Shown: positions 1-53,331, counted from the stretch's first letter. The stretch: DNA of 53,331 nt from an uncultured Chthoniobacteraceae bacterium (GCA_964651005.1 CAZYVL010000002.1:1275-54605), one strand, 5' to 3'. The notes: generated by a model from the sequence alone, not told the origin. Program-made: numbers and translations.

Positions 1-1644
1 TTTCACCACGGCGCGAGGCTTGAAATCTCCATCGAAAACGAGAAAGACGAGCCGTTGCCCGGGAGCGTTGGGGTTGCCCGCGAGCATCCCCCAGACGGGG
101 AGCGTTCCCGGGGGCTGCCCGACAAGACCGGCCATGAAACGCACAAACGGCGCGGCGGGGTCCACGGCGAGCGGGAGACTGGGCAGCGGGAACGGCAGCC
201 GCCACTGCAGCCCGGCGGCGAGAAGCGTCTTGAGCAGCCGGGCGGCGGGCCGCTGGGCCGGGTAGAGCGCCAGCGCGGCGCAGGCCGCCGCGGATTCCGC
301 AGGAAGAAAAAGGAACGGACGCCCGCCTTTTCGCAAAAAGCGGACCTCGCAATCCCGGCTGCCGCCCCCAAAGAGCGATTTCCAGGCCAACCCGGGCTGG
401 GTCCCCAACATTCCTTCCCCCCGGTTCACCGCGTCATAGAGGGCGTTCATCCGGTCGCCCTGCCGATTCCATTCGTAGTCTTGCAAGACCTTTTCGCGCG
501 CGGTCCGGCCATGCTCCGCGACGTTTTCCCGCGAGCGATGGTAAAACTCCATCGCCTTCGCGAGACCGGCGACGGTTTCCTGGCGTGTCTTGACCGGGAC
601 GCGGATTCCGCAGTGAGGCCCGACCGAGAGGGCGGGGCCGCCGCAATCCAGGCAAATCACCGGAAGCCCCTGGGCCATCGCTTCAATGACGGCAAAGCCG
701 CCGGAATCGTGAAGCCCCGCGAAAAGAAAGACGTGGTAGGAGCCATAGGCGGCGAGAACGTTCTCCCTGGGCTGGCGGCCCTCAAATCGGACCCGGTCGT
801 CAAGTTTCAGCGTTGCAACGAGCTTTTCGAGATCCTTCCGCGCCGGGCCTTCGCCAAAGAGCGTCAGGGTGGCATCGGTTTCGGAAAGCGCCAGCGCTTC
901 GAGAGCCAGATCGATTCCTTTGAGCGGAACAAGGCCGCCGACGAAGAGGAAACGCAACGGCCCTTGCGGAGGGGTCAACGCTTCGCTGGAGATCAAGCGC
1001 CGTTCGATGCCGATGGTGGGAAAGAGATGGGTCGCGATGCCATGTCGCGCGAAAGCCGCTTCCGTTTCGCGCGTGGAGACGAGGACCGCCGCGGAATCCC
1101 GCGCCCTCCGGCTTAGGCGATTGGAGCAGGTGCTTTCCAGGGTGTTGCTGAGATTGCGGACAATCTCATAAGCGGCGCCCGCCAGATCCCGGCGCGGCAG
1201 GAGATGGCGCGAGATCGATTCCATACCGCCGATCGGTCCCCAGATCGCCGGGATGCCATGCCCCCAGATCGCGGCGGGGTAGCGATAGGCCGCGAAGGTG
1301 AGGTGGTGCAGAAGCTCGAACGGTTCCCGGCGATGCGCCCCGGCGATCAACGAACGGACGCCGCGTTGCCAGAAGTAATAGTAAACGCGGTGAATGCGCA
1401 GACGCTTCTTGAGCGCCAGCCAGAGGGGCTTGAGATCGTAGTAAAGAAATTGCGGGTGAGGAGCGCCGGGGGGGAGATCGCGGAGGCCCTGCTCGATGCC
1501 CGGACGATTGTTGCTCCGGGTAACGACGGTCACATCGTGAAATCGTGCCATCTGGAGCGCCCATTGCCAGCCCACCTCCGGTTCGGACCCTTTGTACGGT
1601 TCGCAAGCGTAGGCGGAGATGAGGACACGGAGGCGTCGGTTCAT
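1..1644 (-). CDS. Glycosyltransferase family 1 (GT4-type) fused to an extra C-terminal domain (possibly kinase-like). Partial: the 3' end lies beyond base 1
   Basis: My own minus-strand translation from the ATG at 1644-1642 gives MNRRLRVLISAYACEPYKGSEPEVGWQWAL..., then ...LRFLFVGGLVPLKGIDL...HVFLFAGLHDSGGFAVIEAMAQGLPVICLD (GT1 C-lobe). The frame stays open to base 1, so no stop lies in the window and the ORF track omits it. The last ~150 aa (...QRLVFLVFDGDFKPRAVVK) are not GT-like. Confidence 0.75.
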   Translation of the reverse strand, partial: MNRRLRVLISAYACEPYKGSEPEVGWQWALQMARFHDVTVVTRSNNRPGIEQGLRDLPPGAPHPQFLYYDLKPLWLALKKRLRIHRVYYYFWQRGVRSLIAGAHRREPFELLHHLTFAAYRYPAAIWGHGIPAIWGPIGGMESISRHLLPRRDLAGAAYEIVRNLSNTLESTCSNRLSRRARDSAAVLVSTRETEAAFARHGIATHLFPTIGIERRLISSEALTPPQGPLRFLFVGGLVPLKGIDLALEALALSETDATLTLFGEGPARKDLEKLVATLKLDDRVRFEGRQPRENVLAAYGSYHVFLFAGLHDSGGFAVIEAMAQGLPVICLDCGGPALSVGPHCGIRVPVKTRQETVAGLAKAMEFYHRSRENVAEHGRTAREKVLQDYEWNRQGDRMNALYDAVNRGEGMLGTQPGLAWKSLFGGGSRDCEVRFLRKGGRPFLFLPAESAAACAALALYPAQRPAARLLKTLLAAGLQWRLPFPLPSLPLAVDPAAPFVRFMAGLVGQPPGTLPVWGMLAGNPNAPGQRLVFLVFDGDFKPRAVVK

Positions 1645-1650
1645 CGGGTG

Positions 1651-2313
1651 TCAGCGGGGTTGGGCCGCAGGCGGGTTCAAGTAAGCCAGGACCTTGGCGG
1701 CGATCTCATCCGCGATTTCATCGGGCATCCTGCTGCAATCGACCGTTTGGTAAGCCGGGAGGTCGCGCGGCACGGCGCCATACCGCTCCAGCAGGCCCTT
1801 GAGCGTCTCCAGGGGGACCTCCCGCTTCCGCGCGTAGAGCATCGCCGCGTCGCCGGTGAGGATGAAACCGAGATCGGGCTGGGGAACAAGGGCGCAAACC
1901 TTTTGCAGAAATCCGGGGCGCAGGCCGAAGCGGTAGCGGCGCGGATCGCACGCCATATCCGGGGCATAGCGGTCGAAGAGCACCAGCCGCCCTTGCGCCT
2001 TTGCCTTGCGGATCGGAAAAGAGCCGAGCCAGTAGTCCGCCAGATAGTAAAGGAGCCGGGCCAGGCTCAGGACGAACCCGTGCGGCGGCTTCCCATGCGG
2101 ATCGGTTGTGGGAGCGTTGGTGGCCTTTCGCGCTCCGGCGGCGACTCCGGCGTCGGAAAAGAGTTTGGGCCGCCAGTGGTAGGAGTCGATCCCCGAAAAA
2201 TGCGGTTCAAGCCGCGCCTGCAAAAGGGGCAGGAGCGTTGACTTGCCGGACCCGTCGGGTCCCAGCAGGACGAGATGGAGCCCCTGATTTTGTTTCGAGC
2301 CGTTACGCATCAA
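1651..2313 (-). CDS. P-loop NTPase, nucleotide/thymidylate-kinase-like protein
   Basis: 220-aa ORF with Walker A motif LLGPDGSGKSTLL near the N-terminus. It lies 6 nt upstream of the GT1 start and overlaps the upstream gene by 4 nt, so it is part of the operon. Confidence 0.7.
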   Translation of the reverse strand: MMRNGSKQNQGLHLVLLGPDGSGKSTLLPLLQARLEPHFSGIDSYHWRPKLFSDAGVAAGARKATNAPTTDPHGKPPHGFVLSLARLLYYLADYWLGSFPIRKAKAQGRLVLFDRYAPDMACDPRRYRFGLRPGFLQKVCALVPQPDLGFILTGDAAMLYARKREVPLETLKGLLERYGAVPRDLPAYQTVDCSRMPDEIADEIAAKVLAYLNPPAAQPR

Positions 2314-3314
2314 AGTTTCTTCTTCAAAAGGTCACGAATTTTTCGCGCGGCATCCTCCGCCGATCCCGCTTGGGCGTCCACCAAAAGATCCGGGCGGGGC
2401 GAAGCGGGCTGGCGGGACGGGGTCACGCGGATCAGAAGAAAATTGCGGGCTTTGAGCCTCCAGACCATCCATTTCAGCCGCCAGCCGACCAGGTCGCCGC
2501 GCAAAATCTTTGTTGCGCCAAAGAACGATCCGATCTCGTCCGTAAGCGGTTGGATGATCTCTTTGCCCATGTCCGGTTCGGACGCGGCGATGTGGACATG
2601 CAGCCCCGGCGGATTCAGGTGAACGCGCAGCTCGTGGCCCCAATAACGGATCTGCGCCGCGAGCGCGCGAAGCGGGTTTTTTCGAAGCGTATACCGCTTC
2701 AAAGCCTTCCGCAGCCTTGCCGCCAAGCGCCGTTGATCGTCGGCGGCCGCAGGGAAGCAATCCGGCGTCGCAACAAGATCGAAGGCGGCGTTGGAGCTTT
2801 CTTCAAAAATGCGCCGTTCTTCCTTGTCGGCGAGGAGCGTGGCGATGCGATTGCGATAGGTTTCGCGAAAAGAGCTTCCCCAGAGCAGGCCGATCACCGC
2901 GAGGCTGAGGGCCTCGTGGGCGGGGCGGGGAACCGGGTAACGGTTGTGGCGCTGCTTTTCTTCAAGGACCTGTTTTTCCTCCAGAAACCGCAGGCCGTGC
3001 CAGGTGAAGGCTCCCGGATAAAAGTCGATGTGGATAAAATCCTGCTCCGATCCTCCGACGGCAAACCACATCGCCCTGAAATAGGATCGTTCGTGCAGGT
3101 GAAGGATTTTTCCGCCTGCTTCGTTGAGAACATCTGCAAAAATCGCAATCGCCTCTCGCAACTGGCCGAAGGGGATATAAATGTCCAGGTCGTTTCCGAT
3201 TCTTGCCGGAAAATCCTCATAGTTCCGCAGCAGCAGCCACTGAACCCCCCGCTCGTCGAAACGCCCGAAGAGGCACTCGAAAAAGCTCTGCTCTTTTTCT
3301 GAAAGGTTTTTCAT
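2310..3314 (-). CDS. Hypothetical protein with an N-terminal Pol-beta-type nucleotidyltransferase-like motif and a degenerate P-loop-like C-terminal half
   Basis: 334-aa ORF. LLLRNYEDFPARIGNDLDIYIP fits the G-x-D-x-D nucleotidyltransferase-fold signature. The C-terminal GLHVHIAASEPDMGKEII resembles GLHLVLLGPDGSGKSTLL of the next gene. It has 4-nt overlaps with both neighbours. Confidence 0.55.
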   Translation of the reverse strand: MKNLSEKEQSFFECLFGRFDERGVQWLLLRNYEDFPARIGNDLDIYIPFGQLREAIAIFADVLNEAGGKILHLHERSYFRAMWFAVGGSEQDFIHIDFYPGAFTWHGLRFLEEKQVLEEKQRHNRYPVPRPAHEALSLAVIGLLWGSSFRETYRNRIATLLADKEERRIFEESSNAAFDLVATPDCFPAAADDQRRLAARLRKALKRYTLRKNPLRALAAQIRYWGHELRVHLNPPGLHVHIAASEPDMGKEIIQPLTDEIGSFFGATKILRGDLVGWRLKWMVWRLKARNFLLIRVTPSRQPASPRPDLLVDAQAGSAEDAARKIRDLLKKKL

Positions 3315-4402
3315 AGTGAACCCGAGCGAGGCGACGGAAACAAAAGATTTCGAATTTTCTTTCTGCCCGGAGTTTCAATGAACCTGAACACAATCCACGA
3401 GAGAAAAACGGTGATAATGAAAACGGCTAAAGCGGCCCCAATTTGAACCGGGCGGCTCCAGTGGGTGAGCGGAACTCCAAAGACCAACGGAGCCGCTGCC
3501 TTGAGGTATCGCAAAAGAAGATTATGGAAGAGGTAAAATGAAAAGCTGATTTCCCCTCCGATCACCACCAGGGGGGACGTCAGGAGCGGCATCGAAACAT
3601 TCAGCCTATTGAGATTGGCGACAATGAAGATGAAGGCTGCCGAAATCGTTCCGTAAAGAAGGAAGCTTAGAGTCGTTATGGCGGGAACGGCCTTGAACAC
3701 AAGAGGCGATAAAATCATTGCTGAAATCAGCGTCATGGCGAACAAAGCAGCTACGTTAGGGGCGCGCCCCAGCCTTTCCGCAAAAAGGCAGCGCGTATAT
3801 GCCAGCCCCATCGTCATCCCTATGAAAAATTCGAAGAGCCGTTGGGGAGGGTATCGGTGAGGGGTGAAATGGGGCGGCGCGATAAAGCCGTTGTAGAAAA
3901 GGACCGCCGCCAAGGAGAAAAGGCATACCCCGAAGGTGCGCCGCAAGCTTCCCCGGGTCAGGAAAAGGGTGACGATTGGAAAGCAGACGTAGAAAAACGC
4001 CTCAACCGAGAGGGTCCAGCCCACATCGTTGAATCGTCCACTCAGCGGGAGGGAAAAGCCCTGGAGGAGCAGGATCTGCGACAGGAATGCCAGGATGCCA
4101 TTGCCTTTCCGGGCCACCAACTCGATGGGAATTGCCGCAAGAACGCCCAAAAGGTACGCGGGATAGATGCGCGCGAACCGTGCGGTATAGAACTCGCGAA
4201 ATCCGCACCGGCTCACAGGGTAGTTGATGGTGAGGACAAAGCCGCTCAAGACGAAAAATAGCGAGACACCCATATGGCCGAGTTCGGATATGATGTCCTG
4301 CCATCCTGAAGTCAGGCCGAAGTAGTTGAAATGGTAAGTATGAGCCAGGAATACCATTGCGGCTGCATACCATCTGAGACCAGTAAGGGATTTCAGGTGC
4401 AT
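3311..4402 (-). CDS. Acyltransferase family 3 (membrane O-acyl/acetyltransferase)
   Basis: 363-aa polytopic membrane ORF. The N-terminus MHLKSLTGLRWYAAAMVFLAHT is typical of Acyltransferase_3, and there are about 10 hydrophobic segments. Confidence 0.85.
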   Translation of the reverse strand: MHLKSLTGLRWYAAAMVFLAHTYHFNYFGLTSGWQDIISELGHMGVSLFFVLSGFVLTINYPVSRCGFREFYTARFARIYPAYLLGVLAAIPIELVARKGNGILAFLSQILLLQGFSLPLSGRFNDVGWTLSVEAFFYVCFPIVTLFLTRGSLRRTFGVCLFSLAAVLFYNGFIAPPHFTPHRYPPQRLFEFFIGMTMGLAYTRCLFAERLGRAPNVAALFAMTLISAMILSPLVFKAVPAITTLSFLLYGTISAAFIFIVANLNRLNVSMPLLTSPLVVIGGEISFSFYLFHNLLLRYLKAAAPLVFGVPLTHWSRPVQIGAALAVFIITVFLSWIVFRFIETPGRKKIRNLLFPSPRSGSL

Positions 4403-5358
4403 CGAGACGAAGGAACAGCGGTTTCGGCCGGTTTGGAAAATACCTGCGCGAAGGCTCGCTTCAGCGAATAGGCAGGATTGAGCAAGGTGGAGAGGCCGAA
4501 ATGGAGCAGGCAGGAGAGTTTTTTCTTCTCTGCGTACGCCAGGCCTGCCTTGCGGTAATGAAGCTGGCTCAAATCATCCAGGTATTGTCTCAAGCGTTTG
4601 AGAAAAGCGGCCCGCCGCTGGCTGGCAAGGAATTCCTCGAAGGTGGGAAGGGGAAGCTTCTCCAGTCTGGCTCTCTGCCGGGAGCGGACAAAACGCGAAA
4701 ACTGCCGCATTTTCATGAAGCGGTTCATCGTCACGCTGGTGGAATGGATGCGGTAGAGCATCAGCGGTTCGGGAATCGCAATGACCGGGCCGAACTCGGC
4801 CATCCGGTCAAAAAGCTCCATGTCCTCCGTTCCGTCGAAACGGGAATCGTAGCGACCCGCTTTTTCCCAGATCTCTTTTTTGATGAAAGCGGAGGGATGC
4901 GCCACCATCACGGCTCGTGCGTGGCGCCGCAGGTCGCAGAATTCGGCTTCGCTGGCCGGGCCCGTCTTTGAAAGGCCGAGAACGCGCTCTTGGGCATCGA
5001 CGTGATAAAGGTGACAACCCCATACGACGACCCCGGGGTTCTCCAGGCTCGCCTTGAACTGCCTTTCAAGGCGGGCGGGCAGAGCCACGTCGTCGGCGTG
5101 CATGATGGCGATCCAGGGGTGGACCGCCTGCTCGATGCCGAGGTTCAGCGCGGCGCTGATTCCGTTGTGCGCTCCGTCGATCATGCGGATGCGGGAATCC
5201 TGCGCGGCCAATTCCTCGACAATGGCCCCTGTATCGTCGGTTGAGCCGTCGTTGACGACGATCAGCTCGAACTCCTTGAGAGTCTGGTTCTGGATGCTCA
5301 CGACCGCCTTCCGGATGAACCGGGAGGCGTTGTAGGCGGGAATGACGACGCTAACCAT
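4393..5358 (-). CDS. Glycosyltransferase family 2
   Basis: MVSVVIPAYNASRFIRKAVVSIQNQTLKEFELIVVNDGSTDDT is the canonical GT2 N-terminus with the DxD region. Confidence 0.9.
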   Translation of the reverse strand: MVSVVIPAYNASRFIRKAVVSIQNQTLKEFELIVVNDGSTDDTGAIVEELAAQDSRIRMIDGAHNGISAALNLGIEQAVHPWIAIMHADDVALPARLERQFKASLENPGVVVWGCHLYHVDAQERVLGLSKTGPASEAEFCDLRRHARAVMVAHPSAFIKKEIWEKAGRYDSRFDGTEDMELFDRMAEFGPVIAIPEPLMLYRIHSTSVTMNRFMKMRQFSRFVRSRQRARLEKLPLPTFEEFLASQRRAAFLKRLRQYLDDLSQLHYRKAGLAYAEKKKLSCLLHFGLSTLLNPAYSLKRAFAQVFSKPAETAVPSSRCT

Positions 5359-5391
5359 TGTGGGGCAAATCGGGCTTTGGGAGGGGGCGTC

Positions 5392-6201
5392 TCAGTAGCT
5401 GCCTTGCAGCCATTTCAGCACGAGTTTCTTGAAACGGTAATAACCCCACAAGGCGGCATCCACGACCGGATCGGCCATCGGATGCCGGAAAAGGGTGATC
5501 CCGTAGGCGCGCCGGATGGCGACACTTTCGGCAAGCTGGGCCTGGTATTTGTAAATCCCATCCATGCCGCGCATCAGGGCGTGGTTCATGCTGGTGTTGT
5601 ATCCATGGAGCCGGAATTCAGCAAGGATTTCGGGGATGTACTCGAAGCGCTTCCCCGCGCGCCCAAGCCGTGAGTAATACTCGCCGTCCATGACCACCTT
5701 GAACTTGATGTCGAGCAGGTGCCCCTCGTCGAGGATCGTCTTGCGCCGGAAGAAACAGGCGGTCGATCCGATGTAGGTGCCGTAATGGATCATCATCATC
5801 AGGTCGAAGGGGAAGATCTTCATCGCTTTGATGAATTCCCCCTTCTCGTTCACGAAATTCCACCCCCCGTAAATCACGTCCGCGTCGGGATGCGCCTCGG
5901 CAAACCGGGCGACCTTTTCCAGGGCGCCCGGCAGCAGGCGGTCGTCGGTGTTCAGCCACATCACCCAGTCGCCCGTTGCCTTGAGGAAGCCCTTGTTGAT
6001 GGCGTCAGACATCCCCTTGTCCGGCTCGGAAACCCAGTCCAGGTGCGGATACTCCTTCAGGATCGAGAGCGTCTCATCAGTGGAACCGCCGTCGAAGAGG
6101 ATGTGCTCGAGTTCAACGCCTTTCTGTTCCCGCACGCTTTCGATGCAGTCGCGGATAAAACGGCCATAGTTATAGCTGGCGGTGACGATGGAGAATTTCA
6201 C
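5392..6201 (-). CDS. Glycosyltransferase family 2
   Basis: GTG start. MKFSIVTASYNYGRFIRDCIESV...ILFDGGSTDET...WLNTDD are GT2-A fold motifs. Confidence 0.9.
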   Translation of the reverse strand: MKFSIVTASYNYGRFIRDCIESVREQKGVELEHILFDGGSTDETLSILKEYPHLDWVSEPDKGMSDAINKGFLKATGDWVMWLNTDDRLLPGALEKVARFAEAHPDADVIYGGWNFVNEKGEFIKAMKIFPFDLMMMIHYGTYIGSTACFFRRKTILDEGHLLDIKFKVVMDGEYYSRLGRAGKRFEYIPEILAEFRLHGYNTSMNHALMRGMDGIYKYQAQLAESVAIRRAYGITLFRHPMADPVVDAALWGYYRFKKLVLKWLQGSY

Positions 6202-6225
6202 TTGGGAAAAAGGAAGGTTGCCCTT

Positions 6226-7027
6226 TTAGCGGCCGGCGATCTGGTTGTAAATCCACGCGTAGGTTTTTTCCATCCCCTCGCGCAGGCGGATGCCCGGCTC
6301 CCAGCCGAGGTGCTTTCGCAGCCGGGTGTTAGCGCAGCCGCGGCCCCGCACTCCCCCGGCGCGGCGAGATTATAGCGGCGCTTGAGCCGGACTCCGGCGA
6401 TCTCTTCGACAAGGTCCACGAGGTGATTGAACGTGACCGATTCGCCGCTGCCGAGGTTGAGGGGGGCGGGAACGTCGCTCGCGAGGATCTTCTGCGTCCC
6501 TTGCGCGCAGTCATCGACGTAGAGAAACGAACGCCGCTGGCATCCGTTCCCCCCCAGATTTCGATTTCGTCGCTCCCCGAGAGCTTGGCCTCGATCACCT
6601 TGCGGCAGAGCACGGCGGGGCCTTTTTCGCGGTCTCCCCGGAAGGTGTCGTGCGGGCCGTAAACATTATGGTAGCGGGCCACGCCCGCTTCACGGGCCGC
6701 CAGCAGCAGATGCGTGTCGAGAAGCACCGTCAGCATGCAACGCGCGCGGTGGTTTTCGAGAAACCCCATCCCGCCGGTATCGGCGGCCAGGTTGTAGACC
6801 GTCCGCGCCCCGGCCACGGCCTGGTGGCACGCCGCGATCCCACGAAGATCGAGCTGCCAGTTTTCCGCCTCGGGAAAGCATTGGTGCCACTGGCCGGGAG
6901 GCTTGATGTCCACCGCGCGAACGTGCGAATGGCCCTTCCTCAACAGATCGCGCACGAGATGGCCGCCAATGAAGCCCCCCGCCCCGGCGACAAGAACGGG
7001 GTTTTCGGATTCGGGCATCAAGGACAT
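6226..7027 (-). pseudogene. Decayed NAD-dependent epimerase (GDP-mannose 3,5-epimerase-like extended SDR)
   Basis: The N-terminus GAGGFIGGHL...NLAADTGGMGF is intact. AAREAGV then joins directly to ARYHNVYGP, so the ~60-aa segment that carries the catalytic Ser and YxxxK in this family is missing. The rest is spread over three frames: 7027 to ~6550, ~6550 to ~6352, and ~6352 to the stop at 6226. The switches fall at or next to the C7 run 6549-6555 and the C5 run 6353-6357. Confidence 0.7.
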
Positions 7028-7137
7028 GAGAAAGCGCGGGAAAGAGGCGGGCGGGTACTGGTGGCCCTGCTTGCCGGAAAAATCCAGCGGTTTTCGGCTC
7101 CACTTTCGGCGGGATCGGTGTCAGCGTTTTCGCCACG

Positions 7138-8148
7138 ATGAAACTGGTGATTCCGGGCGGATCGGGCCAAGTCGGAACCGCGCTCGCGCGCGCTTTTCAC
7201 CGCGATGGGCACGAGGTGGTGGTCCTCAGCCGCCAACCGGCTGAAAATACCCCGTGGCGCAGCATCGTGTGGGACGCGCGCGGCGGCGGCGACTGGGAGG
7301 CGGAGATGGAGGGGGCCGATGCCGTGATTAACCTGGCGGGGCGCAGCGTCAACTGCCGCTATACGCCCGGCAACTGCCGCGCGATTTTGGAATCCCGCGT
7401 CGATTCCACCCGGGCCTTGGGCGATGCCCTTGCGCGGTGCGCCCGCCCTCCGCGCGTCTGGTTTCAGGCAAGCACGGCGACGCTCTATGCCCATCGCTAT
7501 GACGCCCCCAACGACGAGGAGCGTGGAATCCTTGGCGGGGAGGAACCGGGTGTGCCGGAGACGTGGCGTTTTAGCATCGACGTGGCTCGCGCGTGGGAGC
7601 AGGCGGCCAACGCAAGCGCCGCCCGGATTCCGCAGACGCGCCTAGTCCTGATGCGCACGGCGATCGTGATGAGCCCCCAGGCGGGAGGGGCGTTCGATCT
7701 TTTGCTGCGGCTGGTCCGGTTCGGCCTCGGCGGGCGTTCGGGTGATGGCCGTCAGTTTGTGTCGTGGATTCACGAGGACGACCTGGTTGCGGCGCTCTAT
7801 CGGCTTCTGGAGGACGAGAGCTTTGTTGGCCCCGTCAATCTCGCCGCTCCCGAACCGCTGCCGAACGCGGATTTCATGCGCGGGCTTCGCGAGGCGTGGG
7901 GCATTCCGTTTGGCCTTCCCGCGGCGCGGTGGATGCTGGAGATCGGTACGTTTTTCCTGCGCACGGAGACGGAGTTGGTCCTCAAAAGCCGCCGCGTTGT
8001 CCCCGGCTTGCTGACGCGGCACGGCTTCTCTTTTCAGTACCCGTCCTGGCCGGAGGCGGCGCGCGATCTCTGCGCTCGCTGGCGGCGAGAGCGCGCTGAT
8101 TCGGGCAAAATAAAGCGGCGCGGGAATAAACCCGCGCCGCTTTTATAA
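7138..8148 (+). CDS. YfcH-type (TIGR01777-like) NAD-dependent epimerase/dehydratase family protein with a DUF1731-type C-terminus
   Basis: MKLVIPGGSGQVGTALARAF...VINLAGRSV...SRVDSTRAL...GDGRQFVSWIHEDDL...GPVNLAAPEP...VVPGLLTRHGFSFQYP matches the SDR39U1/YfcH pattern. Confidence 0.85.
   Translation: MKLVIPGGSGQVGTALARAFHRDGHEVVVLSRQPAENTPWRSIVWDARGGGDWEAEMEGADAVINLAGRSVNCRYTPGNCRAILESRVDSTRALGDALARCARPPRVWFQASTATLYAHRYDAPNDEERGILGGEEPGVPETWRFSIDVARAWEQAANASAARIPQTRLVLMRTAIVMSPQAGGAFDLLLRLVRFGLGGRSGDGRQFVSWIHEDDLVAALYRLLEDESFVGPVNLAAPEPLPNADFMRGLREAWGIPFGLPAARWMLEIGTFFLRTETELVLKSRRVVPGLLTRHGFSFQYPSWPEAARDLCARWRRERADSGKIKRRGNKPAPLL
8115..8144. terminator. Bidirectional intrinsic terminator between the convergent 7138-8148 gene and gltB
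   Basis: Perfect 10-bp stem GCGGCGCGGG (8115-8124) / CCCGCGCCGC (8131-8140) with loop AATAAA. It is followed by TTTT on the plus strand and TTTATTTT on the minus strand. It overlaps the last codons of the plus-strand CDS. Confidence 0.6.
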
Positions 8149-8167
8149 CCTTCGATTTGTAGGCGCT

Positions 8168-12751
<4,584 letters not shown>

Positions 12752-13084
12752 GGGAAAATTCCGGTAAGGGTTAAAGCGTGGAAATGCGGTGAGGTGGCAT
12801 ATCGGTTGATGGGTGATAAAGGGCGCGGGGTCCGGCCCGAAACCGTGGAACCGTTTTGGGAAGGCTCTCGGGTAAAGGTGAAACTCCGCAGTCTCGCCAT
12901 CGTAGCGGTCGAGGATGCCAATTCAAGACATTTTGTTCACGAAAGAGGCGTAAAATTGCAGTCTGTGAAAATACTACGGCTCAAATCGGTCAAAAAGTTG
13001 CCACTCCTTACCAATTTTGAGAGAAGCGAATGCCTCAAACCGAAGTTTTCTTCAGAGTAAAGAGAGGCAAAACGGAGGTTTAAC

Positions 13085-13792
13085 GTGACCTCTGGAGAAA
13101 ACCGGCTAGCATCTCTGGTTTATCCAGCCATGAAAGAACTTGACGAGCAGGAGCGGCTGATTGCCCGCGCCCTCATTCGAGACCCCCGTGAAAGTGACAA
13201 CGGGATTGGCGAATTGACCGGCGTGAACGTTCGGACCGTCAGCCGCAAGCGCCAGCGCCTGGAGCAGGAGGGGATCTTGAGCTACTACACCCACGTCGAT
13301 CTCTCGGCGACCGGGACCGGGCAGTTCAACACGCGGCATCTCTACATCATCAAATTCCGGATCGGGATGACCCCGGCCCAGATCCGGAACGACATCGCCA
13401 ACGAGCCGTTCGTGCGCTCGGTGTTCACGGAGTTCATCTTCGAGAGCCATATCGCCGAGATCGACGGCAAGATCGCCATGCTCCTCTTCATCGACGGGGC
13501 GAGCGACGCCGACATCGTGGCGACGGTGCAGGAAAAGCTCGTCCCGCTTCTGCATCGCAATCACGGGCCGGACTCCATCGAGGAGATTTCCACCATGCGG
13601 CTGCTAACCCCCGTGCGCGTATTGCGCAACTACGTCACGAACGTCAACGTGAAGGACGGCTACCTGCGCAAAGACTGGCCCGACGAAGCGATCTACGTCG
13701 GCCGAGAGCCGGAGCCGGAGCCGGAAGCGGACTCGGAGGCGGCGCGACGGCCCGCACCGGAGCCGACGGTTGGCTTGCGGGCGGTTCGGTAA
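13085..13792 (+). CDS. Lrp/AsnC-family-like transcriptional regulator with a C-terminal extension
   Basis: LDEQERLIARALIRDPRESDNGIGELTGVNVRTVSRKRQRLEQEGIL is an AsnC-type HTH, followed by a beta-alpha-beta (RAM-like) segment. The GTG at 13085 lies 6 nt after GGAGG (13074-13078). An alternative ATG is at 13130. Confidence 0.7.
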   Translation: MTSGENRLASLVYPAMKELDEQERLIARALIRDPRESDNGIGELTGVNVRTVSRKRQRLEQEGILSYYTHVDLSATGTGQFNTRHLYIIKFRIGMTPAQIRNDIANEPFVRSVFTEFIFESHIAEIDGKIAMLLFIDGASDADIVATVQEKLVPLLHRNHGPDSIEEISTMRLLTPVRVLRNYVTNVNVKDGYLRKDWPDEAIYVGREPEPEPEADSEAARRPAPEPTVGLRAVR

Positions 13793-13798
13793 ACCCGG

Positions 13799-14638
13799 TT
13801 ACTGTTTCGGCGAGGCGGATGGCTTCGCCGGGGTTGGCGGTTGAACCGCCCTCGGCACGATCGCCAGCGCGTTGCGCACCGGCTTCCACTCCGAATGCGA
13901 ATACGGAGTCGGGCGGGCGTTCACCCAAAGCGCGGTGGAGCTTCCCCCGTCGAGGTTCAAAGCGCGTTCGACCCGGAGCTCCCGGAAGAGGCCGGGGGTC
14001 GCGAGGAGTTCGCCCGCTTCGGCGAGCGTGATCGGCGGCGTAATGAGCAGGGCCGCCACCCCTTTTTTGTCGGCCAGAAGGATGGTCCGCTCCGCCGGGC
14101 GCTTGGCGTTGAGCCCCGGGACCGTCGCCCCCTTGTCCACCAGGAACGGCCCGGCCTGGAGCGCCTCGCGGATTTGCGGGCCGCCCCGGTATTCTTCCGT
14201 ACGCAGCAACGCCGCCCCGCGCGCAGTGACGGCGAGCACGCCCGTGAGCAGATTCGAGTGTTTCTCCAAGGGATGATGCTCGATGCCTCCCCGGATCACG
14301 AGGCCCAGCGGCGTGCGGTCCGCGTGGAAAAAGCTGCCGTTGACGCCCGCGAGCGCGCCCGCGTCTTGCAGCGCGGAGGCGACGGTTTCATCCGGCGCGA
14401 GATCGACGACTTTCAACGCCGCGCGGGAGCGGTCGAAGAGGACGAGTTGCAGCGCCAGCCGCCGCCCCGCATCGTTGCGGACGCCCCGGATCTGCCGCGA
14501 GACCGGCGGGGCCGGTGCGTCGCCTTCCGTCACCACGGTGGGGGAGGCGGCTCCGGGCGATTCCGCGCGCCACCCCGCCTGGAGGGAAGCGGTGGCGGAA
14601 AAAAGCAGGGCGGTGAAAAGGCGCATCGTGGAGGGCAT
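13799..14638 (-). CDS. Secreted phosphodiester glycosidase family (DUF2233/NAGPA-like) protein
   Basis: Signal-like [17 protein letters not shown]; then VNGSFFH...PLGLVI..., LQAGPFLV and [12 protein letters not shown] motifs. The start is trimmed to the ATG at 14638 (another lies at 14626), because the track's 14692 start adds a Pro-rich leader. Confidence 0.7.
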
Positions 14639-14822
14639 GGGCGGGGAGATTGGCGGCGGGGCTGGCGGGGGAGAGGGTGAACGGGATTTCAATTTTCGGG
14701 CGGGGGGCGGCGCGCGTCAAGGCGCGTCGAGCGTTGGGAAACGCGCGGCGGAAACTTTGCCGCGCACGGTTGAGGGGGTTGCGCCGCCCCCCGGGTTGGG
14801 CATAGCCTGCGGGGATCGTGGC

Positions 14823-15719
14823 ATGAATATCGAAAAGGGCATCATTCTCGCGGGCGGTTCGGGCACTCGGCTTCATCCGCTCACCCGGCTGACGTGCAAG
14901 CAGCTCCTGCCGGTTTATGACAAGCCGATGATCTACTACCCGCTGGCGACGTTGATGCTCGGCGGCATCCGCGAAATCCTGCTCATCTCCACGCCTGCGG
15001 ATCTCCCCCGCTTTCAGGAAATCCTCGGGGATGGCGCGCAGTATGGCATTCATCTCCAGTACGCCGTGCAGGAGCGCCCGGAGGGAATCGCGCAGGCGTT
15101 CCTGGTGGGGGAGGAGTTTATCGGCGACTCGGGCGTGAGCCTGATCCTCGGCGACAATCTCTTTTACGGCCCGCTCGATTTTTACCGGCGGGCGCTGGCG
15201 CTGGAGCGGGGGGCGTGCGTGTTTGCCTACCCCGTGCGCGATCCGGGGCGGTACGCGGTGGTGGAGTTCGACGCGACGGGCCGGGCGATCAGCCTGGAGG
15301 AGAAGCCCTCCCGACCCAAATCCCACTACGCGGTGCCCGGCCTGTATGTCTACGACAACGCGGTGGTGGAGATTTGCCGCCGCCTGAGACCATCGGCGCG
15401 CGGCGAGCTGGAGATCACCGATGTGAACCGGGAGTACCTCCGGCGCGGGCAGCTCCGGGTGGAACTGCTCGGGCGCGGCATGGCGTGGCTCGACACGGGG
15501 ACGCACGAGAGCCTGCTGGAGGCCGCCAACTACGTCGCCGCCATCCAGCACCGCCAGGGGCTGATGATCGCCTGCCTGGAGGAGATCGGGTTCAACCGTG
15601 GGTTCCTGACCGTGGAGGCGCTCCGCAGCCGCCTCGCGGAGCTTCCCCGGAACGCATACCGCCACTATCTGGAAGGGGTGCTGGCGGAGGCGGAGGGAGG
15701 CTTCCCCCGACCCGCCTGA
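14823..15719 (+). CDS. rfbA: Glucose-1-phosphate thymidylyltransferase
   Basis: [21 protein letters not shown]...[16 protein letters not shown]...GIAQAF...GDN..YG...ELEITDVN. The track's longer 14283 start overlaps the opposite-strand gene and was rejected. Confidence 0.95.
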
Positions 15720-15731
15720 ATCGGCCTGAAT

Positions 15732-16356
15732 CTATTGGGTCTCCTCCTCGTCGAGGATTCCAAGATGCAGCCCGTAGACGCCGATCTCCACATCGGGATG
15801 TCCGTTCTGGATGTAGACCTGCATGGAGACGGCGTTCTCGGAAATCTGGTTGCGTCTGGAGCGGTATTTTCTCGATTTGGCAAAACGGAGGTTGAAGTAC
15901 CGCCATTTGTCGCGGTTCGACGACCCGGAGTTGTTGCACTGGTTATCGCCGACCTTCTCCCCTGCCGCGTTGAAGAAGCGGATGCCGAGGTTTGAATAGC
16001 TGCCCGTCGGCTGCCGGATCCAGCCGGAGAGAAGAGAGGTTTTCTCGCTCTGGAGTGCGACTTTCGCCGAACGGGGCAACTCGTCGGAGGACGGGCCTTT
16101 CCCTTCGACATGGAAGCTGGTCCCCCGGGAGAGGATTTGCCCGGAAGCGTGGCGCCGATCTTGCGGAGCATGTCCGCTAGTGTAGTGCGCGCGAATAAGA
16201 ATAACATATAGCTTTTCCTCGTCTCGGCGGCCCCGTTAAGGTGAAGGGCATATACCCGTTGAGCAGCAACGTCCAGAGGCTCGCGGCCACTGCCGGGACG
16301 AGCAAGCCACGGGCAAGCGCGCGTTTGGTGCGGGCGATCCGTTGGCGGCGCACCAC
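15732..16356 (-). pseudogene. Split hypothetical gene: an N-terminal membrane anchor (frame of 16356-16177) plus a beta-rich domain (frame open 16235-15732), separated by a 1-nt frame offset at the C4 run 16231-16234
   Basis: The first frame gives (V)VRRQRIARTKRALARGLLVPAVAASLWTLLLNGYMPFTLTG.., ending at TAG 16177. The second frame reads RDEEKLYVILIRAHYTSGH...SFHVEGKG...LLSGWIRQPTGSYSNLGIRFFNAAGEKVGDN...VSMQVYIQNGHPDVEIGVYGLHLG* with no ATG/GTG/TTG before the TTG at 16079. Removing one G joins them into a ~208-aa ORF. Local G+C is low. Confidence 0.35.
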
Positions 16357-16442
16357 GCTGTCCCGCCGATGGCGATCCGGAAAACCGGAAAACAACCGGG
16401 CGCTGAGGTTTGGAAGCGCGGTGGATTTCCGCGCTTCGGGTA

Positions 16443-17687
16443 TTATTCGAGCGTATGGATAAAGAGGCCCGAACGGAGCTTCGGCTCGAACCAGGTGCTC
16501 TTGGGCGGCATGATCTGGCTGGCGTCGGCGATGTCCATGAGCTGCTCCACGGTGGTCGGATGCATCGAAAACGCGACGGCGGCGCGGCCATCGCGCACGC
16601 GCGCTTCCAGCTCTCCCGTGCCACGGATACCGCCCACGAAGTCGATGCGGCGGCTGGTGCGCGGGTCGTCGATGCCGAGGATCGGGGCAAGCAGCCGTTC
16701 CTGAAGCACGGTCACGTCGAGCCGCTCGATCGGGTCCGCCTCCGGCTGCGCGGGCCAGGCGACCTGCCACCACCGCTCTCCGAGAAACATCCGCACCTCG
16801 CCGGGGCGATCCGGGACGGGCGTGGCGTTCTCGCAGAGGGTGAACCCGGCGGCGCGCACCGCTTCCAGGAACGCTTCGGGCGTCTGGCCGTTGAGATCGT
16901 GCACCGCCCGGTTGTACGCAAGGATGCGAAGCTGGCTGGCCGGGAAGAGGACGCAGAGGAACCAGTTGTACGGCTCCTCGCCGGTGTGGTTCGGGTTTTT
17001 CTCCCGGCGTTCGCGGCCCACGCGGACGGCGCTGGCCGTGCGGTGATGGCCATCGGCGACGTAGGCCGCGGGCACCCGCGCGAAGGCTTCCACGAAACGG
17101 GCGCAATGCACGCCCGGCCCCGTGCCCGCCACGCGCCAGACCGTGTGGCCGATGCCGTCGGGAGCGGTGAAGTCGTAGAGCGGCGGGGTCTTGAGCGTCT
17201 CCGCCACCAGCGCGTCGAGTTCCGGCGTGTCGCGGTAGGTAAGGAAGACGGGGCCGGTGTTGGCGCTGATCGTGTCGATGAGGCGCGTCCGGTCGTCTTC
17301 CTTGTCGCGGCGGGTTTTCTCGTGCTTCTTGATGAGGTCGCGTTCGTAATCCTCGATATGACAAGTGAGCGCGATGCCCGTCTGCGTGTGCCCGCCCATC
17401 CGCTGCTGGTAGAGGTAGAGGCACGGCTCCGCTTCGCGCACGAGCGTCCCCTCCGCCTGGAGAGCGAGGAAGGTTTCGCGCGCCTTGGCGTAGACTTCCC
17501 CGGAGTACGGGTCGGTCCCGGGAGGGAGGTCGATCTCCGCGCGGTCCACATGCAGGAGGCTCCGGGGATTTCCGGCTGCCAGCGCGGCGGCTTCCCGGGC
17601 ATCGACCACATCGTACGGGACACAGGCGACTTGCGGGGCAAGGGAATCGGCGGGCCGAAGGCCCTGAAACGGTTTGACGCGAAGCAT
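16443..17687 (-). CDS. DUF1015 family protein
   Basis: MLRVKPFQGLRPADSLAPQVACVPYDVV...IKKHEKTRRDKEDDRTRLI...ADGHHRTASA...PPKSTWFEPKLRSGLF are hallmark DUF1015 motifs. The start is set at the ATG at 17687, because the track's 18011 start adds an Ala/Ser/Arg-rich, low-complexity leader. Confidence 0.85.
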   Translation of the reverse strand: MLRVKPFQGLRPADSLAPQVACVPYDVVDAREAAALAAGNPRSLLHVDRAEIDLPPGTDPYSGEVYAKARETFLALQAEGTLVREAEPCLYLYQQRMGGHTQTGIALTCHIEDYERDLIKKHEKTRRDKEDDRTRLIDTISANTGPVFLTYRDTPELDALVAETLKTPPLYDFTAPDGIGHTVWRVAGTGPGVHCARFVEAFARVPAAYVADGHHRTASAVRVGRERREKNPNHTGEEPYNWFLCVLFPASQLRILAYNRAVHDLNGQTPEAFLEAVRAAGFTLCENATPVPDRPGEVRMFLGERWWQVAWPAQPEADPIERLDVTVLQERLLAPILGIDDPRTSRRIDFVGGIRGTGELEARVRDGRAAVAFSMHPTTVEQLMDIADASQIMPPKSTWFEPKLRSGLFIHTLE

Positions 17688-17865
17688 ACGCCAAAGAGCA
17701 AAACCGGGCGGCGGGGAGATTTCAAGTTCAACCTCCATTCCCGCCTCGATGCTTGAAAGCGGTTCCGAGGGTTGACGCGGCGGGGATGGCGGTGCACCGT
17801 GGCGCCGACTCTGGACTCCACGGCGGGCGCGACTCCCCCTCCGGCTCTCCCCCTTTCCCCCCCCA

Positions 17866-18420
17866 ATGCCGAAATTTTCGCCTCTCCTTCTGCTCGCCCT
17901 GCTCGTCCCGCCGCTGCTGCTGGCGGGGTGTGCCGGGGGCGTGCAAAAAGGGGCGGAGGCGGAAGCGGTCGCGGTGTCTGCCGCTGCCAATCTTGCCACG
18001 AATCTCACCAAGCACCCGAAAACGCTCCGCGTGCGGACGACCGCCTACACCGGCAGGCGCAACGCCATCGGCAAGCCAGTCTCCCTCGGGCCGGTCATCA
18101 GCGCCGCCGCCGACTGGTCGCGGTTTCCGCTCGGCACCCGCTTTCGCATCCGGCAGACCGGGAAGACGTACGTGGTCGATGACTACGGCTCGGCCCTCGT
18201 CGGCACGGAGACGATCGACCTCTTGACGTCGAGCGTCTCCGTGGCGCGGCGCTGGGGCGTGCGGTGGGTGGACATCGAGATTCTGGAATGGGGTTCGCCG
18301 CGCCGGAGCCTGGAGGTGCTCACCCCGCGCGCCCATGTGCGGCACGTCCGGCCGATGCTCGCGGCACTCCGCGCGCAGTCCGAAGGAATCCCGAAGCGGT
18401 TTCACCGGGTCGATCGTTAA
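17866..18420 (+). CDS. Lipoprotein with a 3D (MltA/RlpA-like double-psi beta-barrel) domain
   Basis: Lipobox LLLAGC after a hydrophobic leader. RVRTTAYTG...VISAAADWSRFPLGTRFRIRQTGKTYVVDDYGSALVGTETIDLL fits the 3D-domain pattern. Confidence 0.75.
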   Translation: MPKFSPLLLLALLVPPLLLAGCAGGVQKGAEAEAVAVSAAANLATNLTKHPKTLRVRTTAYTGRRNAIGKPVSLGPVISAAADWSRFPLGTRFRIRQTGKTYVVDDYGSALVGTETIDLLTSSVSVARRWGVRWVDIEILEWGSPRRSLEVLTPRAHVRHVRPMLAALRAQSEGIPKRFHRVDR

Positions 18421-18563
18421 CGAGGATAGGGGGGTGTCGCGATCGGCGACGCTTGTGTTGTGCTTTCCGGCGCGGTTTCCGGTGGAAACCGGCGCGGGTG
18501 CCTGCAAACCGGGCGTGGCATCGCCCCTGCTCTCTCCCGGCGGCAACGGGAGGAGGAAAGGCG

Positions 18564-19058
18564 ATGTTGATCCAAAAGACGTTTCACCTCGGGATGAAAA
18601 AGGAGGTTGCCCGGGAAAGGCTCTTTCACGTGCGCGAATACCGGCATGAGCTGCCCGGAGTGGAGCTGGCCGTTACGGCGGCGGCGGCGGAAGCGGTCCA
18701 TTTCGCCTTCCGGCTGGCCGGGGGGGTGCGCGCCAGGGTGGAGCTGGTCCGCGCGGAGGGGGATAACCCGGCGCAGACGCTCTTTCGCTCGCGCGATGGC
18801 AATCTCGACGTGCTCGGGGTGCTGGAGTTCTTCGAGATCAAGCCCGACCTGACGGAGGTGGTCCTGACGCTCGACTACTCGTTTCGCTCGCCGGTTTTCC
18901 AGGCGGTCGATTATCTCCTGCACGGGATGGAGCGTTTCATCGACCGGCAGATCGGGAGCATCGAGGCGCATTTCGCCCGGCCTGTCGCGGGATTCCGGGC
19001 CGACCGCGATCTCCCCACGCCGATCAACGGAACGCCGCTCTACGCCGACGAGGAGTAG
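18564..19058 (+). CDS. Hypothetical protein, possibly SRPBCC/START-fold
   Basis: The ATG lies 7 nt after AGGAGGA (18551-18557). The 164-aa product has alternating beta-like segments and a long C-terminal helix (LLHGMERFIDRQIGSIEAHF). The fold assignment is a guess. Confidence 0.5.
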   Translation: MLIQKTFHLGMKKEVARERLFHVREYRHELPGVELAVTAAAAEAVHFAFRLAGGVRARVELVRAEGDNPAQTLFRSRDGNLDVLGVLEFFEIKPDLTEVVLTLDYSFRSPVFQAVDYLLHGMERFIDRQIGSIEAHFARPVAGFRADRDLPTPINGTPLYADEE

Positions 19059-19072
19059 CCGCGCTCTTGCGT

Positions 19073-19621
19073 TTACGCCTCCGCCAGCCGGGCGAGGAGG
19101 CTCGCGCGCGATTCCGGGAGCCGGTGCCCCTGCCAAGTGAGGATGAGGGCGGCAGGCGCGTCGTTCCCGCCGCCCTCCACGCCGAGGCCGAGCAGGCGGG
19201 CCAGTTCGTTTTCGAAATGGAGCAGCGCCCGGCGGCCCGGCGGGTGGGTTTCCAGAAAATGGAGCGCGCGCTGCAAAAGATCGTAAAGCTCCGGGGCGGG
19301 GTGCTCGGGTTCCGTCGCCAGCTCCAGAAGCTCGACGAAGTACGACGCCAGCTCCACGCGGCCATACTCCCGCCGCAGCCCGTCGTGCGGATCGCGCAGC
19401 GCGACTTCCCTGAGCGTGTGGATTTCGCTCCGGCTGCTGCGGGCGAAGGCGATCTCGGCTTCGAAGAAGAGATCGAGCATCCCGGCGAACGGGCCGCGCG
19501 GGCGCAGCGCCCCCCGGGCGAGCGTCTTGAGCTTGCCGTGGCCGTGGGTGAGCCAGGTGACAATCAGGCTCGTCTCCGAATACCGGGTGCGGCGGAGCAG
19601 GATGGCCGCGGTGCTTTCCAT
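19073..19621 (-). CDS. recO: DNA repair protein RecO (short form)
   Basis: AILLRRTRYSETSLIVTWLTHGHGKLKTLARGA...L..FE.ELARLLG is a RecO-like N-terminal OB-fold and helical region. It is 182 aa and has no zinc-finger segment. Confidence 0.7.
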   Translation of the reverse strand: MESTAAILLRRTRYSETSLIVTWLTHGHGKLKTLARGALRPRGPFAGMLDLFFEAEIAFARSSRSEIHTLREVALRDPHDGLRREYGRVELASYFVELLELATEPEHPAPELYDLLQRALHFLETHPPGRRALLHFENELARLLGLGVEGGGNDAPAALILTWQGHRLPESRASLLARLAEA

Positions 19622-19701
19622 AAGCCCGAGCGTAGCGCGGAGGGCGGGCGCGCGCGAGGGCTTTGCAACCGGGGCCGCTCCGAACGAAGGTGCAGGACGG
19701 T

Positions 19702-20295
19702 ATGACCTGGTTTTCGATGGCGTTCCTCCTCTTCTTCGTGCTCGACCCGATCGGGAACATCCCCCTTTTCCTCAACGCGCTGCGCAAGGTGCCGCCCGCG
19801 CGCCAGCGCCGGGTGATCGTGCGCGAGTGCGCGCTCGCCTTTGGCGTGCTGCTGCTTTTCATGCTGGCGGGGAAGGTCTTTCTCCAGGCGCTCCATCTCT
19901 CGGCGACTTCGCTCGGGATCGCGGGCGGGATCATCCTTTTCCTCATCGCGGTGCGGATGATCTTTCCCACGTCCGAGCATCTCTTCGGCGTCACTTCGGA
20001 CGCGGAGCCGCTGCTGTTTCCGCTGGCGATCCCGACTGTCGCCGGGCCATCCGCGCTGGCGACGGTGCTGCTGCTCGTCTCCGGGAATCCCGGGCGGCTC
20101 GGGGCGTGCCTGGCGGCCTTGGCGACGGCGATGGCCGCTTCCACGCTGATCCTCGTCTGCGCCGGGAGGATCGCCGCGTTCGTCGGCCCCCGGGTGATGA
20201 CCGCCGCCGAGCGGTTGATGGGGTTGATCCTTACCGCCATTGCCGTGGAGATGTTCCTCCAGGGCATCCGGGCGTTCGTGGAGTCGCTGGCGTGA
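19702..20295 (+). CDS. marC: MarC family (UPF0056) integral membrane protein
   Basis: FLLFFVLDPIGNIPLFL...FPLAIPTVAGPSALATVLLL... is the MarC signature. The start is set at the ATG at 19702. Confidence 0.85.
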   Translation: MTWFSMAFLLFFVLDPIGNIPLFLNALRKVPPARQRRVIVRECALAFGVLLLFMLAGKVFLQALHLSATSLGIAGGIILFLIAVRMIFPTSEHLFGVTSDAEPLLFPLAIPTVAGPSALATVLLLVSGNPGRLGACLAALATAMAASTLILVCAGRIAAFVGPRVMTAAERLMGLILTAIAVEMFLQGIRAFVESLA

Positions 20296-20319
20296 GGGGC
20301 GGGAGAGGGGAGAGGAGAA

Positions 20320-21273
20320 TCAAGCGCGCGGATGCGCCTCGTTGTAGGCTTTTTTCATCCGCTCGATGGAGACGTGCGTGTAGATCTGCGTCGTGGAGAG
20401 GCTGGCGTGGCCGAGCAGCGACTGGACGCTGCGCAGGTCCGCCCCGTTGTCGAGCAGGTGCGTGGCAAAGGAGTGCCGCAGCTTGTGCGGGGTGATCCCA
20501 CGGGGGAGTTCCGCCAGGAGGACGTATTTTTCCAGCATCGCGGCGATGTTGCGCACGGAGAGCCGCTTGCGCAGCTTGGAGAGGAAGAGCGGGCCGGTGC
20601 GCACGTCGGCCTCCTCCCGGTAGCGCGCGAGGGCGGCCAGAGCCGGGGCGCCCACCGGGCAGAGCCGCTCCTTGCGCCCTTTGCCGAGCACGCGGACCGA
20701 CTCCGAATACGGATCGACATCGGCCACGTTCAGCCCCGCGAGCTCCTGGAGGCGAAGCCCGGCGGAGTAGAAAAGCTCCAGGATCGCGGCATCGCGGGCG
20801 GGGAGCCAGCGCGGCGCTTTCTTGGAGGGCTTCGCCCGGAGCGGGGCGGTCAGCAGGGCGTCGATCTGCGCGGGCGTGAGCACCACGGGGAGCTTCCGCT
20901 CCGCCTTGGGGAGCTGCACCTCCTCCAGAGGGTTGGCGCTCAGCCCGTGCCGCTCCCGCAGAAAACGGTAGAAGCTCCGCAGCGCGGCGAAGTGCAGCCG
21001 CACGGAGGCGCGCGCCAGCCCGCTCTTCATGAGGTGGAAGAGAAAAGCGCGGAAATGCTCCGGCCCGCACTCACGCCACGGCGGCGGGGGAGACGGGTTG
21101 GCAAAGCCGCGGAAGAGGGCGAGGGAGTGCCGGTAGTTGGTGATCGTGTTCGGGGAGAGATTCCGTTCCGAGTCGAGCGCCTCCAGGAACGCCTCGGCGA
21201 GACGGTCTTTTTTCTCTTTTTTCCCTATTTTCTCCTGGCGCCGTGGAGGGGAAGGGGAGGAGGGGGAATCCAT
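20320..21273 (-). CDS. xerC: Tyrosine recombinase XerC/XerD family
   Basis: The N-terminal SAM-like domain (NTITNYRHSLALF) and the catalytic region ...HKLRHSFATHLLDNGADLRSVQSLLGHASLSTTQIYTHV are both present. The start is set at the ATG at 21273. XerC versus XerD cannot be resolved by eye. Confidence 0.88.
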   Translation of the reverse strand: MDSPSSPSPPRRQEKIGKKEKKDRLAEAFLEALDSERNLSPNTITNYRHSLALFRGFANPSPPPPWRECGPEHFRAFLFHLMKSGLARASVRLHFAALRSFYRFLRERHGLSANPLEEVQLPKAERKLPVVLTPAQIDALLTAPLRAKPSKKAPRWLPARDAAILELFYSAGLRLQELAGLNVADVDPYSESVRVLGKGRKERLCPVGAPALAALARYREEADVRTGPLFLSKLRKRLSVRNIAAMLEKYVLLAELPRGITPHKLRHSFATHLLDNGADLRSVQSLLGHASLSTTQIYTHVSIERMKKAYNEAHPRA

Positions 21274-21320
21274 CGGCTTCGAGCTGGTTAAGGGATTGGA
21301 GCCTCCTTCGGCAGCGGAAG

Positions 21321-21755
21321 TCAACACCGGGGCACCGCCTCGCGGGCAAGCTGGTCGCAGCGTTCGTTGAGGGCGTGCCCCGCGTGGCCGCGCACCCAGC
21401 GCCATTCGATGGCGTGGTCCGCTTGCACCCGGTCGAGTTCCTTCCAGAGATCCTCGTTTTTCACCGGCTCCCGCTTGCGCGTGGTCCACCCTTTCGCTTT
21501 CCACTCCCGGAGCCAGCGGGTGACGCCGTGGCGGAGGTAGGTGGAGTCGGTAAAGAGCTCGATCCGGCACGGCTCGCGCAGCGCCCGGAGCGCCTCGATG
21601 GCAGCCTGAAGCTCCATCCGGTTATTGGTGGTCGCGGGGGTGCCGCCGCGCAGCTCCTTGGTGCGCCCGTTCCAGAGCAGGATGGCCGCCCAGCCACCCG
21701 GGCCGGGGTTGCCACGGCAGGCGCCGTCGGTATAGATCGTCACAGGCTTCAACAA
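21321..21755 (-). CDS. rnhA: Ribonuclease HI
   Basis: [24 protein letters not shown]...[15 protein letters not shown]...TDSTYL...[18 protein letters not shown]. The start is uncertain: TTG at 21755 or 21752, or the track's GTG at 21845. Confidence 0.88.
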
Positions 21756-21825
21756 GCCGAGCCATAACGGGAAAACCGGCGGCTTGCCAAATGAAAAGCC
21801 CGGGCGAGAGTGTTGCCCGTTTCCC

Positions 21826-22635
21826 GTGTTGATCCGTTTTATCACCTCTTTTGCCCTTCTCTCCCGGCTGCCGTGGCGGCTGGCGCTCTTTTTTTTCCTG
21901 CTCGCGCCGGGCGCGGCGTTCTCCGGGGAGGGGGTGGACCTGAACGCGCTCGTGCTTGCGCAGGTGAAGGCGATGCCGCGCGGCGGCGGCTACGCGACGA
22001 GCGCCGAGGCGAGCGGGCGGCTGGCGCGGGCCACCGCGTACGAACCGGGAAAGGAGGGGATCGCCTTGCGGCTCGCCGTCAAAGAGGCGACGCCAAGCTA
22101 TTGCTCCGGGGCGACATACCTCGTGTTTCTCAAAACGCTCGATGCCCTTCACCGGCAGGGGCGGTTGCCGCTCGACGAGGCCGGGGCGCGGGCGCTGCTC
22201 GTGCGGGGGCAGCCGGACGGGGCGGGCATCTGGGGCCGCTGGAACGCCAACGGCCCGGGGACGGCCCGCCTCTTCCACGAGCTGGGGCTGGGCCGCAGCT
22301 TTGACGACTTCGAAAAAGCGCGCCCGGGCGATTTCATGAAGATCTTCTGGACGCGCGAGGTGGGCAGCCGCGAGCGCGGCCACTCCGTCGTTTATCTCGG
22401 GCGCGAAACACGCGACGGCGTGGAGCAGGTCCGCTTCTGGTCGAGCAACCGGCCAGGAGGGTACGGGGAGAAGACGGTGCCCCGGTGGAAAATCGCCTAC
22501 GCCATTTTTTCGCGGCTGGAGCATCCGGAAAACCTGGGCCGCCGGGAGCGGCTCCCCGCCCGCGATCCGTACCTCTCCAGCCTCCTCTCGGTGCGCTCCT
22601 CCGTGGAAGAGGCCCGCGCCAGGAGCGGCTTCTGA
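21826..22635 (+). CDS. Secreted hypothetical protein, possible papain-fold (NlpC/P60-like) Cys/His hydrolase
   Basis: A signal peptide follows the GTG at 21826 ([32 protein letters not shown]). Candidate catalytic residues are [12 protein letters not shown] and GHSVVYLG, in Cys-then-His order. The function is a guess. Confidence 0.45.
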
Positions 22636-22701
22636 GCGCGAGGGGGGCGCAAGAGGCGGGGCTTGCATTCGCCCCGCTCCCGAATCAAAAAGGAGCCGCT
22701 C

Positions 22702-23811
22702 ATGAAAGTCATCGACCGTTACGTCAGCAGGCAGATCCTGCTTGCTTCGTTTTTCGCCGTGGCGGTGCTGAGCGTCGTGCTCGTTTTGGGCAATGTTTTC
22801 AAGCAGTTGCTCGATCTGCTCGTTAACCACAACGTACCGCTGGAGTACATCCTCGGCTTCATCGGCTACATTCTCCCGTTTTCGCTCACGTTTACCATTC
22901 CGTGGGGCTTTCTGATCGCCGTGCTGCTCGTGTTTGGCAAGCTTTCGGCGGAAAACGAGTTGATCGCCTTCCGCTCCGTCGGGATCGGGATGCCCCGGCT
23001 TTGCGCCGCAGTGGGAGTGATCGCCGTGGCGTTCTGTGCCATCTGCCTCTGGATCAACCTCCGCGTGGCCCCCGCCGCCCAGGAGAAGATGAAGGCGACG
23101 ATTTTCCACATCGCCACGAGCAACCCGCTGGCGATGTTCGGGAGCGACCAGGTGATCGACGAATTTCCCGGCAAGAAGATCTACGTGGAGCGCAAGGAGG
23201 GAACCTCGCTCTTCAACATTTTGGTTTACTACCTCGGCGAACACGGCGAGCCGCTCACCGTCCTCCATGCGCACCGGGGCGAACTCCAGACCGATCTGGT
23301 GCACAAACAGGTGCTCATGCGGCTCATGGACGCGCGCTACGAGCAGCGCGACCGGGCATTCCCGAAGGATATTACCAGGATCCGCGAGGGGATCAGAATG
23401 AAGGAGGGGGTCTTCCCGATTTCGCTCCAGGAGCTTTATGAAAAAAACAAGCGCCGCCGGAGCGTCGGCCAGCGGACGCTGGAGGAGCTCCTCAAGGTGG
23501 ACACCGCGACGAGTACCGAGCAGGAGCGGACCGCCGCGCTGACGGAAGTGAACAAGCGTTTCTCCTTTTCGCTCGCCTCGATTGCGTTCGCGCTCGTCGG
23601 CGTGCCGCTGGCGATCACCGCGCACCGCAAGGAGACCTCCATCGGCATCCTGCTCTCGCTGATCGTGGCGTTCGTCTACTTTTTCTTCATCATCCTGGCG
23701 ACCACCGTGCGCGATAACCCGAAGTTCCACCCCGAGTGGCTCATCTGGTCGCCCAACGTGATTTTCATCGGGCTGGGAATCTGGCTCTTCTTGCGGCTCG
23801 CGCGCCGGTAG
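22702..23811 (+). CDS. LptF/LptG (YjgP/YjgQ) family permease
   Basis: MKVIDRYVSRQILLASFF... with 6 TM segments and a large periplasmic loop. AAAGGAG lies upstream of the ATG at 22702. Confidence 0.85.
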   Translation: MKVIDRYVSRQILLASFFAVAVLSVVLVLGNVFKQLLDLLVNHNVPLEYILGFIGYILPFSLTFTIPWGFLIAVLLVFGKLSAENELIAFRSVGIGMPRLCAAVGVIAVAFCAICLWINLRVAPAAQEKMKATIFHIATSNPLAMFGSDQVIDEFPGKKIYVERKEGTSLFNILVYYLGEHGEPLTVLHAHRGELQTDLVHKQVLMRLMDARYEQRDRAFPKDITRIREGIRMKEGVFPISLQELYEKNKRRRSVGQRTLEELLKVDTATSTEQERTAALTEVNKRFSFSLASIAFALVGVPLAITAHRKETSIGILLSLIVAFVYFFFIILATTVRDNPKFHPEWLIWSPNVIFIGLGIWLFLRLARR

Positions 23812-23825
23812 GAGGAAACCGGCAT

Positions 23826-23854
23826 TTGAAAATTTGCAAACCGCCTGCTATTTT
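23826..23854 (+). promoter_or_regulatory. Putative sigma70-type promoter of the ParE-type toxin-antitoxin (TA) operon, nearly leaderless
   Basis: TTGAAA (23826-23831), a 17-nt spacer, then TATTTT (23849-23854). The ATG at 23862 is 7 nt after the -10 element. The palindrome TTTGCAAA (23833-23840) in the spacer is a possible operator. Confidence 0.4.
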
Positions 23855-23861
23855 TCCAAGC

Positions 23862-24095
23862 ATGAGCCTATCTGTTGAAGAGATCGCCGAAGAGGCGCTT
23901 TCCCTCCCGAGCGAGGCGCGGGCGCTGCTTGCCGACCGTCTCGTCGAGAGTCTTGATCCTGCCGAAGATCGCGACATCAAACCGCTTTGGGAGGCCGAGG
24001 CTCGCCGCCGCCTGGAGGATATTCGTGCCGGGCGGGTTCAAGCCATTCCGGGTGATGAGGCATTGGCTCGCGTCCGTTCGGCGGTCGGGCGATGA
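23862..24095 (+). CDS. Type II antitoxin (putative addiction module component, TIGR02574-like)
   Basis: MSLSVEEIAEEALSLPSEARALLADRLVESLDP...LWEAEARRRLEDIRAGRV. It has an ATGA overlap with the downstream toxin gene. Confidence 0.8.
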   Translation: MSLSVEEIAEEALSLPSEARALLADRLVESLDPAEDRDIKPLWEAEARRRLEDIRAGRVQAIPGDEALARVRSAVGR

Positions 24096-24394
24096 AATAC
24101 GAGTTTCATCCTGAAGCTCTTCGGGAGTTTGAGGAAGCCGCCCGGTACTATGCCGCGTGTCACGCCGGACTGGAGCTTCGGTTCATCGCCAGCATCAAGT
24201 CAGCGATTCAGCGGGTTTTGAGTGAACCGTCGCGATGGCGCGCCTTCGACGGAGATGTTCGGCGTTGTCTTGCCCATGTTTTCCCGTACGCAGTACTCTA
24301 CTCCATCGAGGAGGATCATGTGCTGATTCTCGCGATCATGCATTGTCGCCGTGCTCCGGGCTACTGGAGGCATCGCGGCCAGCCGGAAACTTGA
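24092..24394 (+). CDS. Type II toxin, ParE/RelE family
   Basis: MKYEFHPEALREFEEAARYY...RRCLAHVFPYAVLYSIEEDHVLILAIMHCRRAPGYW is the typical ParE/RelE-fold pattern. Confidence 0.85.
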   Translation: MKYEFHPEALREFEEAARYYAACHAGLELRFIASIKSAIQRVLSEPSRWRAFDGDVRRCLAHVFPYAVLYSIEEDHVLILAIMHCRRAPGYWRHRGQPET

Positions 24395-24406
24395 GGTGGA
24401 TTTTTT

Positions 24407-24438
24407 AGCCTCCCAGCCTCCCAGCCTCCCAGCCTCCC
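24407..24438. repeat. Perfect tandem repeat (AGCCTCCC)x4, which reads (GGGAGGCT)x4 on the minus strand
   Basis: Read directly from the sequence. It lies 12 nt after the ParE-type toxin stop and 14 nt after the GlcD-like stop, in a convergent gap. Confidence 0.95.
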
Positions 24439-24452
24439 TTTGGAGCTGATCC

Positions 24453-25838
24453 CTACGCCCCGCGCGTGGCGGTAAATTTCCCCGGGTTGAGAATCCCGAG
24501 CGGGTCGAGCGCGGTCTTGATCGCGGCGTGGACCTCGCGGCTGACGGGCGAGGCGGCGTCGGGCCACCACCGTTCCTTGGCGATGCCGATGCCGTGCTCG
24601 CCGGTGATCGCGCCGCCCCACGCCAGCACCTGCGCGAAGAGCGCGTCGAGGGCGTGCCCGACTTTCTCGCGCACCTCGGGGCGGTCGTAGTCCGCCGCCA
24701 TGATGTTGGTGTGGATGTTGCCGTCGCCCGCGTGGCCGAAGCAGGCGACGGGAAAGCCGTACTTCTCCCGCAGCCCGGCGGCGAACGCCGCCAGATCGGC
24801 AAGCCTCCCGCGCGGGACCACGATGTCTTCGTTGAGCTTGGTGAGCCCCGTCGCCTTGAGCGATTGCGAAAACTTCCGCCGCAGCCCCCAGAGCGCCTCG
24901 CACTCCGCCTCGCCGAAGGCTTCCGCCAGGTGCAGCGCGCCGAGCTTGCGCACCAGCGCCGCGAGCGCCCGCGCCTCCCCGCGCACGGATTCCTCCTGCC
25001 CGTCGAGGTCGATCAGCAGATGCCCCTCTCCCTCCGGGACGATCGCCGCGCCGAAGTATTCGCGCGCGGAGCGGAGCGTGAAGGCGTCGGCGATTTCCAG
25101 CGCGGCGGGGAGATACCCGGCCCCGAGCACCCGCTGCACGGCATCCGCCGCTTCGTTAAAAGTCGCGAAGCACGCTGAGATCGTCGCGCGCGCCGGGGGG
25201 AGCGGGATCAGCCGCAGCGTCGCCTCCGTGACGACGCCGAGCAACCCTTCCGAGCCGGTAAAGAGGCCCACGAGGTCAAACCCGGTCTTGTTCTTGTGCG
25301 TCCGCCCGCCGGTGCGGAGCACTTCGCCGCTGGCAAGCACGACCTCCAGCCCGAGCACGTAGGAGCGGGTCACGCCGTACTTGAGGCAGCGCGGCCCGCC
25401 CGCGTTGGTAGCGATGTTCCCGCCCAGGGAGCATTCGTCGAGGCTCGCCGGGTCCGGGGGATAGAAAAGCCCCTGCTCGCGGACGGCAGCCTGGAGCACG
25501 CCGGTAATCACCCCCGGCTCCACGACGGCCACGCCGTCCGCCGCGTGGATCTCCCGGATGCGGTTCATCCGCGCCACGGAGAGGGCGATCCCGCCCCGCA
25601 GCGGCACGCAGCCGCCGACATAGCCGACGCCCGCGCCGCGTGGCGTCACCGGGATGCGGCGCTCCGAGGCGAAGCGGAGCAGGCGGCTGACCTGCTCCCT
25701 GTTTTCCGCGAGTACCACGACTTCCGGCTCGCGGCTGGCGAACCATTTGTCCCGGGCGTGGAGGGCGAGCGTTTCCGCATCGTCGCGCACCACCTCCGGC
25801 CCGAGCAGGCTTGCGAGTTCGTCTTTGAGCTTCATCAT
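24453..25838 (-). CDS. FAD-linked oxidase (GlcD / D-lactate dehydrogenase family)
   Basis: 461 aa with the FAD-binding PCMH domain (PVTPRGAGVGYVGGCVP) and the C-terminal FAD-oxidase_C domain (GDGNIHTNI...GGAITGEHGIG). No glcE or glcF lies adjacent. Confidence 0.9.
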   Translation of the reverse strand: MMKLKDELASLLGPEVVRDDAETLALHARDKWFASREPEVVVLAENREQVSRLLRFASERRIPVTPRGAGVGYVGGCVPLRGGIALSVARMNRIREIHAADGVAVVEPGVITGVLQAAVREQGLFYPPDPASLDECSLGGNIATNAGGPRCLKYGVTRSYVLGLEVVLASGEVLRTGGRTHKNKTGFDLVGLFTGSEGLLGVVTEATLRLIPLPPARATISACFATFNEAADAVQRVLGAGYLPAALEIADAFTLRSAREYFGAAIVPEGEGHLLIDLDGQEESVRGEARALAALVRKLGALHLAEAFGEAECEALWGLRRKFSQSLKATGLTKLNEDIVVPRGRLADLAAFAAGLREKYGFPVACFGHAGDGNIHTNIMAADYDRPEVREKVGHALDALFAQVLAWGGAITGEHGIGIAKERWWPDAASPVSREVHAAIKTALDPLGILNPGKFTATRGA

Positions 25839-25851
25839 CGGTCAGAACGGG

Positions 25852-26262
25852 TTACGGGTCTTTGGGCGCGGGAATCAAGGCGCGCAGGCGGGCGGTGGTC
25901 TGGTCGCGGTCGAGACGGCTCGCGGCCACGTCGAGGACGAGAGCTTCCCAGGCGTCCACCGGGAGATCGGGGCACTTCAGCAACCCGTTGCACTTGAGGA
26001 AAACGAGGCAGGAAGCGAGCGCCGTCCTCTTGTTGCCGTCGATGAACGGATGGTTGCGGCAGAGGTAAAAAAGATAAGCCGCCGCCACTTCGATGGAATC
26101 GCTCAGGATCGGCTGCCCCATCATGGTCGCCTGGGGAGCCGCCACGGCGGATTCCAGCAACCCTTCGTCGCGCAGCCCGGGCGAGCCGCCATGCGCGGCG
26201 AGCACCTCCGCGTGGATCGCCTTGACCGCCGAGGGTGTGAGGTGTTCGAGCGGAGCGTTCAT
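25852..26262 (-). CDS. doc: Fic/Doc family toxin (death-on-curing)
   Basis: Fic motif HPFIDGNKRTA, 136 aa, with an ATGA overlap with the upstream antitoxin gene. Confidence 0.9.
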   Translation of the reverse strand: MNAPLEHLTPSAVKAIHAEVLAAHGGSPGLRDEGLLESAVAAPQATMMGQPILSDSIEVAAAYLFYLCRNHPFIDGNKRTALASCLVFLKCNGLLKCPDLPVDAWEALVLDVAASRLDRDQTTARLRALIPAPKDP

Positions 26263-26486
26263 GAGAGAAGCCGGAACAGCTCGGAGTTGGACTGGATCAG
26301 TTCGCGGGCGTTCTTCGCCGCCGCTTCGGGCGTGATGACGGGGCGCAGAGGCACCAACGTGATCGCCCCTCCCTCATGAACCGTCACATCCACCTGATCC
26401 CCCACCCGGAGGCGGGTCAGGTCGAGCAGCGTCGAATCGAAAATGATCCCCTGGGAGTTGCCGATTTTGGTGATCGTCTTGACCAT
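26259..26486 (-). CDS. AbrB/MazE/SpoVT-type antitoxin
   Basis: MVKTITKIGNSQGIIFDSTLLDLTRLRVGDQVDVTV is a swapped-hairpin AbrB-type DNA-binding domain. 75 aa. Confidence 0.85.
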   Translation of the reverse strand: MVKTITKIGNSQGIIFDSTLLDLTRLRVGDQVDVTVHEGGAITLVPLRPVITPEAAAKNARELIQSNSELFRLLS

Positions 26487-26492
26487 GCCGTA

Positions 26493-26520
26493 AAACTATG
26501 TATTACGAGGCCGATTTCAA
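26493..26520 (-). promoter_or_regulatory. Putative sigma70-type promoter of the AbrB-type/doc TA operon, nearly leaderless
   Basis: On the minus strand: TTGAAA (26520-26515), a 16-nt spacer, then TAGTTT (26498-26493), with the ATG at 26486 six nt further on. The inverted repeat GCCGATT/AATCGGC (26510-26531) overlaps the -35 element. Confidence 0.35.
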
Positions 26521-26538
26521 CCAGAATCGGCTCCCCGC

Positions 26539-27294
26539 TCACAGTTTCAGCGCCCGCTGGCGGTAGTGTTCGTCGATCCGGTTGGCGATCCGGTCTACGT
26601 CCTCAGGGGTGAGGAACTTCGGCCCGCCCATCGCGGCGGCTCCGGCGAAGATGGCGGCGCTCTTCTCCGCCATGAACATCGCCGCCTTCACCGCTTCGGG
26701 CGAAGCGCCGAGCGTGATGAGCCCGTGGTTCTCCAGCAGGATGACGCGCGGCGGCTGGCCCCATTTTTCCGCATGGCGCTGCGTCTCCTCGCGGATCGCC
26801 TGCGAGAGCTTCAAGCCTGGGTCGGTGTACGGGACGAAGCCGGAAGCCGGGCCGCAGCAGACGATCTCGTCGGGGAAGAGCTTGCGCTGGGCGAAATCGA
26901 GGGCGCGCGGCGAGCAAAGGATCTGGTTGACCGTGACGGAGTGGGTATGGCCGACGAAATTCACCCCCGGCAGCGAAAGAAGATAGGCGTGGAAAAGCGC
27001 CTCGACAGAGGGCTTCTTCGCCTGCGGATCGACGCGGCAGGCAAAAAGCTCGTCCTCGATCTGCTGGTCGGAAAGGTCGTCACGCTCCAGCATCGCCAGC
27101 AGCGGCGCAAAGCGGCATTCCACCACGTCGGCTTCCGTGAGCGTACCGAGGGAGCTGCCGCTGGCCTTGACGAGGAAGGTCTCTTCTCCCAGGCGGCAGG
27201 AGGTGTTTCCCTCGCCGAGAATGGCGAGCTTGCGGTGTTCGGCTCCGAGGTCGTGCGAGAGGGCGATGAGGCGTTGTTTCTCCGAAGAGTGCAT
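26539..27294 (-). CDS. Class II aldolase/adducin family protein
   Basis: From the ATG at 27294: MHSSEKQRLIALSHDLG...ILGEGNTS...VKASGSSL...GHTHS...LENHGLITLG. The track's longer start adds low-complexity sequence. Confidence 0.85.
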   Translation of the reverse strand: MHSSEKQRLIALSHDLGAEHRKLAILGEGNTSCRLGEETFLVKASGSSLGTLTEADVVECRFAPLLAMLERDDLSDQQIEDELFACRVDPQAKKPSVEALFHAYLLSLPGVNFVGHTHSVTVNQILCSPRALDFAQRKLFPDEIVCCGPASGFVPYTDPGLKLSQAIREETQRHAEKWGQPPRVILLENHGLITLGASPEAVKAAMFMAEKSAAIFAGAAAMGGPKFLTPEDVDRIANRIDEHYRQRALKL

Positions 27295-27409
27295 CCCGAA
27301 GGTATAAGGCGGGGAAGGGGAGGAGGGCAATCCATGAAATTGAGGTGCGCGCGGGGGCGCGGGATTTTCCGGGTTTCCGGTTTCGCCTCCGCGCTGGTAT
27401 GGGTGGAGG

Positions 27410-28813
27410 ATGCGCAAGACGAAGATCGTTTGCACCCTCGGTCCCGCTTCCGGCAGCAGGGAGACGCTTCGCGAACTGGTGGCGGCGGGAGCCAATCTTT
27501 TCCGGCTGAACATGAGCCACGCCGCGCACGACTGGGTGCGCGCCGTTGTCCCGGAGATCCGCGCCGTCGCGGAGGAACTCCGCGAGCCGGTCGGCATCCT
27601 CCTCGATACCCAGGGGCCGGCCATCCGCACGGGCGACCTCCCTGGCAAGCTCGAACTCAAGCCGGGCGATCTCCTGGAGCTGCGGCTGCGCGGCGCGCCC
27701 GCGCGGGAGGCGTACTCCACGGAGGTCAACTACGACGGCCTCGTGGACGACCTGCAAGAGGGCCATAAGGTGCTCGTCGATAACGGCCTCATCCACCTCG
27801 AAGTGGTGGAAAAACAGGCCGACCGCCTCCTCTGCCGCGTCCTGACGGCGGGGACGCTCGGTTCGCGGCGGCACATCAACCTGCCGGGGGTGAAGGTCCA
27901 GCTCCCCGCGCTGACGGAGAAAGACCGCGCCGACATCGCCCTCGGGACCGAGATGGGAGTCGATCTCGTCGCGTTGAGCTTCTGCCGGGAGGCAGCGGAC
28001 GTGGAAATGCTGCGCGAGCTGCTGCGCGCGCACGGCAGCCAGGCGCGCGTCGTGGCGAAGATCGAGGACCAGCTTGCCGTGCACAACCTCCGGGAGATCG
28101 TGGAGAAGGGGGACATCGTGATGGTGGCGCGGGGCGATCTCGGCATCGAGTGCGCGATGGAAGAGCTGCCGATCATCCAGCGGCGCATCGTCAAGCTCTG
28201 CCACCGCCTGGGCCGCCCGGTGATCGTCGCCACGCAGCTTCTGGAGTCGATGATTTCCAGCCCGATGCCGACGCGCGCCGAAGTGACCGACGTGGCCAAC
28301 GCCGCCTTCGAGCAGGCCGACGCCGTGATGCTGAGCGGGGAGACCGCCGTTGGCCGCTACCCCGTCGAATGCGTGAAAGTGCTCGACCGCGTGACACGCC
28401 GCATCGAGCGGAGCGGCGGAGCCGGGTACGCCGCCGAGGCGATCCTGCGCACCGACCGCGAGCGGACGATGCAAGCCGCCGTGGTGCTCGCCAACTCGCT
28501 GGAGCGTTCCGCGCTTGTGGTCTTCACCCGCCGGGGGCTTGTCGCCAACGTGATCTCCTCGCGCCGCCCGCTGCGCGCGCCGATCTTCGCCTTCACCGAC
28601 AACGAAGCCGTCTGCCGCCGCATCGTGCTCAACTGGGGAACCTACCCGATGCTGATGCCCTTCGACGCCGACCCGGATGCCACGCTGCGCCGCGCGGCGG
28701 AGCAGTTGCGCGAGCGGGGGTTCGTCACGCCCGGCGACAAGCTTGTCATCGTAAGCGACCTCCTCTGCCGGGAGGACCTTTACGACTCGATCCAGGTCCG
28801 GCCTGTTTTATAA
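27410..28813 (+). CDS. pyk: Pyruvate kinase
   Basis: MRKTKIVCTLGPAS...NLFRLNMSHA...DTQGPAIRTG...MVARGDLGIE...ATQLLESM... Confidence 0.95.
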   Translation: MRKTKIVCTLGPASGSRETLRELVAAGANLFRLNMSHAAHDWVRAVVPEIRAVAEELREPVGILLDTQGPAIRTGDLPGKLELKPGDLLELRLRGAPAREAYSTEVNYDGLVDDLQEGHKVLVDNGLIHLEVVEKQADRLLCRVLTAGTLGSRRHINLPGVKVQLPALTEKDRADIALGTEMGVDLVALSFCREAADVEMLRELLRAHGSQARVVAKIEDQLAVHNLREIVEKGDIVMVARGDLGIECAMEELPIIQRRIVKLCHRLGRPVIVATQLLESMISSPMPTRAEVTDVANAAFEQADAVMLSGETAVGRYPVECVKVLDRVTRRIERSGGAGYAAEAILRTDRERTMQAAVVLANSLERSALVVFTRRGLVANVISSRRPLRAPIFAFTDNEAVCRRIVLNWGTYPMLMPFDADPDATLRRAAEQLRERGFVTPGDKLVIVSDLLCREDLYDSIQVRPVL

Positions 28814-29860
28814 AACAGGCTCTTCGGGGAGCGTGCAGCGCGCTTTCATATATTCGAGCGCCCGCCGTGCCGGTTCCGCCGGGAACGGTTCGTCGCGCTC
28901 CAGGTACTCGTCGCAGAGGCGATGGAACTCCGCCTCCGTCGTGGCGCGGCGGATGGCGTGGAGGAACGCTTCGTCCTCGCCGATCCCCTGGCCGATGAAG
29001 TTCATGTACCGCTTCATCTTCGAGACGTTGGCCGCTTCGGGAAGACGCGGTACGCGGGTTTCCGCGAAAAGCACGTCGATGTAGCCACGCAGATCGCGCA
29101 GTGTCGGCTGGAACACGGGCCGCCCCTCGGCCTCGTCGCGCAGTTGCCCGAAGAGCCACGGGTTGCGGATCGCCCCGCGCCCGATCATCAGCCCCGCCGC
29201 GCCGGTGGCCGCCACGGTTTCGCGCGCCAGCGCGACGGAGAGGACATTGCCGTTGGCGAAGACCGGCGCGTCGAGCCGCTCCACGGCCTGGCGGATGCGG
29301 TCGAGGTGCACACGCGTGCGGTACATCTCCCGGACGGTGCGCCCGTGCACGGTGAAGGCATCGACGCGGTGCCGGGCGAAGAGGTCGAGCAGACGGTCGA
29401 ACTCGCACGGGTCGTCGTAGCCGATCCGGGTCTTGACCGTGAAGGCGACGCCAACGGCGTCACGGAGCGCGGCGAGGATGGCGTCGATCTGCTCCGGGTG
29501 CTTGAGCAGGCCGCCGCCCGCGTTTTTCTTGCAGACGATCGGGGCGGGGCAGCCGAGGTTCAGGTCGATGCCGATGACGTTGTGCCGCTGGAGCGCCTCC
29601 GCCGTGCGGACGAGGGAGGGGATGTCCTCGCCGATCATCTGCGCGATCACGGGCCGCCCCGTCGGGTTGCTGTCGATGTCGGCGAGGAGATGCCGCTCCG
29701 GCTTCGAGTCGCGGTGAACACGGAAGTATTCCGTGAAGTAGACATCCGGGCCGCCGTAGCGGTGCATCACCCGCCAGAAAGGGAGATCGGTCACATCCTG
29801 CATCGGCGCGAGCAGAAGCAGCGGGCGGTGGCCGGGGATCAGGGCGCGGAGGGAAGGCAT
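28808..29860 (-). CDS. tRNA-dihydrouridine synthase
   Basis: From the ATG at 29860: LLLAPMQDVTDLPFW...IDLNLGCPAPIVCKKNAGGGLL...VKTRIG...HGRT...GRGAIRNPW. Confidence 0.9.
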   Translation of the reverse strand: MPSLRALIPGHRPLLLLAPMQDVTDLPFWRVMHRYGGPDVYFTEYFRVHRDSKPERHLLADIDSNPTGRPVIAQMIGEDIPSLVRTAEALQRHNVIGIDLNLGCPAPIVCKKNAGGGLLKHPEQIDAILAALRDAVGVAFTVKTRIGYDDPCEFDRLLDLFARHRVDAFTVHGRTVREMYRTRVHLDRIRQAVERLDAPVFANGNVLSVALARETVAATGAAGLMIGRGAIRNPWLFGQLRDEAEGRPVFQPTLRDLRGYIDVLFAETRVPRLPEAANVSKMKRYMNFIGQGIGEDEAFLHAIRRATTEAEFHRLCDEYLERDEPFPAEPARRALEYMKARCTLPEEPVL

Positions 29861-29995
29861 GAGGGCATGGAGGAACCTGGCCCAGCCTCCGGGGGGAGCG
29901 CGCCTTTGGCAAGCGTTCTTGCCATGCTTTCCGTTGCGGGCGGGGGCGATCCCGTGCGTTGCATTTGCCGTCAACGGGGCGTATAAACACCCTTC

Positions 29996-30682
29996 ATGAT
30001 CGACTACATGCAGAAGGGCGGGCCGCTGATGTGGCTTCTGCTGCTGCTGAGCATTCTCTCCGTCACTCTGTTTTTCGAACGCCTGGTCTACTACCACCGC
30101 GCGACCATCCGCGTGGGCGAGTTTCTTCGCGGGCTGGCGAATTTGATTGGCCGCCGCAACTTCGCCGAGGCGCTGCACGAAAGCGCCGGAACGCCGGGGC
30201 CGGTCGCCCGGGTGATCCACGCCGCGATCCTCCGGCACGACGCGCCGCGCCCGGAACTCCGGCAGATCGCCCAGGAGGCGGGCCAGTTGGAAGTGCCGAA
30301 GCTGGAGCGGTATCTGCCGATGCTCGCGGCGATCGCCTACGTCGCCCCGCTAGTCGGGCTGCTCGGCACCGTGACCGGGTTGATCGACGCCTTTGTCGCG
30401 CTCTCCAGCCAGGCGGGCGCGGCGACGACGATGGAAGTCTCCGCCGGGATCTACAAGAGCCTGCTGACCACGGCGGCGGGCCTGGTGGTGGCGATCCCGA
30501 CGGCGCTGGCGCACAGTTTTCTCTCCTCGCGGGTCAACTCCCTTCTCCACGACATGGAGCGGGGCGGCATCGAGATCGTCAACCTGCTCGCCGCAAAGAC
30601 GGAGAAGAGCGCCGCGAGCCCTGAAAACGCCGGGATCATCGAGTTCGAAGCGCGCAAGCCCGCAGCCCGCGCGGCGGAATAA
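29996..30682 (+). CDS. exbB: MotA/TolQ/ExbB proton-channel family protein
   Basis: GPLMWLLLLLSILSVTLFFER...LAAIAYVAPLVGLLGTVTGLIDAF...LLTTAAGLVVAIP. An ExbD-like and a TonB-like gene follow it. Confidence 0.8.
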   Translation: MIDYMQKGGPLMWLLLLLSILSVTLFFERLVYYHRATIRVGEFLRGLANLIGRRNFAEALHESAGTPGPVARVIHAAILRHDAPRPELRQIAQEAGQLEVPKLERYLPMLAAIAYVAPLVGLLGTVTGLIDAFVALSSQAGAATTMEVSAGIYKSLLTTAAGLVVAIPTALAHSFLSSRVNSLLHDMERGGIEIVNLLAAKTEKSAASPENAGIIEFEARKPAARAAE

Positions 30683-30695
30683 CCCTCCTTTTTTC

Positions 30696-31106
30696 GTGAA
30701 ACTGCACCGGACGGCCACGCACCATAATCCGCAGAATCTTTTCCTGATTCCGCTGGTGAACGTCCTCGCGCTGGTGCTGGCGTTCGCCACGTTGAGCGGG
30801 AACTTCGTGGCGCAGCCGGGCATCTCCGTCTCGCTGCCGTTTACGCCGTTCGCCCTGGGGCCGCAGCGCAATGCGCAGATCGTCCAGATCACCGCCGGGG
30901 CGGTTCCGGTGATCTACTTCCACGAGCGGAAAGTCACCGCGCGGGAACTCGACGCGCTCCTCGCGCGCTCGGAGGGGCGGGACCGTTCGCTGGTGATCCG
31001 GGCCGACGGCGCGGTGCCGCACGCGACCGTCACCGAGGTCATGAACATCGGCCTGCAACGCGGGTTCTCCGTCGCCATTGCGGGTGCTTCGGTGCCTTCG
31101 CGATGA
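30696..31106 (+). CDS. exbD: ExbD/TolR family biopolymer transport protein
   Basis: GTG start. It has a single TM (LFLIPLVNVLALVLAF), then ...LVIRADGAVPHATVTEVMNI. 136 aa. Confidence 0.8.
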   Translation: MKLHRTATHHNPQNLFLIPLVNVLALVLAFATLSGNFVAQPGISVSLPFTPFALGPQRNAQIVQITAGAVPVIYFHERKVTARELDALLARSEGRDRSLVIRADGAVPHATVTEVMNIGLQRGFSVAIAGASVPSR

Positions 31107-31969
31107 TGCCGCCCGGTTCCCCCCCATCCCCCCCGCTTGCTCCGGGACGGCGGTTGCTGGTCTTTCATTGGCCCGAGCGGAGCGTTTCGTTCGTCCTGCC
31201 GCTGCTCTTCGTGCTGGCGGTGGCGGTGCACGCGGGGGCGTTTTACGTGTTCCAGGCGGTTTACCCCCCCGTGGCCTCGGCGATGCCGCCCGCCGCCGGG
31301 GTAACGCTGATTACCGCCTCCTCCCCGGCCAACCGGGCGCTGCTCGACTGGATCGACTCGCAGAACCCGGTCCGCGCGCCGCGCCTCCAGGAGACGACGC
31401 CAAACGGTCTGGGCCTGGGCCTGGGCCTGGGCGAGATCGCCTACGTCCCTTCGTACGCCTCGGCGCGCACGCTCCCCGTCGCCGCGGAACCCGATGCCCC
31501 GGCCAGATCGGAACCGGCTTACCCGCCCGCCTACGATCCGCTCGCGCTCCTTTCGCCAGTGTCGGCCCCGCGCGAGACGCCCCGCGCGGCGGTGCGTTCT
31601 TCGCTCCGGTTTTCCGGGCCGCTGCGGCAGCGGGCTCCAGGCGGGAACGGCAAGGACGAACCGCTCGCTTTCTCCACGCGGGCGACAGGGAGCCTGCTGC
31701 CGAGCGTTTTTCTGGTTGGCATCGGCAGGCAGGGGGAGGTCGGCTACGTTTTTCTTCAGTCGGGCTCCGGCAACCGGGCGTTGGACGAGGAGGCCGAGCG
31801 GCTCCTCGCGCGGCGCGTTTTCACACGGGAGGAGGGGGCGGCCGGAGTGGAGTGGGGGTTTGCCACGTTTGCCTGGGGGGCGGATGTTTTCGCTGCGTCG
31901 GTGCCCGCTTCGGAGCCCACTTCGGCGTCCATGACCGCCTCGCCTTCTCAACCTTCCGCCACGCGATGA
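31103..31969 (+). CDS. TonB-like energy transducer
   Basis: ATGA overlap with exbD. It has an N-terminal TM (VSFVLPLLFVLAVAVHAGAF), a Pro/Ala-rich middle and a C-terminal GEVGYVFLQSGSGNRALDEEAERLLARRVF (TonB_C-like). Confidence 0.6.
   Translation: MMPPGSPPSPPLAPGRRLLVFHWPERSVSFVLPLLFVLAVAVHAGAFYVFQAVYPPVASAMPPAAGVTLITASSPANRALLDWIDSQNPVRAPRLQETTPNGLGLGLGLGEIAYVPSYASARTLPVAAEPDAPARSEPAYPPAYDPLALLSPVSAPRETPRAAVRSSLRFSGPLRQRAPGGNGKDEPLAFSTRATGSLLPSVFLVGIGRQGEVGYVFLQSGSGNRALDEEAERLLARRVFTREEGAAGVEWGFATFAWGADVFAASVPASEPTSASMTASPSQPSATR
31409..31432 (+). repeat. In-frame hexanucleotide repeat (CTGGGC)x4 encoding a Gly-Leu repeat (GLGLGLGLG) in the TonB-like linker
   Basis: Read directly: ggtctgggcctgggcctgggcctgggc. 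Confidence 0.9.
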
Positions 31970-32205
31970 TCCGGATCAGCCTCACCTACCTCATCTTTCT
32001 CTACCTCTTCCTGTTCCTGAGCGTGGTGTTCGCGCTTTGGGTCGGCGCGGGGTGGCGGCGGCAGCGGCGCGAACGGCTGGCGCTGCGCGATCGCCTCCGC
32101 TGCAAGCTCTGCGCGTTCGAGTTCGAGGAGCCGACCGGGGAGGCGCTCCCCCGCTGCCCGCGCTGCGGCAGCCTCAACGAGCGGGAACGCTTCCGCACTT
32201 TGTGA
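31966..32205 (+). CDS. Small membrane protein with a C-terminal CxxC...CxxC zinc ribbon
   Basis: ATGA overlap with the TonB-like stop. [30 protein letters not shown] (TM), then [11 protein letters not shown]...[11 protein letters not shown]. 79 aa, found as the in-frame tail of track ORF 31078-32205. Confidence 0.55.
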
Positions 32206-32254
32206 CGTACTTTGTGAGCTTGCAAGGGAGGGGCGATCTCCCGCATCATCGGAC

Positions 32255-33850
32255 ATGACATCCGTACGCGATTTTGCCGACGGCACCGACCGTGCCGACG
32301 GCGCGTTCTACAAGGCGGCCTCCGAATTTTTCGCCGACAACGCCAGCGTCGCCCTCACCTACGACGACGTTTCCCTGGCGACGCTCTACTCCGAGATCCT
32401 GCCGCGCGAGGCGAATCTCGAAACCTCCCTGGCGGAATCGCTGTGCCTGCGCATCCCGGTCATCTCCGCCGACATGGACACCGTTACGGAGTCGGGGATG
32501 GCGATTGCGATGGCGCTCGGCGGCGGCCTGGGGTTGATCCATTACAACATGCCCGAGCGGCAGCAGCTCTCCGAGGTGAGCCGCGTGAAGAACCACGTAC
32601 ACGGGTTGATCCAGGAGCCGATCAAGGTGGCGCCGGGGCAACTGATCGGCGAGGTGCTTGAGCGCGTTGAGGAGAAGCGGTTCTCCTTCAGCACATTTCC
32701 GGTTGTGGACGAGCACGACCGCCTGCTCGGGCTGCTGCCGGGGCATGTGCTCAAGCGGCGCTACGCCAGCAAAAAGGTGAGCGAGGCGATGACGCCGCGC
32801 GCCGCCCTCCACACCTTGCGCCAGGACGAACTGGGGGGCGACCCGATCGCCCGCGCGGACCGCTTTTTCACCGAACACCTCGGCATTCACAAGCTGCTGG
32901 TCGTGGACCGGGAGGACCGGCTGCGCGGCCTTTTCACCTTGAGCGACGTGGAGCGGATCACCCAGGAGCACCACGAGCAGCTCAAACCGGCGCGCGACGG
33001 GAATTTCCGGCTCATCTGCGGGGCGGCGGTTTCCGCGACCCGGAGTTCCACGGGCGAGCTGGACAAGGAGCGCATCCGCGCGCATGTCGGCGCGCTGGTG
33101 GAGCGCGGCGTGGACGTGGTGGCCGTCTCGACGGCGCACGGGCACAGCAAGGGGGTGGGGGAGACGGTAAAGCTCATCCGCGAGGCGTTCCCCGAGCTGC
33201 CGATCATCGCCGGGAATGTCACCAGCGGCGCGGGGGTCGAATTTCTGGCGGAGTGCGGCGCCAACGCGATCAAGGTCGGGCAGGGGCCGGGGTCGATCTG
33301 CACCACGCGGGTGGTTGCGGGCGTCGGCATCCCGCAGTTGACGGCGCTCTATGTCGCCGGGCGCGCGGCGGCGAAAAAGGGGGTGCGCATCATCGCCGAC
33401 GGCGGCGTGACGAAATCGGGCGACATCGTGAAGGCATTGACGCTCTCCGACGCCGTGATCTGCGGCGGCCTCCTGGCCGGATGCCCGGAAGCGCCGGGGC
33501 AGATCATGGAGATCAACGGCAAACTTTATAAACAGTACCGCGGTATGGGGAGCCTCGCGGCGATGCAGGCCGGGTCTGCCGCACGCTACGGCCACACCAG
33601 GCGCGACGCCACGCGGAAGGTGGCGGCGGAGGGGGTCGAGGCGCTCAAGGAGGTTTCCGCATCGCTCGACACCGTGCTCACGCAACTGGTGGGCGGCATC
33701 CAGTCGGGGATGGGGTATCTCGGTGCGGCCACGCTCGCGCAGCTCAAGGAGAAGGCGCGCTATATCCGCGTCACCCCGGCGGGACAGCGCGAATCTGGCA
33801 CGCACGACGTGATCGAGGTGAAGACCGGAGGGGCGAGTACGGGGGCGTAG
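32255..33850 (+). CDS. guaB: IMP dehydrogenase
   Basis: LTYDDV...[13 protein letters not shown]..., a CBS pair, ...[11 protein letters not shown] (catalytic Cys loop) ...IADGG...GSLAAM. Confidence 0.97.
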
Positions 33851-33910
33851 GGGAGGCGGTGGGGGAAATGAGGGAGATCGAGGCGGGCGAAAGCGGGGAG
33901 CCAAGGTGGC

Positions 33911-33991
33911 TCAGCCTTCACTCCTGCATGCGTACCAGACACTGCTGAACAGAAACAAGACAGCGATGGCGAACGTGGAAAGTGTGAGCAT
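33911..33991 (-). CDS. Candidate 26-aa hydrophobic micro-protein
   Basis: My own translation: MLTLSTFAIAVLFLFSSVWYACRSEG*. It sits in a locally AT-richer patch of a convergent spacer. There is no good SD spacing (AGGA is only 1 nt before the ATG). It is too short to appear in the ORF track. Confidence 0.2.
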   Translation of the reverse strand: MLTLSTFAIAVLFLFSSVWYACRSEG

Positions 33992-34046
33992 GTCCTGATT
34001 TCAGGGGAGCAGCCGCCATGCCACCCTGAGTAAGCGGCTCGGCTTG

Positions 34047-34088
34047 CCTTGGGCCTTGGGCCGTGGGCCGTGGGCCGTGGGCCGTGGG
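34047..34088. repeat. Heptamer tandem repeat (CCTTGGG)x2 (CCGTGGG)x4
   Basis: Read directly. There are six GGG tracts with 4-nt spacers on the plus strand. It lies 27 nt beyond the stop of the minus-strand gene 34116-34922 and 196 nt after the guaB stop. Confidence 0.95.
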
Positions 34089-34115
34089 CCCGCATCCGCG
34101 CCGCCGCCCGCGTCG

Positions 34116-34922
34116 TTACGCCGACGGGGAGGAGGCTTCGGTGCCGTGCTCCGCCTGCTCTGCCTTGATGGCGTCGCGCAGTTCGGCGGCGCGTTCGTAC
34201 GCTTCCGCTGCGATGGCGCGGTCCATCTCCTGCTGGAGCTTTTCGAGCCGGGAGAGCGGGCGCTGGGCGCGCAGCTCTTCAAGCCATTGCTCCAGAAACT
34301 GGATCTCCGCGCTGTTCTGGACCGCCTCGGGGCGCTCCTGGAGTGTTTCGAGAATCTTGTCGCGGCCCCGCTCGATCTGCCGCAGGGCGGCCCCGTAGTC
34401 GTTGCGCTCCAGCTCGATGGACGCCTTGGCGCGGGTGTTCATCATCAGGAGGTAGGGGCGGAACTGCTCGACCTGCCAAGAAAGCTCCTCGCGCTCGGCG
34501 TACCGGGCGATGAAGTTGAGCAGCTCCAGGTTCCGGTGAGTATCGCGGACGACCCCGGAGTAGTCCTCAAGCTGGAAGAGCGAGATGTAGCGGTGATAAT
34601 ACTGGATACCCTCATGCTGAAGCTCGGCGCATTCGTCGGAGCTGAGGGTGAAGGCGTTCCCCTTCCCCTGCGCCTCGGCGGCGCGCTCCTGGTGCCACTC
34701 CAGCAGCGATTCGCACCCATGCGGGCGCTGGCCGTCGGGCCTGCCGCTGAGCTCCATCTGGATAAGGCCGAGGTCGATCCGGAGCTGGAGCTTTTCCTTT
34801 CCGTCGTTGCCCGCCACCCGGCGAACGCGGATCTGCCCCGGCTCGTGCGGCCAGCCGTCGAGGAGGTTGTTCAGGTCCAGATTCATCTCCTGAATTATCG
34901 GGGGCGCAAAGTCGCTTTGCAA
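34116..34922 (-). CDS. Conserved hypothetical protein with a C-terminal UVR (UvrB/UvrC-type) motif
   Basis: The C-terminus IAAEAYERAAELRDAI is the UVR motif. The N-terminal region is LLDGWPHEPGQIRVRRV. The TTG start at 34922 lies 9 nt after the AKR stop. An alternative ATG is at 34886. Confidence 0.65.
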   Translation of the reverse strand: MQSDFAPPIIQEMNLDLNNLLDGWPHEPGQIRVRRVAGNDGKEKLQLRIDLGLIQMELSGRPDGQRPHGCESLLEWHQERAAEAQGKGNAFTLSSDECAELQHEGIQYYHRYISLFQLEDYSGVVRDTHRNLELLNFIARYAEREELSWQVEQFRPYLLMMNTRAKASIELERNDYGAALRQIERGRDKILETLQERPEAVQNSAEIQFLEQWLEELRAQRPLSRLEKLQQEMDRAIAAEAYERAAELRDAIKAEQAEHGTEASSPSA

Positions 34923-34931
34923 GCGCCCTGT

Positions 34932-35969
34932 TCACACGGAGGCGGCCTCGGTCTGCTCCATCGTCCCCTTGAAACGGGAGGGCGGTTCCTCCACGCCGAA
35001 GTTCATCGCGCCGAGCGTGGCGATCCGCTCCCGCTCGTCGGCTTCCAGCGGCGGGCAGTCGGGCGCGGCGGCGAATTCCACGAGCTGTTTTTCGTCATAG
35101 ATATTTGGCAGCGTGGAGGCGACACGCGAGTCCGCCAAGACCCACTGGAGCGCGGCCTGGCCTAGCGTCCGCCCGTCGCGTTCCAGAAAGCGGAGCGTCT
35201 CGACCTTCCGGCAGCCGTGGAGAAGCCAGCTCCGGGGGCGGTGGCGGCGGTGGTCGTTGGGCGGGAAAACGGTTTCCGGCGTGTAGTGCCCCTCCAGCAG
35301 CCCGCTGGAGTGCGGCACGCGGATCAGCCCCATCGTCCTCTTGCCCGCGTCGGCGGCGACTTGCTGGAGCGTGCGGCCGGGGTGCGGTTCCAGAATGTTG
35401 TAGATATGCTGGAGACTCGTGAACTCCCGCTCGCGCAAAGCGCGCACCCCTTCCCAAAGCCAGCCGATGGCCGGGCCGAGCGCCACCCCGGCGTACCGGA
35501 TTTTTCCGGCCGCGCGGAGCGCATCGAGCGTCTCCCAGAGCGCGTCGTCCTCCACCTGTTCCATCCGGATGTTGTGGAGCTGCATCAGGTCCACGCGGTC
35601 GGTTTTCAGCCGCCGGAGCGCGGCATCGGTCGCGCGGGTCAGCGCGGCGGGGGAAAAATCGTGTGGGATTTCGCTCTGGCCGCGCCGTCTGGATTCGCCG
35701 AAACGGACGAAATCGTAGCCGATCTTCGTGGCGATCACCACGTCGTCGCGGCGGTCGGGAAACGCCTTGGCCAGAAGTTCCTCGCTCCGCCCGTTGCCGT
35801 AGGTGTCGGCGGCGTCGAAGAGGGTGATGCCGAGGTCGAACGCCTTGTGCAGAAGCGCGATCGCCTCGGCGTCCGTGTACGCGCCCCACCAGCCTGTCGC
35901 CACGGTCCAAAGGCCAAAGCCGACTTCGCTCACCGTGAGGTTTGTATTTAAATAAGTGCGATACTTCAT
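34932..35969 (-). CDS. Aldo/keto reductase
   Basis: From the ATG at 35969: [21 protein letters not shown]...[16 protein letters not shown]...VDLMQLHN... Confidence 0.9.
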
Positions 35970-36225
35970 GAATACATCCAATAACGCCCAACCTGGCGGG
36001 CGGGGCAAGCCGTGAAGCGCCCGCCCGAGGGCGGGTCCGCGCGCGCCGCGCCGCCGCACCGTTGAATTTCTCAAAAGTTCCCTTGCGGGCGGGAGGCGGC
36101 TGGGGTAGACATCTCCTTCCCGAATTTGATTTGGGCTGCCCGGGTCTTCCGGGCGGCGAAGAGACTTCCCGCGCTGCCTCTGGCAGGCAAAGCCGCTTAA
36201 AGCGCGCAAAACGCGCAGAAATATC

Positions 36226-36253
36226 TTGCGCGTGGAGAGGATTCGTCTACAGT
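36226..36253 (+). promoter_or_regulatory. Possible promoter of the str operon
   Basis: TTGCGC (36226-36231), a 16-nt spacer, then TACAGT (36248-36253), about 90 nt upstream of rpsL. The palindrome GCGCGCAAAACGCGC precedes it. This is a weak pattern match only. Confidence 0.25.
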
Positions 36254-36341
36254 TCGCGCTCCCCGCAACCAGTGTGGACGTGGTAAGCCCACTGAGAGGC
36301 GGGTTTTTAGTCCCCGTAAACCAGGGAAATTTTTAATAGAA

Positions 36342-36761
36342 ATGCCAACGATCAACCAGCTTGTCCGGAAGGGACGCAAACAGGTGACGGTGAAATCCAA
36401 ATCACCGGCTCTCGTGAATTGCCCGCAGCGCCGTGGTGTCTGCGTGCAGGTGATGACCCGCACGCCCAAGAAGCCGAACTCGGCCCTGCGCAAGGTAGCC
36501 AAGGTACGGTTGACGAACGGGCAGGAAGTCATCGCCTACATCCCCGGCGAGGGGCATAACCTCCAGGAGCACTCGATTGTCCTGGTTCGCGGTGGTCGTG
36601 TGAAAGATCTCCCCGGTGTCCGCTACCATATCGTACGCGGCACGCTCGACGCGCTTGGGGTGGATGGCCGTCGCCGCTCCCGCTCCAAATACGGGGCCAA
36701 ACGCCCGAAACCGGGCCAGGAAGCCGCCGCCGCGAAGGGTAAGGGCGGGAAGCGGAAATAA
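36342..36761 (+). CDS. rpsL: 30S ribosomal protein S12
   Basis: [13 protein letters not shown]...[10 protein letters not shown]...[14 protein letters not shown]. It has a basic C-terminal tail. Confidence 0.97.
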
Positions 36762-36812
36762 AGGAAACCACGCCAGGGCGTAGCAACATCCAATTTTCAG
36801 AAAGCGATCACC

Positions 36813-37286
36813 ATGTCTCGTAGACGCAGAGTCATCAAAAAGGTTGAGAAGTTCGACAGCCGCTACGGCAGCCCCGTTGTGGCCCGGCTCATCAGCACCA
36901 TCATGCAGAGCGGCAAGAAGTCGATCGCCGAACGGATCGTCTACACCGCCATCGAAAAGACCCGCGAAGGGTCGGATGCGGTCGATCCGCTCGAAACGCT
37001 CAACAAGGCAATCGACAACGTGAAGCCGCGTCTTGAGGTCAAGTCCCGCCGCGTCGGTGGCGCGACCTATCAGGTGCCGATGGAGGTGCCCCCGGCCCGC
37101 CAGCTCGCTCTGGCGATGCGCTGGATCGTCGGTTTCGCAGGCAAGCGCAAGAGCATCTCCATGGTGGACGCCCTCGCTGGTGAACTCAAGGAAGCCGCCG
37201 CCGGGCAGGGGAACGCGATCAAAAAGCGCGACGACACCCACAAGATGGCCCAGGCCAACCGCGCGTTTGCCCATTTCCGCTTCTAA
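36813..37286 (+). CDS. rpsG: 30S ribosomal protein S7
   Basis: [10 protein letters not shown]...[11 protein letters not shown]...[11 protein letters not shown]...[13 protein letters not shown]. Confidence 0.97.
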
Positions 37287-37303
37287 CCTGCTTTTTTCTT
37301 ACC

Positions 37304-39454
37304 GTGGCTGATTCCGTTTCCAATCCGAACTCTCCGAACCGCGCCTATCCGCTGGAGCGCACCCGTAACATCGGGATTGCCGCGCACATCGACGCCGGTA
37401 AGACGACCACCACCGAGCGCATTCTCTTCTACACCGGCATGATCCACAAGATCGGCGAGGTGCACGAAGGGACTGCCACGACGGACTGGATGGAGCAGGA
37501 GCGCGAGCGCGGGATCACGATTACTTCCGCCGCCACGACCTGTTTCTGGAGCCAGCGCAAGGAAGAGGGCGTTTTCAAGCTTTACGAGGGGGTCAAGCAG
37601 CGCGTCAACATCATCGACACCCCGGGTCACGTCGATTTTACCGCCGAGGTGGAGCGTTCGCTCCGCGTGCTCGACGGCGCGGTTGCCGTGTTCTGTGGCG
37701 TCGCGGGCGTGCAGCCGCAGTCGGAGACGGTCTGGCGACAGGCGACCAAGTACAACGTACCGCGCATCGCGTTCGTCAACAAGATGGACCGCACCGGCGC
37801 GAACTTCGAGAACGCCGTCAACGACATGCGGACGAAGCTCGGTGCGAATGCCTGGCCGGTTCTGATGCCGCTTGGCCGGGAGGACCATCTTCACGGGCAG
37901 ATCGACATCATCAACAAGAAGGCGTTCGTCTACACCGACAGCGACGTTCTTGGCTCCACCTACACGATCGAGGAGATTCCTGCCGAGCTCAAAGAAAGCG
38001 TGGACGAGGCGTATGAAGGTCTTGTGAGCGCCGTGGCGGATCTCGACGATGAACTCGGGATGCTCTTCCTGGAAGAGAAGCCGATCACCGTTTCCGACCT
38101 CAAGGCGGCGATCCGCCGCCAGACCATCGCGAACCGCTTTGTGCCGGTCGTCGGGGGTTCCGCTTTCAAAAACAAAGGCGTTCAGGCGCTCGTGGACGCG
38201 GTGGTGGATTACCTCCCGAGCCCGCTCGATATTCCGCCCGCCCGTGGCCAGAACCCGGACGACGGCGAGCCGATGGACGCGCCCTCCGATGACAACGGGA
38301 ACTTCTGCTCGCTTGCCTTCAAGCTCTGGAGCGATCCGTTCGTTGGAAAACTCGTTTTCTTCCGCGTTTACTCCGGCAAGCTCGCCAAGGGCGACACGGT
38401 TTACAACCCGCGCACCAACAAGCGCGAGCGCATCAGTCGCCTCATCCAGATTCAGGCCGACAAGCGCGAGGATATTGACGTCTGCTACTCCGGCGACATC
38501 GCCGCCATCGTCGGCATCAAGAACATCACCACCGGCGACACGCTTTGCGACGAGGATCACCCGATCCTTCTCGAACCGCCTTCGTTCCCTGATCCGGTCA
38601 TTTCGATGGCCATTGAGCCGAAGACCAAGGTTGACCAGGAGAAGATGGGCAACGCGCTCCAGCGCCTGGCCGAAGAAGACCCGACTTTCCGCGTCACCTC
38701 CAACGAGGAAACTGGCCAGACATTGATTGCGGGGATGGGCGAGTTGCACCTCGAGATCATCCGCGACCGACTCCTGCGCGAGTTCAAGGTCGATGCCAAT
38801 TCCGGCAAACCGCAGATCGCCTACCGCGAAACGATCACCGCCACCGCCACCGGCGAGGGCAAGCTCGTCAAGCAGTCGGGCGGGCGCGGCCAGTACGGGC
38901 ACGTCATCGTCAATGTCGCCCCGAACGAGCGCGGCAAGGGGATCACCATCGAGAACAAGACGGTCGGTGGGTCGATTCCGAAAGACTTCATCCCTGCCGT
39001 CAAGAAGGGTCTTGAGGAAGCGGTTCTCAACGGCGTTGTCGGCGGCTATCCGGTCATCGACGTGAACATCGACATTGTGGACGGTTCGTTCCACGAGGTC
39101 GATTCGAACGAAATGGCATTCAAAATGGCGGCGATCTTCGCGGCCAAGGACGGCTTCAAGAAAGCGAAGTCGATTCTGCTGGAGCCGATCATGAAGGTGG
39201 AGAACGTCACCCCGGAAGAGTACCAGGGCGATATTCTCGGCGATCTCAACCGCCGTCGCGGGCGCATCCAGAGCATGGAATCGAAGGGAAACCTCTCCGC
39301 CGTCCACGCCGAAGTGCCGCTGGCCGAGATGTTCGGCTACTCGACCGCTATTCGCTCTCTCTCCAAGGGGCGTTCCTCGTACTCCATGGAGCCTTCCCAC
39401 TTCGAACAGGTGCCCGCCAGCGTGCTGGCAGCGGTACTCGACCAAAAGGGTTGA
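37304..39454 (+). CDS. fusA: Elongation factor G
   Basis: GTG start. [21 protein letters not shown]...[12 protein letters not shown]...NKMDR. 716 aa. Confidence 0.97.
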
Positions 39455-39500
39455 TGACAAGACCCGGTAATTCGACCCAAGCATCCAGAAGCCCATTTTT

Positions 39501-39812
39501 ATGACCAACGGCCAACGCATTCGCATCCGGCTCAAAGCCTTCGACTACCGGACGCTCGACCAGTCCTCGCTGGACATCGTGGAGACCGCCAAGCGCACCG
39601 GCGCCAAGGTGGCAGGGCCGATCCCGCTCCCGACCCGAATCGAGAAATTTACGGTAAACCGCTCTCCGCACGTCGATAAAAAGTCGATGGACCAGTTCGA
39701 AATCCGCACGCACAAACGCCTGCTGGACATCATCGAACCGACCGCGAAGACGGTGGACGAACTCAAGAAGCTGAACCTCCCGGCTGGTGTGGATATCACC
39801 ATCAAGATCTGA
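39501..39812 (+). CDS. rpsJ: 30S ribosomal protein S10
   Basis: [16 protein letters not shown]...GPIPLPT...[20 protein letters not shown]. Confidence 0.97.
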
Positions 39813-39838
39813 CCGGTGTTCACGACCCAACTGACGCA

Positions 39839-40489
39839 ATGAGATACGGACTTTTAGGAAAAAAAATCGGGATGACCCGGATTTACGACGAGAAGGGGCG
39901 CTCAACCCCCGTCACCGTCGTCGCCGTGGGGGGCAACACGCTTCTCCAGGTCAAGACGCTTGAAAAGGATGGCTACTCCGCCATTCAAGTCGGCTTCGAC
40001 ACCCAGAAAGAATCCCGCGTGACCAAGCCGGAACTGGGCCACTTCAAGAAGGCCAACTCCGAGACCAAGAAGCGTGTGGGCGAGTTTCGCCTCGCGGATG
40101 GCGACAAGGTGGAGGGCGAACTGAACCTCACCGCGTCTCACTTTCAGGTCGGCCAGATCGTTGACGTCATTGGGCGTTCCAAAGGGCGCGGTTTCCAGGG
40201 CATCGTTCGCAAGCACGGTGCCGCCGGGCAGCCTGCCTCGCACGGGTCGATGATGCATCGCCGTCCGGGCGCCATCGGCAACCGTTCCACACCGGGCCGG
40301 ATCTGGAAAAACCAGTCGATGCCCGGTCACATGGGCGACGACCGGATTACCGTCCAGAATCTTTCCATCGTTCAGGTTCGCGAGGCCGAGCAGCTCCTGC
40401 TCATCAAGGGCGCGATCCCCGGGGCAAACGGCGGCTACGTCGTCGTCCGCCCCGCCAAAAAGAAGCCCCTTCCCGTGGAGGCCAAGTAA
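39839..40489 (+). CDS. rplC: 50S ribosomal protein L3
   Basis: [16 protein letters not shown]...VTVV...[13 protein letters not shown]. Confidence 0.97.
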
Positions 40490-40501
40490 AAGGTTCCAGA
40501 C

Positions 40502-41110
40502 ATGAGTGCTACCGTTCTTACCATTGATGCGGCCAAGCAGGCGAATCTCGCCTTGATTGAAAACGGCCGTGGCACGCAGGCAGTCCACGACGTGGTTGTC
40601 GCTTTGCGCGCCAACCGCCGTAGCGGCACCGCCAACACCAAAACAAAGGCCGAGGTCAATCTCTCTGGTGCCAAGCCGTGGCGCCAGAAGGGGACGGGCC
40701 GCGCCCGCGCGGGCTACAAAAGCTCTCCGGTTTGGGTGGGGGGCGGCGTGGTCTTCGGGCCGAAGCCGCGCGACTACTCCAAGAAAGTAACCAAGTCGGT
40801 TCGCCGCCTCGCGTTGCGCAAAGCGTTGAGCGCTCGCATCCTCGCGGGAGACGTGCTGACGGTCGAGAATTTTGCGATCGCCACGCCGAAGACGAAGGAA
40901 TTTGTCGCTTGGGTAAAGGAGAATATCGGCGTGGAAAAGGCGCTCATCGTCGCCACCGCGTTTGACGAAAACACCTTCCGGGCCGCCCGCAACGTCCAGC
41001 CGACGCGTCTCATCTCGGCCTCCGAGGTGAACACCGAGCATCTCCTCGCCTTCAAGAAGATCGTCATCACCCGGGACGCCCTGGCGAAGTTGGCAGAAAG
41101 GATCCAGTAA
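40502..41110 (+). CDS. rplD: 50S ribosomal protein L4
   Basis: ...[17 protein letters not shown]...[18 protein letters not shown]... Confidence 0.96.
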
Positions 41111-41394
41111 TGAACGAGCCGTACGAATTGATTCAAACGCCTGTCCTGACGGAAAAGGCCACTCTGCTGAGCGAAAAACAAGGGAAATACGTCTTCCGCG
41201 TCTCCCCGCGCGCGAACAAGCTGGAGATCAAGCAGGCGATCGAGAGACTTTTCGGCAAGAAGGTGGCGGCTGTGAATACCGCCAATTTCGCCGGAAAAAA
41301 ACGCCGCCAGCGCCGCCCCGACGCCGGGCGCACCGCGCATTGGAAGAAGGCGATTGTCACCCTCAAGGCCGGGGAGAAGATTGATCTGGCCTAG
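41110..41394 (+). CDS. rplW: 50S ribosomal protein L23
   Basis: ...PVLTEKATLLSEKQGKYVFRVSPRANKLEIKQAIERLFG.KV..VNT... Confidence 0.96.
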   Translation: MNEPYELIQTPVLTEKATLLSEKQGKYVFRVSPRANKLEIKQAIERLFGKKVAAVNTANFAGKKRRQRRPDAGRTAHWKKAIVTLKAGEKIDLA

Positions 41395-41442
41395 GCCAAT
41401 AATTCAAGAGGCCACTGACGCCACCAACAGCATTTCACGAAC

Positions 41443-42285
41443 ATGGCACTGAAAACTTTCCGTCCTCTGACCCCGACGCAGCGCTTCAAGGCGCTCCCGG
41501 CGTTCGACGAGATTACGAAAAAGAAGCCCGAGAAAAGCCTTCTCGCACCGAAGCGCAGGACCGGCGGCCGCAACAACCGGGGCCGGTTGACCTCGCGCCA
41601 CATCGGCGGCGGGCACAAGCAGAAGTACCGGCTGATCGACTTTAAACGCCGCAAGCACGGAGTCGTCGCGGAAGTGGTCGGGATCGAGTACGATCCGAAC
41701 CGTTCTGCACGCATCGCGCTGCTCCGCTACGCGGACGGCGAGAAGAGCTACATTCTCGCGCCGGTGGGTCTCACCGTGGGCCGGAAGGTTTCTTCCGGCG
41801 AAGAGGCTGCTCCGGAAGTCGGCAACGCGCTCCCGCTCAAAAACATCCCGCTCGGCTCTTCGATTCACAACATCGAGTTGATCCCGGGGCGTGGCGGCCA
41901 GATCGCACGCAGCGCCGGGCAACAGGCGGTCCTGAGCAACCGTGAGGGTGGCTATGCCCTTGTCAAGATGCCTTCGGGCGAGATTCGCAAGATTCACGAG
42001 TCGGCCTATGCGACGCTCGGCCAGGTGGGCAACGTCGATCACATGAACGTCTCTTCCGGCAAAGCGGGCCGTTCCCGCTGGTTGGGCCGTCGGCCCCATG
42101 TCCGTGGCATGGTGATGAACCCGGTCGATCACCCGATGGGTGGCGGCCAGGGTAAATCGAAGGGCGGCGGCGGACGCCACCACCCGATGAGCCCGTGGGG
42201 CCAGTTGGCCAAGGGCTTTAAGACCCGCCGCAAGCACAAGGAGAGCAACAACTTCATCGTGCAGCGCCGCAACGCCAAGAAGTAG
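41443..42285 (+). CDS. rplB: 50S ribosomal protein L2
   Basis: [14 protein letters not shown]...GRNNRGR.TSRH.GGGHK..YR.IDF...[14 protein letters not shown]. Confidence 0.97.
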
Positions 42286-42327
42286 AGCCAAGAAGTAGAG
42301 AAGCAACGCCTGACTGACTGACAGATT

Positions 42328-42606
42328 ATGGGAAGATCACTGAAAAAAGGGCCTTTCGTCGCGCTCCATCTGCTCGAAAAAATCGACAAGATGAACGAGG
42401 GCGGGGTGAAAAAGCCGATCAAGACCTGGTCGCGCCGGTCGATGATTACGCCGGACTTTGTCGGGCATACGTTCCTGGTGCACAACGGCAAGATTTTCAA
42501 CTCGGTATTCGTGACCGAAAATATGGTCGGTCACAAACTTGGGGAGTTTTCCCCGACGCGTGTGTTCAAGAAGCACGGAGCACACACGGCCAAGGTGACG
42601 AAGTAG
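42328..42606 (+). CDS. rpsS: 30S ribosomal protein S19
   Basis: [11 protein letters not shown]...[25 protein letters not shown]...GHKLGEF.PTR. Confidence 0.97.
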
Positions 42607-42608
42607 CG

Positions 42609-43460
42609 ATGTGGCGTCCTGCTTTACGGGCAGGAGCGGCGAAAGCCGTACACGCGACGCCCGCCTGCGGGGTGTTGCGAGCGTTCACGGCGCTGCTGGT
42701 GCTTCTGGCGCCGACAAGTGGGTCGGCGGCCAGTGGGGGGAGTTCTTTCTCAGATCTAGACATCGAATTTACGGAGGCGAAATTGACGCTTCAGACAGTG
42801 ACTGCCGAGAACCAGCTTCTCCGGCAGCAACTCGATGAAGCGCGGAGCGCCGTGAAATCACTGACCGAAAGCCTCGCCGTTGCCAACGGGGAAGCCGAGG
42901 TCTTCCGGAAGGAGGCGGCGGAGCAGAAGCTGCGGATGGAGGCGCTTGGAGTCGATGGACTCAGCGGCGACAGAAGCAAGCTCGAGCAACGTCTCCTGAA
43001 AGGAGTGCGCGATCTTCAACTGCTGCAAAGCGAGAAGGATCAGCTCGCAGACGAGCTGCTTCAGCTTAGCGAAGCGGTGTTGCGGTTCGCCAAGGGGGCA
43101 ACCACCGACGATGCCGAAGCGCGTCTTGCCTTGGAGGCGAGGTTGCGCAGCGCGGCTGGTGCGCTGGGGGTCCCCGGGAGTGAAACCGCTGGAGAGAAGG
43201 AAAACCAGCCCGGCGCGGATTTGACGCGGGGGATGGTCATCAGCATCAAGGAGGAGTGGTCGCTGGTGGTGGGTAACCTCGGGAGCCAACAAGGCGTCCG
43301 GGTGGGGATGCCCTTCCGGGTAATCCGGGACGGAAACGAGATCGGAGTGATCCGGGCCGTGGACGTGCGGGAAAAAATTTTCGGCGGAGTGATACAAAGT
43401 CTGGACTCTGGGAAGAACAAAATTAAAGTCGGCGACCGCCTTAAGGTGGACACCAGGTAA
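42609..43460 (+). CDS. Non-ribosomal hypothetical protein: signal peptide, ~150-aa coiled coil and a ~75-aa C-terminal beta-rich domain, embedded in the S10 operon
   Basis: The ATG lies 2 nt after the rpsS stop, and the stop lies 12 nt before the rplV ATG. An alternative GTG at 42672 gives MLRAFTALLVLLAPTSGSAAS. Heptad-rich segments include ENQLLRQQLDEARSAVKSLTESL and LQLLQSEKDQLADELLQL. The C-terminus is GMVISIKEEWSLVVGNLGSQQGVRVGMPFRVIRDGNEIGVIRAVDV...KIKVGDRLKV. No competing ORF looks credible. Confidence 0.7.
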   Translation: MWRPALRAGAAKAVHATPACGVLRAFTALLVLLAPTSGSAASGGSSFSDLDIEFTEAKLTLQTVTAENQLLRQQLDEARSAVKSLTESLAVANGEAEVFRKEAAEQKLRMEALGVDGLSGDRSKLEQRLLKGVRDLQLLQSEKDQLADELLQLSEAVLRFAKGATTDDAEARLALEARLRSAAGALGVPGSETAGEKENQPGADLTRGMVISIKEEWSLVVGNLGSQQGVRVGMPFRVIRDGNEIGVIRAVDVREKIFGGVIQSLDSGKNKIKVGDRLKVDTR

Positions 43461-43472
43461 TTTTTAACCAAC

Positions 43473-43901
43473 ATGCAGATTCATTCGACATACAAGTATG
43501 CGCGCATTTCGGCCTTCAAGGCCCGGGAGGTGACGCGCGAAATTCAGGGCCTGCCGGTCGCGGCGGCGCTGGACATCGTTGCGTTCAGCCCGAAGAGGGC
43601 TGCCGTGCTCGTGGCCAAGACGCTTAAGAGCGCGGTCGCCAACGCCGAAAACAACGCCAATCTGCGCGTGGATACACTGGTTGTCCAGGAAGCCACCGTC
43701 GGCGAAGGCCCGACCCTGAAGCGGTCGCAGCCGAAAGCGCGGGGGAGCGCCGGCCCCATTCTCAAGCGGTCCTCGCATATTCGGATCATCCTTTCCGACG
43801 AGATCGCCATCAAACCCCCCAAAGCGAAAGCGAAACCCCGCAACCGGACGACCGGGAAGGCCCGGAGCCGAAAGAGCGCACCAAGTCAGGAGAGCAAGTA
43901 A
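43473..43901 (+). CDS. rplV: 50S ribosomal protein L22 (with a Lys/Arg-rich C-terminal extension)
   Basis: ...[38 protein letters not shown]... Confidence 0.95.
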
Positions 43902-43905
43902 TTTT

Positions 43906-44604
43906 ATGGGTCAGAAAGTCAATCCAATCGGTTACCGCCTCGCCCTCAACCGGGACTGGCGCTCGCGGTGGTACGCGTCGCCCAAGGACTTCCCGGAGTT
44001 TCTTCATGCGGATCTGAAAATCCGCGGCTACGTCAAGAAGAAGCTCGCGCTGGCCGCCGTCTCCAAGATCGTCATTGAGCGTGCTTGGAACAGCCTTCGC
44101 GTGACGATCTACACCGCCCGGCCCGGCATTGTCATTGGCCGCAAGGGGACGGAGATCGAAAAGATGACCGAGGAGATCGCTTCGATGTCCGGGGGCAAGC
44201 AGGTCAAGATCGACATTCAGGAGATCAAGACGCCGGAACTCGACGCGCAGCTCGTCGCGGAGAACATCTCTCTCCAGATCGAGCGCCGCATTTCGTTCCG
44301 CCGCGCGATGAAGAAGGCGGTTCAGACGACGATGGATTTCGGAGCGCAGGGGGTCAAGGTCCGCTGCGCCGGGCGTCTTGGCGGGGCGGAAATCTCCCGC
44401 GCCGAGCGTTACCACGAAGGGAAAGTGCCGCTGCACACGCTGCGCACCCCGATCGACTACGGCTTCGCCGAGGCGGAGACGGTTTATGGAAAGATCGGCG
44501 TCAAGGTCTGGCTCTGCAAACCCGAGCCGGGAACCGAAGTGGCGCCGCCCGCCCGCGAACCGAGGGAGCCGCGCGAAGGACGCGACCGCAACCGCCATTC
44601 CTGA
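43906..44604 (+). CDS. rpsC: 30S ribosomal protein S3
   Basis: [12 protein letters not shown]...W.SRWYA...I.RPG.VIGRKG.EIE...[10 protein letters not shown]...[12 protein letters not shown]. Confidence 0.97.
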
Positions 44605-44663
44605 CGCCCGCCAAGGAGGCCGACCGACACCCAAGCCCGAGAATTTTTTAGAGGAGATTCACT

Positions 44664-45086
44664 ATGCCACTGATGCCAAAACGCGTGAAGTACCGGAAGA
44701 CCCAGCGGGGTAGCCGCAAGGGAACCGCTTCGCGCAACGTGACCATCGACTTCGGCGCTTACGCGCTACAGACTTTGGAGCGCGCCTGGATCACCAACAC
44801 CCAGATCGAGGCCGCCCGCGTCGCCTTGACCCGCAACATGAAGCGCAAAGGGAAGCTTTGGATTCGGATTTTTCCGGATAAATCCGTGACCTCCCGCCCG
44901 CCGGAAACCCGAATGGGAAAAGGCAAGGGCGCGCCGGAATACTGGGTTGCCGTGGTTCGGCCCGGAAACATCCTTTTTGAACTCGACGGCATTTCGGAGT
45001 CGGTCGCGCGGGAGTCCCTGCGCCTCGCTGCAACGAAACTGCCGATCCGCACCCGTTTCCTCAGCCGCCACCGCGCGGCGGCGTAA
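44664..45086 (+). CDS. rplP: 50S ribosomal protein L16
   Basis: [14 protein letters not shown]...[38 protein letters not shown]. Confidence 0.97.
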
Positions 45087-45134
45087 GGCGGCCCAAGCTC
45101 CGACTTCGCGACCACCAAGCCGCACCACCAAGGT

Positions 45135-45356
45135 ATGAAGATTAAAGAAATCAGAGAAGCAACCAGCGAAGAGCTGGCGGGCCGCAAGCGCGAGCTGCGG
45201 GAAGCCGCCTTCCGCCTCCGCATTCAGGGAAAGATCGGCCAGCTCGAAAAGCCGAGCGAGATCCGCGCCACTCGGCGCGAGGTCGCCCGAATCGAAACGG
45301 TGCTTTCCGAACGCCGCGCCCAGCAGGCCGCGGCCGCATCCCAAGCGAAACCATGA
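45135..45356 (+). CDS. rpmC: 50S ribosomal protein L29
   Basis: [31 protein letters not shown]...R.ARIETVL. Confidence 0.93.
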
Positions 45357-45640
45357 GCGAGAATCAAACGATCGAAAACCAAGAGGCCCAAAGCGTTCGC
45401 AACCTTCGCAAGACGAGGGTGGGACAGGTGGTTTCCAACAAGGCCAACAAGACCGCTGTCGTCGAGACGGTGACCCGCGTGCCGCATCCCCGCTTTGGCA
45501 AGATTGTCAAGCAGGTGAAAAAGTACCACGCGCACGACGAGGAGAACCAGGCGCAGGTCGGGGATACCGTCCGCATCATGGAGACCCGCCCCCTCAGCAA
45601 ATTGAAACGCTGGAGGATTGTTGAAATCCTCAAACATTAG
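45353..45640 (+). CDS. rpsQ: 30S ribosomal protein S17
   Basis: ...[43 protein letters not shown]....GD.V.I.ETRPLSK.KRW. Confidence 0.95.
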
Positions 45641-45667
45641 TGTAAGCTCACACCCCTTTTTCGCAAT

Positions 45668-46033
45668 ATGCTCCAGATTCGATCCAGACTCGACGTTGCC
45701 GACAACACGGGCGCCCGGATGGCCAAGATGATCGGCGTCATCGGCAAGCCGACCAAAGAAGCGCGCGTCGGCGACATTATCACCGCCCACATTCGCGAGG
45801 CTTCGCCCGGCGGGAGCGTGAAAAAGGGCGATGTGGTTCGCGCCGTTGTGGTGCGGACCAAGCACCCGATCCGTCGCGAAGACGGCTCCTATCTCCGGTT
45901 TGACAAGAACGCCATCGTCATCATCGACAAGGATTCGAACCCGCGCGGAACCCGTATTTTCGGGCCGGTGGCCCGCGAGTTGCGCGAGCGCAACTTCATG
46001 AAAATCGTTTCGCTTGCCCCGGAGGTGCTGTAA
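45668..46033 (+). CDS. rplN: 50S ribosomal protein L14
   Basis: [17 protein letters not shown]......G......A.VGD.I......A.PGG.VKKGDVV.AVVVRT....RR.DGSY.RFD.NA.V.I. Confidence 0.97.
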
Positions 46034-46037
46034 GCTC

Positions 46038-46322
46038 ATGAGCCAGAAATTTCACGTCAAGAAAGGGGACCACGTTGAAGTGATCTCCGGCAATCACAAG
46101 GGAACTACGGGGAAGATTCTCCAGCTGCTCCCGAAGAAAAGCCAGGTGTTGATCGAGGGCGTTCACCTCATCAAGAAACACACCCGCAAGTCCCAGGAGA
46201 ACCCCCAGGGGGCGATCATCGAACGCGAGGGGCCGGTGCACGTTTCCAACGTGAAGGTGGTCGAGAAGGCCGCCAAGTCCACGGGGAAATCCGCCGGGAA
46301 AAAGGGGAACAAGGCCGCCTAG
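46038..46322 (+). CDS. rplX: 50S ribosomal protein L24
   Basis: From the ATG at 46038: [28 protein letters not shown] (KOW motif). The track's 46014 start overlaps the end of rplN. Confidence 0.95.
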
Positions 46323-46366
46323 GCGGCATCACGCCAGCATTCGCAGCAATCGTGTAGCAATCGTTT

Positions 46367-46927
46367 ATGCCAGTCGCACTTTACAAAGAATATAAGGAAC
46401 GGGTGGTTCCCGCGCTCAAGGCCCAGCTTGGCTGCGCGAACATCCATGAAGTTCCGCGCGTCGAAAAGATCGTGGTGAACACAAGCGTTGGCTCGTCCTC
46501 GGATGTCAAGCAGGCGCTTGAGGACGCCAAGAACGAGCTCGCGCTCATCACCGGGCAGCGGCCCGCCGAAACTCGCGCCAAGAAGAGCATCTCCAACTTC
46601 AAGCTCCGCGAGGCGCAGCCAATCGGCGCGAAGGTCACTCTGCGTGGACCGAAGATGTACGAGTTCCTGGAGCGGTTCATCAAGATGGCGCTCCCTCGCA
46701 TTCGCGACTTTCGCGGCATCTCCCCCCGGGCCTTCGACGGGCGGGGGAACTACACGATCGGCGTCGCCGACCAGAGCATTTTCCCGGAAGTTGAGCTCGA
46801 CAAGATCAAGCGCAACATCGGGTTTGACGTGACGATTGTCACCTCCGCCCGCAAAGATGAGCATGCCAAGGCACTGCTGACCGAACTGGGAGTCCCCTTT
46901 ACCGACAAGGCGCGGAGGGCCGCCTGA
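46367..46927 (+). CDS. rplE: 50S ribosomal protein L5
   Basis: ...P.V.KIVVN.....S.D.K.LE.A...L..ITGQ.P....AKKSI.NFKLRE...IG.KVTLRG..MYEFL.R... Confidence 0.97.
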   Translation: MPVALYKEYKERVVPALKAQLGCANIHEVPRVEKIVVNTSVGSSSDVKQALEDAKNELALITGQRPAETRAKKSISNFKLREAQPIGAKVTLRGPKMYEFLERFIKMALPRIRDFRGISPRAFDGRGNYTIGVADQSIFPEVELDKIKRNIGFDVTIVTSARKDEHAKALLTELGVPFTDKARRAA

Positions 46928-46971
46928 CCGGCCTCCGCAGGGAGTTCCGGGTATTCTTTAAACAGTAGATT

Positions 46972-47370
46972 ATGAGCAATTTGTCCGATCCTATCGCAGA
47001 TTTCCTGACGCGGCTGCGCAACGCAGCTGGCGCTCAGAAGGCGGAAACCGTTGTTCCCTATTCGAAGATCAAGATCGAGATCGCCCGCATCCTCAAGGAG
47101 GAAGGGTATATCTCGAACTATGAACTCGACACCACGGGCGCGTTTCCTCAAATTCGTATCGCCAACAAGTTCGTGAACCGCACGCCTGCGATCACCGGAC
47201 TCAAGCGCGTGAGCCGCCCCGGGCTTCGCCGTTATGTCGGCTCGCGGGAAATCCCCCGCGTGCTGGGTGGCCTCGGGGTCTCCATCCTCTCCACGCCTCG
47301 CGGGATCGTCACGGGCCGTGAAGCAAAGAAACAGAATGTCGGCGGCGAGCTGCTCGCCTACGTCTGGTAA
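46972..47370 (+). CDS. rpsH: 30S ribosomal protein S8
   Basis: SDPIADFLTRLRNA......V.P.SK.K..IA.ILKEEGYI......SRPGLR.Y.....IP.V..GLG..ILST..G... Confidence 0.97.
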   Translation: MSNLSDPIADFLTRLRNAAGAQKAETVVPYSKIKIEIARILKEEGYISNYELDTTGAFPQIRIANKFVNRTPAITGLKRVSRPGLRRYVGSREIPRVLGGLGVSILSTPRGIVTGREAKKQNVGGELLAYVW

Positions 47371-47385
47371 CCTGGTAATTGCCGT

Positions 47386-47925
47386 ATGTCGCGAATTGGA
47401 AAAAAGGTCATTGATCTGCCGGGTTCGGTCAAGGTCGCCATCTCTCCCGAAGGGGGAGTGAAAGTCGAAGGCCCGAAGGGGAAACTCGAATGGACGCTGC
47501 CGAAACAGATCAAGGCGCGTATCGAAGAATCGACGCTGCACGTTGAACGTAGCAGCGAGAACCGCAATGTCCGGGCGCTGCACGGGCTTTCCCGCTCGCT
47601 GGTGGCCAACATGGTCACGGGCGTTTCCGCCGGGTTCGTCCGGGAACTGGAGATTCACGGGGTCGGCTTCAAGGCTGCCGTGCAAGGCTCCGCGCTGAAT
47701 CTTGCGCTCGGTTTTTCGCACCCGATTCTCTTCCCGATCCCGGAGGGGATCAAGATCACCGTCACCGACAACACCAAGATCCGCGTCGAAGGGATCGACA
47801 AGAAGGTGGTCGGCCAGGTCGCCGCGGATATTCGCGCCTACTATCCGCCCGAGCCTTACAAGGGCAAGGGAGTGCGCTACGCGGGCGAACAGATCGCACG
47901 CAAGGAAGGCAAGACAGTTCAGTAA
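47386..47925 (+). CDS. rplF: 50S ribosomal protein L6
   Basis: MSRIGKKVIDLPGSVKV......V.V.GPKG.L......HG..R.L..NM..GV..GF...LEI.GVG..A...PEPYKGKG.RY..E. Confidence 0.97.
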   Translation: MSRIGKKVIDLPGSVKVAISPEGGVKVEGPKGKLEWTLPKQIKARIEESTLHVERSSENRNVRALHGLSRSLVANMVTGVSAGFVRELEIHGVGFKAAVQGSALNLALGFSHPILFPIPEGIKITVTDNTKIRVEGIDKKVVGQVAADIRAYYPPEPYKGKGVRYAGEQIARKEGKTVQ

Positions 47926-47949
47926 CCGAAATCTTTGGAGTAACGTCGT

Positions 47950-48306
47950 ATGGCTTCTCTGCAAAAAGTTAAAATGCGCCACACCCGCATTCGCAAGCGG
48001 GTTTCGGGAACGGCGGAACGCCCCCGGCTGGCCGTCCATTTCTCGGGTAAAAACATTTACGCCCAGGTGATTGACGACGAGGCGGGGCGGACCCTGGCGG
48101 CTGCGGCCACCACGGAAAAAAGCCTCAAGGGCGACAAGTCGCTCCGGGCCAACGTCGCCACCGCCCGGACCATCGGCAAGCTGGTGGCCGAGCGCAGCAA
48201 AAGCGCGCAGGTCGGCAAGGTCGTGTTCGACCGTGGCGGCTTTCAGTATCACGGCAAAGTAAAAGCGCTGGCGGACGCCGCGCGTGAAGCGGGACTTGAT
48301 TTTTAA
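47950..48306 (+). CDS. rplR: 50S ribosomal protein L18
   Basis: ...R..RIRKR..GT.ERPRL.V..S.K.IYAQ.IDD..G.TLA.A.T......[22 protein letters not shown]. Confidence 0.96.
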
Positions 48307-48308
48307 TT

Positions 48309-48887
48309 ATGGCAGCTCCTCATCGTAAACACGACCGCCGCGGCGACCGGAGGGATTCTTCCGAGCCGAAGTCCGACCTCATCGAGAAGGTGGTCTTCAT
48401 CAACCGCTGCGCGAAAGTCGTCAAAGGCGGCCGCCGTTTCAGCTTTAGCGCCCTGATCGTCACCGGCAACCGTGCCGGGAAGGTTGGCTACGGTTTCGGC
48501 AAGGCGAACGAAGTCTCCGAAGCGATCCGCAAGGCTTCCGAAGCCGCCAAAAAGGCGCTGCGCGTCGTCGCGATCCGCGAGAACACGATCCCCCATGAGG
48601 TGATCGGCGAGTTCGGCGGTGGCCGCGTGCTTCTGCGCCCCGCCTCCCCGGGAACCGGGGTGATCGCGGGAGGCGGCGTGCGCGCCGTCATCGAAGCGGC
48701 GGGCATCCGGGATGTTCTCGCCAAATCCCTCGGCTCTAACAACCACGCCAACGTCGTCAAGGCGACCATCGAAGCTCTCAACGGCTTGCGGTTGCGTGAC
48801 GAAGTGTTTCGAATTCGCGGCATCGCCCGGCCCGCTCCGACGGCCCCCGCTGCTTCGGAACCCGCCCCGGCCACAGCCGAGGCTTGA
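48309..48887 (+). CDS. rpsE: 30S ribosomal protein S5 (Pro/Ala-rich C-terminal tail)
   Basis: ...[19 protein letters not shown]...G.VG.G.GKA.EV..AI.KA...A.......[17 protein letters not shown].... Confidence 0.96.
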
Positions 48888-48982
48888 GAGATGTCGGGCC
48901 TCCCGGACCTGCCGACCGGCGTCGTCTCGCAGAGGCCCACCCAAGCTAAAAGCTTACAACTGCTTTACCAGAGCCAAAATTT

Positions 48983-49435
48983 ATGAATCTCAGCAACTTG
49001 AAACCCCGCCCCGGTTCGAAGCATCGCGTCAAGCGGCTCGGGTGCGGCGAGAGTTCCGGGCACGGCAAAACCTCCGGAAAAGGCCACAAGGGCCAGAAAG
49101 CGCGCTCCGGCGGCTCCATCCGGCTCGGGTTTGAGGGCGGGCAGATGCCGCTCATCCGTCGTTTGCCCAAGCGCGGCTTCAACAACGCCGCGTTTAAAAC
49201 CGTTTACGCCATCGTTAATATTACCGATCTCGCCGCCTTTGAAGACGGCGCGACGGTGAACGAAGCCGCGCTGCTCGAAAAAGGGCTGATCCGTGGCCGT
49301 TACGACGGCGTGAAACTGCTGGCCAACGGGGAAATCAAGACGAAGCTTACCGTCGTTTTCGACAAGGTAAGCGCCGCCGCGGCCGAGAAGGTCCGGAAGG
49401 CCGGGGGTTCCCTCGCGACGGCGGAAGCCAAATAA
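48983..49435 (+). CDS. rplO: 50S ribosomal protein L15
   Basis: MNLSNLKPRPGSKHR.KR.G.G..SG.GKTSG.G.KGQ.ARSGG..R.GFEGGQMPL.RRLPKRGF. Confidence 0.96.
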   Translation: MNLSNLKPRPGSKHRVKRLGCGESSGHGKTSGKGHKGQKARSGGSIRLGFEGGQMPLIRRLPKRGFNNAAFKTVYAIVNITDLAAFEDGATVNEAALLEKGLIRGRYDGVKLLANGEIKTKLTVVFDKVSAAAAEKVRKAGGSLATAEAK

Positions 49436-49453
49436 CGAGGTCCATCCGGCTGC

Positions 49454-50956
49454 ATGATTTCCGCCTTTTCCAACACGTTCAAAGTCCCGGAACTCCGGAA
49501 TCGTGTCCTTTTCACCCTCCTGCTGATTATCGTCATCCGCATCGGGGCGTTTATCGCGGTCCCGGGCGTGGATGCATCGGTGCTCAAGGAGTGGTTCGCC
49601 ACGGAAGTCAACCAGCAGCAGGGCGGGAGCGTCGTCGCGCTCTTTAACCTCTTTAGCGGTGGCGCGCTCGAAAATTGCGCGATCTTCTCGCTCGGGGTGA
49701 TGCCCTACATCAGCGCCTCGATCATGCTGCAACTGCTCACCGCCGTGGTGCCGCAGTTGAGCAAGCTCTCCAAGGAGGACGGTGGGCGGCAGAAGATCAT
49801 GCAGTACACCCGGTACGCAACGATCGGGCTGTGCATCTTTCAGGGCTACCTGCTCGCGCTCACCTTTCAGAACCCGGCGTCGAATCCGATGCTGCCGGGG
49901 ATTGCCGAAACGATCAACCGCCTGGGGCGCAGCCTCGTTGTGGATCCCGGGCCGTTCTTCCTTGTCAGCGCCGTCATTACCATGACGGCCGGAACGATGT
50001 TTTTGATGTGGGTTGGCGACCAGATGACCGACCGAGGGGTTGGCAACGGGATGTCGATGATTATCACCATCGGGATTGTCGCGCAGCTTCCCGGCGGGTT
50101 GGTTCAAGCGTGGCAGTTTTTCGTCCCGAGCGGCGGCGGCAACCAGGTCAACCCGATGGTCTTGGTGATCCTGATTGCCTTTTTGATCCTTGTCGTGGCC
50201 GCCGTAATCGCCGTCACGGAAGGGCAGCGCAAGGTCAGCGTCCAATACGCAAAACGGATCGTGGGCAGGAAGGTGTACGGCGGCCAGACCCAGTACATGC
50301 CGCTCAAGGTCAACTACGCGGGCGTCATGCCGATCATCTTCGCCCAGGCATTGCTGATGTTTCCCGCGCAGATCATCAACATGGCCTTCAAGAACAGCCC
50401 GATGGCGGCCAAGCTCGCGCGCGCCCTTTCCGACGGTTGGCTGCACTACAGCCTTTACGGCGTGATGATCTTCTTCTTCAGCTATTTCTGGGTGGCCACG
50501 CAGTTTCAGCCACAGCAGATCGCCGATGACCTCAAGAAATACGGCGGCTACATTCCGGGCGTGCGTCCTGGTAAACCGACCGCCGATTTCCTCGACTTCT
50601 CGATGAGCCGCCTGACCTTCGCCGGGGCGGTCTTCCTGACGATCATTGCGATTTTGCCGCAGATGCTCAGCCTTCAACTGCACGTTCCGCACATGACGGC
50701 GCAGTTTTTTGGGGGCACCGGGCTTTTGATTATCGTCGGCGTCATCCTCGACACCATGCGGCAGGTGGAAACCTACCTCATCCAACGGCACTACGACGGC
50801 TTCCTCCGGAAAGGAAGACTTCGGGGCCGCGCCGATCGGACGCCGATTGGCCGGGGCGAAGTCGTCCAACAAAACGCGATGGTCTGGGCCTATGTGGCGG
50901 CCGCGCTTCTCTTCATCGGCGGAATGGTGATCTACATCGCCCAGCAGTTGCACTAG
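49454..50956 (+). CDS. secY: Preprotein translocase subunit SecY, with a ~45-aa C-terminal extension containing an extra hydrophobic segment
   Basis: ...ELRNRVLFTLLLIIVIRIG..I.VPG......LF..SGGAL....IF.LG.MPYISASI..QLL...The usual end ..RHYDGFLRKGRLRGR is followed by ADRTPIGRGEVVQQNAMVWAYVAAALLFIGGMVIYIAQQLH. Confidence 0.95.
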   Translation: MISAFSNTFKVPELRNRVLFTLLLIIVIRIGAFIAVPGVDASVLKEWFATEVNQQQGGSVVALFNLFSGGALENCAIFSLGVMPYISASIMLQLLTAVVPQLSKLSKEDGGRQKIMQYTRYATIGLCIFQGYLLALTFQNPASNPMLPGIAETINRLGRSLVVDPGPFFLVSAVITMTAGTMFLMWVGDQMTDRGVGNGMSMIITIGIVAQLPGGLVQAWQFFVPSGGGNQVNPMVLVILIAFLILVVAAVIAVTEGQRKVSVQYAKRIVGRKVYGGQTQYMPLKVNYAGVMPIIFAQALLMFPAQIINMAFKNSPMAAKLARALSDGWLHYSLYGVMIFFFSYFWVATQFQPQQIADDLKKYGGYIPGVRPGKPTADFLDFSMSRLTFAGAVFLTIIAILPQMLSLQLHVPHMTAQFFGGTGLLIIVGVILDTMRQVETYLIQRHYDGFLRKGRLRGRADRTPIGRGEVVQQNAMVWAYVAAALLFIGGMVIYIAQQLH

Positions 50957-50999
50957 GCAGCAGGGCCGTGCACCGCACGCAATCACTTCCCCAGGGGAC

Positions 51000-51698
51000 T
51001 TGAAGGCGACCACTCCATCTTCAAACAGCGCAGGAGGCGAACGCCATGTTCGCAAAAGGCGGATCGTCCTTCTCGGACCGCCCGCTTCCGGCAAGGGAAC
51101 GCAAGCCGAGCGAATCCGGGAACGCTACGGGCTTGAGCCGACTTCTACCGGAGCCATGCTTCGCGAGCACTCGCAACGTGGCACCGAGTTGGGCAAAGCC
51201 GCCGACGCTCTCACCGCGCGCGGCCAACTGGTTCCCGATGCTTTGATTACCGCGCTCGTTGAAGAATGGCTGACCGGGCACGGCGACGGATTCGTCTTCG
51301 ACGGCTTTCCGAGGACAGTGCCGCAGGCGGAGGCGCTGGAGGCGCTTTTGGCCCGGCGGGGCACTCCGCTCCAGGCGGTTCTCTTTTTCAATGTCCCCTT
51401 TGAGGAAATCCGCAATCGCGTGCTCAACCGGGTGAACTGCCGCCAGTGTGGAAGGATTTTTAAGGTCGGCTTGCATGTCGCCTCCACGGAAGCGCCCTGC
51501 CCCGTGTGCGAAGGCCCCCTCTGCCGCCGCGCGGACGACACGCTCGAAGTGCTGGAGCGGCGCATGGCCGAGTACCGGGAAAAGACCGAGCCGCTGGTCG
51601 ATTTTTACCGAAAAAGAGGGCTGCTCTTCGAGCTTAAGGGCGGGCCAAGGCCGGAAACCGTTTTTGCGGAGATTTCATCCATTCTGGAGGCTGCATGA
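51000..51698 (+). CDS. adk: Adenylate kinase (start codon problematic)
   Basis: RIVLLGPPASGKGTQAERI......GFVFDGFPRT..QA..L... and the lid CRQCGRIF....CPVCEG.L..R.DD. The only in-frame start is the TTG at 51000, which gives a ~20-aa leader. AGGAGG (51032-51037) plus 8 nt plus the ATG at 51046 is 1 nt out of frame. Confidence 0.9.
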   Translation: MKATTPSSNSAGGERHVRKRRIVLLGPPASGKGTQAERIRERYGLEPTSTGAMLREHSQRGTELGKAADALTARGQLVPDALITALVEEWLTGHGDGFVFDGFPRTVPQAEALEALLARRGTPLQAVLFFNVPFEEIRNRVLNRVNCRQCGRIFKVGLHVASTEAPCPVCEGPLCRRADDTLEVLERRMAEYREKTEPLVDFYRKRGLLFELKGGPRPETVFAEISSILEAA

Positions 51699-52438
51699 TC
51701 CCGATCAAGACCGCCAAAGAGATTGAGAAAATGCGGATTGCCTGTCGGACAGCCGGAGCCATTCGCGACCGGCTCGCGGGCCTGGTCCGCCCGGGCATCA
51801 GCACCGGCGAGATCGATTCCGCCGCAGCCGATTTTATCGCGGAGGCCGGGTGCCGGAGCGCGTTCCTGAACTATCGCGGTTTTCCGGGCCAGATTTGCAT
51901 TTCCGTGAACGAGGAGGTCGTCCACGGGATCGGCGGCCCGCGGGCGATCCAATACGGCGACGTGGTGAAGATCGACATTGGCGTGATCCAGGACGGTTGG
52001 GTGGGGGACACCGCCACGACCGTTCCCGTCGGCGCGGTGGCGGAACCGGTGCAGCGGCTTTTGCAGGTGACGGAGGAATCGCTCCGCATCGCGATCACCC
52101 ATGCCGTGGATGGCAAAAGGCTCGGCGACCTGTGCGCTTCGGTAGAGGAGAAGGTGGTGGCGAGCGGGTTCACCGTGGTGCGCGAGTTTGTCGGGCACGG
52201 CGTCGGACGGCAGCTTCACGAGGAGCCGCAGATCCCGAACTACGGGCGGCGCGGCTCCGGCCCGAGGCTCAAGGCCGGGATGACGCTCGCCATCGAGCCG
52301 ATGGTCAACCTCGGCAAAAGCGGGGTGCGCATCCTTCCCGACGGCTGGACGGTCGTCACCACTGACGCAAAGCCCTCCGCCCATTTCGAACACACCGTCC
52401 TGGTGACGCGCGGCGAACCGGAGATCCTGACATGGTGA
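51695..52438 (+). CDS. map: Methionine aminopeptidase type I
   Basis: [12 protein letters not shown]........FPG..C.SVNE.V.HGI......GD.V.ID.G....G..GD...T..VG......GHG.G...HE.P......G....L..GM..AIEPM......T.D...SAHFEHT. Confidence 0.96.
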
Positions 52439-52650
52439 GAAAAGACGCCATCGAAGTGGAGGGGAAGGTCGCCGAGCTGCTCCCGAACACGATGTTCCTG
52501 GTGGAACTCTCCAACGGACACCGCGTCCTGGCCCATATTTCCGGAAAAATGCGTCTTCACTTCATTCGGCTCTTGCCAGGCGACAAAGTTTTGCTAGAAA
52601 TATCTCCCTACGACTTGTCGAAGGGGAGAATCACCTTCAGAAAGAAGTAA
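52432..52650 (+). CDS. infA: Translation initiation factor IF-1
   Basis: [32 protein letters not shown]...IR.LPGDKV..E.SPYDL.KGRI.FR. Confidence 0.96.
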
Positions 52651-52783
52651 ATTTTACAGAAAATCGCTCCGGGATGGTTCGGTTTCCACCTCGGGCGGTT
52701 TTTTCGTCCCCGGTTTCGACCCCCGCCTTCCGGCCGGGCCGCGAGCGAGGGACACAGAGCCACGAAAACAAAGCCACGAATTT

Positions 52784-52897
52784 ATGAAAGTGAGAGCATC
52801 GGTAAAAAGATTGTGCGAGTCTTGCAAGATCGTGAAACGCAAGAACGTGGTGCGCGTGCTGTGCAAAAACGCCCGGCATAAGCAGCGGCAAGGTTGA
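52784..52897 (+). CDS. rpmJ: 50S ribosomal protein L36
   Basis: My own translation: [37 protein letters not shown]. It is below the ORF-track length cutoff. Confidence 0.93.
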
Positions 52898-52927
52898 TTT
52901 TCGGAGAAATTGAATTTTTTTCAGCAT

Positions 52928-53305
52928 ATGCCACGACTACTTGGAGTTGAAATTCCCGGCGACAAACGCATCGAAGCCTCGCTGCCGTACATCTACGGCA
53001 TCGGGCCTTCCTGGGCGAAGAAGATCCTCGAACAGACCAACATCAACCCCGACATCCGCGCGAAGGATCTGTCGGTGGAGCAGATCAACCAGATCATCCA
53101 GGCGGTCACCGCCAACAAGATCCTCATCGAGGGCGATCTTCGTCGCGACATCCAGGGCAACCTGAAGCGGCTCCAGGCGATCAACTGCTACCGTGGCCTG
53201 CGCCATCGCCGGGGTCTCCCGGTTCGTGGCCAGCGTACCTCCACCAACGCCCGCACCCGCAAGGGGCCGCGCCGGACCGTCGGCGTGCAGCGCGCCAAGA
53301 AATAG
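52928..53305 (+). CDS. rpsM: 30S ribosomal protein S13
   Basis: From the ATG at 52928: [25 protein letters not shown]...A..IL.......L...Q.......I..I.GDLRR.....[27 protein letters not shown]. Confidence 0.96.
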
Positions 53306-53331
53306 CGGGGCCTTTCAAACGCTCCGGAATT

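Follow-up and report, generated by a model that had tools for sequence, protein, structure and literature searches.

Gene X, a 283-codon open reading frame lodged in the S10 ribosomal protein operon of an uncultured Chthoniobacteraceae bacterium, is a genuine protein-coding gene under strong purifying selection, and it represents an ancient, lineage-specific gene fixed between rpsS and rplV in the Verrucomicrobiae. By a modest degree we favor the view that its product serves as a scaffold in the periplasm, to which it would be exported and where it probably forms oligomers, and that the gene is co-transcribed with the S10 operon and, probably, translationally coupled to rpsS. The S10 operon is among the most stable of prokaryotic gene orders and normally holds ribosomal protein genes only. 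The window analyzed here is a 53,331-nt stretch of DNA (GCA_964651005.1 CAZYVL010000002.1:1275-54605), with positions counted from its first letter, and X denotes the ORF at 42609-43460 on the + strand. The locus is made up as follows; the two spacers given in a first-pass annotation of this DNA, 2 nt between rpsS and X and 12 nt between X and rplV, both match the raw sequence.

42328-42606, + strand: rpsS (S19), directly upstream of X (Pfam Ribosomal_S19, E 6e-37; ORF list)
42604-42611, + strand: rpsS stop codon TAG, 2-nt spacer CG and X start codon ATG, a putative termination-reinitiation junction (from the sequence)
42609-43460, + strand: gene X, 283 aa plus stop codon, conserved and uncharacterized (homologs, dN/dS, synteny)
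43461-43472, + strand: 12-nt spacer from the X stop to the rplV start (from the sequence)
43473-43901, + strand: rplV (L22), directly downstream of X (Pfam Ribosomal_L22, E 1e-35)

A protein-coding gene fixed between rpsS and rplV

A search of 5.8 billion proteins returned at least 1,851 homologs of X at E ≤ 1e-3, the best 120 of which are 51-77% identical to it; nearly all of the homologs listed are unnamed or called 'hypothetical protein' and come from Verrucomicrobiota or Chthoniobacteraceae MAGs. We also ran the C-terminal domain as an exhaustive profile query on 1.84 billion 50%-identity representatives and found 338 clusters at E ≤ 1e-10, a number that rises to 1,808 at E ≤ 1e-3. Pairwise Nei-Gojobori analysis of unsaturated pairs yielded a dN/dS of 0.08-0.13 for X, to be compared with 0.02-0.04 for rpsS and 0.13-0.20 for rplV from the same loci. 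The first-pass annotation had allowed for a ratio near 1 and for an absence of conserved homologs at the rpsS-rplV junction of relatives; what we found is purifying selection on X and conserved homologs at that junction. Constraint is strongest in the C-terminal barrel (residues 206-283) and in a helix break or tip (113-135), and weakest in the signal region and a linker, a regional pattern that holds in relative terms only since near-saturated pairs inflate the absolute values of omega.

With a GC content of 64%, the window contains many long spurious ORFs on either strand, and the codon use of X is atypical, so that one might take it for a spurious ORF or a recent mobile insertion. We regard this as next to impossible and have ruled it out: dN/dS lies far below 1, the sequence clusters number in the hundreds, the domain model (below) is confident and the identical slot is filled in two orders. 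The overall GC content of X (0.614) is moreover similar to that of its neighbors, so X is not compositionally foreign.

Relatives of X were found in 160 species of a one-genome-per-species collection, and the gene order was L2-S19-X-L22-S3 wherever the flanks were present (84 of 84 genome loci). Divergent members, drawn from a representative library and a second database search, occupy the same slot at loci whose ribosomal proteins are only ~64-66% identical to L2 of the window. An independent metagenome scan identified 385 relatives; among the 80 loci kept, S19 lay upstream in 74 of 74 testable cases and L22 downstream in 73 of 73. As an attempted outgroup we used the L22 of a 'Verrucomicrobiales' MAG as query, expecting a direct S19-L22 junction, but in both named taxa inspected S19 and L22 are separated by a gene of 263-278 aa that lacks annotation. 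These are an L22 locus labeled Akkermansiaceae bacterium (NCBI), whose gene (L092) aligns to X with an hhalign probability of 99.8% (E 6.6e-30, 254 columns), and the cultured isolate Verrucomicrobiales bacterium BCK34, whose gene (L093) is a full-length X homolog as judged from a multiple alignment only. X is not peculiar to one genome or family but occurs in at least two orders of Verrucomicrobiae, and we rejected the idea that it is specific to Chthoniobacterales, since Verrucomicrobiales taxa have it too. The S19-X-L22 order has zero exceptions in ~170 loci, and no Verrucomicrobia lineage without X was found among these loci, attempted outgroups included. The earlier proposal that X is hard-wired within the S10 operon is thus upheld by its position at every testable locus, its tight spacers and the selection acting on it. 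All public sources label X 'hypothetical protein'.

Signals for transcription and translation

X shares its strand with the ribosomal protein genes, is set off from them by short spacers and shows conserved adjacency to them. A consensus scan of positions 39000-47000 detected neither a sigma-70-like promoter nor a + strand terminator-like hairpin, in line with the first reading of the sequence, which saw no room for either on the two sides of X. Lacking a promoter and terminator of its own, X would be expected to share the transcript of the S10 operon, and we infer co-transcription from this arrangement. Rfam and tRNA (ARAGORN) scans of the window returned zero matches, so that the X locus contains no leader or structured RNA of a known kind. 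Nor does the locus have a partner or envelope-related neighbor gene that would indicate a pathway. ORFs sized as secY, adk and map lie downstream of the spc genes at ~49454-52438, an assignment made by position and size only.

Alignment matches the ATG at 42609 to the translation start of relatives (M-L/R-R-P-A), and the alternative GTG at 42672 falls inside a lineage-specific in-frame insert of ~60 nt. The first-pass annotation had found a signal peptide to be clearest from this GTG; the signal-like N-terminus stands, but the start that matches relatives is the ATG. Either start keeps a hydrophobic core followed by A-S-G↓G (arrow, putative cleavage site). In the window's own gene call (P0001, 225 aa) the start is placed too far downstream, and the signal is lost.

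At 86 loci X starts a median of 4 nt, and mostly 2-4 nt, past the S19 stop, and it ends a median of 23 nt (range 0-138) ahead of the L22 start. A weak SD-like 4-mer at best was seen in only 22 of the 53 S19-X junctions no wider than 10 nt; the sequence of the Terrimicrobiaceae-type junction is AAATAA-ACC-ATG. With X starting, in most relatives, 2-4 nt past the rpsS stop and without a Shine-Dalgarno sequence, ribosomes finishing S19 would reinitiate on X, and X is probably translationally coupled to rpsS in this way.

Our counts confirm the earlier remark that X uses rarer codons than the flanking ribosomal protein genes. The rare codons listed there make up 19 of 283 codons in X, as against 1-5 per flanking gene, and X has both the lowest codon adaptation index of the operon when ribosomal protein genes serve as reference (CAI 0.54; others 0.64-0.76) and the lowest GC3 (0.71; other genes 0.72-0.82). 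This poor codon adaptation suggests that the output of X is below that of the ribosomal proteins.

Predicted architecture of the product

The predicted protein can be divided into six segments, all encoded on the + strand.

42609-42740, + strand: residues 1-44, signal-peptide-like, with an n-region, the core AFTALLVLLAP and A-S-G↓G, and with the ~60-nt insert within it (alignments)
42753-42944, + strand: residues 49-112, the conserved mature N-terminal motif DLDIEFTEAK and helix 1, in a stable heptad register (AF2 pLDDT up to 92)
42945-43013, + strand: residues 113-135, helix break and 'tip' motif ALGVDGLSGDRSKLEQRLLKGVRD (residue conservation, omega)
43014-43166, + strand: residues 136-186, helices 2-3, in a second heptad register (AF2, heptad analysis)
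43167-43223, + strand: residues 187-205, variable Gly/Pro/Glu-rich linker, predicted to be disordered (pLDDT <50 at 191-202)
43224-43457, + strand: residues 206-283, predicted six-stranded beta-barrel of the FlgT_C / F1-ATPase-crown type (domain model, Foldseek, Pfam)

The signal peptide was called from heuristic features and not by a dedicated predictor. By these features the N-terminus has what is expected of a Sec (SPase I) substrate, namely a positively charged n-region, a hydrophobic core of 8-15 aa and small residues at -3/-1. A hydrophobic 10-aa window with KD ≥ 1.6 was present in 95 of 106 family N-termini (median 2.4), and the 11 without a full core are gene calls that start within the hydrophobic core. 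In these 95 the layout is M-L-R-P, hydrophobic core, A-x-G↓G/E-S-S-F-S-D-L-D, and retention of these features while the sequence drifts is the pattern expected of a signal peptide. Most likely, then, X is exported by Sec and cleaved after the conserved A-x-G site. The mature protein would be acidic (pI 5.15), of ~26 kDa and devoid of Cys. The sole Cys of the window X, C20 (TPAC), lies within the lineage-specific insert and is not conserved, and no bacterial lipobox ([LVI][ASTVI][GAS]C) is present; a lipoprotein was ruled out on these grounds.

These properties bear on whether X could instead be a cytoplasmic ribosome-associated or biogenesis factor, or a lineage-specific ribosomal protein, its N-terminus being no export signal. 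X does lie within the S10 operon and is probably coupled to S19; small barrels are often RNA- or ribosome-binding modules, and a PDB profile search gave a weak, non-significant match of X to an Sm protein (E 0.31). The barrel fold described below is common also to cytoplasmic ATPases, so that the fold alone is no proof of a periplasmic X. We nevertheless think such a role quite unlikely, because the pI of the mature protein is unlike that of ribosomal proteins, the n-h-c features are kept family-wide, the low CAI sits poorly with ribosomal stoichiometry and the best structural neighbors are periplasmic. Acidity, signal-like N-terminus and codon use led us to rule out a ribosomal protein as such.

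A full-length AF2 model built from a 27-sequence alignment (mean pLDDT 74.8, pTM 0.32) has three helices, at 49-112, 122-163 and 169-186, and, at 208-280, six strands with a pLDDT of ~90; it predicts disorder for residues 1-48 and for a linker at 187-205. Heptad periodicity over residues 49-186 is pronounced (z = 4.8 against 500 shuffles) and falls into two stable registers, so the long heptad-rich helix anticipated from the sequence is borne out as ~140 aa in two segments. Helix 1 (64 aa) and helices 2+3 (~65 aa) are about equal in length, which makes a helical hairpin plausible, and the coiled coil probably forms such a hairpin and/or a dimer, as far as can be judged from a full-length model of such low pTM. 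Within the helical region conservation peaks at the tip, which also has the lowest omega outside the barrel. In the alignment, A112, L113, G114, R128, L129, L130 and D135 are invariant in and around it, and G114, L129 and R134 are invariant in both orders. The linker is marked by indel-rich columns and relaxed constraint.

The barrel modeled on its own reached a pLDDT of 86 and a pTM of 0.76. Foldseek comparison with the PDB placed Vibrio FlgT at the top with both the full-length (E 2e-4) and the domain-only model, the first two matches with either being FlgT entries 8z5n (LPHT ring) and 3w1e (TM 0.68-0.71). The next matches were the N-terminal crown barrels of F1/V1 ATPases and of the T3SS ATPase EscN (TM 0.62-0.65, rmsd 2.7-3.0 Å over ~76 residues). 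Pfam FlgT_C (PF16538) was also the sole recurring domain signal, found in 19 of 20 family members and centered on a GxxxGVxxGMPF motif (best E 6.3e-6). It was always under the gathering cut-off of 27 bits, the window X scoring 11.3 bits in full and 17.1 bits for the domain alone, and homology to FlgT is therefore not established. PDB profile searches added non-significant matches to the FlgT-like domain of TsaP (E 0.84-1.2) and a MexC-like adaptor. Sequence searches of Pfam, NCBIfam and the PDB, with profiles A2 and A4 as well as the protein alone as queries, returned coiled-coil noise and sub-threshold matches only. The profile and structure searches suggested in the first-pass annotation thus leave X outside the characterized families, with a barrel closest to that of FlgT, and no Pfam, NCBIfam or PDB sequence family covers the protein, which that annotation had likewise failed to recognize. 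Its prediction of a C-terminal beta-rich small barrel was correct; the MreC/NfeD type that it had in mind gives way to the FlgT_C / F1-crown type.

Could X then be an orthologue of the flagellar H-ring protein FlgT? The Foldseek and Pfam results above are what might suggest it, but we consider it extremely improbable and have ruled it out. The match is confined to the C-terminal barrel (~75 aa) and is sub-threshold in Pfam, and X has a 140-aa coiled coil in place of the N and M domains of FlgT. X is encoded in the S10 operon and not in a flagellar cluster, with ribosomal protein neighbors at every locus. Cultured Chthoniobacter and Akkermansia are, furthermore, described as non-motile.

A membrane-anchored morphogenetic protein resembling MreC (PF04085), in which an uncleaved anchor and a coiled-coil dimer would carry a barrel that docks peptidoglycan synthases, deserves more attention, although we judge it unlikely. 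In X as in MreC a hydrophobic N-terminus is followed by a coiled coil and a small barrel, and the two have a similar Gly-rich loop motif (GxxxGVxxGMP in X). Pfam MreC gave weak matches in 3 of 20 family members (best E 0.013), and one JGI homolog record is named MreC. The window X itself, however, had no Pfam MreC match even at E ≤ 1, and MreC was absent from the Foldseek top 50. MreC has two tandem barrels and a transmembrane anchor, whereas X has one barrel and a probably cleavable signal, its short hydrophobic core (~11 aa) being followed by the conserved A-x-G typical of cleavage. The gene contexts also differ, mreB-mreC-mreD for MreC and the S10 operon for X. A protein with a related barrel (P0240; transmembrane segment, coiled coil and two barrels) is encoded close to mreC, in the order lgt - rlu - P0240 - ? 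- murA-type - mreB - mreC, but this locus has a separate MreC of its own. A second, a lipoprotein (P0246), has four tandem copies of the related barrel. P0240 and P0246 tie the barrel type of X to the envelope by an independent, albeit indirect, route.

Proposed role and significance

The periplasmic scaffold that we favor for X would arise as follows. X would be transcribed with the S10 operon, translated by ribosomes that reinitiate after S19, exported by Sec and cleaved after A-x-G, leaving a two-segment coiled coil with a tip, a flexible linker and a C-terminal barrel. The barrel would form rings or dock partners, much as its counterparts do in FlgT, TsaP, MreC and the ATPase crown, and the coiled coil would act as a spacer or arm. 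Oligomerization and a scaffold role are inferred here. The structural role, the action on the envelope and the growth-rate-coupled level suggested in the first-pass annotation would likewise follow from fold, architecture and operon position. FlgT, TsaP and MreC all build rings or scaffolds in the periplasm, and the crown barrels of F1 are packed side by side into a ring; this ring packing is our basis for proposing that X may oligomerize via its barrel.

Each of these parallels has its limits. The crowns of the F1/V1-ATPase alpha/beta subunits and of EscN have the same barrel topology as X but are domains of cytoplasmic ATPases, and X has no nucleotide-binding domain and no detected sequence relationship to them. 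TsaP (3jc8), a periplasmic ring-building protein to which X has the weak profile match given above, has a LysM domain but lacks a long coiled coil. EnvC and CpoB (YbgF) are exported periplasmic regulators or scaffolds with a signal peptide, a long coiled coil and a C-terminal globular domain; those C-terminal domains are LytM and TPR, and the likeness to X is one of analogy only, with zero sequence or structural match.

As for the operon, secY, adk, map and rpoA are classical non-ribosomal residents of ribosomal protein operons. Like X, these genes and infA, of the spc and alpha operons, are embedded among ribosomal protein genes; their expression follows ribosome synthesis, and secY serves protein export. 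They differ from X in being nearly universal and located in distal spc or in alpha, whereas X is lineage-specific and lies mid-S10. The supply of X would likewise scale with ribosome production, as does that of secY in the neighboring spc operon.

The place of X immediately before rplV raises the further question of whether it acts mainly in cis as a monitor of Sec, in the manner of SecM, MifM or VemP, with export-dependent translation of X tuning that of rplV and the genes downstream. L22 lines the ribosome exit tunnel, which is sensed by arrest peptides; in most loci the signal-bearing ORF ends 0-30 nt upstream of rplV, and in some relatives X reads through into L22. Monitoring substrates, however, are usually short, with conservation confined to the arrest site. 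X is under purifying selection along its whole length, above all in the confidently folded barrel, and we recognized no arrest-type motif in it. A monitor of this kind is accordingly very improbable.

A bolder version of the scaffold reading, which we put forward as a long shot, would place X among the core, and possibly the essential, components of the envelope throughout the class Verrucomicrobiae, relatives of Akkermansia included. Its synthesis would be slaved mechanically to ribosome production through stop-start coupling to rpsS, and its export status may feed back on L22. The exported nascent chain would be translated directly upstream of rplV, and its export status might therefore affect the translation of L22 and of the ribosomal proteins downstream.

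The literature that we found on PVC and Verrucomicrobia signatures does not mention the X family, although this search was partial and an earlier description is possible; Gupta et al. (PMC3444138) describe a PVC 'signature protein', CT421.2 of 53-80 aa, which is distinct from X. Signal peptides, coiled coils and FlgT_C-type barrels are already known, as are non-ribosomal genes in ribosomal protein operons. What is new is the combination of these parts in one protein and its fixation mid-S10 across a bacterial class.

A non-ribosomal, apparently exported protein has thus kept its place midway through the S10 operon in two or more orders of Verrucomicrobiae, and selection acts on it with about the strength seen for its ribosomal neighbors. 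The slot that it fills is a clean genomic signature of the lineage, and X defines a large protein family, of hundreds of clusters, that is unnamed in any database. Cultured carriers include the isolate BCK34 and presumably Chthoniobacter and Terrimicrobium isolates, and genetics exists for Akkermansia, which is related to X carriers. X therefore offers a testable case in which the dosage of an envelope or periplasmic factor would be tied to ribosome synthesis; should the bolder version be true, envelope or secretion capacity would be coupled directly to ribosome synthesis within the most conserved of bacterial operons.

Start codon and signal-peptide region of X

The signal-peptide region of X, the ORF between rpsS and rplV, carries an in-frame, lineage-specific insert of about 60 nt (window about 42636-42700), which is partly common to locus L005 of the closest relative. 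The insert stretches the n-region of X to about 25 amino acids; the protein's single cysteine lies within it, as does the GTG at 42672 that could serve as an alternative start. In the database gene call for X on the window's own contig (P0001; 225 aa, 80% coverage) the start lies about 58 codons 3' of the ancestral ATG, and the signal peptide is therefore lost from this entry. Several X homologs in the databases are likewise truncated, with starts placed within the hydrophobic core.

The X-type barrel in other architectures

We also found the X-type barrel outside the S10 operon, in two further architectures:

L087:1975-3120, P0240, transmembrane segment and coiled coil followed by two barrels
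L088:3175-4383, P0246, lipoprotein with four barrels in tandem

The gene for the former protein is flanked by lgt/rlu on one side and by murA-type/mreB/mreC on the other.

Remaining ORFs, RNA genes and assembly quality

Four long ORFs in the window, 354-702 aa in length, had no Pfam match at E <= 1e-5:

18420-20267, -, long ORF without Pfam match
21625-23730, -, long ORF without Pfam match
28922-29983, +, long ORF without Pfam match
34044-35162, +, long ORF without Pfam match

In DNA of 64% GC some of these may be spurious, and others may represent further unannotated families. An Rfam scan of window positions 1-53331 at the gathering threshold returned 0 matches, so that no ribosomal-protein leader of a known type was identified ahead of either the S10 or the spc genes; the 53 kb window likewise contains no tRNA genes. 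At L002, a locus from one long-read MAG, the rplC position (L002:167-879) is split into two ORFs of 170 aa and 72 aa, both without Pfam matches, and rpmC and rplN are absent from the gene calls. These features are probably frameshift errors of that assembly, not biology.

Apparent continuity of X with L22 and the extended L22

Two relatives in the representative library, outside the window, have a single gene call that spans the X barrel and L22 in frame, the X stop codon being absent in both. The barrel part reads ...GDRLKVDAR in P0132 and ...GDTMHVDVQ in P0177, and a short linker then leads into L22 (MQVRSTYRFARISAF... and MEVLSVYRGARMSAF..., respectively). This continuous frame could reflect a true fusion of X and L22, but also readthrough or a fault in the assembly. 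The L22 encoded in the window (rplV, 43473-43901) is itself extended, at 142 aa, with a C-terminal tail rich in Lys, Arg and Pro. Many L22 proteins of the Verrucomicrobiales (P0403 and many matches of the L22 search) reach about 230-260 aa, and precomputed domain matches assign to these long forms Ribosomal_L22 plus the helix-hairpin-helix domains PF14520 and PF00633. An extended L22 is a trait of this lineage.
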